In this document: positions 1 to 64,000 of the stretch, piece by piece
Layout of the letters: each line of letters starts with the position of its first letter
How positions within the stretch are numbered: the first letter of the stretch is position 1
NCBI GenBank assembly: GCA_902535055.1
Contig: CACASI010000001.1
Location: 53,427-117,426, forward strand
DNA: 64,000 bases
Source of the DNA: an uncultured Candidatus Actinomarina sp.
GTDB lineage: Bacteria > Actinomycetota > Acidimicrobiia > Actinomarinales > Actinomarinaceae
Direction of reading: 5' to 3'
The notes under the pieces: generated by a model
The model's database searches: none
Told to the model about the DNA's origin: nothing
The model's input: the letters and a program-made list of their open reading frames with translations, nothing else
Program-made: the position numbers and the translations under genes

Positions 1-1884
1 TTCACCTATGTTGACTACTCTTACGTCGTCTTCATATTTATCCCCAAAAAAAGCTAATGCACCTTCTTTTTTTGCATCATTTATATTCATTACTTTTGTA
101 GAAACATCTAAATCTTGAAATACATTTTTGTTACTTAATGAAAATATTTCAGATAATTGTTCTGAGGACACTTTCTCAGAGTGACTAAAGTCGAATCTAA
201 ATCTTCCTGGTGCAACATATGAACCCGCTTGTGCGACATGATCTCCAAGAATTTCTCTGAGAGAAGAATGAACAATATGTGCAGATGTATGACTTTTAGA
301 GACAGACCTTCTAAATGAATCATCTACTACTGATTCAATCTTTTCTCCTGTGGAAATATTTAAGCTTTTATTTATTTTTAAGCCTATTGCTCCAGAATTT
401 GTTTGTATTACTTCATCTACTTGGTATTCATTATTTTCATATATAATTTTACCTTTATCAGATATTTGACCTCCAGCTTCGTAATAGAATGGGTTTTTTT
501 CCATAAAAATAGTTGTAGATAATTCATCCACACTAACCATCAATACATTACTGATAGTCCTTGTTTCTTCATATCCTGTAAAAATATTGCAATCAACGTC
601 AAAATTAGAACTTTCAGTAGCTTCTTTCTTAAATGAACTAGATTTAGTCTGATGTTCTTCAAATTTTTTCATATATTTACTATCTTCTAGTGTAATACCA
701 TTCTCAAGTGCTATTTCTTTTGTTAATTCATATGGAAACCCAAATGTTTCAAATAAGAAAAAAGCTTTATCTTCGTTAAAAGATTTTTTATCTTTAATTA
801 ACTTTTGAATTTCGATTGTCCCTTTTTCTAATGTTTTATGGAATAATTTTTCCTCAGTTAAATAAAGTTTTAATATCTTGTCTTTATTCTTTAATAAATC
901 AGGATATTGATCAGTGTATATATCAATTATCGGGCTAATTAAAAACTCTAAGCTTTCAATATTGGTTGTTAAGCCATAAAAAGCCCTAATGGCTCTCCTG
1001 ATTAATCGACGTAAAATATAACCTCTTCCTTCATTTGTAGGTACAACTCCATCAGATAACATAAAAGTAGACGCCTTCATATGATCTAATACAATTCTTT
1101 CAAATTTAGAATTTTCATTTTTAATTTTTGGTTTCAAAAGGTCATATATTGGTAGAAATGTATCAATTTCGAAAGGAGAATTTTTATCCTGTAGAACCAT
1201 AGCAATTCTTTCAAGACCCATCCCCGTATCAATATTTTTTGCTGGGAGTTCACCTATTACGTTATATGGTTCATCTTGTATTGACTCCATAAAGACTAGA
1301 TTCCAAATCTCTATAAATCTATCTTCCCCACCACCAATAGGTCCACCGTCATCACCATATTGCTCACCTCTATCAATAAATATTTCAGAACACGGACCAC
1401 AGGGTCCAGGTATATTCATTTGCCAGAAATTATCTTTATCTCCTCTTTGGATTTTTTCCTCAGGAACACCTATAACGTTTTTCCATATATTAAATGACTC
1501 ATCATCATCTTTATATACCGTAAACCACAAATCTTCTGGATTTATTTTCAAAACTTCTGTAATAAATTTATATGCATGTTTTATTGCATCTTCTTTAAAA
1601 TATTCACCAATACTAAAGTTTCCTAACATTTCGAAAAAAGTTAAATGTCTATCTGTATCTCCAATTATGTCAATATCAACAGTTCTTATGCATTTTTGAG
1701 AGGATACTAAGTTATTACTTGGCGGTTTTGCATTACCAAGAAAATAATCTTTAAACGGTACCATACCAGCAGCTGTGAAAAGCAATGTATCATCAATTGG
1801 TATTAGTGAAGCAGACGGCATGATTTTATGATCTGAATTTTTAAAATAGTCTAAAAAGGCGTTTCTTATCTCATTACTCTTCAT
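1..1884 (-). CDS. alaS: alanyl-tRNA synthetase, N-terminal ~628 aa; the C-terminus runs off the window start
   Basis: Minus-strand ATG at 1884-1882 gives MKSNEIRNAFLDYFKNSDHKIMPSASLIPIDDTLLFTAAGMVPFKDYF, which is the conserved AlaS N-terminus (DPTLLFTNAGM..FK). The frame stays open to position 1. It is absent from the ORF track because it is partial. It overlaps the aspS stop by about 11 nt. Confidence 0.8.
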   Translation of the reverse strand, partial: MKSNEIRNAFLDYFKNSDHKIMPSASLIPIDDTLLFTAAGMVPFKDYFLGNAKPPSNNLVSSQKCIRTVDIDIIGDTDRHLTFFEMLGNFSIGEYFKEDAIKHAYKFITEVLKINPEDLWFTVYKDDDESFNIWKNVIGVPEEKIQRGDKDNFWQMNIPGPCGPCSEIFIDRGEQYGDDGGPIGGGEDRFIEIWNLVFMESIQDEPYNVIGELPAKNIDTGMGLERIAMVLQDKNSPFEIDTFLPIYDLLKPKIKNENSKFERIVLDHMKASTFMLSDGVVPTNEGRGYILRRLIRRAIRAFYGLTTNIESLEFLISPIIDIYTDQYPDLLKNKDKILKLYLTEEKLFHKTLEKGTIEIQKLIKDKKSFNEDKAFFLFETFGFPYELTKEIALENGITLEDSKYMKKFEEHQTKSSSFKKEATESSNFDVDCNIFTGYEETRTISNVLMVSVDELSTTIFMEKNPFYYEAGGQISDKGKIIYENNEYQVDEVIQTNSGAIGLKINKSLNISTGEKIESVVDDSFRRSVSKSHTSAHIVHSSLREILGDHVAQAGSYVAPGRFRFDFSHSEKVSSEQLSEIFSLSNKNVFQDLDVSTKVMNINDAKKEGALAFFGDKYEDDVRVVNIGE

Positions 1885-3574
1885 TAATTTCCTCAATATA
1901 TTTTAAATTATATTCAGTAAGTTCATTTTCAGAGATAACACTTGGTGCACCAGTTAAAGGATCTAAACCTGATTGAGTTTTCGGGAAAGGAATTACATCT
2001 CTTATTGACTCGGTATTTAACATAACAGCGACAAATCTGTCTATGCCTAGTGCTATTCCTGCATGTTGTGGAGTGCCATAAGATAGAGCTTCTATAAACC
2101 ATCCAAACCTATTTTTAATATCGCTATCTGACAAACCCCACATTTCGAGTACTTTAGTTTGAATAGATGGATCATTAATTCTTTGTGAACCCGAACCTAG
2201 TTCAGATCCATTAAGGACTAAGTCATAATGTAATGCCTTTGAAGAAGTAGGATCATTTACAAAGCTATCAACATCTTTTGGTGATGTAAAGGGGTGATGT
2301 GATGGTTGTATTTCCCCATCTTCTGTTTCAAAATAAGGAAAGTCGTAAATCCATAAAAAATTTAAAGTATCATCAGGTTTGAATATTGACCTTCTTAAAA
2401 TATCAAGTATTGGATATATTTCTTTTGTTCCTGATTGAAAAATGAGCATTCCTTCACCAAGTTTTAATATATTATTTTTTTCATCATCGCTAATAATTTT
2501 AGATAAAGGACCACTAACTTCATTATTTTCGATCTTGAACCAACCAAGACCATTGCTACCACTGTCTTTTACTATTTCATCTAATTCATCTATTTGTGAT
2601 CTAGATAAAATATCTTCTGTAACAAATCCTTTTACAAATCCATTATTTTCTATTGCTGACTTAATAAATTTAATTTCAGTTTTTTTAAATATATTTGTAA
2701 AGTCTTTAATTGTACTTTTTATTCTTAGATCAGGCTTATCTGTACCATATGTATTTATAGCTTCATCATATGTCATTTCAATAAAAGGTATTTCTACTTC
2801 TAATTCAAAAACGTCTGTTAAAAGATTTTTTACAATAGATTCAGTAATTTCCCTTACTATTTCAGGCGATCCATTTGATATTTCTAAATCAAGTTGAGTA
2901 AACTCTGGCTGTCTATCTTTTCTAGAATCTTCATCTCTATAACACTTAGCAATTTGATAGTATTTATCAAAACCTGACACCATGAATAATTGTTTATACA
3001 TTTGAGGTGACTGGGGCAATGCGTAGAAGGCCCCTTTTTGTTTTCGTGATGGGACAAGAAAGTCTTTGGCACCTTCTGGGGTTGATTTAGTTAATGTTGG
3101 GGTGTCAAGTTCAAGGAATCCTAATTCGTTCATTGATTCTCGTATAGATCTAAACGTTTTAGATCGAGTAATAATATTTTTTTTCATATCTTCTCGTCTT
3201 AAATCAAGATATCGATACTTAAGTCGTATATTTTCATCTGTATCAAGTGAGTCATCTAATTGAAATGGCAAAGTATTACTTTTTGAAAGAATACTAAAAT
3301 TTTTAACATTTATTTCAAATTCACCTAATGGTTGTGAATCATTTATCATTTCCGGATCTCTTTTAATAAATAATCCGTCAATTGATATATAGTATTCTGA
3401 TTTAAATGTGTCTAAATCAACCTTTTCAGCGTCTAAGACTAATTGAATTCTTGAATCTGTGTCTCTTAATTCTATAAATATAAGATTTCCATGATCACGA
3501 ACGCTACTTACCCAACCCATTAAGTTGGTAACTTCACTGTTCGTGTCTTTATTTTTTAACTCTGATATGTTCAT
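1874..3574 (-). CDS. aspS: aspartyl-tRNA synthetase
   Basis: 566 aa with an N-terminal OB-fold anticodon-binding region, class II aaRS core motifs (FRDED-like CYRDED, GGIALGIDR) and an insertion domain. The length is typical of bacterial AspS. Confidence 0.9.
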   Translation of the reverse strand: MNISELKNKDTNSEVTNLMGWVSSVRDHGNLIFIELRDTDSRIQLVLDAEKVDLDTFKSEYYISIDGLFIKRDPEMINDSQPLGEFEINVKNFSILSKSNTLPFQLDDSLDTDENIRLKYRYLDLRREDMKKNIITRSKTFRSIRESMNELGFLELDTPTLTKSTPEGAKDFLVPSRKQKGAFYALPQSPQMYKQLFMVSGFDKYYQIAKCYRDEDSRKDRQPEFTQLDLEISNGSPEIVREITESIVKNLLTDVFELEVEIPFIEMTYDEAINTYGTDKPDLRIKSTIKDFTNIFKKTEIKFIKSAIENNGFVKGFVTEDILSRSQIDELDEIVKDSGSNGLGWFKIENNEVSGPLSKIISDDEKNNILKLGEGMLIFQSGTKEIYPILDILRRSIFKPDDTLNFLWIYDFPYFETEDGEIQPSHHPFTSPKDVDSFVNDPTSSKALHYDLVLNGSELGSGSQRINDPSIQTKVLEMWGLSDSDIKNRFGWFIEALSYGTPQHAGIALGIDRFVAVMLNTESIRDVIPFPKTQSGLDPLTGAPSVISENELTEYNLKYIEEINEE

Positions 3575-4743
3575 AATAATTTTCGTAAGTTACTTATATT
3601 AAACTTGATAGATTCGTTATTGTTTATATTCTTAATAGTATTTTCAGAACAATTTATAACATAGTCAACATTGTTTTTGATAGCTTCTTTGTATTGAGTA
3701 TTTTCTTTACTGTCTCTAACTGGTAATAAATAATTTATTCCAGCTTTATCTAATCTAGAACTAACTAGAGTCAAATCAGACAAATTTTGAGCTATCAACA
3801 TAACTTTTGTTTTAGAAGGAATAGATCTTATAGTATTTATTAATCTATCAACTCCAAATGCTACACCTATCCCTGATAATTTTCCTAATCCAAGAATTTC
3901 TGAAAGACTGTCATACCTACCACCACCGCCTACAACTGTTCCATTAGCTACAAACTCAAAAGTTAAATCATTGTAATAATCTAATCCCCTAACTAGTTTT
4001 GGATTTTCAACAAAATCTATACTGTTCGTTTTCAATTGTTTTTTAAAAGTTTCATATAGGGATAATGTTTCATTACTAAGAAAGTCATAAATAACTGGTG
4101 CTAAATCGATGATTTGATTATCAAACGGATCATTTGAATCAAGAATTCTTAAAGTATTTTTTCCAATTTTATCTACACTTTCTTTGGATAGTTCTCTTTT
4201 ATTTTTACTGAAATACTTATCTAGTTCTCTTATATATTTTTCACGTTCTTCTTTAGTTCCAATTGTGTTGAGATTTAATTTCGACTTTATGTTTAATAAT
4301 GACAAAAATCTTATTGAAGATTTCAGTATTTGTAAGTTCGAGTATTCATCAATCGTGCCAACTATTTCTGCTCCAGCCTGTATGAATTCTCTGTATCGAT
4401 TTTTTTGAGGATTTTCATACCTAAACATTTTTCCAAAATATGAATATTTTTTTGATTCATTCTTAAAAAATTCGTTATGAAATCTAACTACACTTGCCGT
4501 TGCTTCTGGTCTTAAAACAAGATCTCTATTACCTTTATCTTTAAATTCATACATTTGTTTTGTAACAATTTCAGAATTTTCACCGATAGACTTATTAAAT
4601 AATTCTTTATATTCAATTGTTGGTAATTCTATTAAATCATATCCATAGGTGTTAAAGGACTTACGGAATATATCATAAATATATAGATATTTTTCAGCCT
4701 CTAGCCCGTAAAGGTTTCTTGTACCTTTTACTTGTTCAATCAT
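3571..4743 (-). CDS. hisS: histidyl-tRNA synthetase
   Basis: Class II aaRS with the HisS signature GGGRYD (VVGGGGRYDSL) and a C-terminal anticodon-binding domain. It has a 4-nt overlap with aspS. Confidence 0.85.
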   Translation of the reverse strand: MIEQVKGTRNLYGLEAEKYLYIYDIFRKSFNTYGYDLIELPTIEYKELFNKSIGENSEIVTKQMYEFKDKGNRDLVLRPEATASVVRFHNEFFKNESKKYSYFGKMFRYENPQKNRYREFIQAGAEIVGTIDEYSNLQILKSSIRFLSLLNIKSKLNLNTIGTKEEREKYIRELDKYFSKNKRELSKESVDKIGKNTLRILDSNDPFDNQIIDLAPVIYDFLSNETLSLYETFKKQLKTNSIDFVENPKLVRGLDYYNDLTFEFVANGTVVGGGGRYDSLSEILGLGKLSGIGVAFGVDRLINTIRSIPSKTKVMLIAQNLSDLTLVSSRLDKAGINYLLPVRDSKENTQYKEAIKNNVDYVINCSENTIKNINNNESIKFNISNLRKLL

Positions 4744-5359
4744 TCAAATATTCTCTTACTAACAAATTGTTATTTTTAATTGATTTTACTGTGTCTTTAT
4801 CTCCGTGTCCGGGATAGACGAGATAATCATTTGGAAACACTGTAAATACACTATTTAATGAATGGATCATTTCACTAGTATTTCCAGAATATAAATCAGT
4901 CCTCCCTATGCCATCTTTAAATACAAAATCCCCAGTAAACACAACACCCATATTTGGAAATTCAAAACTCGTACTACCCTTAGTGTGCCCAGGATTACTG
5001 TGAACTTTTATATCGTTATTTAAATTATCAACAGAAATTAAATCACCTTCATACTTTGATGGATTTAAATTAAGACCTGAAAATCCTTTAAGTTGTTCTT
5101 CAGGATTGCGTGCTAATTGCTCATCATCCAAATTTATATATATAGAACCGTCAAACGCACTCATTCCTAAAGAATGATCAAAGTGACCATGAGTTAAAAG
5201 GGCCCCGCCAATAGTGAAATTTTTTGAGTTAATGTAATTTAATACATCTCCTAAATCTGGAGGTAAATCAATGACATAAGTAATACCATCACTTACATCT
5301 GGTGTTAATACATAACAATTTGATGTTGTGAAACTTGTGTAAGTGTAAATATCGTCCAA
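4736..5359 (-). CDS. MBL-fold metallo-hydrolase (glyoxalase II-like)
   Basis: THGHFDH (HxHxDH) metal-binding motif in a 207 aa protein. Its position between hisS and rel is common in actinobacteria. Confidence 0.7.
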   Translation of the reverse strand: MDDIYTYTSFTTSNCYVLTPDVSDGITYVIDLPPDLGDVLNYINSKNFTIGGALLTHGHFDHSLGMSAFDGSIYINLDDEQLARNPEEQLKGFSGLNLNPSKYEGDLISVDNLNNDIKVHSNPGHTKGSTSFEFPNMGVVFTGDFVFKDGIGRTDLYSGNTSEMIHSLNSVFTVFPNDYLVYPGHGDKDTVKSIKNNNLLVREYLND

Positions 5360-5361
5360 TT

Positions 5362-7521
5362 TTAATTACCTGGATTAACTCTTTGAACATCAAATACATT
5401 TTCAATATTTTTGGCATCAGTAATTATTGAATCGAGTTGTTCATTACCACTTATTTCTACTTGGAATAACAAAGTTACAATACGTTTGCTGTTGGTAAGT
5501 GATTTAGCTACAAGAATATTACCGCCATTATCAGATATTGCTATAGTTGCATCTCTCAGAAGATAAGGCCTATCTATCGCTTCAATTTCTAACCATACTA
5601 TAGAACCAGATTGTGCATTGAATCCCCAGCTAACATCAATAATTCTTTCACCTCTTGAACTATCGATTTTTATATTTAAACAATCAGATCTATGAATAGA
5701 TATACCATTTGAAATCGTAATAAATCCAAGAATATCATCACCAGGAACAGGAACACAACATCTTGCCATACGTACTTTGATATCATCGTATCCTTCGACA
5801 ATTACTAATTTATCGTCTGTTGTCTGGTATTTATCGGGAGACAGAATATCTTCTTCTTCAGTAATTTCTTCAGGAAATACAAATTTACGAATTTTATTAC
5901 CTACATTTGCGATTTTTATATTACCGTTACCAAGATTTTGATAAATCGTTTCATAGTTTGGATATTTTAAAATGTTTAGTAGTTCGATTAAAATTGTTTC
6001 TTTGTCTGAGTAGTTAAAAATTTCATCATTTTCTTCTAGCCATGTATTGAGAATTTGTTTTCCTTTTTGTATATCTTCATCTTTTAGCTGTTTTTGATAC
6101 CATTGTTTAATTTTAGATCTAGCACGAGAGGTTTTAACAAAAGATAACCAATCTCTGCTTGGACCTTTACTATTTTCATTGGTTGTTAATACTTCAATCG
6201 TATCTCCTGTTGATAATGTGGTGCTTAAATTCACTAGTTTTCCATTAATTTTTGCACCAATAAGTTTTTCACCAACTTGAGTATGTACAGAAAATGCAAA
6301 ATCTACAGGTGTTGATCCTTGCGGTAATGTAATTACATCTCCTTTTGGTGTTAAACAAAATACTTCGTCTTCATAAAGATCAAATTTCATGTGATTTAAA
6401 AATTCATTTGGGTCAGGATATTCGGCAGTTAAATCAGATAAATCAGAAGCCCATTTTTGAACGTCATTTTGAGGTTTTTCTTTATATTTCCAGTGAGCAG
6501 CTACCCCATATTCTGCTCTGTAATGCATATCATGAGTTCTAATTTGTATTTCCATTTTTTGACCTGTTTCAGTCAAAACAGTCGTATGAAGACTCTGATA
6601 TAAATTAAATTTGGGCATAGAAATAAAATCTTTAAATCTACCTAATACGGGTTGAAAATTAGCATGTATCAGTCCTAATATTGTGTAACAATTTTTAACA
6701 TCATCCGTAAGTATCCTTAAACCTACTAGGTCATTAATTTCATTAAATGATAATCCATTATTTATTATTTTCTTATAAATTGAATAGTTGTGTTTTGGAC
6801 GTCCAATAACTTCAGCCGATAAAGAATTGTCTGATAAAAGTTTATCGATAACTTTTACAGATTTTTTAATATTTTTATCTCTATTGGGAGCAGATTTCTC
6901 AATTAAACTTTCAATTTCCAAGTTTTGATTTTTATGTAAAAGTCCAAAGGAGACGTCTTCTAATATATGTTTTATATTTTGTAGCCCGAGTCTATGAGCT
7001 AACGGTGCATACACATAAAGTGTTTCACTTGCTATTCGTTCTTGTTTGTGATCTGCCAAATATTTTATTGTTTGAATATTATGGAGTCTATCAGCAAGTT
7101 TTAAGATAAGGACTCTTATGTCTTTAGACATCGCAATTACCATTTTTCTGATAGCTTCAGCTTTTGCTTCTTCGTTTGTGTTGTATTGAATCCTGTCTAG
7201 CTTCGTTACTCCATCTACAATATTTGCTACATCAGATCCAAATTCTTTTTTAATGTTTTTATACGTTATATCAGTATCTTCAATAAGGTCATGTAAAATA
7301 GCAGCAATTATTGTTTCTAAATCCATACTTAAATCTGACAAGTAAAGGGCTACTTGTAAGGGATGAGTAATATATGGTTCACCAGAAGCCCTCTTCTGGT
7401 TCATATGTCCATCGGAAGCAAAATTATATGCTTTTTCTAACAGATCTTTATCATCAATAAATTTTGAACTTAAGTCGTTAAATAGCTCATCAGCACTTAA
7501 GATATCTGGATTTTTAACCAT
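5362..7521 (-). CDS. rel: bifunctional (p)ppGpp synthetase/hydrolase Rel (RelA/SpoT family)
   Basis: 719 aa with an HD hydrolase motif (HDLIEDT), a synthetase domain (GRPKHNYSIYKK..., RILTDD), and TGS and ACT-like C-terminal regions. Confidence 0.9.
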   Translation of the reverse strand: MVKNPDILSADELFNDLSSKFIDDKDLLEKAYNFASDGHMNQKRASGEPYITHPLQVALYLSDLSMDLETIIAAILHDLIEDTDITYKNIKKEFGSDVANIVDGVTKLDRIQYNTNEEAKAEAIRKMVIAMSKDIRVLILKLADRLHNIQTIKYLADHKQERIASETLYVYAPLAHRLGLQNIKHILEDVSFGLLHKNQNLEIESLIEKSAPNRDKNIKKSVKVIDKLLSDNSLSAEVIGRPKHNYSIYKKIINNGLSFNEINDLVGLRILTDDVKNCYTILGLIHANFQPVLGRFKDFISMPKFNLYQSLHTTVLTETGQKMEIQIRTHDMHYRAEYGVAAHWKYKEKPQNDVQKWASDLSDLTAEYPDPNEFLNHMKFDLYEDEVFCLTPKGDVITLPQGSTPVDFAFSVHTQVGEKLIGAKINGKLVNLSTTLSTGDTIEVLTTNENSKGPSRDWLSFVKTSRARSKIKQWYQKQLKDEDIQKGKQILNTWLEENDEIFNYSDKETILIELLNILKYPNYETIYQNLGNGNIKIANVGNKIRKFVFPEEITEEEDILSPDKYQTTDDKLVIVEGYDDIKVRMARCCVPVPGDDILGFITISNGISIHRSDCLNIKIDSSRGERIIDVSWGFNAQSGSIVWLEIEAIDRPYLLRDATIAISDNGGNILVAKSLTNSKRIVTLLFQVEISGNEQLDSIITDAKNIENVFDVQRVNPGN

Positions 7522-7542
7522 AATTTAATGGTAGTAAGTTTT

Positions 7543-8448
7543 TTATTTATTAATTATCTTTGATAAAAATGGAATTGTTACAAATATAGAACTGTAAGTA
7601 CCAGAAATAATTCCAATAAATAATGGTAATGCAAAATCAGTTAACGTACCAGAAAGCCCAATTACATTGCCTAAAAATAATATAGACGCAATTGGTACTG
7701 CTGATGTAATTGATGTGTTGATACTACGCATAAGAATTTCATTGAACGTTTTATTCAATGTTTTGATTGATAAATCTGATTCTTTATTCAATCTTTGACT
7801 ATCTCTTAATTTATCAAACAAAATAACCGTGTCGTAAAGTGAATAACCAAGAATAGTTAATAAGGCGATAACTGTAGATGGCGTTATTTCAAAATTTAAC
7901 AATAGATATATCGAAGTACATATAAATAAGTCATGAAGTAATGCAATAAGTGCGACAATTGAAAACCTAAACTGGAATCTTATAGATATCAATAAAACTA
8001 TAAAAGATAGGAAGATAATCAATGCACGAATACCACTGCTCGTTATTTCTTGACCAAATGTTGGTCCCACTCGTTGAAATTCTATCTCGTTAGCATCTAT
8101 ATCAAATTTATTAGCTAAATAGTTAAGAAACTGGGTTTCTTGTTCTTGTGTACCCTCAACAGCTCTGAACAGTATTGAGTTTGAATTTTCAAAAGTTTGA
8201 TATCTTGAGACTTCTAATATCTCATTGGCTAAAATTTCATCAATATCCGATTTCTCATAATCAGAAGAAAATTGATATGTTGTTCCACCAGTAAAATCTA
8301 CAGAAAAATTTAGGTTTAATAATCCAAATGACGCACTGACAAAAACAATTAAAAAGAAGACAACCTCAATTATTAATACATTCTGTAATAATTTTCTTTT
8401 TTCATAAAAGTTAATTGATGTATTACCTAAAAATAAATTTTTAAACAT
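7543..8448 (-). CDS. secF: protein translocase subunit SecF
   Basis: 301 aa polytopic membrane protein adjacent to secD, with a SecD/SecF C-terminal pattern. Confidence 0.85.
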   Translation of the reverse strand: MFKNLFLGNTSINFYEKRKLLQNVLIIEVVFFLIVFVSASFGLLNLNFSVDFTGGTTYQFSSDYEKSDIDEILANEILEVSRYQTFENSNSILFRAVEGTQEQETQFLNYLANKFDIDANEIEFQRVGPTFGQEITSSGIRALIIFLSFIVLLISIRFQFRFSIVALIALLHDLFICTSIYLLLNFEITPSTVIALLTILGYSLYDTVILFDKLRDSQRLNKESDLSIKTLNKTFNEILMRSINTSITSAVPIASILFLGNVIGLSGTLTDFALPLFIGIISGTYSSIFVTIPFLSKIINK

Positions 8449-9886
8449 TTGTGATGTCCTTATTTTTTATTGGATACATCAATCTTGTATTATTTAATTT
8501 AGCGACAATTACTGGTACAGCGTTCCTTGTATATAGCCTTGTAAATAATAGATCAAAAATCGTAGCAATACCCAACGCTAAAGCAAAACCTCTAATTGGA
8601 CCAACAGCAAGTATATAAAGTAAAAAAGCAGCAGAAAGAGATACAAAATCGGCTGTTAATATAGTTTTCCATGAATCGTCAACTGCCTTATTTGCTGCAA
8701 ATTCAAAAGATCTACCAACTTTTATCTCATCTTTTAGTTTTTCGAATGTAACAATATATGAATCTGCAGCTAACCCGATAGAAACTATTATTCCAGCAAT
8801 ACCGGCCAATGTTAGAGTAAACCCTTGAAATTCACCAAGTAATGAAATTACTGAATAAAATAATAAGCCAAACATTGATAGACCAAATACGGAAACAAAT
8901 CCAAGTAAGCGATAGTAAAGAATAATAATGATAGATATAATAATTAATCCGATTAAACCTGCTTGTAGTCCTAGATTCAAAGTATCCTCACCTAAACTAG
9001 CTGAAACTTTTTGGATTGATGATCTTTCAAATGATACTGGTAATGCACCATAACGAAGAATTACAGCTAAATTGTTAGCTGCTTCACCTGTGTCAGTATT
9101 GCCCATTGAAATAGCAGCTGTTCCACCTGTAATACCAATATCTGGATTAACGTCCAAAGCAATTCCTGGTGCTGATACTATCTCTCCGTCAAGAACAATA
9201 GCTAATCTTCTTCTTTCTCCGATTTCACGTGCTAATTTTTTGGTAAGGTTTGTAAATTTATCCTCTGACTCAGGTTTAAAATCAAGAGATACTATCCATT
9301 CATTTTCAGGATAAACAGCAATTGCATCTTCTATATCGCCACCTGTTAATTCAGCTGGACCTAAATGATAAATAACTGGATATCCTTGGTCTATTGAAAG
9401 TAAGTAAGAATCAAAATTAGGATTATCTGATATTGTTATACCTATTTGTTCATCAACCCCAGGTACAGCTATTTTTGTAGGGTTGTCAGGATCATCTTCA
9501 TTTGGAATATACTGAAATGCCGGAGAATAGCCGGTATCAATAGATGAATCAAGGACGGGTCTAAAAGTCAATAATCCTGTTGCACCTAATGCTTCGATAG
9601 CTCTTTCTTGGTCTGTAACACCAGGAAGCTGAACTAATACTGCACTATTACCACTAATAGAAATCTCAGGTTCTTGCACATCTCCAAAAGCCTCAATCCT
9701 AGTTCTCATTATTTCAACAGCTTTCTGTAAAACTTCAGGATCAGTTTCTTCATCTGCAGTAAGTATTACGGATATGCCACCTTGTAAGTCAAGACCGAGT
9801 TTCGGCGAAAGACTGGTTTGTTGAACATAAATAAATAAACCAATAGCAATGAATGGGAGAAAAAGTAATTTAAAATATCGTTTCAT
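8441..9886 (-). CDS. secD: protein translocase subunit SecD
   Basis: 481 aa with an N-terminal TM helix, a large periplasmic domain and a C-terminal 6-TM bundle. It overlaps secF by 8 nt. Confidence 0.85.
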   Translation of the reverse strand: MKRYFKLLFLPFIAIGLFIYVQQTSLSPKLGLDLQGGISVILTADEETDPEVLQKAVEIMRTRIEAFGDVQEPEISISGNSAVLVQLPGVTDQERAIEALGATGLLTFRPVLDSSIDTGYSPAFQYIPNEDDPDNPTKIAVPGVDEQIGITISDNPNFDSYLLSIDQGYPVIYHLGPAELTGGDIEDAIAVYPENEWIVSLDFKPESEDKFTNLTKKLAREIGERRRLAIVLDGEIVSAPGIALDVNPDIGITGGTAAISMGNTDTGEAANNLAVILRYGALPVSFERSSIQKVSASLGEDTLNLGLQAGLIGLIIISIIIILYYRLLGFVSVFGLSMFGLLFYSVISLLGEFQGFTLTLAGIAGIIVSIGLAADSYIVTFEKLKDEIKVGRSFEFAANKAVDDSWKTILTADFVSLSAAFLLYILAVGPIRGFALALGIATIFDLLFTRLYTRNAVPVIVAKLNNTRLMYPIKNKDITNV

Positions 9887-10134
9887 GAAATATTTTTAAT
9901 ATAAGCTTTTTGAATTTTTATTTCACCTTTTTTAAGAACTAAGGTAACTGTCGTATCTTCTATTGATGTTACACGTCCAAAAACGCCACCATCAGTCAAT
10001 ACGTCATCCCCAATTTTTAAATCTTCTATGAATGCAGCATGTTTCTTAGCTCTTCTTCTTTGTGGTAAATACAGAAGAATATAAAAAACTACAAAAACCA
10101 GAATTATTGGTAATAAATTAATAAATTCATCCAT
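9883..10134 (-). CDS. yajC: preprotein translocase subunit YajC
   Basis: 83 aa with a single TM helix and the YajC C-terminal motif (DGGVFGRVTSIEDTTVTL). It sits in the conserved tgt-yajC-secDF position. Confidence 0.8.
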   Translation of the reverse strand: MDEFINLLPIILVFVVFYILLYLPQRRRAKKHAAFIEDLKIGDDVLTDGGVFGRVTSIEDTTVTLVLKKGEIKIQKAYIKNIS

Positions 10135-11203
10135 TTAAGTATTCCTCTTTAAAACTATCAAAACTTGAGTTTAATATACTATCCCTAGCTTGTTGAATAA
10201 TATTTTCAGTTTGAATTATATTATGAACAGTAAGATAAAGCCATGAAGATGTGGTTTCATTGACAAATAAATGTCTTAAATATGCTTTAGAAAAATTTTT
10301 ACAGACATAACAATTGCAATCTTCATCAAGAGGACTTGTATCTTTTTCATATTTATTATTTTTGATGTTTATATATTGATTTTTAATAATGAGTTTTCCA
10401 TGTCTTGCTAAACGTGCAGGCCATACACAGTCAAACATGTCCACACCAGAATCAATTAGATCTATCAATCCAATTGTGTCACCTAAGCCCATAACATAAC
10501 GAGGTTTATCAACTGGAAGTACATTAGATAAAAATTCAACAACAGATTTCCTTTCTTCTCTTGATTCGCCAATAGCTAATCCACCTATTGCATATCCATC
10601 AAAATTTAGATCAATCATAGATTTTGCAGATTGTTCCCTTAGGTTAAGATTTAATCCACCTTGAACAATACCAAATAAACTTTGTAGTGAATTATTGTGT
10701 GTTTCTTTTGCTATTAATGCCCATTTTTTTGTGATCTCAATCGCTTTTTTTTGTTCTTCATCAGGTTTATCAATGTCGATTAAACAATCAAAAATCATTG
10801 CTATATCACTTCCAAGCAAATTCTGAGTTTTTATCGAATCTTGTGGAGTTAGTTTAAAGTACGATCCGTCATATACGTTTTTAAATTCAACCCCATCATC
10901 ATATAATTTTGTTGGTAATGACCATGCTTGAAAGCCTCCTGAATCAGTAAGAATTAATTTATCCCAATTCATGAATTTATGTAAGCCACCATGATCGCTG
11001 ATTATTTTTGGTCCAGGACGCAAATGTAAATGATACGCATTTGCCAATAAAATAGAAGTTTTATTTAAATATTCGTGAGGTGTTGATTTTATAGTTCCTC
11101 TTGTAGCAACAGGCATGAATGTAGGAGTTTCAACTGTATTTCCATTTAAGGAAAGTAGTCCTGCCCTAGCTTTTTTATCTGTTTTGATTATTTCAAATTT
11201 CAT
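10127..11203 (-). CDS. tgt: queuine tRNA-ribosyltransferase
   Basis: 358 aa TIM-barrel protein with the Tgt zinc-binding motif CxCxxC...H (CNCYVCKNF...HL) and catalytic Asp regions. Confidence 0.9.
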   Translation of the reverse strand: MKFEIIKTDKKARAGLLSLNGNTVETPTFMPVATRGTIKSTPHEYLNKTSILLANAYHLHLRPGPKIISDHGGLHKFMNWDKLILTDSGGFQAWSLPTKLYDDGVEFKNVYDGSYFKLTPQDSIKTQNLLGSDIAMIFDCLIDIDKPDEEQKKAIEITKKWALIAKETHNNSLQSLFGIVQGGLNLNLREQSAKSMIDLNFDGYAIGGLAIGESREERKSVVEFLSNVLPVDKPRYVMGLGDTIGLIDLIDSGVDMFDCVWPARLARHGKLIIKNQYINIKNNKYEKDTSPLDEDCNCYVCKNFSKAYLRHLFVNETTSSWLYLTVHNIIQTENIIQQARDSILNSSFDSFKEEYLNG

Positions 11204-12204
11204 TTATTTGTTATTTTAAATAGCACGGCATCACCAAAACTTAAAAATTTTAATTCTTTTTTAAGTGCATAGCTGTATAGATCTTTCCAATTATCTCCAT
11301 AAATTGCATGAACAATAGAAATTAGAGTACTTCTTGGAGCATGAAAATTAGTAATTAAATAGTCTGCAATATTAAATTTAAAATCTTTAGTTATAAATAA
11401 ATCAGTTGAACCCTTTAATTCAGACGTAATATTTACATACTCCAATGCTCTTAACGTTGTAGTCCCAACGCAGTAAATTTTATATCCGTTCTTTTTCTTT
11501 TTAATAATATTTTCATATGTATTTCTTTGAATCTGATAATTTTCTGAATGAATATTAAAATCTTCAACATAATCTGTTGAGATGGGCTTAAAAGTACCAA
11601 GTCCTATATCTAGATTTATAAAATCAATCTCTATACCCTTATCCTTTAATTTTTGGAAAATATCTGATGTAAAGTGTAAGCCAGCTGTAGATGACGCTGT
11701 AGAAAAACCTTTCTTGCTAAAAAAGTTTTTATAGTATTTATATTTATGTTTTTCATCAATGATGTACGGAGGCAAAGGAGTAATTCCAAATTTTTGAATG
11801 ATATCTATTACTGGCGTAGAAAATATTACCTTAAACCTATCTTCTTCATGTGAAACTAATGTTATATTAAAATTCTCAAGTTTGATTTCTTCATTAAGTT
11901 TCTTTTTTCCACTAGTTTTTATAAGGCATAATGCTGTGTCTTCATTTAAAACTTCCAATATAAAAATTTCAAATTTTCCACCTGTTTCAAACTTTCGTGT
12001 TCTGATTCTTGCATCAACTACTTGTGAAGAGTTAAATATCATTAAAGATTTTGAATCAATTATTTTATTTATTTCTGAAAATTTGTAAATTTCCTTTGTT
12101 GAAGCATCAAGTAGCTTTGAATCTTCAGGGTTTTTATACGGTTCTTGAGCTATAGATTCAATAGGTAATTCATAATCTAATTCAGATACTGGTGTTTTAT
12201 TCAC
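11200..12204 (-). CDS. queA: S-adenosylmethionine:tRNA ribosyltransferase-isomerase
   Basis: 334 aa with the QueA N-terminal motif (LDYELPIESIAQEP) and a 4-nt overlap with tgt. Confidence 0.85.
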   Translation of the reverse strand: MNKTPVSELDYELPIESIAQEPYKNPEDSKLLDASTKEIYKFSEINKIIDSKSLMIFNSSQVVDARIRTRKFETGGKFEIFILEVLNEDTALCLIKTSGKKKLNEEIKLENFNITLVSHEEDRFKVIFSTPVIDIIQKFGITPLPPYIIDEKHKYKYYKNFFSKKGFSTASSTAGLHFTSDIFQKLKDKGIEIDFINLDIGLGTFKPISTDYVEDFNIHSENYQIQRNTYENIIKKKKNGYKIYCVGTTTLRALEYVNITSELKGSTDLFITKDFKFNIADYLITNFHAPRSTLISIVHAIYGDNWKDLYSYALKKELKFLSFGDAVLFKITNK

Positions 12205-12558
12205 TTACTTATTTAGTAAGCTAATAAACAAATCATAAGACATAGAGACAACTTCTGGAATACCATCGCTACTGCGTCTTTTATTGCCAGATTGTCTTTT
12301 TAATTTTTTCCAAAATAAGACTGTATTTTTATCTCCAGATTTTTCTAGAGCTTTTTCTAATGATTGATGAATGTTTAAATTTTGTCTTGATTTTGCTTCA
12401 ATAAAATATTCGACTCCATCCACAAATAGTTGTATATCGCCAAGATCATTTGAACCACCCTCAGCAAATCTTTGAGCTTTCATGTTCGAATTTTTGTTTA
12501 ATCTTTTGACTATATTAGTTTCGTAAGTAGTACCCTGTTTTTTAGCTTTATTGACCAC
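12205..12558 (-). CDS. Hjc-like (archaeal-type) Holliday junction resolvase, a small PD-(D/E)XK nuclease
   Basis: 117 aa. The pattern G..YE..IVK.L....KA.R.A.GGSNDLGDI.LF..G..YFIEAKS matches the Hjc core (GxxxERELV...GS..DLVA...KYL.IEVK), with catalytic E, D and ExK positions present. It lies between yebC and queA, where ruvC-ruvA-ruvB normally sit. Confidence 0.5.
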   Translation of the reverse strand: MVNKAKKQGTTYETNIVKRLNKNSNMKAQRFAEGGSNDLGDIQLFVDGVEYFIEAKSRQNLNIHQSLEKALEKSGDKNTVLFWKKLKRQSGNKRRSSDGIPEVVSMSYDLFISLLNK

Positions 12559-12577
12559 AAACTAATTGTAGCTAAAT

Positions 12578-13321
12578 TTATTGTGTTATTGCTTCTTCTA
12601 GGAGTTTGTTATCTATGTCAAAATTTGCATAAACATTTTGTACATCGTCCAAATCTTCAAGTGCTTCAATTAATTTAGATAACTTGTTAAATCCATTTAA
12701 ATCTAAATTTATTGAAGTAGATGGTAAATACGCAATTTCAGAATTAACTAAATTGAATTCTGAAGATCTAAATAGTTCGTCAATTTTTTGAAATTCAGAT
12801 GGATTAAATTCTAAGGTTACACCATTTTCATTTTCTTGAATATCAACACAGTTATTATCAATCGCTATATCTATAATATCTTCCTTATATTCATCAAATT
12901 GGAAAATTGCTTTACGTGCGAATAAGTAATTGACACTTCCTGGAGATCCAGTACTTCCTTCGTATTTATTAAATGTAGCTTTAACGTCAGAAGACGTTCT
13001 GTTCTTGTTGTCTGTTAAACATTCAACCAATATCGCAACACCACTAGGACCATATCCTTCATAGGTAATTTCATCAAATACACCTATTGATGAATCACCG
13101 TTTATTCTTTTTAACGCGTTTTCAATATTCGAATTAGGAACAGAATTTGATTTTGCTTTACTGATAGCCTGGTATAACGATGCATTGTTATTTGGATCAG
13201 CACCTCCAGTTTTGCCAGCAACCTCAATTGCTCTTATAAGTTTTGCAAAAAGTTTGCCTCTTTTGGCATCATTTGCACCTTTTTTGCGTTTTATCGTTGA
13301 CCATTTAGAGTGACCTGACAT
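12578..13321 (-). CDS. yebC: YebC/PmpR family DNA-binding transcriptional regulator
   Basis: 247 aa starting [25 protein letters not shown], the canonical YebC N-terminus. Confidence 0.9.
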   Translation of the reverse strand: MSGHSKWSTIKRKKGANDAKRGKLFAKLIRAIEVAGKTGGADPNNNASLYQAISKAKSNSVPNSNIENALKRINGDSSIGVFDEITYEGYGPSGVAILVECLTDNKNRTSSDVKATFNKYEGSTGSPGSVNYLFARKAIFQFDEYKEDIIDIAIDNNCVDIQENENGVTLEFNPSEFQKIDELFRSSEFNLVNSEIAYLPSTSINLDLNGFNKLSKLIEALEDLDDVQNVYANFDIDNKLLEEAITQ

Positions 13322-13889
13322 TTAAACCGTCCTTTAGAAAATTTTTAAGCCATTCTAGATAAATAATATCATTTGAAAGTTCTGGATGAAATGATAACCC
13401 AACAATATTATTTTCATGTATACCAACAACTTCTTCATCTATTAATGCAATAGGAGTGACTGTGTTAGCGTAAGATATTATTTTTGGTGCTCTAATAAAA
13501 CAATACATTTCCTTATTACCATTAAAATCAACCAAGCCCTCAAAAGATTCATTTTGACGTCCATATGCATTTCGTTCTACAACTGTGTTTAAACAAGAAA
13601 TTGATGATTGACCATCAATAACATCATTTGCTAGCAGAATTAATCCAGCACATGTTCCCAAAGTTGGCATTCCTTCATTTATTTTAATTTTGATGGATTC
13701 GAACAAATCATCATTCTTTTGAATTTTCATCATTGTTGTTGATTCGCCACCGGGGAGAATTAATGAATCTATGCTATCAAGATCTGAAACAGATTTTATT
13801 AATTGATATTCTTTATCAATAAGTTCTAATGATTTTATGTGATCAAAAAACGATCCTTGGAGAGCTAATACTCCAGTTTTCATTACCAA
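13305..13889 (-). CDS. pdxT: pyridoxal 5'-phosphate synthase glutaminase subunit PdxT
   Basis: 194 aa class I glutamine amidotransferase with catalytic Cys (GTCAG) and a C-terminal His/Glu region. It is adjacent to pdxS. Confidence 0.9.
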
Positions 13890-14767
13890 CCTCTTTTGGC
13901 TAGTTTCTCCGTCTCATCTAAATCGTCAATATTTAGTCCAACCATAGGTTCACCTAGTTCTTTAGATACTTCAACAAGTTTTTCTGGATTGTCAAAGTTT
14001 GTAGTTGCAATCACAATAGCTTCAGCACGTTCTTTAGGGTCACCACTTTTAAAGATTCCTGAACCAACAAATACACCATCACAACCAAGCTGCATCATTA
14101 AAGCTGCATCCGCAGGTGTTGCTATTCCGCCTGCAGCAAAATTTACAACAGGTAATTTTTTTGACTCGTGTATGTCTTTAACAACTTCAAAAGGTGCTCT
14201 TATTTCTTTAGCTATTGACATAAGACTATTTACATCAGCAGTAATAATTTTATTTATACCATCGGTCATACTTCTCATGTGTCTTACAGCTTCAATAACA
14301 TTACCAGTTCCAGCTTCACCTTTAGTTCTAATCATTGCAGCACCTTCACCAATTCTTCTACATGCTTCACCTATATCAGTAGCACCGTTGACAAATGGAG
14401 TTTTTATATCATGTTTATAAATATGATTTTTATCATCAGCAGGTGTTAAAACTTCACTTTCGTCAATAAAATCTATACCAAGTGACTCAAGCATTTGTGC
14501 TTCAACAAAATGACCTATTCTTGCTTTAGCCATTACAGGAATACTTACGGAATCAATAACTTCTTGGATAGTTTCAACAGATGACATCCTAGCTACACCA
14601 CCTTCAGCACGAATATCAGCAGGTATACGTTCTAAGGCCATAACAGCTACAGCCCCAGACTTTTCAGCTATCACAGCTTGTTCAGCGTTGACCACATCCA
14701 TGATTACGCCGCCTTTTAACATTTCAGCTAAACCTTTTTTAATTTTAAAAGTCGATTCAATTTTCAT
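13883..14767 (-). CDS. pdxS: pyridoxal 5'-phosphate synthase lyase subunit PdxS
   Basis: 294 aa highly conserved (beta/alpha)8 protein ([34 protein letters not shown]). Confidence 0.95.
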
Positions 14768-14781
14768 ACTATTAATAATAA

Positions 14782-15804
14782 CTATATATTTTTATAGACA
14801 TAAATCCATTTTTGCAATACTTTATCCATGCTGTAATTTTGAGAAATATAATTGTATTGTTTCGACCAAATTTCATTTAAATTTTCTTCATTAAGATTAT
14901 TTATTGTCTTTTTAAGATCTTCAAAATTATCTTTAGCAAAGAAAATGCCAGAGTCATTTAACAAAGTTTTAAAAGCTTTAATATTTGAGCAAATAGCAAC
15001 ATTACCCTGATTGATTGCCTCTAATATCGTAATGCCAAAACTTTCAGATTTGTTGTTTGGAGCTATGTATATGCCAACATTACTAATTATTGATTTTTTA
15101 TCTATTTCAGATGGACTTATATGATATATAACAGATTTATTATCCGTTTTTTTATTAGTAACAGCTATAAATTTAAATTTTGATTCATAAAAATCAGCTA
15201 ATTGAACAAAAAGTTTTAAATTTTTCCTTTTTTCATCTCTACCAATAAACAGAAAGTTACCATTATCTTCGTATCTAATATCTTTATTAATCTCAATCAT
15301 GTTTGGAATAATTACTATTCCCTTGTTTAAGGACGTAGCATTATTTAAAGCTTCACTACTTACAGCGGTTGAATACAATTTTTTATTCCTCGTAAATAAA
15401 TATAAAATCTTCAAACATGCTTTGATAAAATTTCCAATATTTGCATGATGCGTAACAATAATCTTTTTTTTAGTATGTAATCTCCAAAAGAAAAAAGGCA
15501 TGAATGGTTCGTGCACATGTATGACATCAGCCCAAGAAATTGCTTCATTAATTATTTTCTTACTAGGAAAAAAATTTATTGGGTTCTGTGAACCATTAAA
15601 CGGAATCTTGACAGAATTTCCGATGTCGTAATCATAAGATGATGGTCCAAGTATTTTTGTATTGATACCTTTATTAACGAGTCCATTTTTTAATAACTTA
15701 ACTTGATTCTGTACACCACCATGATGATCTAAATCGTAAGGACAGACGAGTAAGACTTTAATATTCAGCTGTCCATATTGGTTGTATAGAGTGCCAATCA
15801 TTGA
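14782..15804 (-). CDS. GT4-family glycosyltransferase, PimA-like
   Basis: The N-terminal [14 protein letters not shown] matches the PimA/GT4 start (MRIGMVCPY..GGVQ). The C-terminal half has the GT-B EX7E region. The track ORF extends to 15894; the likely start is the internal ATG at 15804, which overlaps the upstream gene by about 47 nt. Confidence 0.7.
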
Positions 15805-16627
15805 TGTCCATTGAAAGCAGCTCCTCGAAACTATTTGATAATGTCTTGAGACCTTGTTGAATGCTTGTAGCTTCATTTTCAAATAGTGGGACATAAAAAG
15901 GGTTGTGAAAATAAAGCATGTAACCTGACGATTTTTTAATCATTGCTGTTGGAACTATTGGTACCCCCGTTTTTAAAGATAATGCAACTGGTCCTCTCGG
16001 GAATGATGCAATATTAGAAAAGAATTCAACAGCAACGCCAGATTTGTTTACACTTCTGTCAGACAACAAACATATGTCTTTCCCACTAATTAATTTCTCT
16101 TCAAGGGTATTGAAAGTATTTTGACCTTTTCCACCAATGATAATTTCTATTCCAAGACTCTCTCTCAATTTTTTAAACCAATTTAGAACATACTTATTTG
16201 ATAATGGTTCTGCTACAGCTAATAAATCTAAATTAATATTATTACCAGCTGGAATTGCAAATTCCCAATTACCCATATGAGGTAATGCAAAAATAAGACC
16301 AGGATATTGTTTTTTTAGTTTTTTGACGTTGTCATGATTGATTACTTCCATATTCTTAGATATGTATTTATCGAAATTATTATTAGTTAACCAAAGCGTT
16401 TCTAACCAGTATCTAGAATAATTAATTTTTACTAACAAAGGATCATATCGTAATTTTTTAGGTTCGAATATTTCTTTTTTTCTTTTATATAGTTTTGCTG
16501 AAGTTCTGAATGTGAAAATAAAATATATAAATCCAATTGGGTAAGAAAGAAAGCGAACAAAATTAAAAGGTAAGATTTTTAATACCCCGTGAAAAAAACG
16601 TATAAACAGATATTGAAAGAGTTTCAT
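15758..16627 (-). CDS. lysophospholipid/lipid A-type acyltransferase (LPLAT superfamily, PatA-like)
   Basis: The HtrB/PatA-like acyltransferase fold sits between the pimA-like and pgsA-like genes, as in the mycobacterial pimA-Rv2611c-pgsA1 cluster. The likely start is the internal ATG at 16627, which overlaps the pgsA stop by 1 nt (TAATG). Confidence 0.65.
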   Translation of the reverse strand: MKLFQYLFIRFFHGVLKILPFNFVRFLSYPIGFIYFIFTFRTSAKLYKRKKEIFEPKKLRYDPLLVKINYSRYWLETLWLTNNNFDKYISKNMEVINHDNVKKLKKQYPGLIFALPHMGNWEFAIPAGNNINLDLLAVAEPLSNKYVLNWFKKLRESLGIEIIIGGKGQNTFNTLEEKLISGKDICLLSDRSVNKSGVAVEFFSNIASFPRGPVALSLKTGVPIVPTAMIKKSSGYMLYFHNPFYVPLFENEATSIQQGLKTLSNSFEELLSMDINDWHSIQPIWTAEY

Positions 16628-17193
16628 TACAAATTCTTGTATAGGATAATAAATCTTTGATAAACGGTAGTCCATAAAATAAGAGTAAAGATATAAACAG
16701 CTGTAAAAGGTAATGAAAATAACATGTAAATCACTGCAAAAATAACTCTTTCTGGTCTTGCAGCTAAACCTACTTTATTATCGATTCCTAATGTTTCACC
16801 TCTTGCTCTCAAATAAGGTACTAGCGTTGATCCTGAAAGTACTAAGAATATAAAAAACAAATGAATATCTGATTCTGTAAATTTAATAGCAACCACACTC
16901 CAAATAAAAAGTTCGCCAATTCTATCGATAAATGAATCAATTAATGCCCCTTTATCCGACATAGTATTTGTTTTTCTAGCTAATGGTCCATCAAGACCAT
17001 CAATTGCACTACCAAGAAAAATAACAATGGCACCTAAAGTTTTAAGGTCTATAAATAATAAATAACATCCTAGGGTTACGACTAACAAACCAATTATTGA
17101 AAGTACATTAGGTTTTATACCAATGAATATACAAAATTTAATAAAAGGTGAAGCAAACTTTTCAGAATGCTCCTTTAAATACTTCTCAAGCAT
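16627..17193 (-). CDS. pgsA: CDP-alcohol phosphatidyltransferase (PgsA / phosphatidylinositol synthase-like)
   Basis: 188 aa membrane protein with the CDP-OH phosphatidyltransferase motif DGxxARx8GxxxDxxxD (DGLDGPLARK...GALIDSFIDRIGE). Confidence 0.75.
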   Translation of the reverse strand: MLEKYLKEHSEKFASPFIKFCIFIGIKPNVLSIIGLLVVTLGCYLLFIDLKTLGAIVIFLGSAIDGLDGPLARKTNTMSDKGALIDSFIDRIGELFIWSVVAIKFTESDIHLFFIFLVLSGSTLVPYLRARGETLGIDNKVGLAARPERVIFAVIYMLFSLPFTAVYIFTLILWTTVYQRFIILYKNL

Positions 17194-17677
17194 CTAATAC
17201 ATCTTCTGTGTAAACATCATTAATTAAATCAAGACTATAAGCATTTATTTCAACAATTGATTTTAACTTGGGAGGATTTTCGTGGCTATAAACTATCACT
17301 GTCCAAACAGGATTTAAAAATAAAGGCTTTAATTTAAATTCAAAAGTTAAAGCAATAGAGTAATAACCAATTGAATGTGTAATGATATTTTCAAGATGTT
17401 CAATAATAGAATTTTGATTTAATGAAATTCGATTATCAATTAAATATATGAATATGGCAACTAAAAACAGTATTAAGGAAGTTGTAGCAAAATTAATCCA
17501 GTCTATAAAATAATTAAGTAATAAATTTAAGAATGCGATTACAGATACTAAGTGACCAAATCTTCTACGACGAATTGGATCGGGAATAACATAACTACCA
17601 ACTGCTAGAGAGTTTAAATCATCTGGTACATTCTGCCTTTGAACATCCTCCTCATTAATATTGATTCCTTCAACCAT
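17186..17677 (-). CDS. hypothetical membrane protein
   Basis: 163 aa with two predicted TM helices and no recognisable motif. It occupies the slot between thrS and pgsA. Confidence 0.4.
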   Translation of the reverse strand: MVEGININEEDVQRQNVPDDLNSLAVGSYVIPDPIRRRRFGHLVSVIAFLNLLLNYFIDWINFATTSLILFLVAIFIYLIDNRISLNQNSIIEHLENIITHSIGYYSIALTFEFKLKPLFLNPVWTVIVYSHENPPKLKSIVEINAYSLDLINDVYTEDVLDA

Positions 17678-19608
17678 TAGAGCTTAAACTTCGGAACTTT
17701 AATAACATTTTTAATTTGTTTAATTCCATCTTCTAGCTTGATATCTTTTTGATTATCTTGATTGTGAATATTTAACGCCATTGTTTGGGAACTAACATCT
17801 TTTTCTCCAATGATTATTGATATCGGTACTTTTTGTTTAGTTGAGTCATGAATTTTTTCGCCTAAGCGTATTGATCTATCATCAATTTCAAGTCTTACAT
17901 TTTTCAATGACTTTACTATTTCTTCAACATAATTTGATACTTCACCGATTGTCAATATTCTTACTTGAACTGGGGCTAGCCAACCTGGGAAATGACCTGC
18001 ATAATTTTCAATTAATATCCCAGTAAATCTTTCTATAGAACCCAACAATGCTCTATGAATCATGACTGGTCTAATTCGTTTGTTATTCGAATCTACATAC
18101 TGCAAATCAAAGTTGTCTGGTTGTGAAAAATCTACTTGTATAGTTGATAATTGCCATCTTCTGCCTATTGCATCTTTAACATGAAGATCTATTTTTGGTC
18201 CATAAAAGGCTCCCTCTCCATGAGCAGTTACATAAGATATATTCTGATTGTCTAATGCTGAAGCTAAACTATTTGTTGCCTTAACCCAGTCGTCTTCATT
18301 TCCAATTGATTTTTCGGGTCTAGTTGATAAGTCAGCTTCAATTGAATCAAATCCAAAGGCATTTAGTAGTTTTATTGAAAATGTTAAGAGATTTAGGATC
18401 TCTTCTTCAATTTGGTCACTAGTACAAAAAATATGTGCATCATCTTGTGTAAATCCTCTCGCTCTCAACAGTCCATGAAGTACTCCAGTCTTTTCATATC
18501 TATAAACAGAACCGAGTTCAAAAAAACGTAATGGTAATTCTTTATATGATCGTATATCACTTTTATAAATTAAAATATGAAAAGGGCAATTCATTGGCTT
18601 TAAGTAGTATTCATCATCTTCATTACCTTCATTTTTCAATGGTGGGTACATTCCTTCTTTGTAATAATCAAGATGACCCGAAGTTTCCCAAAGGACTGAA
18701 CGTCCAATGTGTGGAGTATATACATACTCATAACCATTATCTGCATGAGCTTTTTTTGAATAATCTTCAATATTTTGTCTAAGGATTGACCCTTTAGGTT
18801 TCCATAAAAACTGACCTGGCCCTATTTCATCAGTATTAACAAATAAATCTAATTCATTACCTAGTTTTCTATGATCTCTTTTTTCAGCTTCTTTTTGACG
18901 TGATAAATAATTATCTAAATCTTCTTTAGAGAACCATGCAGTACCATAAATTCTTTGAAGTTGAGGATTTGTTTCTATCCCACGCCAATAAGCCCCAGCT
19001 AATTTAGTTAACTTAAAATGGATTATTTGGCTTGTACTTGAAACATGAGGTCCTCTACAGAGATCTTCAAAGTTATCATTCTTGTAAATTGATATATTAT
19101 CCCCTTCGACACCCTCAGAAGGATCAGCAGTAGTAATTAATTCCTGTTTAAATTGCTGATTTAAGAACTTATTTTTTGCATCATTAATTGATATCTCTTC
19201 ACGAATAAAAAGTTGATTCGCTTTATTAATTCTTCTCATTTCATTTTCAATAGACGAAAGGTCACTTTCTTTAATATTTTCTTTAAACAAAAAATCATAA
19301 TAAAAGCCGTCTTCTATGGACGGTCCTACTGCGAATTCAGTACCAGGAAATAGATTTAGTACAGCTTGAGCAAGAACATGGGCAGTTGAATGCCTTAATG
19401 TATCTAATGCATATTTGTCTTGTTTTGTATAAATTTTGCATTTGGAGTCTTCTTTAATGACATAAGATAAGTCTTTTAACTCTCCATTAACATCAATACA
19501 TACAGCACTTTTTGCCAAGCTATTACTTATAGATTTAGCTATTGCTTGACCATCAATATCGGATTCAAATTCTTTAATTGAATTATCTGGAAGAGTTATT
19601 TTTATCAT
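17677..19608 (-). CDS. thrS: threonyl-tRNA synthetase
   Basis: 643 aa with a TGS domain, a second additional domain with an HxxxH zinc site (HSTAHV), a class II core and a C-terminal anticodon-binding domain. Confidence 0.9.
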   Translation of the reverse strand: MIKITLPDNSIKEFESDIDGQAIAKSISNSLAKSAVCIDVNGELKDLSYVIKEDSKCKIYTKQDKYALDTLRHSTAHVLAQAVLNLFPGTEFAVGPSIEDGFYYDFLFKENIKESDLSSIENEMRRINKANQLFIREEISINDAKNKFLNQQFKQELITTADPSEGVEGDNISIYKNDNFEDLCRGPHVSSTSQIIHFKLTKLAGAYWRGIETNPQLQRIYGTAWFSKEDLDNYLSRQKEAEKRDHRKLGNELDLFVNTDEIGPGQFLWKPKGSILRQNIEDYSKKAHADNGYEYVYTPHIGRSVLWETSGHLDYYKEGMYPPLKNEGNEDDEYYLKPMNCPFHILIYKSDIRSYKELPLRFFELGSVYRYEKTGVLHGLLRARGFTQDDAHIFCTSDQIEEEILNLLTFSIKLLNAFGFDSIEADLSTRPEKSIGNEDDWVKATNSLASALDNQNISYVTAHGEGAFYGPKIDLHVKDAIGRRWQLSTIQVDFSQPDNFDLQYVDSNNKRIRPVMIHRALLGSIERFTGILIENYAGHFPGWLAPVQVRILTIGEVSNYVEEIVKSLKNVRLEIDDRSIRLGEKIHDSTKQKVPISIIIGEKDVSSQTMALNIHNQDNQKDIKLEDGIKQIKNVIKVPKFKL

Positions 19609-19684
19609 TATATTTGTATATTAATTACGAATATATTCTACCTAAGAAACTATAAATTTTATTAACATCTGTTTTAATAAATAC

Positions 19685-20251
19685 ATGAAGAAAAATACGG
19701 ATGTAGTAATTAAAAAAAATAAAATTACTGTTGTTTTCAATAAGTTAATAAATAATCAAATTATTACACTCGAATTTACACCATTAAATAAATATCAACT
19801 AAGTTGCACCAATATATCAATAACTAATTTGTCGAAATCATTGCATATAAATTCAACAGATTTAAGAAAAATTAATATTCACAATCTGGTAAAAACAAGT
19901 ATTAAATTAATTGATAAGAATATTAAGTTAGAAATCTCAAAATATAAGAAAATCGATGCAAAATACTTACCTTCATTGAACAATAAGGATTTAATTCAAA
20001 TAATAAATAAGAACATTTATAAAAATAGAGATGAATTGTTGTCGGTATATTCACTTTTATATATAAATTTAGAGAGGGATTTTGGATCAAATATATCTGA
20101 AAAGATTTCAAAAAAAATTAAATATAAAGAAAGTTACGTTAAAAACTTAACTAAAGAGTGCTTTAAAGATGGGTTTCTAGTTAATTCAAAACCAGGTTTA
20201 GCTGGTGGAATACTCAGTACAAAAAGTTTGAAAATTCTCAGTTATCTTTAA
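19685..20251 (+). CDS. hypothetical protein with a C-terminal Rrf2-like winged HTH
   Basis: 188 aa, Lys/Asn-rich. The last ~45 aa (ISEKISKKIKYKESYVKNLTKECFKDGFLVNSKPGLAGGIL) resemble the Rrf2/IscR HTH plus the GPGGGY wing. It is divergent from thrS. Confidence 0.35.
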   Translation: MKKNTDVVIKKNKITVVFNKLINNQIITLEFTPLNKYQLSCTNISITNLSKSLHINSTDLRKINIHNLVKTSIKLIDKNIKLEISKYKKIDAKYLPSLNNKDLIQIINKNIYKNRDELLSVYSLLYINLERDFGSNISEKISKKIKYKESYVKNLTKECFKDGFLVNSKPGLAGGILSTKSLKILSYL

Positions 20252-20864
20252 TTGTTATTGAATTAATAATCACATCATTCAAAGGCTTGTCAGATGCATC
20301 AGTTTCAACCATTGCTATTTGGTCAATTACGTCTAAGCCTTGTGTTACTTTGCCGAAAATAGTGTACTGATAAGGTAGTGGATAGTCTGTATGCATTATA
20401 AAGAATTGGCTTCCGTTCGTATTAGGTCCCCTATTTGCCATTGCTAATATTCCTTTTTCATAAGGTATTGGATTATTCAATTCGTCTTCAAATTCGTATC
20501 CTGGATATTTCCCCATCTCACCATGACCTGTACCACTTGGATCTCCACCCTGAATCATAAAATCTTTTATTACACGATGAAAAATTATGTTGTTGTAATA
20601 ACCATCTTCAGATAATGAAACGAAGTTATTTACTGTATTTGGTGCAATATCTGTAAATAACTCTACAGTCATTAATCCTGAAGTTGTATTGATCTCGGCA
20701 GTATAAGTTTTGTCAACATCAATAGAAAATTCAGGTGGATTTTTGTAAGTTTTATCGTATGCCATAATTTCTTCCTTCATAGGTGTATTGTCTATTTCTA
20801 AATCAGTTTCATTTGTACCACAATAAATAAATACTAAGAAAATAAATAAAGAAATTTTTTTCAT
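20238..20864 (-). CDS. ppiB: cyclophilin-type peptidyl-prolyl cis-trans isomerase, probable lipoprotein
   Basis: 208 aa with a signal peptide and Cys (FIYCGT), and the cyclophilin core FHRVIKDFMIQGGDP...GTGHGE. Confidence 0.85.
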   Translation of the reverse strand: MKKISLFIFLVFIYCGTNETDLEIDNTPMKEEIMAYDKTYKNPPEFSIDVDKTYTAEINTTSGLMTVELFTDIAPNTVNNFVSLSEDGYYNNIIFHRVIKDFMIQGGDPSGTGHGEMGKYPGYEFEDELNNPIPYEKGILAMANRGPNTNGSQFFIMHTDYPLPYQYTIFGKVTQGLDVIDQIAMVETDASDKPLNDVIINSITIKDN

Positions 20865-21253
20865 TATCGTTCTATATTAGTCAATCTTACTGTAGATCTT
20901 GCACAGACATCTCCATTATTGGACAGTATCGCTTCCCATATCTGTGATCTTTTGCCGAGTTTGATTGGTGTTGCTTCACAGATAATGGTTCCACTTCTTA
21001 CTGCCTTGATGAAATCAGTGTTGTTATTAACGCCTACCCACTGACCTTCTTGAGTAAAATAAGCTGCATATGAAATAGCTGCTTCTGCCATAGTATCAAT
21101 CACTCCACCATGAACCATGCCCATGGGTTGTTTATGATATTCTTCAACATCAAGAGAACTCTTAATGTAACTTTCTTTGATTTCTAATATTTTGTGACCT
21201 ATAAAGGGATCAAAAGTTCCTTTAAGGAAATCATTATGATTCATGTTTTTCAA
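20864..21253 (-). CDS. PaaI/4HBT hotdog-fold thioesterase
   Basis: 129 aa with the HGG motif (MVHGGVIDTMAEAA) typical of PaaI-family thioesterases. Confidence 0.7.
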   Translation of the reverse strand: MKNMNHNDFLKGTFDPFIGHKILEIKESYIKSSLDVEEYHKQPMGMVHGGVIDTMAEAAISYAAYFTQEGQWVGVNNNTDFIKAVRSGTIICEATPIKLGKRSQIWEAILSNNGDVCARSTVRLTNIER

Positions 21254-21812
21254 ATACTCTCTTCAATCGTTGCTCACCTGTACCTGATACAAACCACCAC
21301 ACGCCAATAAACGTGGTGACCAATAATAAACCGATTATTACATAAAAATAAACTAATCCAAGATTTTTAATATAGATTTGATAAGAGGAAAATAAAAATG
21401 TTCCAATACCATATGCTGTTATAAATAAAGTTACAAAGCTGAACCATGTAAATCCCTTACCTAGAATTGCAACAACGATCTTTTTGTCATTAATAGGAAA
21501 AAAGTATTCATTTTCTAATTTATGAGCGATAAGAATTTCCTGATCAAATTCTTTATTTATTTCTGTTTCAATAAACTCTGTATATTGACGTGAAAATATT
21601 AAAAAGTAAGCATGAAAACTTAACAAAACTGATCCAAAAAGAGATATTAAAGGTAATAAATAAAAAGCATTGTCATTTTCAAATGAAAGAAAGATAAAAA
21701 TTGTATTTAAAATAAATAATATCCTCACATCAAGCAAAAATTGATTATGATAATATCGATTCATTGATCGCATTCTGTTTAATTGATCTTTATAAATAGT
21801 TATTTTATCCAT
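21234..21812 (-). CDS. hypothetical integral membrane protein
   Basis: 192 aa with four or five predicted TM helices and no conserved motif. Confidence 0.4.
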   Translation of the reverse strand: MDKITIYKDQLNRMRSMNRYYHNQFLLDVRILFILNTIFIFLSFENDNAFYLLPLISLFGSVLLSFHAYFLIFSRQYTEFIETEINKEFDQEILIAHKLENEYFFPINDKKIVVAILGKGFTWFSFVTLFITAYGIGTFLFSSYQIYIKNLGLVYFYVIIGLLLVTTFIGVWWFVSGTGEQRLKRVFEKHES

Positions 21813-21833
21813 TGGTTAAAGTCTATATTGATA

Positions 21834-22202
21834 ATGTTTAATATAAAATTACCAATTGGTTTAATTGTATTACTTTTAATAACAATAATTGTTAATGTTT
21901 TTTCTAATATAACTATTGAATACTATGGAATATCAGTTGATATCTTTAGAACTTACGAAGTTCAGTGTGGAAATATATTATCTGTTATAAATACGACTGA
22001 TATAAGTGAATTTAGTCAAGATTTAAGAGTTAACTGGAATACATGCCAACAAAAAGCGTATATTGTAATAATTACATCGACAATTAGCTTAATTTTTTTA
22101 ATTTCTTTATTATTATATTTAATTTACTTATATAAAAATAAGCCAGCAAGAGATGATATGTCTGACATTTTAGCTTTATTAAAAAGGATTAATAATAAAT
22201 GA
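21834..22202 (+). CDS. hypothetical small membrane protein
   Basis: Two TM helices. The start was moved to the internal ATG (MFNIKLP) to remove overlap with the divergent gene. It overlaps the next gene by 4 nt. Confidence 0.3.
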   Translation: MFNIKLPIGLIVLLLITIIVNVFSNITIEYYGISVDIFRTYEVQCGNILSVINTTDISEFSQDLRVNWNTCQQKAYIVIITSTISLIFLISLLLYLIYLYKNKPARDDMSDILALLKRINNK

Positions 22203-23140
22203 AAATTGGAGCAATGGTACCTCAAGGTTGGAGGATGGATTTAAATGGCATTCCACCAGAAAACCAATGGGATACTATTTTAAAAGCATCAAAACAAATT
22301 GAAGATTTAAATTATGAATCTGTATGGGTATATGATCATTTTCACACAGTTCCATCACCTACTCAAGATCCAACATTTGAGTGTTGGTCCTTAATGGCTG
22401 CATTATCTCAAGTAACTGAAAAAGTTAGGATTGGACAAATGTGTACATGTAACTCGTACAGAAATCCAGCGTATTTAACAAAAGTAGCATCGACAATAGA
22501 TTCAATGTCAGGTGGTAGATTAGAATTTGCGATAGGAGCTGGTTGGTACGATCAAGAATATAAAGCGTATGGTTATGATTATCCTACTGCTGGTGTTCGC
22601 TTGAAAATGCTCGAAGAAGCTTTACAAATATATATAGCTATGAATACAAAAGATAAAGCGAGTTTTAATGGTGAATATTACTCAATAAATAATGCAATCA
22701 ATCAACCAAAACCACTTCAGAAACCTTATCCACCGTTATGGGTATGCGGGGGTGGCGAAAAAGTAACTCTTAAATTACTTGCTAAATATGGCGACTATGG
22801 AAATTGGGATGTAGACGTTGATGGATTTATTTCTAAGTCAAAAATTCTTAAAAATCATTGCGAACAGCAAAATAGAGATTATTCAGAAATAAAAAAAACA
22901 TTACATACGAATGTAGTTATTGGTGAAAATGAAAAAGATTTAAATAATAAACTAAACAAAATCTCTGAAGTTACCGGTATACCTAAGGAAATGTATATTG
23001 ATAAACCGTTAATAGGTACAGTAGATAAAGTTTTTAATACAATTGATGAATTTAAATCGGTTGAGTGTGCGTACATTATTGCGTATGTCCCTGATATTGT
23101 CTGGGGAAATTCCTTAGAAATATTATCTGAAAAGATATAA
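22199..23140 (+). CDS. LLM-class F420-dependent oxidoreductase (luciferase-like monooxygenase family)
   Basis: 313 aa TIM-barrel protein with the LLM signature (ESVWVYDHF, RLEFAIGAGW). This subfamily is typical of actinobacteria. Confidence 0.7.
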   Translation: MKIGAMVPQGWRMDLNGIPPENQWDTILKASKQIEDLNYESVWVYDHFHTVPSPTQDPTFECWSLMAALSQVTEKVRIGQMCTCNSYRNPAYLTKVASTIDSMSGGRLEFAIGAGWYDQEYKAYGYDYPTAGVRLKMLEEALQIYIAMNTKDKASFNGEYYSINNAINQPKPLQKPYPPLWVCGGGEKVTLKLLAKYGDYGNWDVDVDGFISKSKILKNHCEQQNRDYSEIKKTLHTNVVIGENEKDLNNKLNKISEVTGIPKEMYIDKPLIGTVDKVFNTIDEFKSVECAYIIAYVPDIVWGNSLEILSEKI

Positions 23141-23146
23141 AAAAAC

Positions 23147-23171
23147 GGAAGCCCCCAAAAAGGAGGCTTCC
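23147..23171 (-). terminator. intrinsic terminator hairpin between convergent genes, possibly bidirectional
   Basis: GGAAGCC ... GGCTTCC 7-bp GC-rich stem with an 11-nt loop. It is followed by a T-run on the minus strand and preceded by an A-run on the plus strand. Confidence 0.6.
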
Positions 23172-23246
23172 CAACAGGGCTGCGTATCACACTTAATTGA
23201 AACGCACTCTTAGAATACCATGAACAATTCTTAAAAGTAAAGTTAT

Positions 23247-25226
23247 TTAGCCAAAAGAAGGATTTTTGGTGTTGGGAACAAGTGAAATCCAAACTTTTCC
23301 CTTAGGTACATACAATATGTTGTTATTGCTATCAACTATATGAAATGGATCTAAATTAGAACCTCGTTTCCATTTAGCATCTAGTAATTTGCCACCATGT
23401 AATATAATCGCACGTCCTTCACCAACTGTTTTGACAGAAGGTAATTGAAGTGGATGTATATATGGTTCACAAAATAATGCAATGACAGTATCTGTTGAAA
23501 TTTGGCCAGTATTTCCATTTTGATCAGCCCAATAATGAACGTTATCTGTTTTTTGATTTTTGTATGCGTCATAATAACTTCTAATGTATTTAGAACCATT
23601 CCAAGTCCAAGTAGTCGATGTATATCCTGAAAATGTAAGAGTTAAGTAATTGTTACTACTCCAGTTAGATAATGAAGGATCTCCCCAAGGAAATAATGGT
23701 TGAGGATTGCTTGTCTTTTTATACCCTCGGCTAATAGATGTTGATTTTAATTTAGATGTATCAGCATATAAATTGTGTGGAGCATTTCTTGAAGAAATTC
23801 TAAAATAATCAGGTCTTCTATCTGTGATAACAGGAACTCCCATATCAACTATTTCTGGTATTAAACCTCCGGTGGCACCACTAGCAACTAAAACACCTCC
23901 CAATGGTCTAAGAACCGTAGGATCTGTTGGTCTTGCTGAACGAATTGGCCCATGATATACAGTATCACTTTGGTAAAAAATATTAATAAATCTTGTCATT
24001 CCACCCTCTACTAATACTTCGACAACAGCATCTGCATTTTGAGGACCTGATTGAGGCCTCGCATTCACATTATTATCATTTTTAATTCCTATAACTATTG
24101 AATTATTCGCACCTGATGGCATGGGTAATCCGTTTACAGGAGAATTAACACCTGTTGTATAATTTTGTGTCGGTACTGGACCAAGTGATACATAGGTCTT
24201 TTCCTTAGTTAAAGTCCAATTCTGATTTAAATATGCATCTAACTCAGCTTGTGAATTAACTTGTGCTATTTGACCATATCTGAATACAAAAACAGGGTAA
24301 AAACAAGGGTCAGGAACCCAGATCTGAGATTCATTAACATAACCATTTATGCATGGTGCATTAGGGTTATAATTTCTTAAATCAACAGTTAACACACCAT
24401 TGCTGCTTGTTAACGATAAAGGTTCATTTGTAATAATTTCTACATAAGATTCCTCACCTTTTTCTAATGATGATTGAGTTTTAGGACCTAAGATACCATC
24501 AACTACTAAACCAGCTAACTTTTGAAATTCTTTTATTGCATTTTTTGTTAAATTGCCGTTAATGCCATCAATTACTCCATTGTATAAATCTAAATCAGAT
24601 AAAAGTTGTTGTGCTATCTCTATATCTTTTGAATAATTGTTTTCATTAATAACATCAATTTGTGCACCGCCTATGTTTAAGAACGATTCCTCTCCTTTTT
24701 CAAGTGCAGCTTTAGTATTCGGACCTAAAATACCATCAACTACTAAACCGGCTAACCTTTGAAATTCTTTTATTGCATTTATGGTTAATGAGTTATTTTT
24801 ACCATCAATTTCAGCATTATATAAACCAAGGTTAAACAGCTGAGATTGTGCATCTTCAATATTATTTACGACTATAGGAATTGTAGTTGAAGTGCTTGTA
24901 GTCGTTAAAGGAATAGTAGTTGTAGTTGATATTGTAGAAGTTGTTGTATTAGAAATAATTTCAATATCAGAAATATTTATATTTTGATCATTAATAACTT
25001 CTAAATTATCGTCATTTGAAAATTGAGTTATACCAAATAATGACAAAGAAATGATAAAAATAGAACCAATATATTTAAATAAATTCGACTTGTTGTTTTC
25101 TGTAGCCTCTACAACTCCTTCAATATCTTCAATAATTGAGGTTTTGTCTTTATTATTTAATGGCTTTAAAGATGTTCTTTGTAAATTTCTTTTACTATAT
25201 AAATCTTTGTGTAATTTTTTATGCAT
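23247..25226 (-). CDS. membrane-anchored protein with two peptidoglycan-binding (PG_binding_1) repeats and a C-terminal DUF3048-like domain
   Basis: 659 aa with an N-terminal TM helix and a Thr/Ser-rich linker. It has two ~45 aa repeats (LGLYN..IDG..G..T..AIKEFQ.LAGLVVDGILGP.T...L). The C-terminal 380 aa are paralogous to the next gene (NARPQSG...EGGMTRF...GPIRSARPTDP...APHNLYADT). Confidence 0.6.
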   Translation of the reverse strand: MHKKLHKDLYSKRNLQRTSLKPLNNKDKTSIIEDIEGVVEATENNKSNLFKYIGSIFIISLSLFGITQFSNDDNLEVINDQNINISDIEIISNTTTSTISTTTTIPLTTTSTSTTIPIVVNNIEDAQSQLFNLGLYNAEIDGKNNSLTINAIKEFQRLAGLVVDGILGPNTKAALEKGEESFLNIGGAQIDVINENNYSKDIEIAQQLLSDLDLYNGVIDGINGNLTKNAIKEFQKLAGLVVDGILGPKTQSSLEKGEESYVEIITNEPLSLTSSNGVLTVDLRNYNPNAPCINGYVNESQIWVPDPCFYPVFVFRYGQIAQVNSQAELDAYLNQNWTLTKEKTYVSLGPVPTQNYTTGVNSPVNGLPMPSGANNSIVIGIKNDNNVNARPQSGPQNADAVVEVLVEGGMTRFINIFYQSDTVYHGPIRSARPTDPTVLRPLGGVLVASGATGGLIPEIVDMGVPVITDRRPDYFRISSRNAPHNLYADTSKLKSTSISRGYKKTSNPQPLFPWGDPSLSNWSSNNYLTLTFSGYTSTTWTWNGSKYIRSYYDAYKNQKTDNVHYWADQNGNTGQISTDTVIALFCEPYIHPLQLPSVKTVGEGRAIILHGGKLLDAKWKRGSNLDPFHIVDSNNNILYVPKGKVWISLVPNTKNPSFG

Positions 25227-25280
25227 TAAAAACCCTGTAAGTACATATTAATGATTAAATTGTAAATTAATTCTTAATAA

Positions 25281-26399
25281 TTAATTTTCAGACCAAATAA
25301 TTTCGCCATTGAGAGGCAATATATGAATCCATTGTTTGCTAGGTGGAACTTCTATTTTTTCCTGATCGTTATCTAGGAATTCAAATGGTTCTGTAATATC
25401 ATTTCTTCTCCAGGTGCCTTCAATATATTTACCATTGTGAAAAATTGTTACTGGTCCAACTCCTACCGTAAGTACACTTGGTAAAGTTGTGACTTCATCG
25501 TTGTATAGAGGACCTTGTATTACTACAACTGTTGGTATTTTTAATATATCTGAATATCCATCTCTTGTAATAAAATTGTGGGCTACAGCTTCTTCGTCAG
25601 GAGAATAACCATCAACTATGAACCTACTGTACTGATCATTGTCCATCTTCCAGATAACAGTAGTAAAATCACTATATTTTATTGTTACTCTATTTGCACC
25701 TGTTAACCAATTTGATTGGTCATTACCAAAATTATATAAAGGGTTTACATCTTGATTAAAAAGAAATCCCCTGGTGTCAATGTACTCTCTCACCAATTCA
25801 GTGTCCGCGTACAAATTATGAGGTGCTTTTCTATTTGCTATCCGAAACATAGTTGGAGCAGAAACTTCTTCAAGTACTGGAACACCAAGTTCTCTAATAG
25901 CTGGTATCAATCCTGCGGTAGCACCTGATACAACAAGAATTCCCCCATAAGGTCTAACCAAATTTGGGTCAGTAGGACGAGCAGAACGTATTGGTCCAAC
26001 GTAAGTACTTGTCTTATCCATATAAAAAGCTAAAAATCTTGTCATACCTCCTTCAACAAGAATTTCCATAACAGTATCCGCTTCTTGTAGTCCAGACTGT
26101 GGTCTAGCATTCAAATTATTATCGACTTTAAATGCAATAACTCTTCTTGGTCTTTTCAGCCAAATTTCTGGTGATAATTCAAGACCTGTAAATGGTGACA
26201 TTTTTTCTTTGTCATAGGTATAACTCTCTACAATATTTGTATCATCTTGTGCATTAGAAGCAGTTGTAGTTGTTTCATTATTATTTGAAGGAACTTCAGC
26301 TTCTAAAGTAGTGGTAGTTTCGACAACATCCGATGACTCATTTGAAGATGAACACATAATAAGGGTTAATACTAGGAAAACTAGTCCGAGTCTTTTCAT
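25281..26399 (-). CDS. DUF3048-like secreted lipoprotein, paralog of the C-terminal domain of the preceding gene
   Basis: 372 aa with a lipoprotein signal (LTLIMCSSS) and a Thr-rich linker. It shares the motif string NARPQSG / LVEGGMTRF / GPIRSARPTDP / SGATxGLIP / APHNLYADT with 23247..25226. Confidence 0.6.
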   Translation of the reverse strand: MKRLGLVFLVLTLIMCSSSNESSDVVETTTTLEAEVPSNNNETTTTASNAQDDTNIVESYTYDKEKMSPFTGLELSPEIWLKRPRRVIAFKVDNNLNARPQSGLQEADTVMEILVEGGMTRFLAFYMDKTSTYVGPIRSARPTDPNLVRPYGGILVVSGATAGLIPAIRELGVPVLEEVSAPTMFRIANRKAPHNLYADTELVREYIDTRGFLFNQDVNPLYNFGNDQSNWLTGANRVTIKYSDFTTVIWKMDNDQYSRFIVDGYSPDEEAVAHNFITRDGYSDILKIPTVVVIQGPLYNDEVTTLPSVLTVGVGPVTIFHNGKYIEGTWRRNDITEPFEFLDNDQEKIEVPPSKQWIHILPLNGEIIWSEN

Positions 26400-26403
26400 A
26401 TGT

Positions 26404-28050
26404 TCATACTAGTGCTGAAAATCCTAATTTAAGTAAATTTATTTTTGAATTGTTTATTTGAAAATATGTTAAGTTTTTAAAAAGTCTTCTTGATTTCCTA
26501 TTAGTTATGAACCAAGGTGGATCAATTATTTTAGATATTCTAAATTTTGTTTGTACCACTCCTTTAAGTGGTGATTCAAAAAGCATAGAGTTGTGAACAA
26601 TTGATTTTCCACTTTGTATATCATTATCTTTATTTCCTGGAAATCCACCCCAAGGAAGTTGTGGTATGATATATCCGATAGCAGCCCATTCGTTTATAGC
26701 TACAGTGCCATATTCTAACTTTTCGATATAATTTTCTAATATATGAGAGTTAAGGTTTTTATCGTGATCTTTCATAATCACAGACACGCCTAGATTTCCC
26801 CACAAATAATTATTACAGTAGTCAATAGCTTTATTTGAAAAATCTTCACTGGAAGAATAAGGAATGCGTTTAAAGTAGAGTGCTGATGACCAAACTTCAT
26901 CTAATTCATATTTATTATATGCTTTAATTTCACGAGTTAAATGTGGCGTTACACAACTTAATTTATTGACTCTTTCATAGGCCTTATCTTTTTCTAATTT
27001 ATTGAGTCTTTCAATGCTTTCTGGATAGTATGCTTTCCTATCCTTTGCTTTATTCATATAAAATTTTATATATTTTATCAATGTATCAGTTTGTCCCCAA
27101 CCGTCAGGAAGCACTACTACTTGAGCTGCAATACAATTAAAACCGTTGTTATTTAGTTTTCCTGTAACTATTTTTCGTGCTTGATATTTAATATCTGATG
27201 TAGACCAATTACCTGGATGAATAATTATTGGTGTAACATTTCCAAGTTCAGATGTAATATTTTTGGTGTTTAATTTTGGTAAGTTTTTCAACTTTCTTTC
27301 TTTATCATTTAAATGCCTTCCGTATACAATCTCTTCAAATGTTTTATCAGAACCAGTTAAATGAATATGATCAACTCCTTGATGATTAGCCATATACTTT
27401 GATTCATCAACATTGCCTGTGGATACGATAACATATCCTCTTTCAATAAAATTTTGAAACACCTTTTCAAAAACGGGTTTTAGATAATCGTTAACTGGGT
27501 TTAATTTAAGTAATATTACAGATCTACGTGTAATGAGGTGGTAAAGAACATCAAGGTAAGGTATTGAAGAAAAATTACCAGCACCTAAAACTAGTGTTAT
27601 AGAGGGATCAATGTCATAACGCTTTGAAAAACCTCTGAATTTATTTATATCATCAAAAGACATTGATTTATTGAAATAAACTTTGGCATCTATAAAAGGG
27701 AAAGTCAATCTTTCTATAAATTTATTAGGAAATACTTTATAGCTGTTTTCCTCTTCGTTATAAGCTTTTAAAGAAAGATCTTCATTCGATTGAAGGGTGT
27801 CAATATAATATTGAGTTGCTAAAACTGCGGCAAAAGGGCCTCCTAACCATTCCTCACCTTCAGCAGGAGTTTTAGATGTTCCTTTATTATCAGAACATAC
27901 AGTTGACCAAAAGTATGCAACTTCTTTTATATTTGATATAACCTCTTCAAGCATTGAAGAAAGTTGTAAATCTGAAATATTATTAAATTCTTTAGAATTT
28001 GTCCTTAAGGTTGTAATGTATCTATCAATATCTAATTTTGTAAGGGACAT
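26404..28050 (-). CDS. divergent aldehyde dehydrogenase-superfamily protein
   Basis: 548 aa with ALDH-like motifs: GAGNF (cf. PWNFP), an HLTGS-type TGS motif, a catalytic Glu in ELGNVTP, and a Cys in GFNCIAAQ. It is co-directional with, and immediately downstream of, the gcv genes. Confidence 0.5.
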   Translation of the reverse strand: MSLTKLDIDRYITTLRTNSKEFNNISDLQLSSMLEEVISNIKEVAYFWSTVCSDNKGTSKTPAEGEEWLGGPFAAVLATQYYIDTLQSNEDLSLKAYNEEENSYKVFPNKFIERLTFPFIDAKVYFNKSMSFDDINKFRGFSKRYDIDPSITLVLGAGNFSSIPYLDVLYHLITRRSVILLKLNPVNDYLKPVFEKVFQNFIERGYVIVSTGNVDESKYMANHQGVDHIHLTGSDKTFEEIVYGRHLNDKERKLKNLPKLNTKNITSELGNVTPIIIHPGNWSTSDIKYQARKIVTGKLNNNGFNCIAAQVVVLPDGWGQTDTLIKYIKFYMNKAKDRKAYYPESIERLNKLEKDKAYERVNKLSCVTPHLTREIKAYNKYELDEVWSSALYFKRIPYSSSEDFSNKAIDYCNNYLWGNLGVSVIMKDHDKNLNSHILENYIEKLEYGTVAINEWAAIGYIIPQLPWGGFPGNKDNDIQSGKSIVHNSMLFESPLKGVVQTKFRISKIIDPPWFITNRKSRRLFKNLTYFQINNSKINLLKLGFSALV

Positions 28051-28059
28051 ACTTACATA

Positions 28060-29565
28060 TTATTCAGTTATTTCAAGAAGTTCAAAATCTCCCCAGTTAA
28101 CTGTTAAAAATTTGGCAGGAATAAGTTCATTTGGTCTACCAACAGGTAAGTTTTTTGGATAATCTTCAAGAACTATATCTTCCTGTTGTAAGTCAGAAAT
28201 AATTGACTTTAAGCTATCAGCTAGATCATCTAGTGTCTCTTTAGATTGAGTTTCTGTAGGCTCAAACATTAATGCTTCTGGAACAATTAATGGAAAGTAA
28301 ATTGTTGGTGAATGAAAACCTTTATCAAGAAGTGCTTTACCTACATCGTATGCTTTTATCTTATGAGATTTCTTTAAGTCTTTAACAGAAGTCACAAATT
28401 CGTGCATACATGGCTCATCATAAGCTAAAGGAATAATTTTAGAAACTTTAGAGCTGAGATACCTTGCATTCAATACAGCATAAGCACCTAAGGTATCCAA
28501 ACCTTCTTTTCCAAGAAGTTTCATATAAACAAGGGCTCTCAAAGTAACTAAAAAGTTACCATGATATCCATGCATTCTGCCAATACTATTTTCAGGTTGA
28601 TACCAGTTATATTTTCTGTCTTTATTCTCAGCGATTGGTCCTGGTAAGTACTCTTTTAAAAATTCCTTTACAGCAACCGGTCCAGATCCTGGACCTCCAC
28701 CACCATGAGGAGTTGCAAATGTTTTATGAAGATTTGAATGAACTATATCAAAACCCATGTCTCCTGGTCTTGAAGTACCTACAATTGCATTTAAATTAGC
28801 TCCATCATAATAAAGTAACCCACCAGCATTATGAATGATTTGTGAAATAGTCAAAATTTCCTCTTCAAATAAACCACCGGTGTTTGGATTAGTTAACATC
28901 AAGCCAGCTGTATTTTCATTTACTATTTCTTTTAATTTCTCAATATTTACCATTCCTCTATCATCTGTTTCAACCTCGACAACAGTAAATCCTGCCATAC
29001 GTGCTGATGCAGGATTAGTACCATGTGCAGAGTCAGGTACTATAATTTCTGTCTTGTTTGTAAAATTATTAATATCTAAATATTTTTTAATGATAAGTAG
29101 ACCTGTTAATTCTCCAGAAGCACCAGCTGGTGGTTGGAAACTTGCGTAATCCATACCAGTAATCTCGCATAAATAATTACCAATTTCATACATAACTTTT
29201 AAACATCCTTGAGTGAATTCTTCTGGCATAGAAGGATGCATATTTGCAAATCTAGAATCAGAAGCAATAGAGTCAGCAAATCTTGGATTATATTTCATCG
29301 TACAAGATCCAAGTGGATAGAATCCTAAATCAACCGCAAAGTTTCTATGGGCTAACCTGGAATAATGCATGACTAAATCGTGTTCAGAAACTTCTGGTAA
29401 TCTGGCTTTTTCTTTTTTTAATGATTCATGATTAATTTTGACCTCAGGTACATCTAATTTAGGAAAATTGGATGCCCTTCTTCCTGGGCTCGATAATTCT
29501 TTTATTGTCGGTTCTGGTTTACCTCCAACTAATGGAAGTGAACTAGCGTTACCACCACTAACCAT
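28060..29565 (-). CDS. gcvPB: glycine dehydrogenase (decarboxylating) subunit 2
   Basis: 501 aa with the PLP-dependent fold and the lysine motif region (SNLHKTF). It is the C-terminal half of a split P-protein. Confidence 0.9.
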   Translation of the reverse strand: MVSGGNASSLPLVGGKPEPTIKELSSPGRRASNFPKLDVPEVKINHESLKKEKARLPEVSEHDLVMHYSRLAHRNFAVDLGFYPLGSCTMKYNPRFADSIASDSRFANMHPSMPEEFTQGCLKVMYEIGNYLCEITGMDYASFQPPAGASGELTGLLIIKKYLDINNFTNKTEIIVPDSAHGTNPASARMAGFTVVEVETDDRGMVNIEKLKEIVNENTAGLMLTNPNTGGLFEEEILTISQIIHNAGGLLYYDGANLNAIVGTSRPGDMGFDIVHSNLHKTFATPHGGGGPGSGPVAVKEFLKEYLPGPIAENKDRKYNWYQPENSIGRMHGYHGNFLVTLRALVYMKLLGKEGLDTLGAYAVLNARYLSSKVSKIIPLAYDEPCMHEFVTSVKDLKKSHKIKAYDVGKALLDKGFHSPTIYFPLIVPEALMFEPTETQSKETLDDLADSLKSIISDLQQEDIVLEDYPKNLPVGRPNELIPAKFLTVNWGDFELLEITE

Positions 29566-30865
29566 TGTCTATCTCCTGTAAGGCTTCAATATAATCGTCA
29601 ATCTCTGTTTTTTTTCTCTTCTCAGTAACTGCAACTAAAACATGTTGATCATCGTAATAAATACCAGCTAAAAATCCTTTATCTCCCATTTTGTTAATAA
29701 CTTCAGATGCATTAGTTTTAACTTCTAATAAAAACTCTCTTAAACTTGAATCATCATTAGGAATAACATACCCATTCTTAATTAAGGATTTTTTCATGTA
29801 GTTGGCTTTTTGTATTGAGTGATAACCCATATCATATAAACCTTCTGGCCCAAGCCATGAAAGATGAATAGCAGATCCAATTGCATTTAGTGTTTGATTT
29901 GTACAGATATTCGATGATGCCTTTTCTCTGCGAATATCTTGTTCCCTTGCTCTTAAGGTCATTACATATGATTTGTTATTATCTTTATCTCTTGATTCAC
30001 CAATTAAACGTCCAGGAACTAAACGAGCGAATTCCTTTTTAGTTGCAAACCATCCGACTGTAGGACCACCAAATGATAATGGTGACCCAAGGGATTGTCC
30101 TTCGGCAACTATAATATCAAAGCCCATTTGTCCAGGTGTTGTAAGAACTCCCAACATAGAAGGATCTACATAACAAATTGTTACAATTCCTTTATCTTTT
30201 GCTTTTGTCACTAATTCAGTAAGATCTTGGCAAGACCCTTCATAATGAGGATAAGAAACAACAAATGCTGCTTGTGATTCATCAAAATCATAATCTGAGG
30301 GAAATAAATAATTATCTAACTCAACATAATTTAAATTAAATTTATTTTTATCAATCAAAGTATTTATAACCTCTTTACTGTTCGGGTTTAAACCTGATGA
30401 AATTGTTACACCATCTCGTTTAGTTTTATTTATTGCTACAGAAATTGCTTCTGCGATCGAGGTTGCACCATCATATAAAGATGCATTCGCTAATTCCATA
30501 TCTGTCAGATCACAAACTAATGATTGAAATTCAAATAATACTTGAAGAATCCCCTGTGAAATTTCAGCTTGATAAGGTGTATAAGAAGTCATGAACTCAG
30601 GTCTCATGGTTAATGATTTGACAGTCTGAGGTAAATAAACATCATAATGACCTCCCCCAGCAAAACACACCAAATCAGACTTGTTACGTGCAGCAATATC
30701 ATTAAAGTAATCTATTGATTCAAGTTCTGATAAAGATTCTGGTAAATCAAGACCATTTTCAAGAAGTAAAGCATCTGGTATGTGGGTGAATAGATCATCT
30801 AGTGAGTTAATACTTAACTCATCAAACATTTTTTTTAAATCAAGTTCTGAATGTGGTACAAACAT
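29558..30865 (-). CDS. gcvPA: glycine dehydrogenase (decarboxylating) subunit 1
   Basis: 435 aa, the N-terminal half of a split P-protein. It overlaps gcvPB by 8 nt. Confidence 0.9.
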   Translation of the reverse strand: MFVPHSELDLKKMFDELSINSLDDLFTHIPDALLLENGLDLPESLSELESIDYFNDIAARNKSDLVCFAGGGHYDVYLPQTVKSLTMRPEFMTSYTPYQAEISQGILQVLFEFQSLVCDLTDMELANASLYDGATSIAEAISVAINKTKRDGVTISSGLNPNSKEVINTLIDKNKFNLNYVELDNYLFPSDYDFDESQAAFVVSYPHYEGSCQDLTELVTKAKDKGIVTICYVDPSMLGVLTTPGQMGFDIIVAEGQSLGSPLSFGGPTVGWFATKKEFARLVPGRLIGESRDKDNNKSYVMTLRAREQDIRREKASSNICTNQTLNAIGSAIHLSWLGPEGLYDMGYHSIQKANYMKKSLIKNGYVIPNDDSSLREFLLEVKTNASEVINKMGDKGFLAGIYYDDQHVLVAVTEKRKKTEIDDYIEALQEIDNG

Positions 30866-31884
30866 CAGCTCAAAAACCTCTTATTTACTATATTTCCTTC
30901 TATTAAATTACCACGAATATCAAACTCTATTAAATTCTGAGGAGGCTTATTTTCAAAAAGAATAAATCCGATACTTTTATTTAATATGGGCGAGAAATTG
31001 CCAGAGGTAACAACCCCTTTAATATCACTGGACATACCAATCGTCTCAGTTCTTGCAATTTTTCTAGAATCAATAGTAAATTTCTTTAAAATTTTATGAT
31101 TTCCATCCTGTAGTTGAGTTTTTATTCTGTCTGAACCTAAAAAATCATGTTCGTTTGTAATTGTCCAAGACAAAGAGGCTTCAACGGGTGTTATATCTTC
31201 AGTTAATTCAAAACCATACAATGGAAGTGATGCTTCAAGTCTAAGTGTATCTCTTGAACCTAATCCACACGGTTTTATACCTTTTTCGATAAGAAAACTA
31301 ATAAGAGAGTCTGCTTCAGCATTATTTGCCATAATTTCAATACCATCTTCTCCTGTATAACCAGTTCGAGCATACATAAAGTTGTCTGATTTTGCTGTAC
31401 TGAACTTATCAGGAATTTCAAATCTATCGTTAATAAGTTCGATTGTTCTCGGTCCTTGAACAGCTATCAAAACTGTCTCTAATGATTTATCAATAAAATC
31501 AACCTTGTGATCAACTAAATGTGATTTAATTTTAGATGCATTTGATGCATTAGGAATCAAAATGATTTTATCTTCAAATTTCCAAAAAATTACATCATCT
31601 AAAGCATTACCATTTTCATTTGTAAAAATAGAATACAATGCTTTGTTCATCGGTATATTTATTAAATCAGAACAAATTAACGATGATATCTTATCTAGTT
31701 CTGAATAATCGATTTCTAAACGACCCATATGAGATACGTCAAAGAAACCAGATGAATTTCTAACAACATCATGTTCTTTTAATGTACCTTCATATGAGAA
31801 AGGCATAGACCAATCACCAAAATCAATAAATTTGGCATTTTGAGATTCGTGATATGAATGAAGTTGAGTTGTTCTTTTATCCAT
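30865..31884 (-). CDS. gcvT: aminomethyltransferase (glycine cleavage T protein)
   Basis: 339 aa with GcvT N-terminal motifs (LFDVSHMGR, GYTGEDG). Confidence 0.85.
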   Translation of the reverse strand: MDKRTTQLHSYHESQNAKFIDFGDWSMPFSYEGTLKEHDVVRNSSGFFDVSHMGRLEIDYSELDKISSLICSDLINIPMNKALYSIFTNENGNALDDVIFWKFEDKIILIPNASNASKIKSHLVDHKVDFIDKSLETVLIAVQGPRTIELINDRFEIPDKFSTAKSDNFMYARTGYTGEDGIEIMANNAEADSLISFLIEKGIKPCGLGSRDTLRLEASLPLYGFELTEDITPVEASLSWTITNEHDFLGSDRIKTQLQDGNHKILKKFTIDSRKIARTETIGMSSDIKGVVTSGNFSPILNKSIGFILFENKPPQNLIEFDIRGNLIEGNIVNKRFLS

Positions 31885-32246
31885 TAAGATACAAAAGTTT
31901 CATACTCCTGATAAGACATTCCTGAATCATCAATTGCATTGACTTTTGCTTTAAACATCCAGCCATCACCGCAAGGATCATTGTTAATTGTTTCTGGTTC
32001 GGTTTCTAGTTGTGAATTGACCTCTGTAATTGTGCAATCCATTGGTGCATATGCTTCTGCAACCGTTTTAGTAGCTTCAACCTCAACAACTGGGGCACCT
32101 TTTTCAAAATTTTGTCCTACTTCAGGAAGAGTAACGTAAACAATATCTCCTAGTTCATTTTGTGCAAAATCTGAAATACCTACAGTTATTACTTCTTCGT
32201 TTATTAAGTACCATTCATGTGTCTCTAAATATTTTATATCTGACAT
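31884..32246 (-). CDS. gcvH: glycine cleavage system H protein
   Basis: 120 aa with the lipoyl-lysine motif (VEVEATKTVAEAYAPMD). Confidence 0.9.
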   Translation of the reverse strand: MSDIKYLETHEWYLINEEVITVGISDFAQNELGDIVYVTLPEVGQNFEKGAPVVEVEATKTVAEAYAPMDCTITEVNSQLETEPETINNDPCGDGWMFKAKVNAIDDSGMSYQEYETFVS

Positions 32247-32252
32247 ATTTAC

Positions 32253-32966
32253 CTACCTCGGTTTTACTGTTGATAGCCCCCCATCAACATGTATAGTCTG
32301 ACCAGTTACCCATTTTGAGTCATCTGATAATAACCATTTTACAACAGGAAGTATATCATTAAAATCTCCTATTTTTGGGATTGGGTACATAGATTTTGAC
32401 ATTTCTCTTGCCTGGTCTGTAGCAAGCAATCTTTGACTCATATTTGAATCCAATAATCCTGGAGCAATCACGTTTACACGTAAATTATCTTTTGCATAGG
32501 AAGCTGCAGCAGATCTTGCCATTCCTTCTAACCCGGCTTTTGCCGCAGCTATTGCTTCATGATTGGATAAGCCTTTGGTGCCTGCAACAGAAGAGAAAAA
32601 TATTGCTGAACCATTTTTCATCCTACGAGCAAATGAACTAAGTAAGTAATAACTAGAAAATAAATTAACTTTAATTACATCTTCAAATTCTTCTATTTTA
32701 GTTCCATGTAAAGGTTTAATTAGTATCGATCCAATACAATTTACTAATCCTTTAATTTCTTTATCATCAGAAACTATCTTGCTAAATTCTCGTTGTTCAA
32801 TCGTATTGTCAAGGTCAATTAAGAAGTATTCCGCATCTATTTCTTTTGAAAGTGCTGATAATTTTTCTTCATCCCTACCAATAATTACTACTTCATTTTC
32901 AGAAGCTAATTCTTTAGATATAGCTGAACCAACAACACCCGTTGCACCAGCGACAATGTAAACCAT
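32253..32966 (-). CDS. SDR-family NAD(P)-dependent oxidoreductase, atypical
   Basis: 237 aa with a GATGxxG Rossmann motif and an SDR-like central Ser. The expected YxxxK reads IxxxK, so the catalytic Tyr is apparently absent. Confidence 0.7.
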   Translation of the reverse strand: MVYIVAGATGVVGSAISKELASENEVVIIGRDEEKLSALSKEIDAEYFLIDLDNTIEQREFSKIVSDDKEIKGLVNCIGSILIKPLHGTKIEEFEDVIKVNLFSSYYLLSSFARRMKNGSAIFFSSVAGTKGLSNHEAIAAAKAGLEGMARSAAASYAKDNLRVNVIAPGLLDSNMSQRLLATDQAREMSKSMYPIPKIGDFNDILPVVKWLLSDDSKWVTGQTIHVDGGLSTVKPR

Positions 32967-32987
32967 GATTAATATTCTATAAGATAT

Positions 32988-34259
32988 TTAAGTAATAGAT
33001 AAAATATTTGAGGATGAAATATTGCCAAACCATTCTGCAGATTTATGAGGGATGCGTTTATACGTTTCTCTATCTACTTCTACTAAGCCAAAATTCATTT
33101 GATAACCAAGATCCCACTCAAAATTATCAAGTAAGGACCAGTACAAGTAACCAATTACATTTGAATTTTCACTCTCAAACTGGTGCACATCTTTAAGTAC
33201 GGTAGTTACAAATTCAATTCTCTCATCGTCATTATCAGTAGCAATACCGTTTTCAGTAATAAAGATTTCTTTATCTGGGAATTTTTTATTAAGCCTCTTT
33301 AGATTGTACAAAACTGCATCAGGTCTGTACTCATATCCCATTTTTGTAGTTCTTGTTTCTTTCGTAATTGCGCCATTCCTACCAGCGAATATTTGAATGA
33401 TTCTTGGTAAAATAAATTTTCTAATTATTCCAATATTGAGTAAAACTGCATTAAATAATTTCAAAAAAATACTCTTTGGATATCTAACAATTGTGTAAGT
33501 TTGTAAACCAATAAAATCATCATCTATCGAGGCTTCAAGAAACTTATCTTCAAGATGATATTTAAGATATTCTTTAAGCTTATTATCATCATCATCTTCC
33601 CATTCTTGTAAAGCATGTGTCATTCCAACTTTTGCATTTGAGTTATATTGTTTTATTGTTTTAAGTGCCTTCTTGTGAGCAGACATAATATTTTCTGATG
33701 CGTTTATAAATTTCGATTCGTTGGCAATTCCAGGTGGAAATTTATTGGTGGAAAAATATCCAAAAAAAGCAAATATTCCTGGTTCGTTTATAGTATTGAA
33801 ATATACAATTTCCTTTGGTAATTTTTGCATTAATTTACCTACATAATTATTAAAGTAATCATCAGCTTTTGGATTTAACCATGAACCTTTGTTATACAAC
33901 CATTCAGGAGTTGTAAAGTGGTGGAATGTAATTATCGGTGTAATATCATTTGATATCAATTTGTTAGCTTTATCAACATAATGATTTATTTCATCATCAT
34001 TGAAAGTTCCTTGTGTTGGTTCTATCCTACTCCATTCAATTGAAAATCTAAATGCTTTAATACCCAAGGTCTTTAAAAGATTGATGTCTTCATCAATCAA
34101 TTCATAATGGTTACAAGCATCATTACATGGCTCTACGCATACAGAATTTTTTTTATTTTCCCAAATAGTCCAGTCATTATTATATATACCACCTTCTACT
34201 TGATATGAAGCAACAGCAGTACCAAAGAGAAATTTATCTGGAAATTTTAATTCACTCAT
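32988..34259 (-). CDS. bglA: GH1 family beta-glucosidase
   Basis: The GH1 N-terminal signature is FLFGTAVASYQVEGG. The acid/base motif is NEP and the nucleophile motif is ITENG. The track ORF has a 38-codon upstream extension; the likely start is MSELKF at 34259, which overlaps the upstream gene by 8 nt. Confidence 0.85.
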   Translation of the reverse strand: MSELKFPDKFLFGTAVASYQVEGGIYNNDWTIWENKKNSVCVEPCNDACNHYELIDEDINLLKTLGIKAFRFSIEWSRIEPTQGTFNDDEINHYVDKANKLISNDITPIITFHHFTTPEWLYNKGSWLNPKADDYFNNYVGKLMQKLPKEIVYFNTINEPGIFAFFGYFSTNKFPPGIANESKFINASENIMSAHKKALKTIKQYNSNAKVGMTHALQEWEDDDDNKLKEYLKYHLEDKFLEASIDDDFIGLQTYTIVRYPKSIFLKLFNAVLLNIGIIRKFILPRIIQIFAGRNGAITKETRTTKMGYEYRPDAVLYNLKRLNKKFPDKEIFITENGIATDNDDERIEFVTTVLKDVHQFESENSNVIGYLYWSLLDNFEWDLGYQMNFGLVEVDRETYKRIPHKSAEWFGNISSSNILSIT

Positions 34260-34617
34260 ATAAATAAATAATATACGCAACACCGATGTAAAAAAACTGT
34301 AAAAGGAGTCTAAAAAAATGCTGAGAATTCGAGAAGTACCTATTACCGTAAGGAAGATCGTTAATCCAAACATTTAAATTACCAATATAGATTAGTACTA
34401 AAAAAATAATCATAAGGATGGCTGCTTCTTTTCTAAATCTAGTAAAAAAGAAAATAGGTAAAACAATTTCTACAACACCAGTAAACATATGAACAAAACG
34501 GGGAAAAGGAATAAAATCAGGAACAATCCTGTCATAGAAAATTGGGTTTATGAAATGATTTATTCCAGCCACAACGAAGAAGCCTACGTAACCTAAAGTA
34601 ATTATCTTTATAACCAA
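34252..34617 (-). CDS. small integral membrane protein, DoxX-like
   Basis: 121 aa with four predicted TM helices. It has tight overlaps with glpK and bglA. Confidence 0.35.
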   Translation of the reverse strand: MVIKIITLGYVGFFVVAGINHFINPIFYDRIVPDFIPFPRFVHMFTGVVEIVLPIFFFTRFRKEAAILMIIFLVLIYIGNLNVWINDLPYGNRYFSNSQHFFRLLLQFFYIGVAYIIYLYE

Positions 34618-36071
34618 TGTTTTGATTTATCTATCGCTTTAAACCAAGATGATAAAAAATTTATTCGCGACTCATTGCTCATATTAGGATTCCATGTTTT
34701 AGATGTAGAAATAAAATCACCTACATTTTCTATATTTAAATTTTCTGAAAATATAAAACTTGCTACACCTGCTCCGAGAGCTGTGATTTCATTAATTTCT
34801 TGAGAAATAATTGTTTTATTTAAAATGTCTGACTGAAATTGCATTAATAAATTATTAGATACCATACCTCCGTCTACTTTTAAATTTTGAAATTCAATAT
34901 CTAAATCTTTTTCCATACTTTGTAGCAATTCAAAACTCTGAAAAGCTACAGATTCCAGTACTGATCTAGCTATATGAGATTTGTTTGAAAATCTTGTTAA
35001 TCCAAATAAAGCACCTCTCGCTGTTTCATCCCAGTGTGGTGAAAATAATCCAGAAAAGGCTGGTACAAAATATACGTCACCATTGTCTTTTTCTTCCATA
35101 GCAAGGGATTCAATTTCATCACTAGATTTGATAATGTTTAGGTTATCCCTTAACCATTGAACCGCAGCACCAGCGATAGGAACTGAACCTTCTAGTGCAT
35201 AAAGAGGATCCTCACCTTCTATTTGATATGCTATAGTCGTCAATAATCCATTATCTGATTGAATGATATCTGTTCCTGTGTTAGTAAGAGCAAAGCATCC
35301 AGTCCCATAAGTATTTTTAACATCACCTTTGCTTGTACAATTTTGACCGAATAATGCTGCCTGTTGATCTCCTAAAATTGCTGTTATAGGGACACCTTTA
35401 ATGACCCCATCAATATCCCCAAAATGAGATAAAGATGGTTTAACCTCAGGAAGAGAATGATTTGGAATGGAAAGTTCATTTAAAATATCATCTGACCATT
35501 CCATGTTGTACAAGTCATATAGAAGTGTTCTTGAAGCATTTGTAACATCGGTATAAAAATTTCCAGTTAAGTTATATACAATCCAACTATCTACTGTTCC
35601 AAAACATACATCGTCAACAAGAGACGAATTAATCTCTTGAACATTCTCAATAAGCCATAATATTTTTGAAAGAGAGAAATATGTTGATACAGGTAAGCCT
35701 GTACATTTAATAAGTTCGGTGAATCTTTTATTCTTTGTCAACTCATCACAGATGCTTTGTGTTCTAGTATCCTGCCAAACAATAGCATTATAAAAGGGTT
35801 TACCTGTTGATTTACTCCAAGCTACTGTTGTTTCTCTTTGGTTTGAAATTCCAATACTTATAATTTCACTAACATCAATATCTTTAACTACATTTTGTAT
35901 GCATTTATTAACTGAATCAATAATCTCAATTGGATCATGTTCAACAGAATTATTATCTGGAAAATACTGTGTTAGCTCAATTTGATGAGAATATGCAATT
36001 GAACCATCATTATTAAATAAGATACTTCTTGTACTTGTAGTGCCTTGATCAATGGATAAAAAGTATTTCAT
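34608..36071 (-). CDS. glpK: glycerol kinase
   Basis: 487 aa FGGY sugar kinase. The N-terminal SIDQGTTSTRS matches the GlpK phosphate-1 motif. The GTGCF and DGG regions are present. Confidence 0.85.
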   Translation of the reverse strand: MKYFLSIDQGTTSTRSILFNNDGSIAYSHQIELTQYFPDNNSVEHDPIEIIDSVNKCIQNVVKDIDVSEIISIGISNQRETTVAWSKSTGKPFYNAIVWQDTRTQSICDELTKNKRFTELIKCTGLPVSTYFSLSKILWLIENVQEINSSLVDDVCFGTVDSWIVYNLTGNFYTDVTNASRTLLYDLYNMEWSDDILNELSIPNHSLPEVKPSLSHFGDIDGVIKGVPITAILGDQQAALFGQNCTSKGDVKNTYGTGCFALTNTGTDIIQSDNGLLTTIAYQIEGEDPLYALEGSVPIAGAAVQWLRDNLNIIKSSDEIESLAMEEKDNGDVYFVPAFSGLFSPHWDETARGALFGLTRFSNKSHIARSVLESVAFQSFELLQSMEKDLDIEFQNLKVDGGMVSNNLLMQFQSDILNKTIISQEINEITALGAGVASFIFSENLNIENVGDFISTSKTWNPNMSNESRINFLSSWFKAIDKSKHWL

Positions 36072-36093
36072 ATATAAATAATAACTATTTTTA

Positions 36094-36615
36094 TTAAGAT
36101 AAGGCTTTAATGTTCAGAGTTCTAAAAGCTTTATAATCATTATTTGTATTTTGAACAAATTGAAGATAATCAATATTTAAATTTTCTTCAAAAGTAATAA
36201 ATATACTTTCTTCAATACAATTAAAAGTTTTTGAAATAATCTGTATAGGTTCTTGATAATATTGTTTTGAATAGTTTTCACTCTGAGCTTTATTTAAAAT
36301 TTTGAGTCCATTTGATACAGTAATTTCACTAATACGAATCCTTACAAATTTTCCTGAACTCTTTAATGAGCCAAAAATATAGATCTCATCAAATTTACAA
36401 AAACGTTGTTCAGGAGATTCATAAATTTCGAGTATATGAATTTCTAAATTTTTAATATCAAATATGTTTAAATTTAGTTTTGTAGACCCTGATTCATTTA
36501 AATAGTAATTACCTAAATCAGTAGCTTTTGAGTCTTTAGGAATGTTCAAAACAATTAATAAGATTACGAAAAGAAAAATAACTAAATTAGTATGTTTTGG
36601 TTTCCTGTAAGCCAC
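36094..36615 (-). CDS. hypothetical secreted/anchored protein
   Basis: 173 aa with an N-terminal hydrophobic signal/anchor and no recognisable domain. Confidence 0.35.
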   Translation of the reverse strand: MAYRKPKHTNLVIFLFVILLIVLNIPKDSKATDLGNYYLNESGSTKLNLNIFDIKNLEIHILEIYESPEQRFCKFDEIYIFGSLKSSGKFVRIRISEITVSNGLKILNKAQSENYSKQYYQEPIQIISKTFNCIEESIFITFEENLNIDYLQFVQNTNNDYKAFRTLNIKALS

Positions 36616-36875
36616 TAAATGCCCATGACAGCACCAAATGGACCTATTACTGTCCCAACAAGTGCTCCATAGATAAACCCATAAATAAGGCCCTTTCTTA
36701 AATATTTAATTGTCTCAATTTTAAAAAGTTCTTTTCCGTATTCAGTAATCTCAAATTCTTTTCTATATTTATCATTTAGAATATGTTTCATTACTGGATA
36801 CATATAAAAAATTGTTGAAAGTCCAATACCGGATAGAAATCCTTGTAATAATCTTGTTGTGACATATTCAAACAT
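36615..36875 (-). CDS. small membrane protein
   Basis: 86 aa with two TM helices and a 1-nt overlap with the downstream gene. Confidence 0.3.
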   Translation of the reverse strand: MFEYVTTRLLQGFLSGIGLSTIFYMYPVMKHILNDKYRKEFEITEYGKELFKIETIKYLRKGLIYGFIYGALVGTVIGPFGAVMGI

Positions 36876-36929
36876 TATTAAAAATCTAGTTGTATTATCA
36901 AATAAACATGCACCGTTTTAAAATTTTTT

Positions 36930-37676
36930 ATGGATATTTCTCAAGATACTAATACCGTATATTTGTTTCTTTTTACTATATCAATAATTGCATCATTTAT
37001 TGATTCTATAGCTGGAGGTGGAGGTTTATTGACTACTCCGTCGATGCTAATTGTAGGTATCAGTCCCCTCACAGTTCTTGGTACAAATAAATTTCAATCA
37101 TCATTCAGCACATTTACTTCAGCACGTAATTATTTTATTAATGGATATCTAACTGATATAAACAAAAACAAATATTTTATCTTATCTTTTATAGGCTCTT
37201 CTTTGGGAACGTTAATGGTAAGTAGGCTTTCTGATGAAATTCTTCGTAAATTAATTCCAATACTTTTGATATCAGTTGCAATCTTCTTTATCCTAAATAA
37301 ACAAGTAAAAAGTGATCTAAGTAATTATGTAGTGTTGCTAACACCACTAATTTTTCTTATTGGGTTTTATGACGGTTTTTTCGGGCCTGGAACAGGATCA
37401 TTTTTTGTAATGTTATTTATTGTTTTTAAAAATCAAACATTACTTGAATCAACAGCAACATCAAAACTATTGAATTTTGCATCAAATTTTGCAGCTTTCA
37501 TAATTTTTGCATTACAGGGATATGTAATGTGGGAACTTGGAATAATAATGGCTCTTGGTGGAATTACAGGTGCCTATTTAGGATCAAAATCTGCAATAAA
37601 AGTTGGTGATAAATTAATTAGGCCAATACTGGTGGTTGTATCAATATTATTATCTTTAAGAATACTTTTCAGCTGA
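36930..37676 (+). CDS. TauE/SafE (TSUP) family sulfite/anion exporter
   Basis: 248 aa with eight TM helices and the Gly-rich motif near the N-terminus (AGGGGLLTTP), repeated in the second half. Confidence 0.8.
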   Translation: MDISQDTNTVYLFLFTISIIASFIDSIAGGGGLLTTPSMLIVGISPLTVLGTNKFQSSFSTFTSARNYFINGYLTDINKNKYFILSFIGSSLGTLMVSRLSDEILRKLIPILLISVAIFFILNKQVKSDLSNYVVLLTPLIFLIGFYDGFFGPGTGSFFVMLFIVFKNQTLLESTATSKLLNFASNFAAFIIFALQGYVMWELGIIMALGGITGAYLGSKSAIKVGDKLIRPILVVVSILLSLRILFS

Positions 37677-37701
37677 CATCAATTGATTCTAAAATGTATC
37701 T

Positions 37702-38526
37702 ATGAAAAGAATTTATACATACGGTCATCAACATGTTGAAAGAAATATCACCATTGCCGATATTATTGCAAATAAAAAAAATAAAATAAAAATGACACAA
37801 GTTACTGCTCAAAACAGAGAAGAAGCTGAAATATTATCTGATCAAAATATAGATATGATCATCACAGGTAGTGACACATATGAAGATGTAAGACAGGGTG
37901 CTCCAAATACATTTATAACTGCCGCATTATTTGCAGGTAGATTTGTAACAAAAGATGATATTTTGAAAGGGGCTATTGATGTTGCAATGAAAGGAGCGGA
38001 CTCTGTATTAACTCCTAGAAGTCCTGAAATAGTTGAAATGCTTGCTGGTGAAGGATTACATGTACAAGGACATGTTGGTATGGTTCCTTCAAATGCAACA
38101 TTATTTGGAGGGATAAGAACTGTTGGCAAAACTGCTAAAGAAGCATTAAATATTTTAAAAGAGTTAAAAGAGTTAGAAAATGCAGGTGCATTTGGGGCTG
38201 AAGTTGAATGTGTTGCTGAAGATGCACTAGTTGAAATAAGTAAACATACTAATCTCGTACTTAATTCTCTTGGAGCTGGATCTGGTGGTGATGTAATATT
38301 TCTATTCTTTGAAGATATTTGTGGTGAAACAAAAAATATTAAAATGCCAAGACATGCAAAATCATGGGGCAATGGAAATAAAATTTTAGAACAATTGAAC
38401 GAAGAAAGATCAAAAGCTATAAGAAATTTCAAAAGTGATGTTGATAGTAGTAAATTCCCAAACCATGAACATACAATATCGATGAACGATGGTGAGCTTG
38501 ATCTTTTAATTAATGAACTCAAATAA
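37702..38526 (+). CDS. ketopantoate hydroxymethyltransferase (PanB) family protein
   Basis: 274 aa. The central region VQGHVGMVPSNATLFGGIRTVGKTAKEA...AGAFGAEVECVAE...LGAGSGGDVIFLFFEDICG aligns with the PanB (PEP mutase/ICL superfamily) core. The N-terminus is divergent. Confidence 0.5.
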   Translation: MKRIYTYGHQHVERNITIADIIANKKNKIKMTQVTAQNREEAEILSDQNIDMIITGSDTYEDVRQGAPNTFITAALFAGRFVTKDDILKGAIDVAMKGADSVLTPRSPEIVEMLAGEGLHVQGHVGMVPSNATLFGGIRTVGKTAKEALNILKELKELENAGAFGAEVECVAEDALVEISKHTNLVLNSLGAGSGGDVIFLFFEDICGETKNIKMPRHAKSWGNGNKILEQLNEERSKAIRNFKSDVDSSKFPNHEHTISMNDGELDLLINELK

Positions 38527-38667
38527 TATGTCAACAATAATGAAAAGATTTTTTCTATTTTTTGGTTTTCACAGATCGTATGGAAGAATATGGATTACTA
38601 AGAGATTTGAAAAAGTTCTTTGGGGATCCTTCATTGCTCTTTCGTTTTATAATTATCTGAGTAATTA

Positions 38668-40197
38668 ATGTCTAATATCGTTGTATCTCCACATAATCTT
38701 TCAACAAGGGCTGGAATAGAAATTCTCAGACAAGGAGGAAATGCAATTGATGCTGCAATTGCAACAAATATTGTTCAAGGCGTAGTTGCACCAGAAACAT
38801 GTGGAATTGGAGGTGACTTGTTTGCTTTGATATGGATAAATGGTGAAACTAAACCATTCTGTCTAGATTCATCTGGTTATGCAGGATCTAATGTAGATAT
38901 ATTAAGTTTAAGTTCATACAGCGACATTCCTTTAGATCATCCAATGTCGGTAACAGTACCAGGAGCTGTTCGTGGTTGGTATGCAATGCATGAACGATTT
39001 GGGAGTTTAGAAATCAATCATTTATTTCGCCAAGCTATAGAAATATGCAAAAAAGGATTTAAAGTGTCTACAGAGCTACATCAATCCTTAAAGAATCATG
39101 AAGAAACATTAAAAATACAAGATTCAGGGAAGGAATTATATCCTTCTGGTCAAGCTCCCGATGTTGGTGACACTATTCAAAGAACTTTATTAGCTAATAC
39201 TTTAGAAAGTATATCTTTAGAGGGTCCAGATTATTTTTATACAGGTGAAGTTAATGAGGCCATTTCAGAAGCTTTGCTTAATACCATTACAAAAGATGAT
39301 ATAAGCAGTTTTAACTCTCAATGGATTGAACCTTTATCAATAGAAATGTATGGAAAAATTGGTTGGGTTACTCCCCCTCATACTCAAAGCTATCTTACGT
39401 TAGCTACGTTAAAAATATATGAAATATTAGATGGTGACTCTAATGACATTGATTTGCACACTTTGATTGAATCATACAGAGCAGCAGCATCCCAACGTGA
39501 TGATATAACATATGATTACGGAAATAATATTGATTTATTTCCAGGTTTAAATACTGAATATTTAAAATCTTTGTCTAATTTAATTGATTTAGATAATACA
39601 TCAATATTTAATCAACCTGCTGATATTGGTGGTGGCACAGCGTATATGTGCACAAAGGACAGTGAAGGGAATGCTGTATCCCTAATTCAATCTAATTATT
39701 ACGGTATTGGAAGCACAATTGGTGTAGGAGATTATGGTTTTTTTCTACACAACAGAGGAGCTGGTTTTAATTTATTACACAATCATCCAAATTCATTAAA
39801 GCCAGGAAGAAAGCCACTTCATACATTATCTCCAACTATGTGGAGTGTAGATGGGAATCTAGATATGGTCATAGGTACAAGAGGTGGAAGGTACCAACCA
39901 CAGCTACTGAGTCATTTTATTCTAAAAGTACTTAAAAATGAAAATTTAGAGAGTGCAATGACATCTCCTAGATGGAATATTGATGAATTTGGAAAAAAAT
40001 CATTATCGGAAATAAATATTGAACCTGGGCTTGATAAGAAAATTATTGATGAATTAATTAACAAAGGACATAAAGTTAATCAACTTGCAGAATTACAAAA
40101 TAGCTATGGACCTATATCAGCAATTGTAAAAACTGAAGATAATTGGAAAGCTTCACATGATCTAAGAGTTGATACATCTAGTTCTATAATTGAGTAA
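38668..40197 (+). CDS. ggt: gamma-glutamyltransferase family protein
   Basis: 509 aa Ntn-hydrolase. The autoprocessing/nucleophile region is GGGTAYM...GNAVSLIQSNYYGIGS (cf. GTTHFSVVD.GNAVS.T.SI..FGS). Confidence 0.8.
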   Translation: MSNIVVSPHNLSTRAGIEILRQGGNAIDAAIATNIVQGVVAPETCGIGGDLFALIWINGETKPFCLDSSGYAGSNVDILSLSSYSDIPLDHPMSVTVPGAVRGWYAMHERFGSLEINHLFRQAIEICKKGFKVSTELHQSLKNHEETLKIQDSGKELYPSGQAPDVGDTIQRTLLANTLESISLEGPDYFYTGEVNEAISEALLNTITKDDISSFNSQWIEPLSIEMYGKIGWVTPPHTQSYLTLATLKIYEILDGDSNDIDLHTLIESYRAAASQRDDITYDYGNNIDLFPGLNTEYLKSLSNLIDLDNTSIFNQPADIGGGTAYMCTKDSEGNAVSLIQSNYYGIGSTIGVGDYGFFLHNRGAGFNLLHNHPNSLKPGRKPLHTLSPTMWSVDGNLDMVIGTRGGRYQPQLLSHFILKVLKNENLESAMTSPRWNIDEFGKKSLSEINIEPGLDKKIIDELINKGHKVNQLAELQNSYGPISAIVKTEDNWKASHDLRVDTSSSIIE

Positions 40198-40212
40198 ACA
40201 AAAAGGAGAAAA

Positions 40213-40587
40213 ATGCAATTACATAATAACAGTGGAAATATAACAGTAATTATTGATGTGTCATTCGATGACAGAGAAATGTTTATGGATTTCATATTAA
40301 ATGAACAATGCCAGTTTATTGATAGCGTAGATCCTGAAGGATTGATTAAGTTTGAATGGTTTCTTGATGAAGTTTCCAACACAGGAACTTTGGTTGAGGT
40401 TTTTGAAAAATCAGATAATTTTCAGGGGTTAGCTGGAAAAGTAATGGGAACACCGGTTAATTTGAAATTTCGTGAAATAGCAAATATTGAAAAAATGACA
40501 GTTCTTGGTGATGTATCAGATGAGTTGATGGAAAACCTTGCACCGATGAATCCAGTATCAAAAAGATACAAAGGTGGGCTTAGTTAG
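40213..40587 (+). CDS. hypothetical small protein (possible ABM/Dabb-like fold)
   Basis: 124 aa with no strong motif. Confidence 0.3.
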   Translation: MQLHNNSGNITVIIDVSFDDREMFMDFILNEQCQFIDSVDPEGLIKFEWFLDEVSNTGTLVEVFEKSDNFQGLAGKVMGTPVNLKFREIANIEKMTVLGDVSDELMENLAPMNPVSKRYKGGLS

Positions 40588-40843
40588 TTTTTGATTTCTC
40601 TTTAACAATTAAAAATAAGATTAAACCAGTAAAAAAAGTAGTGAGGAAATTAGTAACTACCAAAGGAACGTCAGATAATACTATTCCATAACTAAACCAA
40701 GATAGTGAACCAAGAAACAAGAATAAATAAGTAAGAGCAGATAACCCATTTACTTCACGTGTTTTTAAAGTTTTAATTGCTTGTGGCAAAAAAGATACAA
40801 CAGTAAAAAATACTGCAAAATAGCCAATGAATAGAAGATTCAT
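40580..40843 (-). CDS. SemiSWEET / PQ-loop family sugar transporter
   Basis: 87 aa with three TM helices and the PQ motif in TM1 (LPQAIKTLKTREVNGLS), as in bacterial SemiSWEETs. Confidence 0.6.
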   Translation of the reverse strand: MNLLFIGYFAVFFTVVSFLPQAIKTLKTREVNGLSALTYLFLFLGSLSWFSYGIVLSDVPLVVTNFLTTFFTGLILFLIVKEKSKTN

Positions 40844-40870
40844 TTTTATAGTTTATATGAGACTAAATAA

Positions 40871-40898
40871 AAAAGAGTCCAGTTTCCTGAACTCTTTT
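40871..40898 (-). terminator. intrinsic terminator downstream of 40973..42124
   Basis: AAAAGAGT ... ACTCTTTT 8-bp stem flanked by an A-run and a T-run, so it is symmetric and could terminate in both directions. Confidence 0.55.
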
Positions 40899-40972
40899 TT
40901 GAGGTAACAGGCTTATTACCTAATCAAATATTACACTAAATTTTTTAAAATTAGGACAAAAATTTCTAAAAT

Positions 40973-42124
40973 TTAAGAATTAAAAAGACTTGTTATAACT
41001 ATGCTCACATATTCTGCGAAGATAGGTTTTGCGTCATTCCATGAAATATCGTAAATAGTCTCGAAAGCTTCTTCAAACACTTTACCTGTTGCCATTATGG
41101 AATACATATGCATAGCAGAATCAGCACCAGACATAGCATTCATAGCTTCAACAGTTAGGTAACCAATTGAGTACCCAAGTACATAATCAGGATTTTTAAT
41201 ACAAAGACCAGGAATACTTTTATTGTAATAATCTAAAACTGTAGAAGCTGAGTAGTCATTAAATGGAGCTTGAATATGCCTAACCCTAACTTGTGCTGAT
41301 CTCATATCTAAATATTCTTCATATGTTTCAACTCCAAGAGATAATCCAGCTGCATGAGCAATTCCTTCATTTAACCAACAAGGTGAGGCATCGTTTGCAC
41401 TCTGTTGTGGATTTCTAGCATTACTAATCCACTGAGATGCAACAACTGAATGTGTTACTTCATGTATATGAAGTGGTCCATATCTATAGTCATCAATTGA
41501 ATCTGCACTATGAACACCAAATACGCCTACTCCAAAATGAGGAGGTCTTTGATAGATACCTGAATTTGCTCCGCTACAAATACCATCACGACATGGAGCT
41601 CTTGCCATACCTCCTTCAAAACCAGTAGTAGTTAATTCACTTGTAGCCCAATCAAGGTCTCCATAGTTATAAAAAAATGCGTAATACTTTTCTGGAAGAT
41701 TAAAGTTTTGCCAAAAACTAATCCCTTTTTGAATATATTTTTCATTTTCTTGAAAATATAAATCGGTAGAAGGGCCGATATTTATTATGATTTCGAAAGA
41801 ATCATTTACGAAAATATTATTTTCTTTAGATATTCGCTGATAATCATTCCATGCATATTTTGGAACATTATTAATGTTTGATATCAATTCAGTGATTGTT
41901 ACATAATCGCAGTCATCACATTTATTTATTGGAATTGAAGTTGTAGTTGAATCCTGAATAGTTGTAGTAGTTTCTTGTGTAGTAGTAGTTGTTGTATCAT
42001 CAACAGTAGTAGTCGTAGACTCCGCAACTGTATCATTAGAAGAATCTTGAACAACGATGCTCTCACTTTCTGATCCCCCACAAGTAATTAATAAGAGAAA
42101 TAAGAATAATGAAGTTTGTTTCAT
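40973..42124 (-). CDS. secreted HExxH zinc metallopeptidase-like lipoprotein (gluzincin-like)
   Basis: 383 aa with a lipoprotein signal (LITCGGS) and a Thr-rich linker. It has HEVTH and a downstream WLNEGIAH motif (a candidate third zinc ligand Glu). It is a paralog of 48707..49855. Confidence 0.6.
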   Translation of the reverse strand: MKQTSLFLFLLLITCGGSESESIVVQDSSNDTVAESTTTTVDDTTTTTTQETTTTIQDSTTTSIPINKCDDCDYVTITELISNINNVPKYAWNDYQRISKENNIFVNDSFEIIINIGPSTDLYFQENEKYIQKGISFWQNFNLPEKYYAFFYNYGDLDWATSELTTTGFEGGMARAPCRDGICSGANSGIYQRPPHFGVGVFGVHSADSIDDYRYGPLHIHEVTHSVVASQWISNARNPQQSANDASPCWLNEGIAHAAGLSLGVETYEEYLDMRSAQVRVRHIQAPFNDYSASTVLDYYNKSIPGLCIKNPDYVLGYSIGYLTVEAMNAMSGADSAMHMYSIMATGKVFEEAFETIYDISWNDAKPIFAEYVSIVITSLFNS

Positions 42125-42127
42125 ATT

Positions 42128-42367
42128 TTATTTATTATACTCACCATTCTTGAATCTCTCGACAGGTGTAATATCTAGGTCTCTTTGAAACTGAACGTAA
42201 CTGACAATCTCTGGATTTTCAAATTCATATACAGTGTTATCTTTAGTAAATAAATTTGACATTACTCTTAAAAATCCATTTAAGTCTCCTGCAGTAATGT
42301 CTCCTTCTGATATTTTCTTGTCATAAGCATTAATTACTTTTGCTGCCAAATTATGCATTCTTGCCAT
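42128..42367 (-). CDS. hypothetical small protein
   Basis: 79 aa ORF in a different frame that overlaps the end of the amber-interrupted HTH ORF. No motif was seen. Confidence 0.25.
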   Translation of the reverse strand: MARMHNLAAKVINAYDKKISEGDITAGDLNGFLRVMSNLFTKDNTVYEFENPEIVSYVQFQRDLDITPVERFKNGEYNK

Positions 42368-42549
42368 AAGTGATTTTGATAAATATTTCTTATCTCATTG
42401 ATAAGAGCTTTACATTGTGGAGTTTGTTGTCTTCTGTAAACAGTAGATCTATTTAAACCTAATGCTTTACCAATCTGAGGATTTGATAAACCTTCAACGT
42501 GTAATTCAGCAATTCTATAATCCTAATTATCTAGCTTAATCTCTTTCAT
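42334..42549 (-). pseudogene. small HTH (sigma-70 region 4 / LuxR-like) gene interrupted by a single in-frame TAG
   Basis: The minus-strand frame reads MKEIKLDN-TAG-DYRIAELHVEGLSNPQIGKALGLNRSTVYRRQQTPQCKALINEIRNIYQNHLWQECIIWQQK. ELHVEGLSNPQIGKALGLNRSTVYRR is a typical sigma-70 r4 / resolvase-type HTH. Confidence 0.45.
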
Positions 42550-42607
42550 ATAGACAATTTTAACAGTTGAAATCGTCGTTGGTTTTAGGGGTATGTATGT
42601 GAAGAAA

Positions 42608-42643
42608 GATAAGAGGGTTCCCATCCTGGAGAAACCCCTTATC
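42608..42643. other. hairpin H1 of the structured ORF-free region
   Basis: GATAAG(A)GGGTT / AACCCCTTATC, an 11-bp stem with one bulge and a 13-nt loop. Confidence 0.5.
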
Positions 42644-42720
42644 TAAATAGCTATTTAAATTCCTCAAAATAGATAGCCGTTTAAATCTTAATCTTATGTC
42701 GTGTTAATGAAGAACAATAA

Positions 42721-42752
42721 AAAAAGAGGGATGACTTAACTATCCCTCTTTT
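42721..42752 (+). terminator. hairpin H2, terminator-like (A5-stem-loop-stem-T4)
   Basis: AGAGGGAT gacttaact ATCCCTCT, a perfect 8-bp stem flanked by AAAAA and TTTT. Confidence 0.5.
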
Positions 42753-42850
42753 ACAAGCTTCAAAATTCTGTCCGGAATTTAAAAGCTATAGCAATATATT
42801 AGACATTTATTCCTTGTTTATTGTGATTATTTATTAAACATTTAAAAAAT

Positions 42851-42878
42851 GAAAAGGGAACCGGCGAGTCCCCTTTTC
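42851..42878 (+). other. hairpin H3
   Basis: GAAAAGGG aaccggcgagtc CCCTTTTC, a perfect 8-bp stem with a GC-rich 12-nt loop. Confidence 0.45.
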
Positions 42879-42880
42879 GT

Positions 42881-42909
42881 GACAAAGTACTAGTGATAGA
42901 AACTTTGTC
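42881..42909. other. hairpin H4
   Basis: GACAAAGT actagtgatagaa ACTTTGTC, a perfect 8-bp stem immediately after H3. Confidence 0.45.
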
Positions 42910-42990
42910 TCTTGAAGTTTACTTATTAACCACTGTAAGATGATTAAATCTTATATTACTTTTACATCTTGTAATATTTGACTTAGAGAG

Positions 42991-43019
42991 AGGGAGTTCT
43001 CTGTCTGAACTCCCTTTTT
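42991..43019 (+). terminator. hairpin H5, intrinsic terminator oriented on the plus strand
   Basis: AGGGAGTTC tctgtct GAACTCCCT, a perfect 9-bp stem followed by TTTT on the plus strand. There is no plus-strand CDS upstream. Confidence 0.5.
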
Positions 43020-43048
43020 CGTAAAACACAAATGTTTTAAAAGACTAA

Positions 43049-43375
43049 TTATCTTTTAATAAACTTACCTTCTTTATCAGTAAATTTTCCTATAACTATC
43101 ATTATTAAATCAAGGAGGACCCATAAACCAAGACCGCCAAGTGTAATAATTTGTAAAAAACCAGTCCCCATTTTCCCAACATAAAATCTATGTATACCCA
43201 AAAAACCAGCAAAAAAACATAACAACAAAGTAACAAGCCATGTGTTGTCAGTTGTTAATCCTGTTGACTCATTGTTATTTAAGAGCTGTTCTTTCTTTTT
43301 ATCAAAGTCTTCCTGTGTGATTACACGATCATCTAAAAGCTTCTTGTATTTCGCTAGTTCTTCGGCATTACTCAT
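43049..43375 (-). CDS. TM2-domain membrane protein with an N-terminal SHOCT domain
   Basis: 108 aa. The N-terminal ELAKYKKLLDDRVITQEDFDKKKEQLL matches SHOCT. The C-terminal GFLGIHRFYVGKMGTGFLQIITLGGLGLWVLLDLIMI matches the TM2 domain. Confidence 0.7.
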   Translation of the reverse strand: MSNAEELAKYKKLLDDRVITQEDFDKKKEQLLNNNESTGLTTDNTWLVTLLLCFFAGFLGIHRFYVGKMGTGFLQIITLGGLGLWVLLDLIMIVIGKFTDKEGKFIKR

Positions 43376-43454
43376 AAAAATATGATATCAAAAACAAATA
43401 AGGTGTGTGGTCAGAACTTGGTTATTGTCATTGTGAATTTTTAAAACAAAATGA

Positions 43455-45479
43455 TTAGTCAATGAGACCAGTAGCTGATTTGATCTTAAGTACCCAATTA
43501 TGAGCATCCGAACCAAAATCTATAGTATTTCCACCAACAGTACTAAAGTTCGTAGTACCCGAAATTTGACCTACTGTAATAATAAAATCATTGGAATCAA
43601 TAACAATATCTTGCGCCTTATCATATGTATCCATGCCTGAACCGCCACCAAATGTTTTTGACCATTGAAAAGTACCAGAGGAATCATGCTTTACAATGTA
43701 AGCATCATTATTACTCCCAGATGCTACATCCTGCCCTCCTAAATTATAATTACCCCCAATTTGACCGACACTATAGACATTTCCATCATCGTCAATAGCT
43801 ACAGCTGTTCCAAACGCTTGACCAGCTGCTCCATTATCACGAGCAAATCTTTTAACCCATTGAAATGCTAAAGAGGAGTTAAGTTTAAGTAGATATATAT
43901 CCTTACCAGATGAGGTTATATTGCCACCTCCAAAATTTACTGTATTTTGAAATGTGCCAGTAGCGTAAATATTTCCAGAGGAATCAACAGATATTCCCTT
44001 TGCCTTTTGTGTAGTATCGATATTCGACGTATAGGTACTTTGAGTTGAGTTATAAGTATCAATTTTATGAATAAATAAATCGTTGGAATTCGCTGCAGTA
44101 TAAGTGTTATTTCCAAATTTAACAGTACCTGAAAAGCTTCCTGTCAAGTATGTAATATTATTCGAGTCAATTGCCAAGGCTCTTGCATCTGCACTTCCAG
44201 TATTCTCTGTTCTCCAAACAGACTGCCAAATTCCAGAGGAATTAAGTCTTATTAAGAAAACATCATAGTCATTCGATGTATAATTCACTACACCACCACC
44301 ATCACCACTATCGAAGTTAACAGTGCCACGAAAAGTACCGAGCATAATTGCATTGTCATTGCTATCAACAACTACATCTCTCCCAAGGTCGTTTCCAGTA
44401 CTTCCACCATATGACTTAACCCATTGAAAAGTTCCAGATGAATTAAGTTTGAGAATAAAAGCATCAAAACTGCCATTTGATGTTACATTTCCTCCACCAA
44501 AATCAACTGTATTCTGATAGTATCCAGCAACATAGATATTACCTGAGGAATCAAGCGCTATTTTTCTACCCCTGTCACGACCTGTACCTCCAGCGGTATA
44601 AACCCATTGGACCACTCCAGAGGAATTAAGTTTTACAACAAAAATATCTTGCGTAGTGCCTGAAGTAACACTGGCCCCAAACACATTTGTACCTGAGGAA
44701 GTACCGGTTATATAAATATTATCTGAGGAGTCAACAGCAACTCCCGCATTATCAGTTTCAATTCCACTGCCACCGAACGTTACTAGAAAACCAGAACTGG
44801 AACCTCCTGATCTGCCTTGACCACCTCCACCTCCACCTGAACTACCATCTCCACCGGAACTATTAGTTGATATACAGGGATCAGATTGAGGAATAGTAAA
44901 TGTTTGGCTCTGAGAGGAATTCCCTGCATCATCGAAAGCGATTACATATATAAGTTGATCAGCACAAGCCATATCATATTTTGGAGTTACTAGTAATCGA
45001 GTGTCAGAAATGGTTACATACGTTGATAAAGCACCATTGACATAAACCTCATAAGAGACAACCCCGACATTATCAGTAACTGATGGAATATTGAGGTTAA
45101 ATAGAGAACCAATCTCTGAAGCATAGGGTGAGGAATCAACATCCCATACTGGAGATACTGTATCAAGACTTAATGGACTAGTACTTGATGTTGGCTGAAG
45201 AGTCGTATTTAGAGAAGATAAATATGAACTCTCTCCGAGTAAAAGCTTTGAAAATGTTTCGTCACCAACCATTCCATCAACAACAAGTCCTGCCTTTTCT
45301 TGAAATGTTTTTATAGCTTCTTGGGTGTTTTTATCATTAATGCCTGTTGTAAAATTCAGATAACCCAAATCTATAAGTTTTTCCTGAATATAAGTTGTAT
45401 AAGGATCTTTTTCCTGAGGATGTGAAATATTAGCTAATGGCAATATTGAAATAAGAGCGGTAATTAAAATTTTTTCCAC
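43455..45479 (-). CDS. cell-surface protein with an N-terminal peptidoglycan-binding domain and six SBBP-type beta-propeller repeats
   Basis: 674 aa with a signal peptide and a PG_binding_1 repeat (LIDLGYLN...AIKTFQEKAGLVVDGMVGDETF). It has a Gly-rich linker (SSGGDGSSGGGGGGQG). Six repeats follow, of the form SSGTFQWVK..GG...D.G..V.VDSSGN.Y..G.F.GTVNFGGG. Confidence 0.6.
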   Translation of the reverse strand: MEKILITALISILPLANISHPQEKDPYTTYIQEKLIDLGYLNFTTGINDKNTQEAIKTFQEKAGLVVDGMVGDETFSKLLLGESSYLSSLNTTLQPTSSTSPLSLDTVSPVWDVDSSPYASEIGSLFNLNIPSVTDNVGVVSYEVYVNGALSTYVTISDTRLLVTPKYDMACADQLIYVIAFDDAGNSSQSQTFTIPQSDPCISTNSSGGDGSSGGGGGGQGRSGGSSSGFLVTFGGSGIETDNAGVAVDSSDNIYITGTSSGTNVFGASVTSGTTQDIFVVKLNSSGVVQWVYTAGGTGRDRGRKIALDSSGNIYVAGYYQNTVDFGGGNVTSNGSFDAFILKLNSSGTFQWVKSYGGSTGNDLGRDVVVDSNDNAIMLGTFRGTVNFDSGDGGGVVNYTSNDYDVFLIRLNSSGIWQSVWRTENTGSADARALAIDSNNITYLTGSFSGTVKFGNNTYTAANSNDLFIHKIDTYNSTQSTYTSNIDTTQKAKGISVDSSGNIYATGTFQNTVNFGGGNITSSGKDIYLLKLNSSLAFQWVKRFARDNGAAGQAFGTAVAIDDDGNVYSVGQIGGNYNLGGQDVASGSNNDAYIVKHDSSGTFQWSKTFGGGSGMDTYDKAQDIVIDSNDFIITVGQISGTTNFSTVGGNTIDFGSDAHNWVLKIKSATGLID

Positions 45480-45539
45480 TTCTAGATATTAGGCAAGAAA
45501 CTCTTCTAACCAAAATAATAATGCTGTTGGTAAATGGTT

Positions 45540-46754
45540 TTAGGGTAAATTAGTTAAGGACTTATATGCTTCATCTATAAGGCTTTGTCCTCTTTCATTG
45601 ATTAAATATTCTCCACCTAATTTGTTCACAAGATAACCAAAAGATAAATTACAGTCAGGATCTGAAAAAGTTGCACTACTTCCGCCAAAACCAACATGAC
45701 CAAACGCATTATTGCCGATCAAGAACGAGCCTCCCTCTCCTTCAAAGTTTCCTCTGTTGTCCATATTTAACATAAAACCTTCAGAGAAATTTGTTGGGAG
45801 GAGGAGCATGCTGTCTATGTTTGATCTCATATTGGATTTGCTTAGACGTTTGACGCCCTCTTTCGAAAGTAAACTTTCATCATTGTTAGCAAGTGGGGTC
45901 ATCATTGCAGCTAAAGATCTTGAATTAGTAATACCACCAACTCCACCTAATTCAGATCTATAAGTATCTGTAGAGTTATAGTCGTATCCCCCAGTATTAG
46001 TAAGTGACAATCTTTGCATTGAAGAAAGATCATTTCTAAATGCATCTGCGAATTTACTTGGTTTATCTGATGGGCTTGATGAAAAAGGTGTTACTTTTGC
46101 AACTTTATGATCATGAGTTTCAGGCAATCCAATCCAATAATCAAGGTTTAAAGGTTCAGCAATTTCTTCTTTAAAAAATTGACCAAGAGATTTTCCAGAA
46201 ATTCTTCTAATTAATTCACCAATTAACCATCCCGTTGTCATCATGTGATAACCTGTCTCTTCACCAGGTGTCCAAAATGGTTCTTCATTTTCTAATAGTT
46301 CAACTACATAGTTCCAATCTAAAAATCCACCATCTTCGACATAAGTTTTAAGAGCGGGTAATCCAGCGGAGTGATTTAAAATCATCTCTACTGTCGTGTC
46401 GTGTTTTCCATTCTTTCCGTATTCAGGCCAATATTTAGTTACTTTATCTTGAACGTTAAGAAGACCTCTATCAATTAGGAGATGAGCACATAATGCAACG
46501 GCAGCTTTTGTACATGAAAATGCAACAGATAATGTATTCTCATTCCATTCTTCATTCTTTTGCTGTGTTGTATGCCCAGCAAATATATCGACGGTTATTT
46601 CTTCATCTACTATTACGGATAGAGATGAACCTATTTCGTTATATTTATCAAAATTGATAGCAAATGTTTCTGCTACATTCTGAAAATCTTTGTGACAAGT
46701 TCCCCTAATTGGTAATGATGATTGATATTTAGTCTCAACTATATTTTGACTCAT
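45540..46754 (-). CDS. beta-lactamase-family serine hydrolase (class C / EstB-like)
   Basis: 404 aa with the SxxK motif (FSCTKA) near the N-terminus. The length and pattern are typical of class C beta-lactamase or esterase proteins. Confidence 0.75.
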   Translation of the reverse strand: MSQNIVETKYQSSLPIRGTCHKDFQNVAETFAINFDKYNEIGSSLSVIVDEEITVDIFAGHTTQQKNEEWNENTLSVAFSCTKAAVALCAHLLIDRGLLNVQDKVTKYWPEYGKNGKHDTTVEMILNHSAGLPALKTYVEDGGFLDWNYVVELLENEEPFWTPGEETGYHMMTTGWLIGELIRRISGKSLGQFFKEEIAEPLNLDYWIGLPETHDHKVAKVTPFSSSPSDKPSKFADAFRNDLSSMQRLSLTNTGGYDYNSTDTYRSELGGVGGITNSRSLAAMMTPLANNDESLLSKEGVKRLSKSNMRSNIDSMLLLPTNFSEGFMLNMDNRGNFEGEGGSFLIGNNAFGHVGFGGSSATFSDPDCNLSFGYLVNKLGGEYLINERGQSLIDEAYKSLTNLP

Positions 46755-46780
46755 ATTTTTAAAATGTATATTTTCTTTTC

Positions 46781-47653
46781 TTATTTAAATATTTTCATCA
46801 TCAATACAGGTGTATTTGCTTTGTACTCTTGATAATCAGATAACTCACCATATCGTTCATCAGCAATACGCTCTAACATAGGAACTCCTTCTGCTTTTCT
46901 CAAGAGTAAGTAAACAAACAGTGGAGATACTACTGCTGTGACATATTCAATACCAGATAAAGAACTAAGAGATATTACAGCCATACCTACCCAAAGCGTT
47001 ATCTCACCAAAATAGTTTGGATGACGAGATCTTGCCCAGAGACCAGTTGATATAAACTCTGTTTTAGGATCTGAAGTCTCCCTAAATTTTCTCTTTTGAT
47101 AATCTGATATAACTTCAATTAAAAATCCCGACCACCATAAAAATATTCCAATAAAAGCAAGAGCTTCTAATTCAGCTTCAACGGGAGAAAGAATAGCAAG
47201 TATAGAAGCCCCAGCTGAAAAGACTACCCATGCAGCTTGACCCATCCAATATTGAAGAAACCAAAAGAATTTTTTCTTCGCTTTATCAAATCTCTCATCC
47301 TTGCCGTCTTTGTTAATTCTCCTAAATAGAAATATTCCAAGCCTTCCAGCCCAGACTATGACATAGAGATAAAGTATCGTATCAATTGTTGATGGGTTAT
47401 CTAGGGAGAAATACGCAATACTTGTTACTGATATATAAGTGAGACTTCCTGTAAGATCATAAAATTTCTCGGTCTGAAATAAGAATGATGGAAGAAATAT
47501 TAAAAATTGAATCAAGACTGCCATAGATATCAAAAATTTAAATGAATTGAAACCAAGAATCTCTGTTTCAATATTGTTTGCAGTAAAGCTATACAAATAT
47601 ATTGCAAGCAAAGTTAAAGATACGTTTATGATATTTTGTGTTTGTTTAACCAT
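46781..47653 (-). CDS. DUF1295 / steroid 5-alpha-reductase-like membrane protein
   Basis: 290 aa polytopic protein with the C-terminal motif GLWARSRHPNYFGE that is diagnostic of this family. Confidence 0.65.
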   Translation of the reverse strand: MVKQTQNIINVSLTLLAIYLYSFTANNIETEILGFNSFKFLISMAVLIQFLIFLPSFLFQTEKFYDLTGSLTYISVTSIAYFSLDNPSTIDTILYLYVIVWAGRLGIFLFRRINKDGKDERFDKAKKKFFWFLQYWMGQAAWVVFSAGASILAILSPVEAELEALAFIGIFLWWSGFLIEVISDYQKRKFRETSDPKTEFISTGLWARSRHPNYFGEITLWVGMAVISLSSLSGIEYVTAVVSPLFVYLLLRKAEGVPMLERIADERYGELSDYQEYKANTPVLMMKIFK

Positions 47654-47654
47654 T

Positions 47655-48029
47655 ATGAATTATTATAAGCAGATGGATGATTACATTATTAAAAGATTCG
47701 AAAACCCTGATGAGGTCAGAGAGTTTGATAAAGGGAAATATGAGGTAGTCAACTTACCACATATGACCATAGGCAAAGCAACATACCATAAAGGATGGAA
47801 ATGGTCTGATGACGTCTCTCCCCTTTCTGGTACAGAATTTTGTGAGACTGAGCATCTAGGTATGGTTATTAGTGGTAATGCCACTGTTGCATTTGAAAAT
47901 GAAGAGCCAAAAGTTATTGGCCCTGGAGATATATTCTACGTATCAAATACACCCCACGACAGTTGGGTTGTTGGAGATGAAGACTATGTATCCATTCATT
48001 TTATGGGTGCAGAAAAATATGCTGATTAA
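47655..48029 (+). CDS. cupin-domain protein
   Basis: The cupin_2-like core is GMVISGNATVAF...GPGDIFYV..TPHD...V. The start was moved to the internal ATG (MNYYKQ) to avoid overlapping the convergent gene. Confidence 0.55.
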   Translation: MNYYKQMDDYIIKRFENPDEVREFDKGKYEVVNLPHMTIGKATYHKGWKWSDDVSPLSGTEFCETEHLGMVISGNATVAFENEEPKVIGPGDIFYVSNTPHDSWVVGDEDYVSIHFMGAEKYAD

Positions 48030-48092
48030 CCATAAGTCAAAATAATAGATAGATCCGTCATCACGTAGAACATTTAATTAGACTCGACTTAT

Positions 48093-48680
48093 ATGATTAA
48101 AAAATATTTATTTATACCCTTAGTTTTGCTTATTTCATTATGTGGTGGTGAAGCTGATAATGCTGAGGTTGTAGAGACAACTGAGAATACTGTAAATACT
48201 AATGTTGAGCAACCAACTGTAGATCTATTAGTTTCTGTTCAAGATAATGATTTAAATACTGTTAATCAACATATTGCTTATGGATCAGATCTAAACGTAC
48301 AAGATGGAACGTTTTCAAATACTCCCCTAAATTTTGCAGGTATTTATGGATTAACAGAAATTGCTGAAGTTCTTGTTGATGCCGGCGCAGATCTAAACCT
48401 AGTAAACGCTGACAACTTTACTCCACTATGTAATGCAGCAGCTTGGGGGCATACAGATGTGGTCACTATACTTCTTGATGCAGGTGCTGATATATCAGCA
48501 AAGTGTTTTGAAACACAAATTGGACTTTCCGTAGCTGTAGCAATAGCTATCAGTGCTCCATATTCAGATTATATAAAAGCACTGTATGTCGATCATGGAG
48601 AAAAATATAATATTCCTTATGACGAAGCAAAAATTATTGCAGGTAGAGAAAAAGTTACAGAGCTGCTCAGTAGTAGGTAA
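48093..48680 (+). CDS. ankyrin-repeat lipoprotein
   Basis: 195 aa with a lipoprotein signal (LISLCGG) and at least three ANK repeats (TPLNFAGIYGLTEIAEVLVDAGADLNL, TPLCNAAAWGHTDVVTILLDAGADIS). Confidence 0.75.
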   Translation: MIKKYLFIPLVLLISLCGGEADNAEVVETTENTVNTNVEQPTVDLLVSVQDNDLNTVNQHIAYGSDLNVQDGTFSNTPLNFAGIYGLTEIAEVLVDAGADLNLVNADNFTPLCNAAAWGHTDVVTILLDAGADISAKCFETQIGLSVAVAIAISAPYSDYIKALYVDHGEKYNIPYDEAKIIAGREKVTELLSSR

Positions 48681-48706
48681 ATATGTTCAAAATTAAATTT
48701 GAAAAT

Positions 48707-49855
48707 TTATTTTGATAATAAAATTGCCATTATCTGATCTTCAGGAAGGTCTAAAAATTCATAAAATTCATTAAGGTAAGTCTTGTAATCTTTTTCAAAT
48801 TGTATTTCAAATGATTTTTCAAACCCAAATTCTTCATACAAAGAATAAATATCCAAGATTTTATCTTCTCCGTGTTCGTTTACAAGATAAGCTATAAACC
48901 AAGCTCCAATTTCATAAGCAATTTGTTTATCGACAGGTTCAGGATTTCCACTAAATGTTATATTATTTAGTTTTACACCAGATTCTTTAAAAATCTCTAA
49001 TCTACTTTTATTACCATATCTGTCTTTTTCACACAGTAATGCACAATACATTTGATCCTTAAACCAACTCATGTCATTGATTGTCCTTGCATAATCTATG
49101 TAACTGAAATAAACAGCCGCACCTTCGTTCCACCATGGAACATCGTCTTCAGGATTATCTCCCGAAAATCTACCATTGAGCATTCTTTGCCCGTCGTAAC
49201 TATCAGTTGAATAATGCGAAGTTTGAAATATGTGAAACATTTCATGTAATGTAACATATCCCATCGATGATGCATGTTGAGGCAAGTCGTGTGTCCTGCT
49301 AATGAATAAATTGTATCCATCTCTTTGAGGTATGCTGCTTATTGCAGAACCAGCAACACCACCATTAGGCTCAACAAATAAACCATTACGTTCATATTCT
49401 TCCCTCGAATCTTCATTATCACCACATCTACTACTGTCATAACCGTCCTGTATAAATAGTTTTTTGTGCTCTTCTTCTAAAAATTCACAATAAACAGGTT
49501 CTAGTGCCAGTGCAGATTCTGGATTGTTTTTGTCAAGTTGTACAAGGTAAATAGGATATAAATTTTCAATAACTACATTCGGTTGACTAAAGTATAGTTC
49601 TTCCGATATTGCAACCCACTCTTTTAACATTTCTTGATGGTCATTTGAAACTGATTCTGCAATAAAATATATAATTTTACGATTATCAAGAGAAGAGGTT
49701 GTAGAATTTTCTTCATCATTAGGCGTTACAGAAGTAGACTCATTTGAAATTTCTTCATCCGGTAAAATTGTTTCATCAGATATATTAGAACTATCAGAAT
49801 CCAAACTACAAAATGTGACTGTTAAAGAAAAGATGAGAATAAAATAATTTTTCAT
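48707..49855 (-). CDS. secreted HExxH zinc metallopeptidase-like lipoprotein, paralog of 40973..42124
   Basis: 382 aa with a signal and Cys (TFCSLD) and an acidic Ser/Thr linker. It has HEMFH and a downstream WWNEGAAV motif that aligns with HEVTH...WLNEGIAH of the paralog. Confidence 0.55.
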   Translation of the reverse strand: MKNYFILIFSLTVTFCSLDSDSSNISDETILPDEEISNESTSVTPNDEENSTTSSLDNRKIIYFIAESVSNDHQEMLKEWVAISEELYFSQPNVVIENLYPIYLVQLDKNNPESALALEPVYCEFLEEEHKKLFIQDGYDSSRCGDNEDSREEYERNGLFVEPNGGVAGSAISSIPQRDGYNLFISRTHDLPQHASSMGYVTLHEMFHIFQTSHYSTDSYDGQRMLNGRFSGDNPEDDVPWWNEGAAVYFSYIDYARTINDMSWFKDQMYCALLCEKDRYGNKSRLEIFKESGVKLNNITFSGNPEPVDKQIAYEIGAWFIAYLVNEHGEDKILDIYSLYEEFGFEKSFEIQFEKDYKTYLNEFYEFLDLPEDQIMAILLSK

Positions 49856-49871
49856 AAATTAATAATAATCT

Positions 49872-49921
49872 TCAAAATAAATTTGTGGGAGATACAAGAT
49901 TTGAACTTGTGACATCTACCG
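49872..49921. repeat. distal direct repeat (attR-like): duplicated 3' 47 nt of tRNA-Val plus 3 nt of flank
   Basis: 49872..49921 is identical to 52847..52896 except for one mismatch (g versus t). It covers the T-arm, acceptor 3' strand and 3' anticodon-stem portion of the tRNA. Confidence 0.8.
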
Positions 49922-49980
49922 TGTCGAGGTAAATTTAAGTTCAATTATTTTAAGCTATATCAGATAATTTAATGAAATTT

Positions 49981-50016
49981 GTTTCCCATGTTTCCCATGT
50001 TTCCCATGTTTCCCAT
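49981..50016. repeat. perfect tandem repeat (GTTTCCCAT)x4
   Basis: It can be read directly in the sequence and is followed by the degenerate GTTTACC. The track ORF 49972..50193 (..SHVSHVSHVSHV..) is just this repeat translated. Confidence 0.9.
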
Positions 50017-50029
50017 GTTTACCAGAAAA

Positions 50030-50051
50030 ATGGTACACAAATGGTACACAA
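50030..50051. repeat. tandem 11-mer ATGGTACACAA x2 (iteron-like); a third copy lies at 52763..52773
   Basis: ATGGTACACAAATGGTACACAA is at the left end of the islet. ATGGTACACAA followed by the degenerate ACGACACACAA is at 52763..52785 near the right end, in the same orientation. Confidence 0.8.
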
Positions 50052-50053
50052 AA

Positions 50054-51406
50054 CTAATCTAATGAAAAAAGTTTTTCTAACTCATTTGCAAGAAAATCTA
50101 GTTTTAAATCTGTTGCTTCAAACTTTTTATAGTCAAAATTACACGCATCCCAAAGTATCGGGAAATCAAGTATTTCAGAATAATCTTGATTAAATGAATT
50201 CAGTTTTAAAACAACACTCTCATCGAGTCCATTCACTTTTCTATAATCAAAATCATTGTTATAAATAGCATAAAGTACAGCTAAATCGATTGGCTGTAAA
50301 GTAATAAATTGATCTTCTTGATATGACGTACTCACAATAGAATCAGAACAATTGTTATGATTTAAACCAAATGCATGAGCTAGTTCATGAATTAAAATAT
50401 GTTCACCTAAATTACTGTCTTCATCAACCCATATAACACCATGATTTGGTTTGATTTTATTATCGTTAAAAGTAGATCGATAATATCCAATAAACTCATC
50501 ACAAGAAAGTGTTGGAGATGAGTCAACGCATAAAGATTTATGTATATAAAGCGTCCCCTCATCTTGATCTGTTGCAAAATTAATTTCGAGATCAGGAGCT
50601 ACATCTTTCATCATATCAATAAACAATGCAACAGCAGTTAACTCACTATCTGTGAAATCTCCAAAGAAAACAAGGTTTACAGGAGATAATAATTTATGGT
50701 GATTGTATCTTGTCCACTCTAGATTTTCTTGATCCCAATCGTAAATCGATAAAAATAATGCTTTATCCGAAACTTTAGCATATGAATTAAAATTGTCTAT
50801 GGATAGCTGGTTACTTAATTGAACATAATCAAAAAATTTATTTTCTACAGAAAGATCTTTAAAGTACCACTCAGGGACAACTGATTCATTTATATTTACA
50901 AAATATCTTGATGAATCATCGTGAATTTCAGTTTCGTAATCTCTAAAGAGGTTTGCACCACATACATCATTATTTATAAATTTCACATAAAGTGATAATG
51001 AAAAAGTTATTTCGCTAGAACCAGAATATGTATTTAAAGGCATAGTAAAAGGGTTACTAATTGTGTGAACTCTATTTTTGGTTGATAAATAAACTGGTTT
51101 GATAAAGTGATAATCTAAACCAAGAGTGTAATTTGTATTTTTGTCAGCAAAATCAAAATTAAGAAATATCTGCTTTATTCCATCATCTTCTGGAAATTTA
51201 TTAAATACAATATAAAAATTATTAAATTCTTCACTAAATTTATATTCAATTTTATCAGTAAGTGAATAACAATAAGAATCAACAACAAGTTGGAAGCTTT
51301 CCTCTTTCATTTTCGTAGCTTTATTGTCTGCATCGATTACTAATGATAAAAATGACACCGAGAATAAATATATAATTAAAAATGATAAGTCTGTTATATT
51401 TCGCAT
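50054..51406 (-). CDS. secreted metzincin-type zinc metalloprotease
   Basis: 450 aa with an N-terminal signal/anchor. It has the HExxHxxGxxH motif (HELAHAFGLNH) characteristic of metzincins (matrixin/astacin-like). Confidence 0.6.
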   Translation of the reverse strand: MRNITDLSFLIIYLFSVSFLSLVIDADNKATKMKEESFQLVVDSYCYSLTDKIEYKFSEEFNNFYIVFNKFPEDDGIKQIFLNFDFADKNTNYTLGLDYHFIKPVYLSTKNRVHTISNPFTMPLNTYSGSSEITFSLSLYVKFINNDVCGANLFRDYETEIHDDSSRYFVNINESVVPEWYFKDLSVENKFFDYVQLSNQLSIDNFNSYAKVSDKALFLSIYDWDQENLEWTRYNHHKLLSPVNLVFFGDFTDSELTAVALFIDMMKDVAPDLEINFATDQDEGTLYIHKSLCVDSSPTLSCDEFIGYYRSTFNDNKIKPNHGVIWVDEDSNLGEHILIHELAHAFGLNHNNCSDSIVSTSYQEDQFITLQPIDLAVLYAIYNNDFDYRKVNGLDESVVLKLNSFNQDYSEILDFPILWDACNFDYKKFEATDLKLDFLANELEKLFSLD

Positions 51407-51459
51407 AATTTATTAAACAAAAGCAGAGTAAATTATTACCCTGCTTTTGTACCGCTTAA

Positions 51460-52635
51460 TTAGGAGTTTTTTCCTAGCCAATAATTCCATTTAAGAGCAA
51501 CGTTACTCCATACAAATGAATCTTTTCCAACTTCTGTAATTGATTCCCTCTGAGACACTGCCTCATTTATGGTTTCAATAATTTCATAGCCATATTCATC
51601 CCAGGCTTTTTTCATTGTTTGAAAATCAAAAAGGCCCTTCTCTTCGAATATTCTAAAGCTTGAAAGAGATGGCAATAAAGCACCTCTATTCAAAGTATTA
51701 GTTGGTTTTCCGTATTTATCTACAACCATAGTTTCTTTAAAGGATTCAGAAATTCTTAAACTTCCAAACCTTCCACCATTTTCGTTATAGATCTGTTCTG
51801 CCGTGCACAACATGTAATCACGTATAGCCAATATATTTTTTAATTTTGTTTTTGTGACTTGGAATTTTATTTTTCCTTCATCCGTAGCAAACATATTAAC
51901 TAATGAAGACTTAGATGAATATGGTCTAGTCAACAATTTGTCAGTGCTTCCAGATGGAAACATGTCACTGTTAGTTGCCCATAGATATCCAAGTAAATCT
52001 CTACTGTCTATAGCAAATAAAGTTTTATCATCATCTTTATATTCATTTTGCCTAAATTGAATACTGTCTTTCCATGTTTCTGGAAGTTTAGATATGATAT
52101 CACTAAATTCATTTCTCATATGAAGCAATGTTTCTTTAGTAACACTTACAGATGAATTTTGACCTTCAGCAATAGCTGCAATGGATTCTCTGTCTTTTAT
52201 TCCACCAAAAAATCGAACAATAACTTGTTGATTAGACAACTCTTGTTCTGGAGATTTTCCAGCATCATTCATTGCATCACAGACTTCTCTGATAGCTCTA
52301 TATGTGTGTGCACCATTTAATACACCATTAAGATCATCTGGTTCTTCACTCAGTTCGATAGTAATTGGTTTTGTGGTGTCTTTATCAAGCAATACACTTA
52401 AACAATTAATGGTTATACCTTGGTTTTTATACCTAAATAATCCATCATTGCTTTCTAATGATTCCTTAATCCCTTTAGTAACTGCATTTGTCATTTTCTG
52501 ATGTCTTGGATTAGCATCAGTTGATATTTCTGGTGCTCTCCATAAATCAGAAACATTAACAATAGCAGTATGTTCTCTTTTTTTAGGATCATTTGAGTCA
52601 GGATGACTCTTTATAGTTTGAATATATAATTTCAT
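51460..52635 (-). CDS. orphan hypothetical protein carried by the islet
   Basis: About 391 aa from the internal ATG (the track ORF starts at an upstream GTG, 52668). There is no signal peptide, P-loop or tyrosine/serine-recombinase motif. It has a weak DGQHR/ParB-like segment (VLNGAHTYRAI). The upstream region contains the ATGGTACACAA repeat. Confidence 0.4.
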   Translation of the reverse strand: MKLYIQTIKSHPDSNDPKKREHTAIVNVSDLWRAPEISTDANPRHQKMTNAVTKGIKESLESNDGLFRYKNQGITINCLSVLLDKDTTKPITIELSEEPDDLNGVLNGAHTYRAIREVCDAMNDAGKSPEQELSNQQVIVRFFGGIKDRESIAAIAEGQNSSVSVTKETLLHMRNEFSDIISKLPETWKDSIQFRQNEYKDDDKTLFAIDSRDLLGYLWATNSDMFPSGSTDKLLTRPYSSKSSLVNMFATDEGKIKFQVTKTKLKNILAIRDYMLCTAEQIYNENGGRFGSLRISESFKETMVVDKYGKPTNTLNRGALLPSLSSFRIFEEKGLFDFQTMKKAWDEYGYEIIETINEAVSQRESITEVGKDSFVWSNVALKWNYWLGKNS

Positions 52636-52849
52636 ATATATCTCTCTTTCTGTGGACTTTCGCCGCACTATTTTTTTAATGTGACATTTCTGCGCACATA
52701 GTGATTTTTACAAATTGCAAAAATCTTAATTATTATACCATAAATTTAAAGAAAAATCGAAAATGGTACACAAACGACACACAAATTAGATAATAAAAAT
52801 TTTAAATAAAAAGATTAGACATAAAAGCCTATGTTTTTTGATTATTTTG

Positions 52850-52922
52850 TGGGAGATACAAGATTTGAACTTGTGACATCTACCTTGTCGAGGTAGCGCT
52901 CTGCCAGACTGAGCTAATCTCC
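52850..52922 (-). tRNA. tRNA-Val (anticodon GAC)
   Basis: The cloverleaf has acceptor GGGAGAU/AUCUCCC, D-arm GCUC/GAGC, anticodon stem CUACC/GGUAG with loop UCGACAA, and T-arm ACAAG-UUCAAAU-CUUGU. CCA is not encoded. Position 33 appears to be C rather than U. Confidence 0.8.
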
Positions 52923-52965
52923 CGTATAAAAAAATATAGCAGTATAAATACGATTTGTAGAATAA

Positions 52966-53169
52966 TTATTCTTCTACTGTTACTAAACGTTTTCCAAATC
53001 GTAAAAATAATCTTTCCGTAAGTTCAATAATAAGATTTAATATCCAAAGGCCTATATACAAAGCAATAAAAATGTTTATTAATTGAATTAAAGCTGACAC
53101 AATCAGGCTGTAGACAATAATCCAAGATATTGTAAATTTAAATGAATATATGGGTGACTGGCTATTCAT
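52966..53169 (-). CDS. small hydrophobic protein
   Basis: 67 aa with two TM helices. It overlaps the SRAP gene stop by 1 nt. Confidence 0.3.
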   Translation of the reverse strand: MNSQSPIYSFKFTISWIIVYSLIVSALIQLINIFIALYIGLWILNLIIELTERLFLRFGKRLVTVEE

Positions 53170-53813
53170 TAGAAAGGTAGCTCCGTGAATTCCTTAATTA
53201 ATTCTTCATTATTGTTTTTTGGATTATTAACTGATTTAGATACCTGATAAAACTCAATAAGATTTCCAAAATCATGGGATATATCTGAATGTATATCTTC
53301 AGGATCATCGTCTGATAACCAAACACCCATTGAAACATCATCAAGTATAAGTGGAGATCTATCATGTACTTGATTTATCTCAACTGGTGCAGCCGTTGTT
53401 ATAATTGTAAATTCTGTTGAACCATCTGACCGTTCCCAATACAAGCCAGCCGCTAGCAAATTTTCATCATTGGTATTTTTAAAAAAATATGGTTGTTTTC
53501 CCTCATCTACTACTTTCCATTCATACCATCCAGATATTGGAACTAGACATCTACTTTTTTTGAATGCAGATATAAATGTTTTCTTTTCTAATAGGGACTC
53601 AAATCTTGTATTAAACAATGGTCTTGAATTACTTTGATCTTTTAACCATTGCGGATAATACCCCCAAGTACATTCTTTTAACTTGTTGTCAATGACAACC
53701 GGAACTGAGGTCTGTGGTGCAATATTGAAATTCTCTTCAAAAGAAAACCCATCAATATTTTCTACAAATGAAAGATTGCCTAAATCAATTGAAAAATAAT
53801 ATCTTCCGCACAT
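53169..53813 (-). CDS. SOS response-associated peptidase (SRAP / YedK / DUF159), an abasic-site processing protein
   Basis: 214 aa beginning MCGRY, the invariant SRAP N-terminal Cys2 motif. Confidence 0.85.
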   Translation of the reverse strand: MCGRYYFSIDLGNLSFVENIDGFSFEENFNIAPQTSVPVVIDNKLKECTWGYYPQWLKDQSNSRPLFNTRFESLLEKKTFISAFKKSRCLVPISGWYEWKVVDEGKQPYFFKNTNDENLLAAGLYWERSDGSTEFTIITTAAPVEINQVHDRSPLILDDVSMGVWLSDDDPEDIHSDISHDFGNLIEFYQVSKSVNNPKNNNEELIKEFTELPF

Positions 53814-54491
53814 TTATATATCCAAGACTGATAATTCTAATACATCACCGTTTTCATATGTGTGTTCATCTTTCTTGTGCATAATATGTACATTTTGATC
53901 TCCTATCACTTCTAATTTATCATTATTTAACAAAAGATAAGTATTCATTTCTAATCCCAAAATTTTGTATTTAGATTTGTGTATCTGTTTAGAGGATGAA
54001 AGTATTGCTTTATAGAGTACTTCATTCCAGTGTGGCAAAACCATAGAGTTTTTGAAGAAACCAAATCCTTTACCTTTATTCATTTTTTCACCCATAATCA
54101 TTGCACCTGCGCTGCAGCCAGCAAGTATTCCACCATTGTTATGAATGTTTAGCAGTTTTTCCCAAGCTAATGATGAACTTAACGTATCATAAAGGTGATT
54201 TGGATTCCCACCAGAAAAATAAATAAAATTTGCTTTTTCTATTTCAGCTAAAGTTTCTGGTTTATTGTAATCGTCAACATTAAGTGCTCTTATAGATTTA
54301 TGATTTACATTCAATTTTGTGAAATGATCATTTCCTAGATCAAGCCAATATTGAATTCTGTCTTTACTTTCCAAACCAGCAGCTGTAGGAAAACAAAGAA
54401 CGTAAGGATCATCTTTTAATTTATTTAACAATATTTCGTCATAGGGACGAATTATATCTAAATATTCTCCAGCACCAGTTATAGCTATCAT
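53814..54491 (-). CDS. S51 peptidase E-like / type 1 glutamine amidotransferase-like protein
   Basis: 225 aa with FSGGNPNHL ... GGILAGCSAGAMIMG, matching the peptidase E / cyanophycinase nucleophile-elbow pattern. Confidence 0.6.
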   Translation of the reverse strand: MIAITGAGEYLDIIRPYDEILLNKLKDDPYVLCFPTAAGLESKDRIQYWLDLGNDHFTKLNVNHKSIRALNVDDYNKPETLAEIEKANFIYFSGGNPNHLYDTLSSSLAWEKLLNIHNNGGILAGCSAGAMIMGEKMNKGKGFGFFKNSMVLPHWNEVLYKAILSSSKQIHKSKYKILGLEMNTYLLLNNDKLEVIGDQNVHIMHKKDEHTYENGDVLELSVLDI

Positions 54492-54500
54492 CTATCTTTG

Positions 54501-54571
54501 AGGCGACGACCGGAATCGAACCGGTGTACAAGGTTTTGCAGACCTCTGCGTAGCCACTCCGCCACGTCGCC
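54501..54571 (-). tRNA. tRNA-Cys (anticodon GCA)
   Basis: Acceptor GGCGACG/CGUCGCC, anticodon stem GAGGU/ACCUU with loop CUGCAAA, and T-arm ACCGG-UUCGAUU-CCGGU. Confidence 0.8.
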
Positions 54572-54577
54572 GTGAAG

Positions 54578-54651
54578 AGCGGTAGAAGGGATTCGAACCC
54601 TCGACCTTCTCGTTGGCAACGAGACGCTCTAGCCAGCTGAGCTACTACCGC
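54578..54651 (-). tRNA. tRNA-Gly (anticodon GCC)
   Basis: Acceptor GCGGUAG/CUACCGC, D-arm GCUC/GAGC, anticodon stem UCUCG/CGAGA with loop UUGCCAA, and T-arm GAGGG-UUCGAAU-CCCUU. It lies 6 nt from tRNA-Cys. Confidence 0.85.
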
Positions 54652-54693
54652 AATAAATTAATAATAGTTTATCTACGTTATTTATAAAAAGAA

Positions 54694-55131
54694 TTAATCA
54701 GTTGATCCAAAACCACCTGTAGATCTTTCTGTATCAGGTAAGTTGTCTACAATTTTAAATTCAACACTATTTGTATTGATTAGTACCAATTGAGCGATTC
54801 TGTCTCCAATGCTTATCTGATAATCAGTACTCCCATGATTAATAAGTGGCACCATTAATTCACCTGTGTAACCCGGATCAACTAGTCCAGGGCTATTAAT
54901 TAATGTAATTTTATGTTTTGAAGCTAAGCCAGAACGGGGTAAAACAAATCCAGCACATTGGTTAGGTAAATTTATTGCAATTCCAGTATTAATAAGTTGT
55001 ACTTCTTTCGAAGGAATTAAAACATCTACAGAAGAACTTATGTCATACCCTATATCAGAATCATGCTTTCGAGATGGTACAGTTGCATTATTATTAGTAA
55101 GTTGTATTTCTATCTCAATATTTTTATTCAA
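54694..55131 (-). CDS. dut: dUTP diphosphatase
   Basis: 145 aa with dUTPase motifs (AGFVLPRSGLASKH, GLVDPGYTGEL, GDRIAQL). Confidence 0.9.
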   Translation of the reverse strand: MNKNIEIEIQLTNNNATVPSRKHDSDIGYDISSSVDVLIPSKEVQLINTGIAINLPNQCAGFVLPRSGLASKHKITLINSPGLVDPGYTGELMVPLINHGSTDYQISIGDRIAQLVLINTNSVEFKIVDNLPDTERSTGGFGSTD

Positions 55132-55147
55132 TGGTAACCTTTCATTG

Positions 55148-56212
55148 ATGAATATTAGAGATTATCTTTTTATAAGGAAAGCGAAATCATCAAATAAAAT
55201 CAAAATTTTAGATGTTTTAGGTTTTGAGAGTGATATTACTTTGGTTCAAACACCCGACATCATCAAGGAAATGGACAACTTAAGATTATCATCTGAGTTA
55301 GAGATTGTTGATGAGGAAATAGAGGCTGTTGAAATTGCTCAACAATTAATAAATACTGATTATTCAACTGAACAAAATGTACAAGAACAAATAACAGATG
55401 AGTCACCTAATACTGAGACATTTGTTCCGTTAAATATAACAACTCAAATTAGAAAAATATGGACAGACTTAGAAAAAAGAAGACAATGGGTCGTACCTGC
55501 TTTGTTGATTGTATCGGGAATCTTCATTGTCAGCTCAATATCGATTTTCTTTATAAATATACGTAATGAAAATATAGCTTCGGAGACTTTAACTAACTCA
55601 ATTACTGAAAATACGAATATTTCAGTTGAAAACTTGCCAGAATTGTTAGCTGTTGCAACAAACCCTTTTTATTCTCGATATGATGTCTCCAATGCGAGTG
55701 CTAATTTACAAATTATTGAAACTTTTTTAATTCAGTATGAAACGGACATAGTTAATAGAGAAATTCCAAACAGATCAGACGTTGAAGAATCTTTAAACCA
55801 GCTATTCGATATTGTAGATAAATTAGATCAATTATTTACATATAGAATAATGCATTCTGAAATTTTAATCTATGAAGACATTTTAAATATCGACGAAGAT
55901 ACAGTAATTGATGATCTTGCAAGCGAGTTGTCCTCAATTGGTGCAAAAAGTAACCTTAATGGCAATACTTTGCCCAATATTGATGAATTCACAGAACACA
56001 AACAATTAGTTAATTCAGCTCTAGTAACTGCTCAAGATTTACATGGACGATTGATAGCGTCACTAAGAAATAATGAGGTTGAAGTAGCTAATACACTCAT
56101 AATTGCTATTGATTTGAATAAAAATTCAGAAATTTCCTTTTTTAATGATTCATTGTTAGATTTTCAGGAAAAATATGGATCAATTCTAGGAAGTATAGAA
56201 AAATTACCTTAA
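55148..56212 (+). CDS. hypothetical single-pass membrane protein
   Basis: About 354 aa from the internal ATG (the track ORF start overlaps dut). It has one TM helix near residue 130 and an acidic, Asn/Ile-rich sequence. There is a 4-nt overlap with the nrdR stop on the opposite strand. Confidence 0.35.
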   Translation: MNIRDYLFIRKAKSSNKIKILDVLGFESDITLVQTPDIIKEMDNLRLSSELEIVDEEIEAVEIAQQLINTDYSTEQNVQEQITDESPNTETFVPLNITTQIRKIWTDLEKRRQWVVPALLIVSGIFIVSSISIFFINIRNENIASETLTNSITENTNISVENLPELLAVATNPFYSRYDVSNASANLQIIETFLIQYETDIVNREIPNRSDVEESLNQLFDIVDKLDQLFTYRIMHSEILIYEDILNIDEDTVIDDLASELSSIGAKSNLNGNTLPNIDEFTEHKQLVNSALVTAQDLHGRLIASLRNNEVEVANTLIIAIDLNKNSEISFFNDSLLDFQEKYGSILGSIEKLP

Positions 56213-56643
56213 TTTAGCTCTGCTGCTTCTTTTTCGAAGTCAGTTACATCAGAAAATTCTTTATATACCGAAGCAAACCTTAGATATGCAACTTCGTTTA
56301 TATCTTTGAGGTGAATAAGTACAGTTTCACCAATTATTTTTGATTTTATTTTTTTTCCATGTGATTTTATATCTTTGTGGACATTGTTTACAAGAGTTTT
56401 AAGTTTCTTTTCGCTAATATCTATTCCGCCAAAAGCATTATCTATCCCTTGATATAACTTTTCATAGCTAAATTCCTCAATTTCCCCATTTCTTTTTTCC
56501 ACCATTAAAGTTATATCTGCTTTTTCATATGTTGTAAAACGAAGTCCACAAGTTGAACATTCTCTTCTTCTACGAATACCTTCGCTGTTTTTTCTAGAAT
56601 CAATAACACTAGTTACGCAATCGTCACCAAATGGACATACCAT
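56209..56643 (-). CDS. nrdR: transcriptional repressor NrdR
   Basis: 144 aa with an N-terminal zinc ribbon (CPFGDDC...CSTCGLRF) and an ATP-cone domain. Confidence 0.9.
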   Translation of the reverse strand: MVCPFGDDCVTSVIDSRKNSEGIRRRRECSTCGLRFTTYEKADITLMVEKRNGEIEEFSYEKLYQGIDNAFGGIDISEKKLKTLVNNVHKDIKSHGKKIKSKIIGETVLIHLKDINEVAYLRFASVYKEFSDVTDFEKEAAELN

Positions 56644-56686
56644 ATATGGTATATTATAGAAATGAGAGAATTTTGTAACAAATAAA

Positions 56687-56944
56687 TTAAGGAATAATTA
56701 AGATTTGATCTTCAAAAATCTCTGAATTTTCTAAATTATTTACCTTTTTAGTCTGAAATAGAAATTCTTCAATGTTTGTTTTACCAAATTTCATGCCAAT
56801 ACCCCACAACGAATCACCTTTTGTAACCCTATATGTCGAATTTTCATAAAAGTCATTGTTTGTTGATGATATTGGCTTAATTATTGGTGTAGTAACCAAC
56901 GAAAATATGATTAAAAATAGTAAAGTAATAATTTTTTCCTTCAT
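56687..56944 (-). CDS. LysM-domain protein, divergent from lexA
   Basis: 85 aa with a signal peptide and a C-terminal LysM (YRVTKGDSLWGIGMKFGKTNIEEF). The arrangement mirrors the mycobacterial LysM gene (Rv2719c) that is divergent from lexA. Confidence 0.6.
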   Translation of the reverse strand: MKEKIITLLFLIIFSLVTTPIIKPISSTNNDFYENSTYRVTKGDSLWGIGMKFGKTNIEEFLFQTKKVNNLENSEIFEDQILIIP

Positions 56945-56979
56945 AATTAAATATTAAAAACAAGATATGACAGTTTTAT

Positions 56980-56995
56980 TCGAACAAATGTGCTA
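56980..56995. promoter_or_regulatory. putative LexA (Cheo-type) SOS box shared by lexA and the divergent LysM gene
   Basis: TTCGAACAAATGTGCT matches GAAC-N4-GTTC with one mismatch (GTGC). It lies in the 61-bp divergent intergenic region upstream of lexA. Confidence 0.55.
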
Positions 56996-57005
56996 ATATT
57001 ATTTT

Positions 57006-57593
57006 ATGGTATCTGACAAACAAAAAAATATTTTGAATTTTATTAACATTTTTGTTGAAAAAAACGGTTATGCACCTTCAGTAAGGGAAATTTGTACGGG
57101 TGTTGGTCTAAAATCGACAAGTACAGTCCAATATCATATAGAAAAATTAATTAATTCGGGTTATCTACAAAAAAACTACAAAAAATCTAGAGCTTTGACC
57201 GTAAATTCACAAGTACCTAAAAATAAAATACCAATTCTTGGTGAAATAGCTGCTGGTTCGTTGCTTACGGCAGAAGAAAACGTTATTGGATCTGTAAATT
57301 ATCCACATTCAGAGGAAACAACAGAACTATTTGCATTATCAGTTTCTGGTGATTCCATGAAAGATGAAGGAATACATGAAAAAGATTTAGTTATAATTGA
57401 CAAATCTTTACAAATTAAAAATGGTGATATTGGTGCTTTTTTGATTAATAACACTGAAGGTACGATAAAATTTTTAAGAAATATTGAGGGTAAAAACTAC
57501 TTAGTTCCTGCAAATAAAAATTATAAAAAAATTAAAGTAAATGAGAATATTCAGCCTATAGGTAAAGTTGTATCTCTAATTAGAGATATGTAA
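57006..57593 (+). CDS. lexA: LexA repressor
   Basis: 195 aa with an N-terminal winged HTH, an Ala-Gly cleavage site (GEIAAGS) and an S24 Ser/Lys dyad (VSGDSMKDEGI...IKFLR). Confidence 0.9.
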   Translation: MVSDKQKNILNFINIFVEKNGYAPSVREICTGVGLKSTSTVQYHIEKLINSGYLQKNYKKSRALTVNSQVPKNKIPILGEIAAGSLLTAEENVIGSVNYPHSEETTELFALSVSGDSMKDEGIHEKDLVIIDKSLQIKNGDIGAFLINNTEGTIKFLRNIEGKNYLVPANKNYKKIKVNENIQPIGKVVSLIRDM

Positions 57594-58311
57594 CAGAACC
57601 TTTTAAATAAATTTTTCCGTCTTCAAAACTCATATCAAGCTCACCACCAGGATATAACACAACTGCTTCATCCTGGACTTTATTATTAAATCTAAGAAAA
57701 GCATATAAAGCTAACGCACCGGAGCCGCATGCATCAGTTTCTCCCACTCCTCTTTCATTTACTCTTGCGTAAATAAATCGTTCATCAACGACTGAATATA
57801 TTTCAACGTTTACACCATCTTTAAACAAATCAGTATTGCGTGCTTTGTCTGAAAATGAATCAAGATCAAATTTATCAACATCATCTACTTCAAGCATTAA
57901 ATGAGGATTACCAACATTACTTGTTGTACATATTAAAGAATCAATTTCTACTTCTTTACCTATAGTTGGCATTGGTGCTTCTATTTTTACTGTATCATTT
58001 TCGACAACCGCTTCGATGTCCCCAACAGGAGCTTTAACAATTAATTTTGAATTATCCACAAGATTGTTATCAACGGCAAATTTTGCTGTACAACGAACAC
58101 CGTTTACACATAATTCTGCCGGAGTTCCATCATTATTGAAATAATGCATTTTGACAGTAAAAGAATTAATTTGTTCAATAAAAATAACACCATCAATTGG
58201 TAGAAGAGAATCTCCAACTATAGAAATAATTTCAATCTGAGAGAGATCTCTTTCATATGAACTGCATATGAAATCATTGCCAGTTCCTGACATATATACT
58301 TCATTTATCAT
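57580..58311 (-). CDS. dapF: diaminopimelate epimerase
   Basis: 243 aa with the N-terminal MSGTGNDF motif and a second catalytic Cys region (ACGSGA). Confidence 0.85.
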   Translation of the reverse strand: MINEVYMSGTGNDFICSSYERDLSQIEIISIVGDSLLPIDGVIFIEQINSFTVKMHYFNNDGTPAELCVNGVRCTAKFAVDNNLVDNSKLIVKAPVGDIEAVVENDTVKIEAPMPTIGKEVEIDSLICTTSNVGNPHLMLEVDDVDKFDLDSFSDKARNTDLFKDGVNVEIYSVVDERFIYARVNERGVGETDACGSGALALYAFLRFNNKVQDEAVVLYPGGELDMSFEDGKIYLKGSVTYL

Positions 58312-59128
58312 CTATGATTCTTTCCAATTCATCTTTAACAATAAGTTCATCACTAGTTTCAATAATTTTTATTCTATCTTCTTGTTTAAACCAAGTGAGT
58401 TGTTTTTTTGCTAAACGATTAGTTTTTAAATTTATGTTTTCTTTTAAGTCGCTACTTAAATTCATTCCTATAGCTTGAAGAACTGTTTTAGATGGATTTT
58501 GAATCTTGTTCATTTCATCAACTAATCCTCTATCTATCATATTGGAGGTCCTATCTTTTATTCTCTTCAAATAATCAGGATGATTCCAAAATACCCCAAC
58601 TATTTTTTCAGGAATATTTATAGGTGGAAAGACATATTTAACATCTTCAAGAATAGAATTTTCAATATTTCTGATCAAACGTCTTTTATTAATTTCAGTT
58701 TCAGGTGGATCAATATCGTAAAGTTTATGAAATTTTAATAATTGATCAACATTTAGTAACTCTAATTCAGACCTTATTGCTGGATCAGTTGGTCTAAATT
58801 CGAAACTATTTATTAATGATCTAAAGTAGAGACCAGTTCCACCAACAACCAAAAAATCTTTAACAAATGATTTCTCAGGAATTTCCATTTCTATTAAATA
58901 ATTAAGATAATCAACAACTGAAAAATTTTGATCAGGATCGGCTATATCAATACCGTAATATAAAACCTGTGACCGCATTACTTCAGTAGGTTTATCAGTC
59001 AAAATATCAAGACCTTTATATACAGCCATTGAGTCAAGTGATATGATATCTAAATTTCTTTCAATAGCTATTTTGTGTGCAAGGGCTGACTTACCTGAAG
59101 CAGTCATACCAGTTAAAAAATATAACAA
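58301..59128 (-). CDS. miaA: tRNA dimethylallyltransferase
   Basis: 275 aa with a P-loop (GMTASGKSALA) and a DSMAVYKGLDI motif. Confidence 0.85.
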   Translation of the reverse strand: MLYFLTGMTASGKSALAHKIAIERNLDIISLDSMAVYKGLDILTDKPTEVMRSQVLYYGIDIADPDQNFSVVDYLNYLIEMEIPEKSFVKDFLVVGGTGLYFRSLINSFEFRPTDPAIRSELELLNVDQLLKFHKLYDIDPPETEINKRRLIRNIENSILEDVKYVFPPINIPEKIVGVFWNHPDYLKRIKDRTSNMIDRGLVDEMNKIQNPSKTVLQAIGMNLSSDLKENINLKTNRLAKKQLTWFKQEDRIKIIETSDELIVKDELERIIDDK

Positions 59129-59130
59129 AT

Positions 59131-60504
59131 TTAAAGAGTAGCTTTCAAAAAAAACGGTGTTGCATCGTACACTTTAACTTCAATTAATTGTCCAATGATA
59201 TTCTGAGTAGATTCTAAATGTACAATATGACCACCCTCAATACGTCCAGTTAAAACATTGGAATCTTTTTTTGAAGGCTTTTCAACTAGCATTTGTTGTG
59301 TTGAGCCTACGAATCTTTTATACCTCTTATGGCTAATTTTAATTTGCTCTTCTTTAAGTCTCATGAATCTTGAATCAATCAAATGTTTCTCAAGAAATTT
59401 ATCTGAGTAATCAGCTGCTACTGTACCTGGTCGTGGTGAAAATTTAAACATATAAATAAGATCAAATTCTGCATAATCCACAACTTTCATTGTTTCATCG
59501 AAATCAGCATCATCTTCGCCAGGAAAACCAACTATAACGTCAGAAGACAATGACACATCAGGAATTATATTTTTAATCATGTCTATTTTGGATAGATATT
59601 TTTTTTGATTATATCCTCTATGCATTGAGGAAAGAATTTTGTCACTACCGCTTTGTAGTGGTATATGTATTTGATTTGCAATTTTAGGAAGTTCCGAAAC
59701 AGCAATCAATGTCTCTTCTTTAAAATCTTTTGGATGTGGTGAGGTAAATCTAATTCGCTCAATACCATCGATTTCATGTATTTTATAAAGTAGCTGTGTA
59801 AAGTATGGGCTTCTTTTGTTATCAATCATTAAATCTCTTCCATATGAATTAACATTTTGCCCTAAAAGAGTAATTTCTTTAACGCCTTCATTTGATAGAT
59901 TTTTGATTTCATTGATAATATCAGAAGGCCTTCTACTAATTTCAACACCTCTAACAGAGGGAACAATGCAAAATGTACAACTATTATTACAACCAATTTG
60001 AATAGTAACGAAAGCACTAAAACCAGATTCACGAACAGGTAATATTTCAGTTTCGATGTCTGATGTTTCTTCGACTATTTTAGTAATTGGACCCCAGTCC
60101 TCAGATTGATTTAATAAATTTATAACATCATTTGTATTATGAGTACCAATAACAACATCTACCCATGGAGCTCTATCACGAACTAACTCCTTATCTTTTT
60201 GAGCTGCACATCCTCCAACAATTAATCTTCTATCTGAAGATTGATCTTTCCATTTTTTTAAATGACCAAGAGTTCCGTATAATTTATCGTCAGCATTTTC
60301 ACGAATGGTACAAGTGTTGACAAATAAAATATCAGCTTGGTCAATATCTTCAGATTTACTCATCCCATCACTATTAAAAATTCCAGCAATTTTTTCAGAA
60401 TCATGCTCATTCATCTGACATCCAAAAGTTTTAATATGATATTTAAAACCTAATCTTGATGGTTTAGATATTAATTTGTTTTCTATATGAATAGATGTTT
60501 TCAC
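59131..60504 (-). CDS. miaB: tRNA-i6A37 methylthiotransferase
   Basis: 457 aa with an N-terminal MTTase domain (FGCQMNEHDSE), a radical SAM CxxxCxxC (CNNSCTFC) and a C-terminal TRAM domain. Confidence 0.9.
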   Translation of the reverse strand: MKTSIHIENKLISKPSRLGFKYHIKTFGCQMNEHDSEKIAGIFNSDGMSKSEDIDQADILFVNTCTIRENADDKLYGTLGHLKKWKDQSSDRRLIVGGCAAQKDKELVRDRAPWVDVVIGTHNTNDVINLLNQSEDWGPITKIVEETSDIETEILPVRESGFSAFVTIQIGCNNSCTFCIVPSVRGVEISRRPSDIINEIKNLSNEGVKEITLLGQNVNSYGRDLMIDNKRSPYFTQLLYKIHEIDGIERIRFTSPHPKDFKEETLIAVSELPKIANQIHIPLQSGSDKILSSMHRGYNQKKYLSKIDMIKNIIPDVSLSSDVIVGFPGEDDADFDETMKVVDYAEFDLIYMFKFSPRPGTVAADYSDKFLEKHLIDSRFMRLKEEQIKISHKRYKRFVGSTQQMLVEKPSKKDSNVLTGRIEGGHIVHLESTQNIIGQLIEVKVYDATPFFLKATL

Positions 60505-60540
60505 ATTACAAATTATAAATTTATATTTAAGAAAACTATG

Positions 60541-61614
60541 TTATTTTTTGTTTTTAGGCTCTTCTGATATTTCTTCTTCTACTTCAGCAGTCTCATCACT
60601 TTCAATTGATTCTTCTTCATCAGATTCAATCATTCCAACTGCTTTGTATACTGCAGTTTCTAACTGTAATGCAAGATCAGGATTTTCTCGTAGAAAACGC
60701 TTGGAATTCTCTTTACCTTGTCCAAGCTGAACTTCGTCGTATGTAAACCAAGCACCAGCTTTTCTAGCTATGCCATGTTCTACAGCAACATCAAGTAAGC
60801 TACCTTCACGAGAAATACCTTGACCAAACATAATATCAAATTCAGCTTCTCTAAAAGGTGGAGCAACTTTATTCTTAACTATTTTTGCTCTTACACGGTT
60901 ACCTATCTGTTCAGGACCAACTTTTAGTGTTTCAATTCTTCGTACGTCGATTCTTACCGAAGAATAAAACTTAAGTGCTCTTCCACCGCTTGTTGTTTCA
61001 GGAGATCCCCACATGACACCAATTTTTTCACGAATCTGATTAATAAATATAACAGTTGTTCCTGATTTATTGATTGATCCTGTTAATTTACGCAATGCTT
61101 GTGACATCAATCTAGCTTGTAAACCTACATGCGTATCGCCCATTTCTCCTTCAATCTCGGCTTTAGGAACAAGGGCTGCAACTGAATCAATTACAACTAG
61201 GTCGACCCCACCAGACTGTATCAACATATCGGCAATTTCTAATGCTTGTTCTCCAGTGTCAGGTTGCGATACTAATAACTCGTCAACATCTACTCCCAAT
61301 GCCCTAGCGTAAACAGGGTCGAGAGCATGCTCAGCATCAATGAATGCTGCAACTCCTCCAGCTTTTTGGGCTTCTGCAGCAACATGTAAAGAAAGTGTTG
61401 TTTTACCGGATGCCTCAGGTCCGTATATTTCTATAACTCTACCTTTTGGGACCCCACCTATCCCTAACGCAAGATCTATAGATAATGCACCTGTAGATAT
61501 TGCAGGTATTTTTTTGATATTATCGGCACCAAGTTTCATTAATGAACCCTCGCCGAATTGTTTCTCGATTTGCTCAAAAACTGTATCTAGTTTTTTTGCC
61601 CTGTCTTTATCCAT
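60541..61614 (-). CDS. recA: recombinase RecA
   Basis: 357 aa, highly conserved ([29 protein letters not shown]). Confidence 0.95.
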
Positions 61615-61674
61615 TTTTTCTCCTTTTTAACAATAATAAATATATATTAAAACATCTTTGTATGACAATTTTAC

Positions 61675-61690
61675 TAGAACAAATGTTCTA
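61675..61690. promoter_or_regulatory. LexA (Cheo-type) SOS box upstream of recA
   Basis: TAGAACAAATGTTCTA is a perfect GAAC-N4-GTTC palindrome about 60 nt upstream of the recA start. It overlaps the cinA stop codon. Confidence 0.7.
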
Positions 61691-62896
61691 ATACAAGTTT
61701 TTAATAAATTTTATCAGCTCCCATTGAGCTTTATTTGCTGATCTTTGCAGTATTTCTTCCCTATTACCGTTCATTTTATGATCTGTTATCACAGTTTTGT
61801 CACCATTAGATATACAAATAAAAATTGTACCGACAGAATACTGGCTTGAAGATAATGGTCCAGCTTCACCCAAAATTGTTAAACAAATATCAGTTTTATA
61901 TTTTTCTAATGAAGAATGGGTTAAATTAACACAAAGTTCTTCCCAATTTTCGAAATCTATATCATTATCGTTTAATAGGATGGATTTAGCTTGATTCCCA
62001 TAAACGATATCCGAACCAATAAAATATTTACTAATACCTGGATTTTTGACAAGCAATGAAGACAAGAGACCACCAGTAATACTCTCAACAAATGAGACTT
62101 TGATATCGTTTTTAGCTATTAACGAACCAAGTGCTTTTTCAACAGATATATTTTCATAGGCAAGAATGTCATCAGAAAATATTTCATCAATTTTATCTAT
62201 AAATATATCAAAATCGCTCTTACTCACTGAATTTCTATCAAACCGTAATTTGATAATTCCTCTACTTGCAAGGTATGCAATATCTAATCCTTCAGGTTTA
62301 AATTTATCTATCTCTGCTGCAAGTGAAGATTCTGCTTGATTAAATAACATAACGAATTGGTAGTCAGTATCATTTTTTTCAAAGTTTTCAGTAAGATAAG
62401 GTAACAGTTCATCTTCAACGAGAGGAATGAACTCTCTTGGTGGGCCTGGAAAAATAAATATTTCTTTTTCGTCTTTAGATATTCTGATACCAGGAGCCGT
62501 ACCTTGTGTATTAATTAATTTTTCACTACCTGTTGGAATGTAAGCTTGTTTGATATTGGTTTCAGGCATAATAAGTCCACGACTCTTCCATCTTTCTTTC
62601 ATCCACTCAACATGGCTATCGTCTAGTTCTAAATCTAAAGATAATGAATTTGATATCACTTCTTTTGTTATATCATCTTCAGTTGGACCTAGTCCCCCAG
62701 ATGTAACAACTACATCGCAACTGTCAAGAAGATATATGATCGCATCATGTATTTCTTTTTCATTATCAGAAATTGTGATTTCTTTATTTAACTTAAAACC
62801 AGCATCATACAATCTTTTACCTAAGTTTGTTAGGTTGGTATTTACTGTATCTCCAAGTAATATTTCTGTTCCGACTGATAGAAAACCAATTTTCAT
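61688..62896 (-). CDS. cinA: CinA-family competence/damage-inducible protein (NMN amidohydrolase)
   Basis: 402 aa with an N-terminal MoCF-type domain (MKIGFLSVGTEILLGDTVNTN) and a C-terminal CinA domain. It lies upstream of recA, as in many Gram-positive bacteria. Confidence 0.8.
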   Translation of the reverse strand: MKIGFLSVGTEILLGDTVNTNLTNLGKRLYDAGFKLNKEITISDNEKEIHDAIIYLLDSCDVVVTSGGLGPTEDDITKEVISNSLSLDLELDDSHVEWMKERWKSRGLIMPETNIKQAYIPTGSEKLINTQGTAPGIRISKDEKEIFIFPGPPREFIPLVEDELLPYLTENFEKNDTDYQFVMLFNQAESSLAAEIDKFKPEGLDIAYLASRGIIKLRFDRNSVSKSDFDIFIDKIDEIFSDDILAYENISVEKALGSLIAKNDIKVSFVESITGGLLSSLLVKNPGISKYFIGSDIVYGNQAKSILLNDNDIDFENWEELCVNLTHSSLEKYKTDICLTILGEAGPLSSSQYSVGTIFICISNGDKTVITDHKMNGNREEILQRSANKAQWELIKFIKNLY

Positions 62897-62919
62897 ATTT
62901 TTAGATTAGCAAGCTTTAA

Positions 62920-63405
62920 TTGCAATATATGTATCATAGTTTTATGAGAAAATCATTGATTTTTCTATTATTGCTAACTTTTTGTTCATCAGGTTTAGAT
63001 TCAACAAGCGAAGAGACAACTCAAAGTGCTACTGTTTCAAATGTAGAAGAGTTAGTTTATGAAGATACAACTGGAACAATGATAAATGTTGATTTAACAA
63101 ATAAAAAAACATTGGTTGTGTTTTGGGCCGATTACTGAGGAATTTGTAGGGAGGAGTTGCCTCTCTTAGAAGCTAACTTAGCTACTGTTAGCCAAAATTA
63201 TAATGTAATTGCTCTTGCTCATAGCGACAAAGATTCAACAATGACTTGGATTTCTGAAAATTTAGTTGGTGAATTAGAAATTGGATTTTCTACACCGGAA
63301 ATGAGAGACAATCTTAAAATTATTGGTCAACCAATTTCAATTATCATTGATACTGATGGATCTATTCTTTCTCGAGAATATGGCTACGTTCCAAACGATC
63401 TATAA
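62920..63405 (+). CDS. TlpA/ResA-like thioredoxin-fold lipoprotein with an in-frame TGA at the first Cys of CxxC, a candidate selenoprotein (UxxC)
   Basis: Two track ORFs (62920..63138 and 63157..63405) are in the same frame and separated only by TGA at 63136-63138. The read-through product LVVFWADY-U-GICREELPLL...GQPISIIIDTDGSILSREYG aligns position for position with the TlpA pattern NFWATWCPPCR.E.P.L...GLP..FLIDRDGKIV.R..G. A hairpin GGGAGG-AGUUG-CCUCUC starts 10 nt after the TGA. The protein has a signal peptide with Cys. Confidence 0.45.
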
Positions 63406-63484
63406 TTTACAAAAATTTAACTTAATTCCGAAGCAGTTGTCATATTAAATTGTATGATGAGAGTGTAATCAAGCGGAGGAAATT

Positions 63485-64000
63485 GTGAAAAAAACAATTT
63501 TAATTCTATTGTGTCTCTCTCTTGTATTTGCTGCTTGCGGTACTGCAGAAGAGGAAACAGTAGAGGAACCTGCAGTTGTTGAAGAAACAGAAAGTTTAGA
63601 TGCACCAGCTACCACTACAGCTCAAGTGCTTGATAAAATTGTTTTCGGTTTCGTCCCAAGTGCAGAACAAGCAGAACTTTTAGACAACATTCAACCTATG
63701 ATGCAAGTTTTATCTGACGGTTTAGGAATTGAAGTTGAAGGTTTTGTTACAAGTGACTATTCGGGATTATTAGTTGCAATGGGATCTGGTCAAGCAGACG
63801 TTGGTGCGTTTGCTACATTGGGTTACGTTACAGCTATGAACGCATTCCCTACAAGATTTGAGGCAATTGCTAAATCTGTAAGATACGGTTCAGGATCATA
63901 CCATGGTACATTCTGGACAACAGATGCAAGCATTTGTGAAACCACACCAGTGATAGGTGCATTTGAAAATATCGGTGGAGTTGCAACTTTAGTTGAAGGT
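63485..64000 (+). CDS. PhnD-like phosphonate/phosphite ABC transporter substrate-binding lipoprotein; the N-terminal part is in the window and it continues past the window end
   Basis: GTG start preceded by GGAGGAAAtt. It has a lipoprotein signal (LVFAACGT) and an acidic linker. KIVFGFVPSAEQAELLDNIQPM...GQADVGAFATLGYV resembles PhnD-family SBPs. Confidence 0.55.
   Translation, partial: MKKTILILLCLSLVFAACGTAEEETVEEPAVVEETESLDAPATTTAQVLDKIVFGFVPSAEQAELLDNIQPMMQVLSDGLGIEVEGFVTSDYSGLLVAMGSGQADVGAFATLGYVTAMNAFPTRFEAIAKSVRYGSGSYHGTFWTTDASICETTPVIGAFENIGGVATLVEG

Follow-up and report, generated by a model that had tools for sequence, protein, structure and literature searches.

The window, by which we mean the whole 64-kb stretch of DNA that was analysed, has a G+C content of 31.5%, and it is most closely matched by single-cell and metagenome genomes of Candidatus Actinomarina (Actinomarinales, Acidimicrobiia). 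The Actinomarinales abound in the surface waters of the ocean, and few free-living cells are smaller. According to Pfam matches, one run of genes on the minus strand reads pdxS, pdxT, yebC, hjcL, queA, tgt, yajC, secD, secF and relA/spoT, and our concern is with the short gene hjcL, which stands where many bacteria would carry genes for the resolution of recombination junctions. The features of this region are as follows.

13305..14767, minus strand: pdxT and pdxS (Pfam), upstream of yebC, syntenic with other Acidimicrobiia by tblastn
12578..13321, minus strand: yebC (TACO1/YebC family; Pfam PF01709 and PF20772), directly upstream of hjcL
12205..12558, minus strand: hjcL, open reading frame for a predicted 117-aa Hjc-like PD-(D/E)XK nuclease, with a GTG start and a TAA stop
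12520..12522, minus strand: codon for E13, the motif I glutamate in helix 1, matching E12 of Sso Hjc and E9 of Pfu Hjc
12436..12438, minus strand: codon for D41, the motif II aspartate at the start of strand 2, aligned with the aspartate of the Hjc PD
12391..12399, minus strand: codons for E54-A55-K56, the motif III ExK in strand 3, aligned with the EVK/EMK of Hjc
11200..12204, minus strand: queA (Pfam PF02547, E 8e-86), directly downstream of hjcL
7543..11203, minus strand: tgt, yajC, secD and secF (Pfam), the same-strand cluster continued beyond queA

The genes are closely packed. An earlier note on this DNA had rightly described a 117-aa gene between yebC and queA, but the 20-nt gap it reported after yebC is in fact one of 19 nt (12559..12577); at the other end no nucleotide separates the TAA stop of hjcL from the GTG start of queA at 12204, and queA and tgt overlap by 4 nt. 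A search for terminator-like sites on the minus strand from pdxS to secD found none, the promoter and terminator scan being otherwise uninformative, and hjcL is probably co-transcribed with its neighbours. The protein contains the string QGTTYETNIVKRL...AEGGSNDLGDI...YFIEAKS, so that the Hjc-core motif quoted in that note is indeed present in the frame at 12205..12558. That hjcL is a real gene and not a chance reading frame follows from its 174 close homologues (68-97% identity), from its presence in all 41 of the species loci described below and from its low dN/dS.

Elsewhere in the window, two adjacent DUF3048 proteins, one of them with peptidoglycan-binding domains (23247-26399), and a 674-aa protein combining an SBBP beta-propeller with PG_binding (43455-45479) are probably cell-envelope proteins. 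The segment 48000-56300 may be a flexible island in an otherwise housekeeping region: it holds an ankyrin-repeat protein (48093-48680), a protein with an AIPR (abortive infection) domain (51460-52668) and two reading frames, at 48707-49855 and 55040-56212, that have no Pfam match.

Synteny of the yebC-queA interval

When the YebC of the window was compared with one genome per GTDB species, 80 loci were obtained. The order pdxT-yebC-hjcL-queA-tgt-yajC-secD is found in every one of the 41 Actinomarinales species loci that extend past yebC, and these hjcL-bearing species span YebC identities of 58-98%. Across the same loci the identity of HjcL lies between 73 and 99%, while that of QueA falls to about 50%. 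In two metagenome-assembled genomes hjcL is split by a frameshift, one from isolate LRMED-050 (L009; 10695-11049) and one on a 'pilon'-polished contig (L045; 10001-17959) in which yebC, secD, secF and relA are split as well; both cases are most likely assembly errors and not pseudogenes.

The upstream block is common to other Acidimicrobiia and consists of thrS, an unknown gene, a CDP-alcohol phosphatidyltransferase, an acyltransferase, a glycosyltransferase, pdxS, pdxT and yebC. What comes after it differs. One acidimicrobial locus (L066) continues from pdxT-yebC into ruvC-ruvA-ruvB, a second (L048) into ruvC-ruvA up to the end of the contig, and in Euzebya (L071) the order ruvC-ruvA-ruvB-yajC begins about 1.8 kb after yebC. 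The proposal that hjcL occupies the position of ruvC-ruvA-ruvB is thus borne out by the related Acidimicrobiia and Euzebya, which carry ruvCAB there. In other bacteria yebC is the usual neighbour of ruvC, and yebC and queA belong to the genes that, in bacteria at large, most often lie near those for RuvABC (Zhang et al. 2012, PMC3403352), so that hjcL sits exactly between two of the usual companions of the genes it appears to have displaced.

RuvAB had also been described as missing from the locus, and this agrees with our searches: tblastn with the E. coli proteins (E ≤ 1e-4) detected none of RuvA, RuvB and RuvC in the 64-kb window, nor within 10 kb of yebC in the 41 Actinomarinales loci. These searches covered the window and 41 loci of about 20 kb each, a minor fraction of a genome that measures about 1 Mb. 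Three loci from outside the Actinomarinales, two labelled Acidimicrobiia (among L046, L050 and L052) and one labelled uncultured bacterium, retain pdxS-pdxT-yebC; ruvCAB was sought within 10 kb of yebC in these and not found, and there was no hjcL homologue downstream of yebC in the stored sequence (past about 10740 in L046 and L052 and about 7250 in L050). Since yebC can thus stand without ruvCAB nearby, ruvCAB can move, and its absence from this slot is not by itself proof of absence from the whole genome.

Family, fold and phage relatives of HjcL

An exhaustive HMMER search against 1.8 billion representatives returned 247 clusters, a small family in which most proteins have about 115-135 aa. 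In a broad-family alignment of 81 diverse sequences (A2), six positions are invariant in all 81 (G9, T10, E33, D38, D41 and E54), E13 is kept in 79, position 56 is lysine in 66 and arginine in the other 15, and R30, K73, W83, K84 and R95 are nearly invariant. Motif I of Hjc, which Aravind 2000 (quoted in PMC8805305) gives as G/P-x(3-4)-E in helix 1, is represented by G9 (81/81) and E13 (79/81), with residues 4-21 helical in the structural model, and the motif II aspartate and motif III ExK are both present, with strands predicted at 42-46 and 49-57. Two basic residues, R10 and R25, are required for the activity of Pfu Hjc (PMC10956419, PMC10140301); the counterpart of R25 in HjcL is R30, kept in 79 of 81 members, and position 14, the counterpart of R10, is threonine or serine. 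For the Pfu Hjc dimer residues V24, V35, F68 and F72 we saw no obvious equivalents in HjcL, and the residues of the Hjc dimer interface do not appear to be conserved.

Relationship to Hjc emerges most clearly when profiles are compared. Alone, HjcL shows only weak similarity to Hjc, with Sulfolobus (Sso) Hjc retrieved from the PDB at E 0.04; with the A2 profile the top seven matches were Hjc or Hje chains (best E 0.0028), among them the Thermus phage resolvase Hjc_15-6 at E 0.014. HHalign of A2 against a reference alignment (A4) of seven archaeal-virus resolvases, all of which pass Pfam Hjc PF01870, gave a probability of 93.4% and E 2.6e-7 over 86 columns, aligning E13, D41, E54 and K56 with the E/D/E/K of Hjc and the FWKK strand with FWKK or YFKK. 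An AlphaFold model built from the 81 diverse sequences has a pLDDT of 92.7 and a pTM of 0.85, and replaced a run with close Actinomarinales sequences only (pLDDT 64); its topology is a helix, three strands, a helix, two strands and a helix. Foldseek against the PDB ranks the Pfu, Sso and Afu Hjc and Hje structures first (probability 0.98-1.0; 1gef at E 7e-4 and probability 1.0), and Hjc/Hje account for 20 of the top 24 chains. These best solved matches have TM-scores of only 0.45-0.5; the restriction enzymes R.SwaI and HincII are also among the matches, and predicted viral structures fit better (TM 0.65-0.7), several of them named Holliday junction resolvase, HJC or RecU.

Domain libraries are less accommodating. 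HjcL matches Pfam PDDEXK_15 (PF24608) at 24.2 bits (E 3.5e-5), below the gathering cut-off of 27 bits and over profile positions 1-74 of 164, so that only the N-terminal half is covered; just 14 of the 81 broad-family members match that profile at E ≤ 0.01, the best score being the 24.2 bits of HjcL itself. There is no match between HjcL and Pfam Hjc (PF01870; gathering cut-off 21.1 bits) at E ≤ 10, and weak matches below the cut-off come from three of 31 close members (best E 0.083) and two of the 81 (best E 0.0044). NCBIfam gave no match. The full length of the protein (residues 1-116) is matched by the phage profile PHROG 244, at E 1.6e-11 and 45.8 bits; this profile is labelled 'RusA-like Holliday junction resolvase', in which we take 'RusA-like' to be a name only. 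Other families were considered and set aside. Three PDB sequence searches returned no RecU chain at E ≤ 10, the RecU label occurring only on low-ranked viral fold matches; YraN/UPF0102 is absent from the Pfam families matched by the 31 close or 81 broad-family members; and no RuvC match occurs anywhere in the window, HjcL having the PD-(D/E)XK fold instead.

On the evidence of sequence profiles and the model, HjcL is an Hjc-type PD-(D/E)XK nuclease with an intact E...D...ExK site. The 'archaeal Hjc-like' of the earlier note is accordingly right as to fold, likeness and catalytic site and wrong as to 'archaeal', the nearest relatives being phage proteins at 34-53% identity; in the same way, profile comparison upholds homology to Hjc (at the 93.4% given by HHalign), while the Pfam Hjc cut-off is missed and RecU is not the family. 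Because its nearest relatives are phage proteins and the cut-offs of both Pfam Hjc and PDDEXK_15 are missed, the sequence comparisons suggest that 'phage-derived sister family of Hjc' is a better description of HjcL than 'archaeal Hjc'.

Those relatives, the nearest outside the Actinomarinales, are phage genes, and every non-Actinomarinales relative with readable context sits on a phage-like contig. Three such contigs (L001-L003) carry HNH, a sigma-70 region 4 protein, AAA_25, VanY and a gene for a 1591-aa product, and a fourth (L004) has AAA_25 and a run of small reading frames lacking Pfam matches. The closest outgroup (P0129, 53% identity) follows ERF, SSB and WhiB on a contig of 61% G+C, and another relative (P0318) lies 1.4 kb from a weak Rad52/Rad22-like match, with SSB, Mom and MT-A70 on the same contig. 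A viral scan was run with a 12-sequence alignment as query, the 81-sequence A2 being too divergent, and in IMG/VR it found 78 viral contigs (L088-L165) encoding relatives at 34-49% identity; 70 of these are below 42% G+C (median 37%), a Rad52-like gene lies near the relative on five more of them, and a replication initiator is a near neighbour in two of the three that were examined. Those IMG/VR contigs whose relatives come nearest to the Actinomarina gene (45-49% identity) have a Rad52-like gene too. No queuosine genes were seen near the phage relatives in the contexts read. Cultured phages of Arthrobacter and Microbacterium have homologues that bear the annotation Holliday junction resolvase, those of Arthrobacter phages being 31-34% identical to one family member (P0139) over 97% of its length, and some IMG records already give the label 'Holliday junction resolvase' to HjcL orthologues.

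Some members of the family depart from the common architecture. Four representative clusters (P0240, P0255, P0265 and P0269) align with the family profile first over 1-44, then over 78-117 and last over 48-75, the unit of strand-3 ExK and helix 2 having moved to the C-terminus to give a segment-permuted PD-(D/E)XK nuclease. Three others (P0172, P0188 and P0215) have an N-terminal extension of about 115 aa, and on phage contig L001 (4399-5249) a Sigma70_r4_2 gene overlaps the start of the nuclease gene, which together suggest that a DNA-binding domain is fused to the nuclease in some phages.

Origin and role of HjcL

Median pairwise dN/dS is 0.10 for hjcL, 0.17 for yebC, 0.22 for tgt and 0.31 for queA, where dS is near saturation and the ranking is more reliable than the absolute values; hjcL is under strong purifying selection. 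The window also encodes RecA, by which the organism can form recombination junctions that call for resolution, and the SOS repressor LexA, as listed here.

60541..61614, minus strand: recA (Pfam RecA, E 3e-139)
61677..61688: LexA-box-like palindrome GAACAAATGTTC, just upstream of recA (pattern search)
57006..57593, plus strand: lexA, SOS repressor (Pfam LexA_DNA_bind and Peptidase_S24)
56982..56993: LexA-box-like palindrome GAACAAATGTGC, just upstream of lexA (pattern search)

With recA and lexA present, recombination junctions will be made and need resolving; CinA and an SRAP protein are encoded in the window beside them. Frequent homologous recombination has been inferred within Actinomarina species, and population genomics suggests that it keeps Actinomarinales species cohesive (PMC7771536). 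A LexA box (GAAC-N4-GTTC) was sought near the yebC-hjcL operon as a link to the SOS response and none was found, the boxes being at recA and lexA; LexA-box-like sites in the window are no more numerous than chance would give. The order cinA-recA-miaB-miaA-dapF occupies 59131-62896, with 36 nt between recA and miaB. In other actinobacteria recX lies between recA and miaB; here that gap holds no reading frame of at least 100 aa and has no room for one.

We consider it likely that HjcL is a Holliday junction resolvase of Hjc-like kind that was domesticated from a phage and took over the ancestral slot of ruvCAB. This reading draws directly on the fold, the conserved catalytic residues, the homology to Hjc, the phage relatives, the order-wide replacement in synteny and the purifying selection on the gene. 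Outside the Actinomarinales the family is phage-borne, carried in replication and recombination modules, and an ancestor of the order would have captured a single phage copy into the slot between yebC and queA-tgt-yajC-secDF. HjcL would be a small metal-dependent PD-(D/E)XK endonuclease and, by analogy with Hjc (PMC10956419, PMC8805305), a homodimer of it may bind the four-way junctions made by RecA according to their structure and not their sequence, with E13, D41 and E54 holding Mg2+ and K56 contacting the scissile phosphate. Two features are peculiar to the family: the basic hairpin of residues 84-99 (KKLKR..NKRR), which would grip the DNA arms, and the pair E33 and D38 of the AEGGxxDxGD loop, which may provide a second metal site. 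Two symmetric nicks would then leave ligatable duplexes, and it is by this proposed action that HjcL probably does the job of RuvC. Dimer formation, junction specificity, cellular role and the manner in which branch migration is provided are what we infer for HjcL. Against this reading stand the weak sequence similarity to Hjc, the low TM-scores and the restriction enzymes among the fold matches, the threonine or serine at position 14, the seemingly unconserved dimer interface and the failure to find a LexA box near the operon; ruvABC might also lie elsewhere in the genome. A bacterial Hjc-like protein of the UPF0102 family bound DNA and did not cut it (PMC10140301), which is a warning against reading function from fold alone. 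Our search of the literature, including the supplements of the Actinomarinales genome paper, found nothing that links Actinomarina with ruv, Hjc or DNA repair for hjcL.

How much of RuvABC was lost from the genome can be read in two ways. It is conceivable, and we put it forward tentatively, that the Actinomarinales lost the whole of RuvABC including the motor, so that junctions made by RecA are resolved by one 117-aa nuclease captured from a phage. Somewhat unlikely is the replacement of RuvC alone, as by RecU in the Firmicutes, with RuvAB elsewhere in the chromosome and HjcL cutting the junctions that RuvAB has migrated. RuvAB is kept in more than 98% of bacteria, those without it being mostly parasites, and RecU genes are always distant from ruvAB (PMC3403352). 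In three loci (L046, L050 and L052) yebC is uncoupled from ruvCAB, so that ruv genes can evidently move. However, in the closest outgroups that have the genes, ruvC-ruvA-ruvB form one block after yebC (in L066, and in L048 as far as the contig end), and it is all three that have gone from there in the Actinomarinales; nor did any of RuvABC appear in the window or the 41 loci, small as these are beside the chromosome. A different task for the nuclease altogether, such as fork or flap processing, damage nicking or a restriction-like activity, with the gene having merely landed in the gap left by a ruvCAB deletion, we regard as improbable. The PD-(D/E)XK fold has many functions, R.SwaI and HincII are among the fold matches, a few family members weakly match Mrr_cat, Vsr or a pPIWI-associated REase, and the UPF0102 protein offers the example of an Hjc-like protein without resolvase activity (PMC10140301). 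Yet every top match of HjcL in sequence or fold is to Hjc/Hje or a phage resolvase, its phage relatives accompany single-strand annealing recombinases and SSB, and the position of hjcL between the two commonest neighbours of RuvABC would become a coincidence. As for restriction, no methyltransferase or specificity-subunit partner was found among the Pfam-annotated neighbours, and membership of a restriction or defence module, which, coupled with canonical ruvCAB elsewhere, the earlier note had named as an outcome that would tell against its view, is rejected on the housekeeping surroundings of the gene and its order-wide synteny.

The remaining explanations have far less to recommend them. Since the stop of hjcL abuts the start of queA in all species, and some PD-(D/E)XK proteins are RNA endonucleases, HjcL might be supposed to have RNA as its substrate, perhaps tRNA, and to work with the queuosine genes queA and tgt beside it; but the cluster queA-tgt-yajC-secDF is widely conserved and often found after ruvAB with no link in function between them (PMC3403352), the phage relatives have no queuosine genes nearby, and HjcL has no match to an RNA-nuclease family, all of which makes this very improbable. 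The least probable of all is that hjcL is a prophage remnant, or a selfish or defence gene without a housekeeping role. That every relative outside the order is phage-borne might encourage such a view, but hjcL is a lone gene with no other phage genes around it, its position is identical in 41 species across the full span of YebC identities, and its dN/dS of 0.10 is below that of its housekeeping neighbours; the prophage remnant was rejected on these grounds.

Should HjcL be the resolvase that we favour, it would represent a third lineage-wide replacement of RuvC, after RecU and alongside the RusA bypass, and a resolvase from a phage would have become a core gene in the same place as the genes it ousted. 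HjcL would also offer a simple one-protein candidate for the completion of recombination in a streamlined bacterium, and a likely function for several hundred phage proteins that lie outside the coverage of Pfam. If RuvABC has been lost entirely, the consequences would be larger: homologous recombination inside a bacterium would end in the archaeal style, independently of RuvAB, and genome streamlining in an abundant free-living ocean order would have proceeded by a one-for-three gene swap.

Relation to known resolvases

The archaeal Hjc and Hje proteins (PF01870; 1gef, 1hh1, 4tkd, 2wcw and 1ob8) are in the same size class as HjcL, at about 120-140 aa, and the catalytic residues have nearly the same numbers in both, E12/D42/E55/K57 in Sso Hjc and E13/D41/E54/K56 in HjcL. 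They have in common the G-x3-E of motif I and the strand-1 arginine, R25 in Pfu Hjc and R30 in HjcL, and the FWKK strand is shared with the Hjc proteins of rudiviruses. HjcL differs in having two further invariant acidic residues, E33 and D38, in having the AEGGxxDxGD loop in place of the SGS loop of Hjc, and in a motif II that reads GD where Hjc has PD; it lacks the arginine that follows the motif I glutamate of Hjc, it has the basic hairpin 84-99 and a different C-terminal part, and its host is a bacterium.

Among resolvases of bacteria and their viruses there are partial parallels. Hjc_15-6 from the Thermus thermophilus phage Tth15-6 (PDB 7bgs/7bnx), for which cleavage of X-shaped DNA has been shown (PMC8805305), is an archaeal-type resolvase encoded by a phage of a bacterium, a combination that is proposed for the origin of HjcL as well, and its motif has the three parts E-(S)D-EVK. 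However, it belongs to another subfamily, is longer (163 aa), has an SD motif, is a weak fold match (rank 46) and has not been domesticated by a cell. RecU of the Firmicutes and Mollicutes is a PD-(D/E)XK resolvase that has taken the place of RuvC across a whole lineage (PMC3403352), as is proposed here for HjcL. RecU is larger, at about 200 aa, and has a stalk; it cooperates with RuvAB, although its gene lies at a distance from ruvAB. RusA, from the cryptic prophage DLP12 of E. coli, is phage-derived and can stand in for RuvC in a bacterial cell. It is discussed in PMC10956419, and differs from HjcL in that its fold is unrelated, it is normally silent and it has not become fixed as a core gene.

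The closest counterparts are the 'Holliday junction resolvase' genes of actinophages and marine phages represented by PHROG 244, which are related to PDDEXK_15. They have the same invariant residues and 34-53% identity to HjcL over the full length, and by sequence HjcL belongs to this PHROG 244-type family. What separates them is circumstance: the phage genes lie on phage genomes beside recombinases, SSB or replication initiators, whereas hjcL is fixed in the chromosome among housekeeping genes.

Follow-up and report, generated by a model that had tools for sequence, protein, structure and literature searches.

Pseudo-SCC elements at orfX of staphylococci and integron cassettes consist of a recombination site and cargo, are served by a recombinase encoded elsewhere, and occur in tandem at one site. 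The recombinases are Ccr serine recombinases in the first case and IntI, which acts on folded attC, in the second. In the attP of phage lambda, arm-type integrase sites lie on either side of a core, and the P arm also holds tandem Xis sites. The CIMEs of the streptococcal ICE families are moved when a related integrase-bearing element integrates alongside and the pair excises (Pavlovic 2004, Bellanger 2011, reviewed in PMC5704250). The tycheposons of Prochlorococcus have a tyrosine or large serine recombinase of their own and, as a rule, a replication module; they stack in tandem into islands, and their cargo includes defence and niche genes (Hackl et al., bioRxiv 10.1101/2020.12.28.424599). 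P4-like satellites form defence hot spots, being small tRNA-integrated elements with anti-phage genes that include those for AIPR-domain proteins (Rousset et al. 2022, PMC9122126). In the flexible genomic island of Actinomarinales, Lopez-Perez et al. 2020 (PMC7771536) described cassettes with tRNA direct repeats that vary between near-identical genomes; their paper deals mainly with the glycosylation island fGI1, gives no mechanism for the cassettes, and does not contain the word "integrase". Streamlined ocean bacteria have almost no prophages, plasmids or insertion sequences, and the question of how they build tRNA-bounded hypervariable islands has been posed for Prochlorococcus, SAR11 and Actinomarina (PMC7771536; bioRxiv 10.1101/2020.12.28.424599; bioRxiv 10.64898/2026.04.03.716425).

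Here we analyzed a 64,000-nt stretch of DNA from an uncultured Candidatus Actinomarina sp. (the window), in which an islet of 2,964 bp lies at the 3' end of a tRNA-Val gene. The locus offers a concrete, testable mechanism for one such cassette, with a nameable cognate phage integrase. The islet has only two genes, encoding an AIPR-family protein and a metzincin, and none for integration, transfer, replication, or capsid or packaging hijack. Like the cassettes of PMC7771536, it is found in the same host order, ends in a partial-tRNA repeat, and varies between close genomes. In contrast to them, it shows a complete phage attP with putative arm-type sites and is matched by a cognate integrase-bearing phage lineage, and its cargo is made up of predicted defence genes instead of envelope genes. 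The ten ORFs checked on the variable side of the islet (28-45.5 kb) encode peptidases, glycine-cleavage enzymes, gamma-glutamyltranspeptidase and sugar enzymes, and no glycosyltransferase was found among them. The islet shares with tycheposons a streamlined marine host, integration at a tRNA gene, a flanking partial tRNA and the presence of cargo; unlike them, it has neither recombinase nor replication module, and would at most correspond to their "degenerate remnants". P4-like satellites encode integrase, replication and capsid hijack functions whereas the islet encodes none, and of the features that define PICI/P4-like phage satellites (own integrase, replication, packaging hijack) it likewise has none. 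As in CIMEs, attL and attR are kept and the integration and transfer genes are missing. However, CIMEs derive from an integrative conjugative or mobilizable element, whereas the att donor and presumed helper of the islet is a temperate phage (WhiB, terminase, portal) and not a conjugative element, and the islet is reduced to attP plus one or two genes and recurs as a diverging family instead of a one-off decay product. It differs from pseudo-SCC elements and integron cassettes in its tRNA target, its putative arm-type sites and the type of recombinase. Its features, numbered from the first letter of the window, are the following.

52849-52923, minus strand: intact tRNA-Val(GAC), the integration target (ARAGORN; Rfam RF00005, 65.7 bits)
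52849-52891, minus strand: attL core, the 3' 43 nt of tRNA-Val from the anticodon loop to the 3' end
52885-52891: anticodon loop TCGACAA, putative crossover (overlap) region
52846-52895: attL-side, tRNA-proximal copy of the 50-nt direct repeat (repeat search and sequence comparison)
52783-52848, minus strand: P' arm spacer, 66 nt, from the tRNA 3' end to the arm motif pair
52761-52782, minus strand: putative P' arm-type site pair, GTGTGTCGTTT GTGTACCATTT, two 11-bp direct repeats
52636-52760, minus strand: predicted AIPR promoter (extended -10, TGGTATAAT) and a structured 5' leader containing two hairpins with GNRA loops (read from the sequence)
51460-52635, minus strand: cargo gene 1, predicted AbiU1/AIPR-family abortive-infection (defence) protein, 391 aa (Pfam PF10592)
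51415-51450, minus strand: terminator-like hairpin after the AIPR gene, AAAAGCAGGGTA...TACTCTGCTTTTGTTT (read from the sequence)
50054-51406, minus strand: cargo gene 2, metzincin-type zinc protease, 450 aa (Pfam Peptidase_M10)
50028-50049, minus strand: putative P arm-type site pair, GTGTACCATTT GTGTACCATTT, 11 bp each, starting 4 nt past the metzincin stop codon
49980-50024, minus strand: P arm array of five 9-bp units, ACATGGGAA on the tRNA strand
49928-49979, minus strand: P arm spacer, ending in TTTACC (left core half-site)
49885-49927: partial tRNA-Val within attR, with its loop TCGACAC at 49921-49927
49882-49931: attR, the distal copy of the 50-nt repeat, with native chromosomal flank beyond

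The 2,964-bp islet is a true insertion. In two sister Ca. Actinomarina genomes with flanks 93-95% identical to those of the window (L001 and L002), an intact tRNA-Val is followed directly by the gene found here at 48707-49855. This is an unoccupied attB, of the kind that the reading made earlier from the sequence alone (the sequence-only reading) had suggested looking for. The overlap at the empty-site junction equals the repeat, and the flank below 49885 matches the sequence directly 3' of tRNA-Val in these two genomes. The tRNA-Val sequence itself is identical in L001-L005, L007 and the window. No second tRNA-Val fragment was found in any of nine related genomes (0/9) in the 4.5-10 kb examined downstream of tRNA-Val. 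Conservation of the arrangement in all relatives, which the sequence-only reading had named as its own refutation, was not found, the arrangement being missing from 9/9 related genomes, and the attL/attR structure attributed to site-specific integration at a tRNA gene is supported by the precise empty sites. The two copies of the 50-nt repeat (49882-49931 and 52846-52895) differ at one position. The repeat with a single mismatch was therefore correctly recognized in the sequence-only reading, but its distal copy had been placed about 10 nt off (49872..49921). The repeat search extended the pair to 49877-49931 and 52841-52895 (55 nt, 95% identity, spacing 2964), and a 29-nt core of it occurs exactly twice in the window and in none of 100 shuffles. 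The sole mismatch of the 50-nt block falls on tRNA position 38, in the anticodon loop, which is A in the tRNA and C in the partial copy. In two diverged islets described below (L020 and L031) and in phage attPs the identity block also starts at the anticodon loop, which is probably the crossover site.

When the two ends of the islet are read together, they have the layout of a phage attachment site. In order, attL consists of the tRNA core, the 66-nt spacer and an 11-bp motif pair, and attR of an 11-bp motif pair, the 5 x 9-bp array, a 50-nt spacer and the core. The P pair starts 122 nt before the loop and the P' pair 109 nt after the loop start, and at both ends of the islet the cargo abuts the outermost arm sites. 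The sequence-only reading had noted two arrays of short repeats, and both are real (9 bp x5 at 49980-50024 and 11 bp x2 at 50028-50049); the third site, at 52761-52782, had been missed. The 11-bp pairs are likely to be arm-type sites, to which a recombinase would bind. The 9-bp unit is the core of the 11-bp motif in inverted and degenerate form, which makes the array a candidate for extra integrase or excisionase binding sites. As in lambda, the inverted half-sites, which here are the two sides of the anticodon stem, enclose a 7-nt overlap, direct repeats of the arm type lie on both arms about 230 bp apart, and a tandem array lies in the P arm. Unlike in lambda, the motifs are unrelated in sequence, their binding is presumed, and the attP is separated from the integrase gene. 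Judged by its sequence, the islet keeps a complete phage-type attP, split between its ends, and nothing else of a phage is left.

This tRNA-Val is a real phage attB. On three viral contigs (L011, L012 and L014), a 43-nt piece of tRNA-Val that starts with the anticodon loop, runs to the 3' end and is identical to the host tRNA adjoins a PF00589 integrase gene and a WhiB gene, and Lopez-Perez et al. 2020 (PMC7771536) described a 24-kb prophage in the tRNA-Val gene of a single-cell genome from the Actinomarinales. The integrases of phages that use this loop are about 403-416 aa long. The geometry of the islet is shared by eight integrase-bearing attPs of marine phages that encode WhiB, in which the P motif pair starts 122-124 nt before the loop and the P' motif pair 110-113 nt after it; the five phage attPs measured are L097 122/113, L011 123/111, L012 122/112, L103 123/111, and L096 124/110. 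In the lineage of integrase P0028 (contigs L097-L100), both the arm motif, GTGTACCATTT, and the 9-bp array are those of the islet, the array being present in the attPs of L097-L099 as five units of the same sequence. The reconstructed islet attP aligns with that of L097, which also encodes TerS, TerL and portal, from end to end and essentially without gaps. The P motif pair plus array match at 66/72 nt and the P' pair at 21/22 nt, whereas the P' spacers (66 vs 70 nt, collinear) are 63% identical and the P spacers (both 50 nt, with TTTACCTCGACA common to both) 72% identical. Conservation between islet and phage is thus 92-95% in the putative binding motifs but only 63-72% in the spacers. By its attP sequence, a P0028-type phage is the candidate helper of the islet. 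Several observations count against this reading. The core of the cognate phage itself has lost the tRNA 3' half (18/36 nt match), and no tRNA gene was seen on 9.7 kb of its sequence. One scan of viral contigs gave no match to the islet P' junction, and neither an excised circle, an attP junction nor a phage-cassette composite was found in the collections scanned.

The search for the same islet elsewhere, also suggested earlier, revealed two diverged copies at tRNA-Val. L031 consists of tRNA-Val, AIPR (67% aa identity), metzincin (70%) and partial tRNA. Its motif is GTGTGTCRTTT on both arms, its array co-varies (ACATGAGAC x5), and its distances are 122/110. L020 is AIPR-only: it consists of tRNA-Val, AIPR (73% aa identity) and partial tRNA, 1.65 kb altogether, and has the motif CGTGACCAYTT on both arms at distances of 111/111. 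The two arms of each element thus carry one motif variant, the variant differs between elements, and the same is true of the phages. Despite 26-33% protein difference, the three copies keep both motif pairs, their spacing within about 10 nt, and cargo flush with the outermost arm sites, and the att repeats are perfect or nearly so in every copy.

The sequence-only reading had found no integrase, and ORF inspection confirmed this: antisense ORFs within the islet do not exceed 73 aa. In addition, neither tblastn with three phage integrases nor a six-frame search with an HMM built from 29 related integrases gave a significant match in the 64-kb window. Because the islet is without a recombinase of its own but has a complete phage attP, it most likely moves by borrowing a phage integrase. 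We therefore consider it probable that it is a minimal integrase-less "attP + cargo" element, CIME-like and mobilized by a phage integrase. Among the three options offered earlier, a satellite-type element mobilized in trans fits best, given the complete attP and the cognate integrase-bearing phage with the same arm sites. The element would have recombined into tRNA-Val(GAC) of a Ca. Actinomarina cell through a tyrosine integrase acting at the anticodon loop. It would have brought along a replacement 3' half of the tRNA, which would explain both the intact tRNA and the partial copy of 43-50 nt at the other end. The recombinase would be provided in trans by temperate WhiB-encoding actinophages that use the same tRNA-Val loop and attP geometry. 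Such a phage could release the cassette in circular form and integrate it again. More plausibly for cell-to-cell spread, it could integrate beside the cassette, after which the composite would excise and the cassette be left in a new host, as in the accretion and cis-mobilization of CIMEs. Mobility at the present day and the route between cells are presumptive.

The strongest alternative, which we nevertheless regard as unlikely, is that the islet is an inert fossil, an L097-like prophage at tRNA-Val reduced by internal deletion or replacement to its att ends, which is now fixed DNA that can only be lost and is no longer mobilized. The missing integrase, the clearly phage-derived arms and the rarity of prophages in Actinomarinales (PMC7771536) agree with this, and so does the fact that the islet copies diverge about as much as the host flanks. 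Between the window and L020, AIPR is 75% and the core flanks are 68% identical at the nucleotide level, so part of the distribution of the islet could reflect vertical descent with losses. Losses could come from RecA recombination between the 50-nt repeats, for which no integrase is needed. However, neutral decay predicts neither the retention of arms, spacing, core repeats and flush cargo in three diverged copies, nor the higher conservation of motifs than of spacers, the matching variants on the two arms of each element, or the absence of the islet from genomes 93-95% identical, and all of this counts against a fossil. The suggestion that the islet is a decayed element that lost its integrase may still describe its origin, but does not account for three diverged copies that keep both arms, their spacing and matched motifs.

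We consider it improbable that the islet spread by homologous recombination, with a double crossover in conserved flanks and the tRNA repeat as a historical scar. This is the usual model for flexible genomic islands (PMC7771536), and the upstream flank (S51 peptidase, SRAP, tRNAs) is indeed conserved. The downstream flank, however, is hypervariable, being different in each of L003, L004, L005 and L007, which leaves no shared homology on the right-hand side. In addition, arm-site conservation and co-variation and the host-matched cores would be left unexplained.

The third option of the sequence-only reading was that the 402 aa protein is a novel recombinase, in which case the islet would be a self-mobilizing single-gene element whose AIPR-like protein recognizes the 11-bp motifs. 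This is very improbable. The protein is the sole gene product of the 1.65-kb islet L020, its homologues occur in islets flanked by repeats at three tRNA genes, those for Val, Phe and Gly, and its N-terminal domain has a weak ParB/DndB-like fold (ParB-like nuclease). However, the protein is not the orphan it had been taken for: a profile search of the kind proposed earlier assigned it to the AbiU1/AIPR family PF10592 (E 5e-16, 59.6 bits, cut-off 25), which aligns by the first half of the model only to residues 52-197. Its homologues are 58-94% identical, 10/10 close ones fall in the same Pfam family, and the family comprises 846 representative clusters at 50% identity. At other loci, homologues adjoin restriction-modification, helicase or HNH genes, one of them an N6 methylase gene. 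The copy that is 94% identical adjoins a RecD-like helicase and a C5 methylase and has neither intact tRNA nor arm motif pairs, with only a decayed tRNA-Val fragment upstream. The same att geometry and motifs occur in phages that have ordinary tyrosine integrases and no AIPR. AIPR is not tied to the attP vehicle, because AIPR cassettes also occur away from any att structure (L016 and L032). The cargo of the islet is of defence type, with an abortive-infection role predicted from family and gene context, and AIPR is known as defence-type cargo (PMC3506569, PMC9122126). PADLOC and NCBIfam models gave no match to the protein. Finally, an ancient fixed duplication of the tRNA 3' end without mobile insertion can be dismissed, since the duplication is missing in 9/9 related genomes and two have the exact empty site, and nothing was found in its support.

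Returning to the attP + cargo element mobilized by a phage integrase, it is evenly balanced whether it represents a wider class: Ca. Actinomarina, and perhaps other prophage-poor streamlined marine bacteria, may host a family of minimal 1.6-3 kb attP cassettes (complete attP plus 1-2 genes) that parasitize temperate-phage integrases, co-evolve their arm specificity with phage lineages, and build tRNA-bounded hypervariable islands. If so, attP cassettes would be the counterpart of integron cassettes, driven by phages and with a tRNA gene serving as platform, and if the cassettes are active, transient encounters with temperate phages would suffice to shuffle defence genes between recombinase-less cells. 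The locus also supplies matched attP arms, cores and phage integrases for in vitro work on arm-site specificity.

The second cargo gene is a real ORF, as reported earlier, that matches Peptidase_M10 (E 7e-6, 26.4 bits, cut-off 24) and starts with a hydrophobic anchor or signal. Protease activity is predicted from the zinc-binding motif HExxHxxGxxH, present as HELAHAFGLNH. The metzincin is missing from the AIPR-only islet L020, has a 70%-identical orthologue at the same place in L031, and is not a paralogue of the neighbouring peptidase gene. For AIPR, the mechanical ORF spans 51460-52668 on the minus strand (402 aa from a GTG at 52668), and translation probably begins at the ATG at 52635, for a product of 391 aa. 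An Rfam search of the leader matched no family; its hairpins are kept with compensatory changes in aligned related AIPR leaders. The 3' hairpin was not called by a consensus terminator scanner; homology with L016 and L020 runs through it, and the same hairpin is present in L020.

We analyzed the tRNA-Val(GAC) locus of the window with ARAGORN, which also detected tRNA-Cys and tRNA-Gly genes directly upstream of tRNA-Val(GAC), and with a repeat search. The islet consists of the following parts (P and P' denote the 2 attP arms):

49877-49931 and 52841-52895, direct repeat of 55 nt with 95% identity
49980-50024, array of 5 copies of a 9-bp repeat
50028-50049, tandem pair of 11-bp repeats, P arm
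50054-51406, minus strand, metzincin gene
51460-52635, minus strand, AIPR gene
52761-52782, second 11-bp pair, at the opposite end of the islet
52849-52923, minus strand, tRNA-Val(GAC)

Within the direct repeat, 49882-49931 equals 52846-52895 over 50 nt, the single mismatch being tRNA position 38, and a 29-nt core has exactly 2 occurrences in the window and was seen in 0 of 100 shuffles. The sequence-only reading had set the second repeat (52847..52896) within 1 nt of its true position and the first (49872..49921) about 10 nt out of the true register, 49882-49931. Both short-repeat arrays that it had reported are present; the further 11-bp pair at 52761-52782 had been overlooked. Only the AIPR and metzincin genes lie in the 2.9 kb between the repeats. 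The islet has no spare coding space for an integrase, in line with the sequence-only reading, which had recognised none there, and in the whole 64-kb window neither tblastn with phage integrases nor a six-frame search with an HMM of 29 related integrases detected one.

The SRAP gene beside the tRNA retrieved 9 Ca. Actinomarina genomes with the synteny S51 peptidase, SRAP, tRNA-Val, and no second tRNA-Val fragment was found in the 4.5-10 kb downstream of tRNA-Val (0/9). In 2 of them with flanks 93-95% identical (L002 and L001), the orthologue of the 48707-49855 gene comes immediately after the tRNA, which is the empty site that the sequence-only reading had proposed to look for, and the sequence after CCCAC, AAATTTATTTTTAAG..., is the one that stands beyond the partial tRNA copy of the window. 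This shows the insertion to be precise and polymorphic among close relatives. An arrangement conserved in all relatives, the alternative to a mobile insertion, is contradicted by its absence from the 9 genomes. Exact-protein look-ups with the 2 genes flanking the islet returned no record.

A comparison of window 43000-49900 with the related genomes L001-L009 showed that nearly every genome has different genes in the 6-7 kb downstream of tRNA-Val; the window version encodes an ankyrin-repeat protein, DUF1295, a beta-lactamase-fold protein, a PG-binding beta-propeller protein and MA-clan peptidase-like proteins. AG-333-G05 (L001 10919-13813) carries the islet-flanking peptidase-like gene in 2 tandem copies, 87.5% and 93% identical to the window gene 48707-49855. 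In AG-447-I21, partial tRNA-Phe copies (L007 13744-13806 and 15364-15401) are separated by 1.6 kb and located a few kb downstream of tRNA-Val, with no full tRNA-Phe detected nearby by ARAGORN; they suggest further cassette scars in the same variable region.

tRNA-Val also serves as a phage attachment site. A 24-kb prophage has been described in the tRNA-Val of an Actinomarinales single-cell genome (Lopez-Perez et al. 2020, PMC7771536). The marine viral contigs L011, L012 and L014 carry no full tRNA, and a 43-nt fragment, which spans anticodon loop to 3' end and is identical to host tRNA-Val, adjoins a gene for a 415-416-aa PF00589 integrase and a WhiB gene. In these phages the attP core is flanked on either side by a tandem pair of 11-bp direct repeats (TGGTCGCTCTT in L011, GGGTGCTCTTT in L012), the 2 pairs being about 234 bp apart. 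When the islet ends are joined as in an excised circle they reproduce this layout, as do 2 diverged copies of the cassette (L020 and L031):

Arm spacing (nt): P motif pair start to tRNA-Val anticodon loop, then anticodon loop to P' motif pair start
Window islet: 122, 109
L031 islet: 122, 110
L020 islet: 111, 111
L097 phage: 122, 113
L011 phage: 123, 111
L012 phage: 122, 112
L103 phage: 123, 111
L096 phage: 124, 110

Three more integrase-bearing attPs (L014, L106/L107) have the same overall layout, and L013, with a 524-aa integrase, has a wider motif-pair spacing of 273 bp. The islet P arm has an apparent similarity of 79% to L014, which was discounted because it lies mostly in the tRNA-like part. 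A scan of viral contigs with the degenerate motif pair GTGTRYCRTTT x2 returned 47 loci, none with a tRNA-Val core (0/47), and in 7 of these loci no integrase was seen among the neighbouring ORFs. About 35 of the loci belong to one GC-rich (~0.6) phage family from a single sample, on viral contigs of about 40 kb that carry the exact tandem GTGTACCATTT x2-3 (L035-L080; IMG/VR sample 3300045988 and others); the scan was not counted as evidence. Similar 11-bp tandems are found in several unrelated viral contigs, and a scan for the 9-bp array matched only coding repeats of giant-virus-like contigs.

With the L011 integrase as query we found 29 relatives. One of these, P0028 (403 aa, 48% identical to that of L011; gene at L097:1818-3029), is encoded beside WhiB on contigs L097-L100, and L097 also carries TerS, TerL and portal genes. 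Its attP shares both motif and 5 x 9-bp array with the window islet: the P side reads GTGTGTCGTTT GTGTACCATTT TTCTGG GAAAGATGG (GAAACATGG)x4 ..., and the array is followed by a spacer of ~50 nt with TTTACC at its end, by TCGACAAG ..., and then by GTGTGTCATTT GTGTACCATTT. The reconstructed islet attP aligned with it over about 270 nt almost without gaps:

Identity between the islet attP and the L097 attP, by segment
P motif pair and array: 66/72
P' motif pair: 21/22
Left half-site and loop: 11/12
Spacers: 63-72%
tRNA 3' half: 18/36

The putative protein-binding elements are thus conserved well above the spacers. In the L097 core the tRNA 3' half has been lost. Related phages with decayed cores carry their own tRNA-Val(GAC) 19 nt past the integrase stop codon (L096 10674-10748; L103 4750-4824; L013 4464-4538 is listed with these), with an acceptor stem unlike that of the host and the same anticodon arm, and L011 and L012, in which the 43-nt core is perfect, lack a tRNA gene. 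These two patterns suggest 2 ways of preserving tRNA-Val function after phage integration. No tRNA-Val was seen on the available part of L097. Among GenBank phages we found nothing related to the islet, which matched over the tRNA only, or to the L097 attP-int region, which had no match; the nearest named integrases were those of Streptococcus phage T12/T270 (27% identity). A 110-aa ORF without a Pfam match (L097 1489-1821), beside the P arm and overlapping the start of the P0028 gene by 4 nt, may encode an excisionase or directionality factor; its positional counterpart in L011-type phages is an ORF of 80-82 aa that overlaps attP.

The cassette recurs. The marine metagenome contig L031 has the order tRNA-Val, AIPR (67% aa identity to the window), metzincin (70% aa), motif pair, 5 x 9-bp array and partial tRNA-Val, with the motif GTGTGTCATTT/GTGTGTCGTTT on both arms and the array ACATGAGAC x5. 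In L020, S51 peptidase, SRAP and tRNA-Val are followed by AIPR alone (73% aa) and then by a motif pair and a partial tRNA, forming a 1.65-kb element with CGTGACCAYTT-type motifs on both arms. In each case the partial tRNA copy agrees with the resident tRNA variant and the cargo is flush against the outer arm sites. The motif variant is common to both arms of one element and differs between elements, likewise in the phages, and the 9-bp unit repeats the motif core in inverted, degenerate form and co-varies with it (TGTTTCCCA vs TGTGTACCA in the window, TGTGTCTCA vs TGTGTGTCA in L031). Across copies with 26-33% protein difference, these features would not survive the neutral decay of a dead prophage. 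The AIPR genes of the window and L020 are 75% identical in nucleotides, near the 68% of their flanks, so some of the distribution can be explained by vertical descent and losses.

The islet is best described as an attP plus cargo, an integrase-less integrative cassette with sites cognate to a temperate Actinomarina phage family; the attL/attR-type insertion at tRNA-Val first read from the sequence is borne out by the precise empty sites and the collinearity with phage attPs. The crossover would lie in the anticodon loop, the 11-bp motifs would bind the arm-binding domain of the integrase, and the 9-bp array would bind integrase or excisionase. The cassette may still be mobile, whether a phage acts on it directly in trans or joins it by tandem accretion and excises together with it, and the junction of an excised circle would read P spacer ...AACTTAAATTTACC + TCGACA[A/C]GGTAG...CTCCCAC + AAAATAATCAAAAAAC. 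Neither a circular nor a composite form was found; viral contigs scanned for the islet P' junction gave no match, nor did they for the variant-2 tRNA core and the L031 arm. The islet differs from cis-mobilizable elements (CIMEs) in that its presumed helper is a phage, whereas that of CIMEs is conjugative, and in being reduced to a bare attP. Direct-repeat cassettes in tRNA genes of Ca. Actinomarinales have been described (Lopez-Perez et al. 2020, PMC7771536) and tRNA-bounded hypervariable regions confirmed (Nielsen and Lui, 2026 preprint), so this kind of feature was already known; neither work gives a mechanism, and the former never mentions an integrase. New here are the anatomy, with its complete phage attP, co-varying arm sites and recurrence as a family, and a named cognate phage integrase.

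The 402-aa protein, taken for an orphan in the sequence-only reading, is a member of the AbiU1/AIPR family (PF10592, E 5e-16); its close homologues are 58-94% identical, and a library of 1.8 billion representative proteins contains 846 related clusters. AIPR is also found in satellite defence hot spots (PMC9122126). AIPR cassettes without att sites adjoin restriction-modification, helicase or HNH genes (L016, L032, L022), which makes AIPR cargo and not machinery; no AIPR relatives were found in viral contigs. The AlphaFold model is moderate (pLDDT 70), and the weak ParB-like, SspE and KorB matches of its predicted N-terminal domain are consistent with, and not decisive for, a DndB link. The second gene encodes a metzincin (HELAHAFGLNH; Peptidase_M10 barely over the cut-off), and comparison ruled it out as a paralogue of the adjacent peptidase-like genes. 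No PADLOC or NCBIfam model matched either protein.

AIPR homologues also occupy other tRNA genes. A tRNA-Phe islet (L081 34-2903; also L082-L084) has no integrase, an AIPR homologue (63% aa) and 2 unknown genes, is bounded by a perfect 44-nt repeat beginning in the anticodon loop, and has tandem motif pairs of its own (AAAACACTGAAC x2; AAACTGTAACC/AAACTGTCACC). A 3.5-kb islet (L022 1-3572; also L023-L026) encodes AIPR (66% aa), an HNH and a HIT protein, and each contig end carries the tRNA-Gly 5' half as far as the anticodon loop. L022 begins and ends with the same 30 nt, and 30 is k-1 for the k=31 assembler; the contig could be an excised circle or merely end in repeats. In L024 the chromosomal left junction of the tRNA-Gly islet is visible. 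Directly upstream of the AIPR promoter in L020 (3781-3820) and L016 (~524-567, despite no tRNA nearby) we found a decayed third tRNA-Val 3'-half fragment (CGCAAGGGGTCACAACTATAAAATCTTAGAT...), which looks like a scar of an older integration carried along with the AIPR cassette.

A scan for consensus promoters and terminators yielded 16 sites where 19 were expected and was uninformative. Downstream of an extended -10 box, the AIPR 5' leader (window 52636-52735, minus strand) is conserved, and it is also present upstream of AIPR in L081, L085, L086, L032, L022, L030, L033 and L031. In aligned related loci it has 2 hairpins (ATTACAAnGTGTAAT / ATTGCAAAAGGCAAT; GTGCGCAGAGATGCCAC / GTACGCAGAAATGCTAC / CTGCGCAGAGATGCCAG), with 5 of 17 predicted pairs altered on both sides, and it matched no Rfam family. 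The second hairpin type occurs in 2 tandem copies in the window, L016 and L020. The leader might act as a cis-regulatory RNA or as an antitoxin RNA against the Abi protein.

Follow-up and report, generated by a model that had tools for sequence, protein, structure and literature searches.

The attP site of phage lambda, the substrate of lambda Int, carries the arm-type sites P1, P2 and P'1-P'3 and the Xis sites X1, X1.5 and X2. Mycobacteriophage L5, an actinobacteriophage with a tRNA gene as its integration site, has its own attP, Int and Xis (gp36), and related phages carry a WhiB-type gene. Among streptococcal ICEs, the elements known as CIMEs have lost their integration and transfer genes and have kept attL and attR (PMC5704250), and the tycheposons of Prochlorococcus carry their own recombinase and replication genes (bioRxiv 10.1101/2020.12.28.424599). 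In Candidatus Actinomarinales, 'additive' flexible islands with small tRNA cassettes, each with a duplicate of part of the tRNA, have been described (PMC7771536), as has a tRNA-bounded hypervariable region in the same organisms (bioRxiv 10.64898/2026.04.03.716425). Both of these reports note transfer of tRNA cassettes between species or genera, and there is no recombinase, no att arm and no use of the word 'integrase' in either. A tRNA-Val prophage has been reported in Actinomarinales alongside the tRNA direct-repeat cassettes (PMC7771536); the tRNA-Val site appears in these two papers for this 24-kb prophage alone. An earlier report also describes a phage fragment that carries an integrase, WhiB and an att of 43 bp matching the Actinomarina tRNA-Val without a difference (PMC3861242).

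The stretch of DNA that we analysed, a 64-kb window of a Candidatus Actinomarina genome, contains an islet of ~3 kb (49881-52895) that sits as a precise insertion in the 3' end of tRNA-Val(GAC). The insertion duplicated its target, the islet has no integrase, and its arms are homologous to phage attP. Judged from sequence, a phage integrase from elsewhere most likely inserted the islet at the tRNA gene and moved it from one species to another, because the repeats at its ends match phage arm repeats and it has no integrase of its own. The features are collected in Table 1.

Table 1. Features of the islet and of its tRNA-Val target, in positions of the window.
Feature	Position	Strand	Basis or remark
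attL core, partial copy of the tRNA-Val(GAC) 3' end	49881-49931		51 nt, one mismatch against the tRNA copy; repeat D1
Spacer block CTATATCAGATAATTTAATGAAAT	49955-49978	+	Between core and 9-mer array, conserved
9-nt-period array, GTTTCCCAT x4 and degenerate GTTTACCAG	49981-50016 (x4), 50017-50025 (degenerate)	+	Exact match, TRF
Tandem pair ATGGTACACAA ATGGTACACAA	50030-50051 (50030-50040, 50041-50051)	+	Candidate int-proximal arm-type sites
Cargo gene 1, 450-aa secreted Zn-metalloprotease-like protein (HELAHAFGLNH)	50054-51406	-	ORF; Pfam Matrixin E=7e-6
Cargo gene 2, AIPR (abortive infection phage resistance) family protein	51460-52668	-	Pfam AIPR E=5e-16
Pair ATGGTACACAA and ACGACACACAA	52763-52773 and 52774-52784	+	Candidate int-distal arm-type sites, attR side
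attR core, direct-repeat copy inside the intact tRNA gene	52845-52895		Direct repeat D1
tRNA-Val(GAC), integration target (attB)	52849-52923	-	ARAGORN; Rfam tRNA 65.7 bits

The islet boundaries that had been proposed are real, in that the direct repeat marking them (51-55 nt, 49877-49931 and 52841-52895, 95%) is the 3' end of tRNA-Val(GAC). A 35-mer of the core occurs exactly twice in the window, the core of the attachment site includes TTGAACTTGTGAC, and Rfam finds three tRNAs and nothing else in the window. The gene content of the islet is limited to the AIPR gene and the gene for the Matrixin-like protease, with no integration, transfer or recombinase gene. An integrase was found neither among the islet ORFs nor, by tblastn with three integrases, in the rest of the window, and the islet has none of the hallmarks of phage satellites or tycheposons (own integrase, replication and packaging-hijack genes). 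The AIPR protein has 402 residues from a GTG start and 391 from the ATG at 52635, which is the call in public assemblies; the exact 391-aa product is encoded on five public contigs, and an exact look-up of the 450-aa protein returned no record.

Every copy of the short repeats that the original prediction placed at the two ends of the islet was found at its position. The 9-nt-period array is the top-scoring tandem repeat that TRF reports for the window (49980-50024, period 9, 5.0 copies, 97% matches, score 83). The right-end pair ATGGTACACAA ACGACACACAA has the same orientation as the left pair (repeat family D7, 26 nt, 88%) and is unchanged in the islet of a second genome (L001). Exact copies of ATGGTACACAA number three in the window, all on the plus strand and all in the arms, against 0.08 expected, and none of 100 shuffles reached three. 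With one or two mismatches allowed, neither GTTTCCCAT nor ATGGTACACAA is enriched elsewhere in the window, so that the 9-mer and the 11-mer are not common genomic words; for the 11-mer, this disposes of the objection that the original prediction had raised against itself. The spacer block has the same letter at 21 of its 24 positions as the matching position in a second islet with unrelated cargo (L137). A 73-aa ORF at 49972-50193 reads the 9-mers as VSH repeats. We do not take it to be coding, since the 450-aa gene overlaps it with its 3' end on the opposite strand and its sequence aligns with phage attP arms that are non-coding. In viral contigs, the exact 22-mer is found in a high-GC phage family in an unrelated context (among the matches listed, all from metagenome 3300045988), which we judged a coincidence and not a relative. 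A loose scan of the same contigs for TGGTACACAA-N(0-30)-TGGTACACAA gave coding repeats among the matches listed, pairs of the 9-mer gave 13 matches, none with the 11-mer or the core, and the core together with the CTATATCAGA block had no match there or in the metagenome scan.

The same tRNA-Val core, followed after ~100 nt by tandem 11-mers and then by a tyrosine integrase gene (Pfam Phage_integrase), is present in temperate Actinomarina phages (L157, L158, L163-L166, L175 and L176), whose integrases are of the tyrosine type and have 497-527 residues. We take the integrase-bearing relatives to be phages because of the gene content of L160 (tail, holin, HTH_17, WhiB, attP, int, HNH, terminase, portal, protease and capsid). 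Wherever a contig holds both arms of a phage attP (four motif classes), each arm has its 11-mers as a tandem pair, in direct orientation; in the L171 contig the int-proximal arm alone is visible. The motif varies by phage (TGGCACATAA, TGACACGAAA, TCTGTCACAAA, TCATTCGCAAA and TCGCACATAA), the window islet has TGGTACACAA and the L137 islet TGGGAACGA, and wherever both arms are seen (the phages, the window islet and the L137 islet) the two arms of one element share one motif. The 9-nt-period units of the phage attP sites lie between the core and the int-proximal 11-mer pair.

Counted from a common core anchor, the window has its 9-mer array at +78..+124 and its 11-mer pair at +125..+153, and the phages have their 9-nt-period units (TATATTTCG type) at +84..+114 and their 11-mer pairs at +126..+155. 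An alignment with phage attP arms over 175 nt (alignment A1) has gaps as isolated single columns only; the ATnTTTC columns of the 9-nt-period array are invariant in it, and the spacer block aligns in part. Just before the 11-mers, CCAGAAAA is the same in the window, L160 and L161, and L172 and L173 have TCAGAAAA. The int-distal arm is less collinear, with its pair at -102..-80 in the window compared to -147..-120 in the phages; the islet also lacks the third, upstream site of the phage arms. When the islet ends are joined via the 51-nt core, they rebuild an attP that is collinear with that of the phage family. The earlier suggestion of arm-type recombinase sites is supported by this comparison, since the repeats align position for position with the attP arms of integrase-encoding phages that use the same tRNA-Val core, and a trans-acting factor bound at both ends, as had also been proposed, would fit with such sites. 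We therefore consider it likely that the repeats are the arms of a lambda-type attP split into attL and attR, and that the islet is a non-autonomous cassette moved in trans by the integrase of a phage.

The likeness to lambda attP extends to a core common to the bacterial target, arm repeats on both arms that are unrelated in sequence to the core, a tandem array of ~11-bp period beside int, a separate accessory array between the core and the arm sites, and a tyrosine recombinase. The islet itself has the core as a direct repeat at both ends and non-core arm repeats with one motif in both arms; what it lacks is a cognate tyrosine integrase next to the site. Further differences are that the Actinomarina elements target the 3' end of a tRNA, over an identity block of ~43-51 nt, that they have the accessory-type array in the int-proximal arm and lambda has it in the distal arm, and that the Actinomarina phage integrases (~500-527 aa) have two extra beta-rich modules. 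With L5, the system shares an actinobacterial temperate phage, a core at a tRNA 3' end, multiple arm-type sites in both arms and, separating these from the core, several tandem sites, which in L5 are Xis sites. It differs in that the Actinomarina integrase lineage is distinct and the islet has neither int nor xis.

Two other readings of the repeats have to be weighed against these data. The right-hand pair lies ~95-130 nt upstream of the AIPR start, and the original prediction had placed the third 11-mer copy in a promoter region and named the 402-aa protein as a possible binder of both ends. One could propose that a regulator, possibly this protein, binds the 11-mers and controls an AIPR-protease operon, with the left copies as a downstream or roadblock site; int starts ~60-90 nt downstream of the int-proximal pair in the phages, so arm sites could also regulate. 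However, the 402-aa protein has no recombinase or other recognised DNA-binding domain (searches of PADLOC, NCBIfam and PDB sequences add nothing beyond Pfam AIPR), and in every integrase-bearing relative the repeats adjoin the tyrosine integrase gene and not an AIPR gene. A scan for promoters and terminators returned fewer promoter consensus sites than shuffled sequence did, none of them associated with the repeats, the left-end copies sit past the stop codon of the last gene, and homology to attP accounts for the whole architecture, including the position of the third copy upstream of the AIPR gene. We regard regulation of the operon as a highly improbable function of the repeats, and neither the proposed binder nor the promoter role is sustained. 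The alternative of replication iterons, raised in the original prediction, would make the islet an integrated small plasmid-like or satellite replicon. Short tandem direct repeats of 9- and 11-nt period do resemble plasmid iterons, which are tandem direct repeats of ~9-11 nt or more. The islet, however, has two ORFs only, and no rep, primase or helicase gene, AT-rich unwinding element or DnaA boxes were identified in it; its repeats are distributed over both ends of an integrated element, and their homologues are attP arms that adjoin integrase genes. An origin as iterons is thus extremely improbable.

The window and L001 share the islet at 99.0-100% identity, compared to 79-93% for the adjacent chromosome, with the step exactly at the tRNA, and the left flanks of the two islets are unrelated. 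Samples in which the islet is present include the sources of GCA_902518205.1, ERZ27286459 and ERZ839901. Empty tRNA-Val sites are found in other Actinomarina species, with a flank of the L001 type (L138) or of the window type (L148 and L151). The second islet, L137, which has other cargo and another arm motif, is 96% identical within the islet and 78% in the flank, and its site is empty in L139, where the flank is 99.3% identical. From the identity of the first islet, that of its flanks and the empty sites, we conclude that it is a mobile, integrase-less, CIME-like cassette. Because two genomes with flanks 7-21% apart have near-identical copies of it, it moved after reaching its present form, and these comparisons indicate that it has spread horizontally and recently.

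These identities bear on two further alternatives. The islet could be the scar of a decayed prophage, in which a deletion took the integrase and the phage genes and left two morons with inert arms. The homology of the arms to phage attP is compatible with such a scar, prophages at tRNA-Val exist (PMC7771536) and one of them, L162, is decaying, CIMEs are by definition thought to come from such decay (PMC5704250), and our searches did not find the cognate integrase. Nevertheless, 99-100% identity within the islet next to flanks 7-21% apart, with unrelated left flanks, argues that it moved in its present form; the second islet, with its unrelated cargo, repeats the pattern together with an empty site in the same species. 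Neither islet holds a fragment of a phage gene and the cargo comes to within 3 nt of the arms, whereas L162, the real product of decay, has lost an arm and half of its integrase and did not keep both arms. We suggest that a prophage scar is unlikely. Alternatively, homologous recombination could have spread the islet on transformed or transduced fragments, with crossovers in the tRNA duplicate and in the tRNA and right flank, the repeats being incidental. The 51-nt repeat and the 75-nt tRNA, identical in donor and recipient, would offer possible short homology, and Lopez-Perez et al. report that cassettes are swapped at tRNAs but name no recombinase (PMC7771536). Against this, identity changes exactly at the tRNA and the right flank holds no donor tract, the two crossovers would be confined to ~50 nt and ~27-75 nt, and the complete attP-like arms with matched 11-mer pairs on two unrelated cassettes would be left unexplained. 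This route is, in our view, very unlikely.

A cassette moved in trans by a phage integrase invites comparison with CIMEs. As in these, attL and attR of the islet are related to those of an autonomous element, recombination, integration and transfer genes are missing, the site is a tRNA 3' end, and mobility would depend on a helper integrase, for which tandem accretion is a known route. The autonomous relatives of the islet are, however, temperate phages and not ICEs, the Actinomarina cassettes measure no more than 1.5-3 kb and hold one or two cargo genes, and we infer the trans-mobilisation of the islet from patterns of sequence identity. Tycheposons share with it a streamlined marine host, tyrosine-recombinase elements that bring cargo or defence genes to tRNA-linked islands, and stacked insertions with partial tRNAs between them, plus remnants. 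They differ in that the islet lacks recombinase and replication genes and its arms match phage attP sites.

Pattern and sequence searches of metagenomes and viral contigs gave no integrase or phage with ATGGTACACAA arms, and the cognate helper is hypothetical for this reason. A circle junction of the islet was not observed either. Ten further integrase loci all have other arm motifs. In the viral contigs, a single-sequence integrase query returned no loci and an alignment-based query three, and no close relative of the phage-family integrase was found among 50,697 deposited phages. L155 and L156 were rejected as helper; they belong to a different integrase element, with a 34-nt match to the same tRNA and neither motif. 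The model of integrase P0001 (pLDDT 74.6, medium confidence) has Tn1549 Int, an S. aureus integrase and full-length lambda Int as its best Foldseek matches; the lambda Int structures 1Z1B, 1Z1G and 5J0N are among its Foldseek matches. It has two extra modules of three beta strands and a helix each (residues ~10-76 and ~249-304). The internal module gives Pfam AP2 matches below cut-off (E=1.4e-4 and 4.6e-3) and the N-terminal module no match. The model suggests that the extra modules may be arm-binding.

We propose that integration would split attP at the 3' end of tRNA-Val(GAC) into attL and attR, each with one arm. The copies of ATGGTACACAA, two int-proximal and one int-distal with a degenerate partner, all in direct orientation, would be the arm-type sites, and the arm-binding module of the cognate integrase, supplied in trans, would bind them. 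A helper phage integrase would then excise and integrate the islet. Transfer from cell to cell could plausibly proceed by tandem accretion with a helper prophage followed by co-excision, as in CIME-ICE tandems. By analogy, the array of four to five GTTTCCCAT units most likely binds an accessory directionality or bending protein, for example the phage HTH_17 excisionase-like protein (excisionase/RDF), which is encoded at 6918-7178 in L160 and at 6915-7154 in L163; binding by a second DNA-binding module of the integrase is less likely. The four 9-mer units are identical, whereas the phage units are imperfect, which could reflect recent slippage rather than selection.

A bolder view, which we put forward tentatively and think doubtful, would make the tRNA cassettes of Actinomarina distinct 'detachable morons'. 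These would carry cargo only, with complete phage-type att arms, and would be shuttled between species by temperate-phage integrases acting as a communal, integron-like recombinase; the integrase would be unusual in having two arm-binding modules, and its second, AP2-like module would recognise the 9-nt array as arm sites of another class.

Arm-type sites and CIME-like elements are textbook knowledge as principles. Small gene cassettes are gained and lost at tRNA genes in streamlined marine bacteria (Actinomarina, SAR11 and Prochlorococcus). According to the literature, Actinomarinales have essentially no mobile elements (PMC7771536), and the mechanism of integration at tRNA-bounded variable regions is still to be identified (bioRxiv 10.64898/2026.04.03.716425). 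The repeats at the islet ends offer a concrete and testable mechanism for the movement of tRNA-linked cassettes. Since the cassettes carry full phage-type arms, they would be insertable, excisable and carriable by temperate-phage integrases in trans. The comparison also defines the attP architecture for a barely known family of large tyrosine integrases, and the core, the 9-nt array and the 11-mer pair are sequence signatures by which further cassettes may be found. In this islet, an anti-phage (AIPR) gene would thus ride on a cassette that depends on phage machinery.

The islet is a genuine insertion at the tRNA-Val(GAC) gene. It lies between direct copies of the 3′ end of that gene, and among the 18 loci returned from the host, Candidatus Actinomarina (3′ half of the tRNA as query, one genome per species), several are empty sites with flanks as in occupied sites: those of the window in L148 and L151, and those of L001, another genome with the same islet, in L138. 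Only two genes lie between the direct repeats, both on the minus strand; no recombinase is encoded in the islet, and tblastn with three integrase queries found no integrase anywhere in the window. The short repeats originally predicted at both islet ends are confirmed. The 9-mer array is the top-scoring tandem repeat of the window (TRF score 83), and the 11-mer ATGGTACACAA is no common word there: its only exact copies in the 64-kb window, 3 against 0.08 expected from shuffles, are at the islet ends, and with mismatches allowed neither repeat is enriched elsewhere in the window.

A scan of metagenomes for attL-type junctions, in which the tRNA 3′ part is followed by non-tRNA sequence, returned two loci (L157 and L158) with the same core (the tRNA 3′-end repeat) and, as in the window, tandem 11-mers that begin some 130 nt away from the anchor in the core, followed by a tyrosine integrase gene (522–526 aa; Pfam Phage_integrase, E=1.7e-12). 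To the left of the core stand ATGGCACATAT, a 10-nt spacer, two copies of GTGGCACATAA and then a WhiB gene; since the core and two repeat arms lie between integrase and WhiB genes, the site is a phage attP. The whole temperate phage is seen in a 26.5-kb contig (L160), whose content includes attP and genes for tail, holin, an HTH_17 excisionase-like protein, WhiB, integrase, HNH, terminase, portal, protease and capsid. Every attP examined has a tandem 11-mer pair in direct orientation in each arm covered by its contig (in L171, the int-proximal arm only). The motif varies from phage to phage and is identical in the two arms of each site with both arms, the hallmark of sites recognised by a protein that the element itself encodes; the phage 11-mers are thus predicted arm-type integrase sites. 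In seven of the nine phage loci of the integrase family, an entire tRNA-Val(GAC) gene adjoins the int-distal arm, giving the phage an extra copy of the tRNA species that it targets.

Coordinates and motifs of the window islet and of related loci
Feature	Locus	Position	Strand
tRNA-Val(GAC)	window	52849-52923	minus
Direct repeat (tRNA-Val(GAC) 3′ end)	window	49877-49931 / 52841-52895	
9-mer GTTTCCCAT, four perfect tandem copies	window	49981-50016	
Degenerate fifth 9-nt unit GTTTACCAG	window	50017-50025	
11-mer ATGGTACACAA, exact copies	window	starts 50030, 50041, 52763	plus
ACGACACACAA	window	directly after third ATGGTACACAA copy	
Secreted Matrixin-like Zn-protease, 450 aa	window	50054-51406	minus
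Abortive-infection protein (Pfam AIPR), 402/391 aa	window		minus
M9-like protease, 382 aa	window	48707-49855	
Hot spot	window	46781-49855	
9-nt-period units, from anchor	window islet	+78..+124	
9-nt-period units, from anchor	phage attP sites	+84..+114	
Tandem 11-mer pair, from anchor	window islet	+125..+153	
Tandem 11-mer pair, from anchor	phage attP sites	+126..+155	
Esterase islet	L137	3917-5398	
Esterase islet	L159	1867-3085	
Tandem 11-mers GTGGCACATAT GTGGGGCATAT	L157	beyond core	
Tandem 11-mers ATGGCAGATAT GTGGCAGATAT	L158	beyond core	
Integrase gene	L157	5118-6686	
Integrase modules (model)	P0001	residues ~10-76 (N-terminal), ~249-304 (before catalytic domain)	
Decayed prophage	L162	570-1548	
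Arm motif TGGCACATAA	L157, L163-L166, L175, L176		
Extra motif TGGCAGATAT	L158, L175, L176	int-proximal arms	
Arm motif TGACACGAAA	L160, L161, L172, L173		
Arm motif TCTGTCACAAA	L168, L169		
Arm motif TCATTCGCAAA	L170, L174, L178		
Arm motif TCGCACATAA	L171		
Phage tRNA-Val(GAC)	L160	9503-9577	
Phage tRNA-Val(GAC)	L168	1082-1155	
Phage tRNA-Val(GAC)	L170	1352-1428	
Phage tRNA-Val(GAC)	L172	169-245	
Phage tRNA-Val(GAC)	L174	444-518	
Phage tRNA-Val(GAC)	L175	186-260	
Phage tRNA-Val(GAC)	L176	1527-1601	

When positions are counted from the core's TTGAAC anchor, the window repeats sit where phage attP arm repeats sit. The left (int-proximal) arm aligns with six phage arms over 175 nt with isolated single-column gaps only (MAFFT, alignment A1), the ATnTTTC columns within the 9-nt units are invariant, and the octamer directly 5′ of the 11-mers, CCAGAAAA, is the same in the window, L160 and L161 (TCAGAAAA in L172 and L173). 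Collinearity is weaker in the right (int-distal) arm, where the pair lies at -102..-80 versus -147..-120 in the phages. The positional match supports arm-type recombinase sites, one of the two readings in the original prediction. The other, replication iterons, finds no support, as the islet genes encode a protease and an AIPR protein only and the repeats match attP arms; nor does the proposal that the 402-aa protein binds the repeats, since this is a Pfam AIPR protein and the phage repeats adjoin tyrosine integrase genes instead. Sequence comparison supports a cassette that has att arms of phage type and lacks an integrase. Two or three tandem exact ATGGTACACAA copies, flanked by ATGTCCCACAA and ATGCCCCCCAG, occur in a high-GC phage family from IMG/VR (L016, L030, L031, L034, L047, L056 and others; the members listed come from metagenome 3300045988), where they are intergenic, just past a GC-rich hairpin. 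This family, considered as a relative of the Actinomarina element, was judged unrelated, and the copies may be its own repeat-binding site.

The phage integrases form a family of 17 clusters (P0001–P0017; 5.8 billion proteins searched) and are unusually large (497–527 aa); no close relative was found among 50,697 deposited phages. In the AlphaFold model of P0001 (pLDDT 74.6), two modules, each of three β strands and a helix, precede the core-binding and catalytic domains; Foldseek matches the model best to Tn1549 Int, an S. aureus integrase and full-length lambda Int. For the internal module, AP2 matches fall below the threshold. On this model, an arm-binding function is plausible.

Another islet at tRNA-Val, 1,481 bp long and found in L137 and in the metagenome locus L159, holds a single esterase-like lipoprotein gene and no integrase. 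The gene has 51.6% GC versus 32% in flank and genome, which points to a distant donor. This islet has its own 11-nt-period repeat, TTTGGGAACGA, twice at both ends, and has the spacer block CTATATCAGAnAAnTnAATGAAAT in common with the window islet; the end-repeat pattern is architectural, as it is seen in a second islet with unrelated content.

The islet copies of the window and of L001 (NCBI GCA_902518205.1) are 99.0–100% identical, compared with 88.8% (SRAP gene), 91.4% (S51 peptidase gene) and 89.7% (dut) in the chromosome past the tRNA and 79% at greater distance; identity drops exactly at the tRNA, and the left flanks are unrelated genes (the 382-aa M9-like protease gene versus DsrE). The L137 and L159 copies of the esterase islet share 96% identity, versus 78% in the flank, and L139, whose flank is 99.3% identical to L159, has an empty site. 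The window islet has moved recently without an integrase of its own, and the esterase islet behaves likewise. In a decayed prophage (L162) only the first 14 nt of the attL core (TGGGAGATACAAGA) remain, joined in frame to integrase residue ~212, the arm is lost, and terminase, portal and capsid genes are intact downstream; unlike it, both islets keep arms at both ends and are free of phage gene fragments.

Downstream of tRNA-Val lies an additive hot spot (loci L137–L154). A conserved 290-aa gene lies about 380 nt from tRNA-Val in many species; other species have different genes between the two, without surviving direct repeats. The intervening sets are cupin, cupin with Ank, and additions of DsrE and of an M9-like protease (duplicated in L151), with a second Ank and a 693-aa protein in L152. 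Adjacent cassettes in the window each encode a secreted Zn-metalloprotease-like protein, one of 382 aa with HEMFH and a weak M9 match, the other of 450 aa with HELAH (Matrixin), from unrelated sequence families. Two metagenome contigs (L155 and L156) carry a different element, which matches the 3′ part of this tRNA-Val over 34 nt. It has a 396-aa tyrosine integrase, ATPase-like genes (two in L156, one seen in L155) and neither the 11-mer nor the 9-mer; it may be another type of integrative element, a rival for tRNA-Val.

Mizuno et al. 2013 described a phage fragment with integrase, WhiB and a 43-bp att equal to Actinomarina tRNA-Val (PMC3861242), Lopez-Perez et al. 2020 described tRNA direct-repeat cassettes and a prophage at tRNA-Val, with mobile elements absent (PMC7771536), and a 2026 preprint left the integration mechanism open (10.64898/2026.04.03.716425); arm repeats, or cassettes tied to phage integrases, are absent from all three. 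We suggest that the 11-mers would act as arm-type sites and that the islet would be a CIME-like cassette (CIME as defined in PMC5704250). A search for the cognate integrase of the ATGGTACACAA arms did not find one. We infer that excision by such a phage integrase, together with an accessory protein bound to the 9-nt array, would yield a 2.96-kb circle with a complete attP, which the integrase could then reinsert at tRNA-Val. Transfer from cell to cell would plausibly follow from a helper phage integrating in tandem beside the islet, then co-excision and packaging; tandem integration followed by co-excision is a known route for CIME–ICE tandems (PMC5704250).

Follow-up and report, generated by a model that had tools for sequence, protein, structure and literature searches.

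The 64-kb stretch of DNA analysed here (the window) raises the question of whether an in-frame TGA at the catalytic position of a thioredoxin-like gene is read as selenocysteine (Sec) or ends the protein. The gene lies near the end of the window within a frame of 161 codons on the forward strand, which runs from TTG 62920 to TAA 63403-63405 and has the TGA at 63136-63138 as its sole interruption, as a first-pass annotation had reported and our reading of the open reading frames confirmed. Its translation is MRKSLIFLLLLTFCSSG...KKTLVVFWADY-*-GICREELPLLEANL...IGQPISIIIDTDG..., and the immediate context of the break is VVFWADY-TGA-GIC-REELP. The ATG at 62944 is the likely true start, and an MRK or MKK beginning is conserved in relatives; the upstream ATG at 62929 and the purely mechanical TTG at 62920 are alternative starts in the same frame. 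The annotation had placed the gene in a low-GC, actinobacterium-like genome, and this was correct: the window has a GC content of 31.5%, and the nearest genomes, assembled from single cells and from metagenomes, belong to Candidatus Actinomarina. From the evidence given below, we consider it very probable that the UGA at 63136-63138 encodes Sec in a genuine Ca. Actinomarina selenoprotein gene. The features needed for the argument are the following.

62944..63405, + strand: predicted selenoprotein gene, 153 codons including Sec65, with stop codon TAA at 63403-63405
62944..62985, + strand: lipoprotein-type signal peptide MRKSLIFLLLLTF-C14, predicted from the pattern only, with a lipobox-like LTFC and Cys14 at 62983-62985
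63136..63138, + strand: in-frame UGA, the predicted selenocysteine codon U65, position 1 of the U-G-I-C redox motif
63145..63147, + strand: TGT, codon of the resolving Cys68 (UxxC motif), which is invariant both within the family and across alignment A2
63149..63165, + strand: candidate bacterial SECIS hairpin, a 6-bp stem with a 5-nt apical loop, inside the coding sequence
63331..63333, + strand: CCA, codon of the conserved thioredoxin-fold cis-proline, P130, in a GQP motif
63485..64000, + strand: start of a PhnD-type (phosphate/phosphite/phosphonate) ABC substrate-binding lipoprotein gene, a co-directional neighbour that runs past the end of the window

Once Cys was put in place of the stop, the protein matched DsbE (3gl3), TlpA (1jfu) and ResA among PDB sequences, and the TGA column corresponded to the first Cys of WCGPC; in the phmmer alignment, fwadyCgiCreelp lay over fwasWCgpCrqsfp of 3gl3, placing the TGA on the first Cys of the CxxC motif. 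The same replacement gave Pfam scores above the cut-off for AhpC-TSA (28.7 bits vs 26) and Thioredoxin (25.4 vs 23.5), and slightly under it for Redoxin (25.6 vs 26.6). An AlphaFold2 model of a natural Cys variant (P0110) had a mean pLDDT of 86.1, with helix alpha-1 beginning directly after the motif. The top Foldseek matches in the PDB were DsbE 3gl3, ResA 2f9s, Etrx2 4hqz, DsbF 3ios and TlpA 1jfu, with CcmG also matched (E about 1e-9 to 1e-7). The region of the cis-proline and IDTDG, described earlier as intact, is so, and the Pro is invariant in alignment A2. Both the TlpA/ResA-like thioredoxin fold that the annotation had proposed and its placement of the TGA at the column of the nucleophilic Cys are thus upheld by the Pfam, PDB and Foldseek results.

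The protein falls outside the named NCBIfam groups. All scores against the NCBIfam equivalogs and subfamilies TlpA, ResA, DsbE and StoA fell far under the curated cut-offs (TlpA NF047696, 39 vs 230; ResA NF002854, 33.1 vs 170; DsbE TIGR00385, 31.9 vs 123.15), and NF041054, the model for ResA-like proteins with a WAxxUGC motif, gave 28.1 bits against a cut-off of 300, the motif here being U-G-I-C rather than U-G-C. Because every NCBIfam equivalog threshold and that of NF041054 failed, we assign the protein to a separate TlpA-like subfamily. It shares the local W-A-x-x-U-G motif with the UGC-containing TlpA family of NF041054 and differs from it in length (153 residues, as compared with a profile of 354 positions) as well as in having U-G-x-C for U-G-C. 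With the extracytoplasmic, membrane-anchored reductases of the TlpA-like family cd02966 (Bradyrhizobium japonicum TlpA, Bacillus subtilis ResA and StoA, CcmG/DsbE, DsbE and DsbF of Mycobacterium tuberculosis, Etrx1 and Etrx2 of Streptococcus pneumoniae) it has in common the fold (Foldseek E about 2e-9; TM 0.65-0.73), the cis-Pro, an N-terminal membrane or lipid anchor, here predicted, and a redox motif that follows F-W-A-x-W/Y where helix alpha-1 begins. Unlike them, it has Sec, on our reading, in place of the nucleophilic Cys; identity is only 17-24%, and the gene has a PhnD-type ABC transporter beside it, not genes for cytochrome c maturation or Sco/Cox. Thioredoxin-fold selenoproteins with UxxC are high-confidence predicted families (2026 review, PMC13188914), among which the 'thiol:disulfide interchange protein' (PF13098) and the 'Prx-like thiol:disulfide oxidoreductase' (PF00578) resemble the present one in combining a TlpA/ResA-like thioredoxin fold with Sec at the redox motif.

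The TGA is conserved. It occupies codon 65 in all six of the Ca. Actinomarina species genomes found (75-93% amino acid identity). An unbiased scan of metagenome contigs for the pattern FWADY-TGN-xx-Cys gave at least 120 loci, and 58 of the 120 listed belong to the family; the codon at the Sec site of these sampled loci was TGA in 50, TGT in six and TGC in two, and TGG in none. The family loci with TGA come from many independent metagenomes and projects, and the family is deep, as the adjacent CinA falls to 52-60% identity. The annotation had asked whether Cys-containing relatives would align with the TGA, and they do: TGC or TGT lies at the Sec column, within CxxC, in L014, L016-18, L074, L104 and L111, relatives of ~40% identity with CPTC, CITC or CFTC motifs, and TGC is also found in the much closer L011 (NCBI LUMQ01006488.1, gene 287-745). 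The genes of L011 and the TGA-bearing L012 are separated by 26 differences in 459 nt, and L011 has kept the hairpin described below; either Sec gave way to Cys very recently, or the L011 assembly contains a wrong base call. Alternation of Sec and Cys at the catalytic residue is a classic selenoprotein signature, and therefore supports the selenoprotein reading.

The same scan also returned unrelated TlpA-like ORFs on soil metagenome contigs of 61-66% GC (L027, L051, L063 and L064), in which FWADY-TGA-xxC has long frames on both sides, together with close Cys twins of such ORFs (e.g. L020, L035 and L038). Other lineages, too, therefore seem to have evolved Sec/Cys pairs at the FWADY motif.

Selenocysteine insertion in bacteria is directed by a stem-loop that closely follows the UGA within the coding sequence, and the annotation had pointed to a hairpin 10 nt downstream. 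It is exactly where described: the 5' arm GGGAGG (63149-63154), the loop AGUUG (63155-63159) and the 3' arm CCUCUC (63160-63165) begin exactly 10 nt after the TGA, with a UGA-to-loop distance of 16 nt. When 39 distinct TGA-bearing sequences were aligned, all six stem pairs formed in every one of them (234/234 cells). The pairs covary: 15 sequences have G-C and 24 have C-G as the centre pair, an exchange brought about by coupled amino acid changes, E to R or Q and L to V (REELPLL vs R[RQ]ELPV[LVI]), and two further pairs alternate among A-U, G-U and G-C, while an outermost A-U pair is not conserved. The swap of the centre pair may go back to no more than a single event, or a few, in the separation of two clades. 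When the 3' arm was shifted by 1-3 columns, pairing fell from 92% to 43-66%. Codon choice within the stem is correspondingly narrow. Synonymous diversity among identical residues was 0.00, 0.00, 0.04 and 0.13 at codons +5, +6, +8 and +9, as compared with ~0.3-0.7 elsewhere; Glu was encoded by GAG in 67/67 stem codons but in 71/417 elsewhere, and Leu by CUC in 20/21 cases at codon +9 but in 10/547 elsewhere. The distant Cys-form relatives have kept the residues ELP and have no stem.

The geometry agrees with the published limits for bacterial SECIS elements, namely a loop of 3-9 nt with G in one of its first two positions, a stem of 4-16 bp, a UGA-to-loop distance of 16-37 nt and a minimum free energy (MFE) of -7.5 kcal/mol or lower. 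Here the loop has 5 nt with G then U at positions 2-3, the stem 6 bp and the spacing 16 nt, and the MFE is -11.0 kcal/mol in the window sequence and -7.5 or lower in 38/39 sequences; the SECIS-like nature claimed for the hairpin is therefore substantiated. In comparison with the bacterial SECIS consensus (the Zhang and Gladyshev 2005 model, via PMC13188914) and the SECIS of Escherichia coli fdhF, it is alike in lying inside the coding sequence, close behind the UGA, in its small apical loop with G then U near the 5' side, and in having spacing and stability within limits; it is unlike them in being short, at 6 bp, without a conserved lower stem, and in having its spacing at the allowed minimum. 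Support for the hairpin comes from the comparison of sequences, because the fold of the single window sequence was not significant on its own against shuffles (z = -0.97). Searches of Rfam at gathering and permissive thresholds gave no SECIS or other meaningful match, as expected given that bacterial SECIS elements are poorly represented there. In ~478 kb of low-GC sequence, no other gene had a GGAGTTRCC hairpin after a TGA.

The absence of Sec-incorporation genes from the genome had been named as an outcome that would speak against a selenoprotein. For the genus, the opposite has been reported: an un-reviewed preprint (bioRxiv 10.64898/2026.04.03.716425) describes selC, selA, selD and a divergent selB in 84/84 complete Actinomarina genomes, and predicts ~5 selenoproteins per genome, a thioredoxin-like one not being mentioned among them. 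The window itself holds no recognisable sel gene, nor was one seen near the lipoprotein gene in relatives, and no tRNA-Sec was found in the 64-kb window, 49 family loci or seven selD loci. A search with the low-GC SelD of a 2005 Sargasso supplement, which has the MRLT prefix described by the preprint, identified on many marine contigs of 32-33% GC a selD with an in-frame TGA of its own (MRLTQYSHGSG-U-ACKL), preceded by a strong ribosome-binding site. These loci (L139-L159; e.g. L139 9929..10954, NCBI LUML01000002.1) lie between aminotransferase IV and hydrolase genes, and their SelD matches the form that the preprint ascribes to Actinomarina. The hairpin downstream of the selD TGA is CUCGCU-CCU-AGCGA, or CUCGC-ACCAA-GCGAG in L159, and has no G in its loop. 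A SECIS motif common to this selD and the lipoprotein gene was considered and rejected, the hairpins being unlike; the comparison covers two distinct selD sequences only.

How else might the TGA be explained? It could be a chance nonsense mutation in a decaying gene, or a TGC or TGT turned into TGA by a sequencing or assembly error in one sequence. A change from TGC to TGA takes a single base, and the close relative L011 does have TGC. Against this stands the recurrence of the TGA in six species genomes and in most of the sampled loci, from independent projects. Moreover, orthologues are not truncated at the TGA: Nei-Gojobori dN/dS was 0.25 over the 26 codons before it and 0.18-0.22 for the codons after the hairpin, with dS of ~1.2-1.4 in the comparison of the two halves, and a dN/dS of ~0.2 at a dS of ~1.4 indicates that the downstream half is still translated. 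Both halves are thus under purifying selection, and the synonymous sites of the hairpin are frozen. The annotation had thought a random mutation unlikely to strike the catalytic codon; with these data, mutation or error becomes extremely improbable. A reassigned code, in which TGA would be an ordinary sense codon, for Trp (table 4) or Gly (table 25), appeals to the small AT-rich genome, such as is known from lineages with reassigned TGA, and to the database record. A search of 5.8 billion proteins returned 270 relatives, the best 120 of them full length and 75-93% identical, and 118 of these best 120 (P0001-P0120) show Trp at the Sec position, as FWADYWGIC. The Trp is, however, an artefact of gene calling, because the DNA under the entries checked is TGA and translation with table 11 does not yield the deposited proteins; gene callers switched to translation table 4 on short AT-rich contigs. 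The loci affected include L001, L002, L012, L013 and L015, and also the SelD entries of L158 and L159. Other database entries are fragments that end in ...FWADY or begin just past it. By splitting the gene at the TGA or using table 4, the callers have therefore left a false WxxC motif in public databases for nearly all members of the family. Within the window, TGA terminates 13 of the 57 ORFs of at least 150 codons, and a scan for frames open on both sides of a TGA found one plausible case in 64 kb, the gene described here, so that TGA is not a standard sense codon in this lineage. Since the family also exchanges TGA for Cys codons and never for TGG, we give reassignment hardly any credence.

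There remains the view that the UGA is recoded without selenocysteine, by hairpin-driven near-cognate reading as Trp or Cys or by pausing, or that it terminates, giving a 64-residue lipopeptide and a separate C-terminal fragment. Selenocysteine insertion is predicted here rather than observed, and a TTG at 63157 does open an ORF of 82 codons. Such a split, however, would cut the thioredoxin fold before helix alpha-1, without the nucleophile and beta-strands 1-3, and the TTG lies within the stem-loop, with no ribosome-binding sequence seen upstream of it. Against recoding to another amino acid stand the exact coincidence of the UGA with the catalytic Cys, its alternation solely with Cys codons and the fit of the hairpin to bacterial SECIS geometry, and the genus is reported to hold the full Sec pathway and ~5 selenoproteins per genome. 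Non-Sec recoding or termination is in our judgement very unlikely, if less so than the two explanations above, and we proceed with selenocysteine insertion as the preferred reading.

The product appears to be a lipoprotein. Its predicted signal peptide has a positively charged n-region followed by a hydrophobic core, and all 47 distinct N-termini of the family begin with M[KR][KR], a hydrophobic stretch and a Cys (nearly always at residue 13-15), followed by a Ser/Thr-rich linker. A lipobox-like pattern is matched by 45 of the 47; Actinomarina has a non-canonical Phe at position -1. Export and lipidation at Cys14 are predicted from these patterns. Given a lipoprotein-type signal, the redox domain is predicted to lie outside the cytoplasmic membrane, as in TlpA, ResA and Etrx.

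We propose that selenocysteine is inserted at codon 65, the UGA, during translation, and that the hairpin 10 nt downstream (63149-63165) would recruit SelB carrying Sec-tRNA(Sec) to the ribosome. The resulting precursor of 153 residues would be exported, lipidated at Cys14 and anchored on the outer face of the cytoplasmic membrane. There, the U65-G-I-C68 pair, cycling between selenenylsulfide and selenol-thiol, would act as a thiol:disulfide reductase, as in TlpA, ResA, CcmG/DsbE and pneumococcal Etrx, with re-reduction presumably by a membrane electron donor of the CcdA/DsbD type. The conserved UGA, its pairing with Cys in relatives, the covarying hairpin, the translation of both halves and the fold, which is that of the TlpA-like extracytoplasmic reductases, are shown by the comparisons above; we infer SelB binding, export and lipidation, the redox direction and the substrate.

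The neighbourhood is conserved too. On the minus strand lie miaB, recA and cinA, and on the plus strand the lipoprotein gene is followed by genes for the PhnD-type binding protein, an ATPase and two permeases. The order miaB-recA-cinA / lipoprotein / PhnD-type gene is kept in 36/36 Sec-form loci with enough flanking sequence; it spans 60541..64000 of the window and loci L003-L134, over which CinA diverges to 52-60% identity. The Cys-form relatives sit elsewhere, after gyrA-DUF3566. No terminator was found in the 79-nt gap between the lipoprotein gene and the PhnD-type gene. Because the two are adjacent in all of these Sec-form loci across deep divergence, with no terminator between them, the lipoprotein could be coupled in function to the downstream transporter, for example as an extracellular reductase that prepares or protects the substrate or the binding protein of a PhnD-type uptake system; we treat such coupling as doubtful, an outside chance. 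If true, this role would differ from cytochrome maturation and from the other functions known for TlpA-like proteins, and would explain why Sec is kept here while the Cys forms have the gyrA-DUF3566 context.

Two other links suggested by the surroundings were discarded. The neighbour passes the general model for phosphate/phosphite/phosphonate binding proteins, and with the model of putative selenate-binding proteins it scored 56 (cut-off 250), so that a connection with selenium through the neighbour was rejected. At one locus (L015 173-598; P0122), the called N-terminus has a weak Pfam match to COX15/CtaA (haem A synthase) and no signal peptide. A link with cytochrome oxidase was not adopted, other loci of that clade having the same cinA/phnD context; the P0122 N-terminus is probably a mis-called start or part of a chimeric short contig.

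The selenoprotein gene is real but not new, because near-identical genes were listed as predicted selenoproteins in 2005. Six sequences of the same family (AACY01197381, AACY01261884, AACY01056680, AACY01095051, AACY01088208 and AACY01807685) appear as 'Thioredoxin' selenoproteins in the Sargasso Sea survey of Zhang, Fomenko and Gladyshev (2005, Genome Biol 6:R37, Additional file 1). They share the FWADY-U-G-x-C motif and the downstream GGGAGGAGTTGCCTCTC with the window protein, and AACY01197381 agrees with it at all but 2 of its 95 listed residues (~98% identity). The group carries the plain label 'Thioredoxin', its members are mostly truncated at the N-terminus and no organism is assigned; the lipoprotein signal, the TlpA-like assignment and the synteny given in the present account are absent from the Sargasso paper. 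The first-pass annotation, which held a Sec-containing protein in such a genome to be notable, therefore overstated the novelty, as the family was in the 2005 list and the use of Sec by Actinomarina was reported in 2026. The present analysis adds the assignment to Actinomarina and relatives, the lipoprotein and TlpA-like nature of the protein, the comparative proof of the SECIS element and the synteny with a transporter.

The value as discovery is accordingly small, the family having been predicted in 2005 and the trait reported in 2026. The finding confirms that Actinomarina, among the smallest free-living marine bacteria (~1.1 Mb genome), spends part of that genome on selenocysteine, and it names one target, a redox lipoprotein predicted to be surface-exposed. 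It thus bears on the selenium demand of the surface ocean and on extracellular oxidative-stress or disulfide chemistry.

One further TGA in the window deserves mention. A gene for a TauE/SafE-like membrane protein (K07090-type, as judged by eye; 36930..37676, + strand) ends in TGA at 37674-37676, and its frame stays open for 20 codons beyond (HQLILKCIYEKNLYIRSSTC), to 37739, overlapping the ATG of the next gene at 37702. A K07090 family selenoprotein was called by deep-Sep in 49 Actinomarina genomes (bioRxiv 10.64898/2026.04.03.716425). The TGA at 37674-37676 looks more like an ordinary stop.
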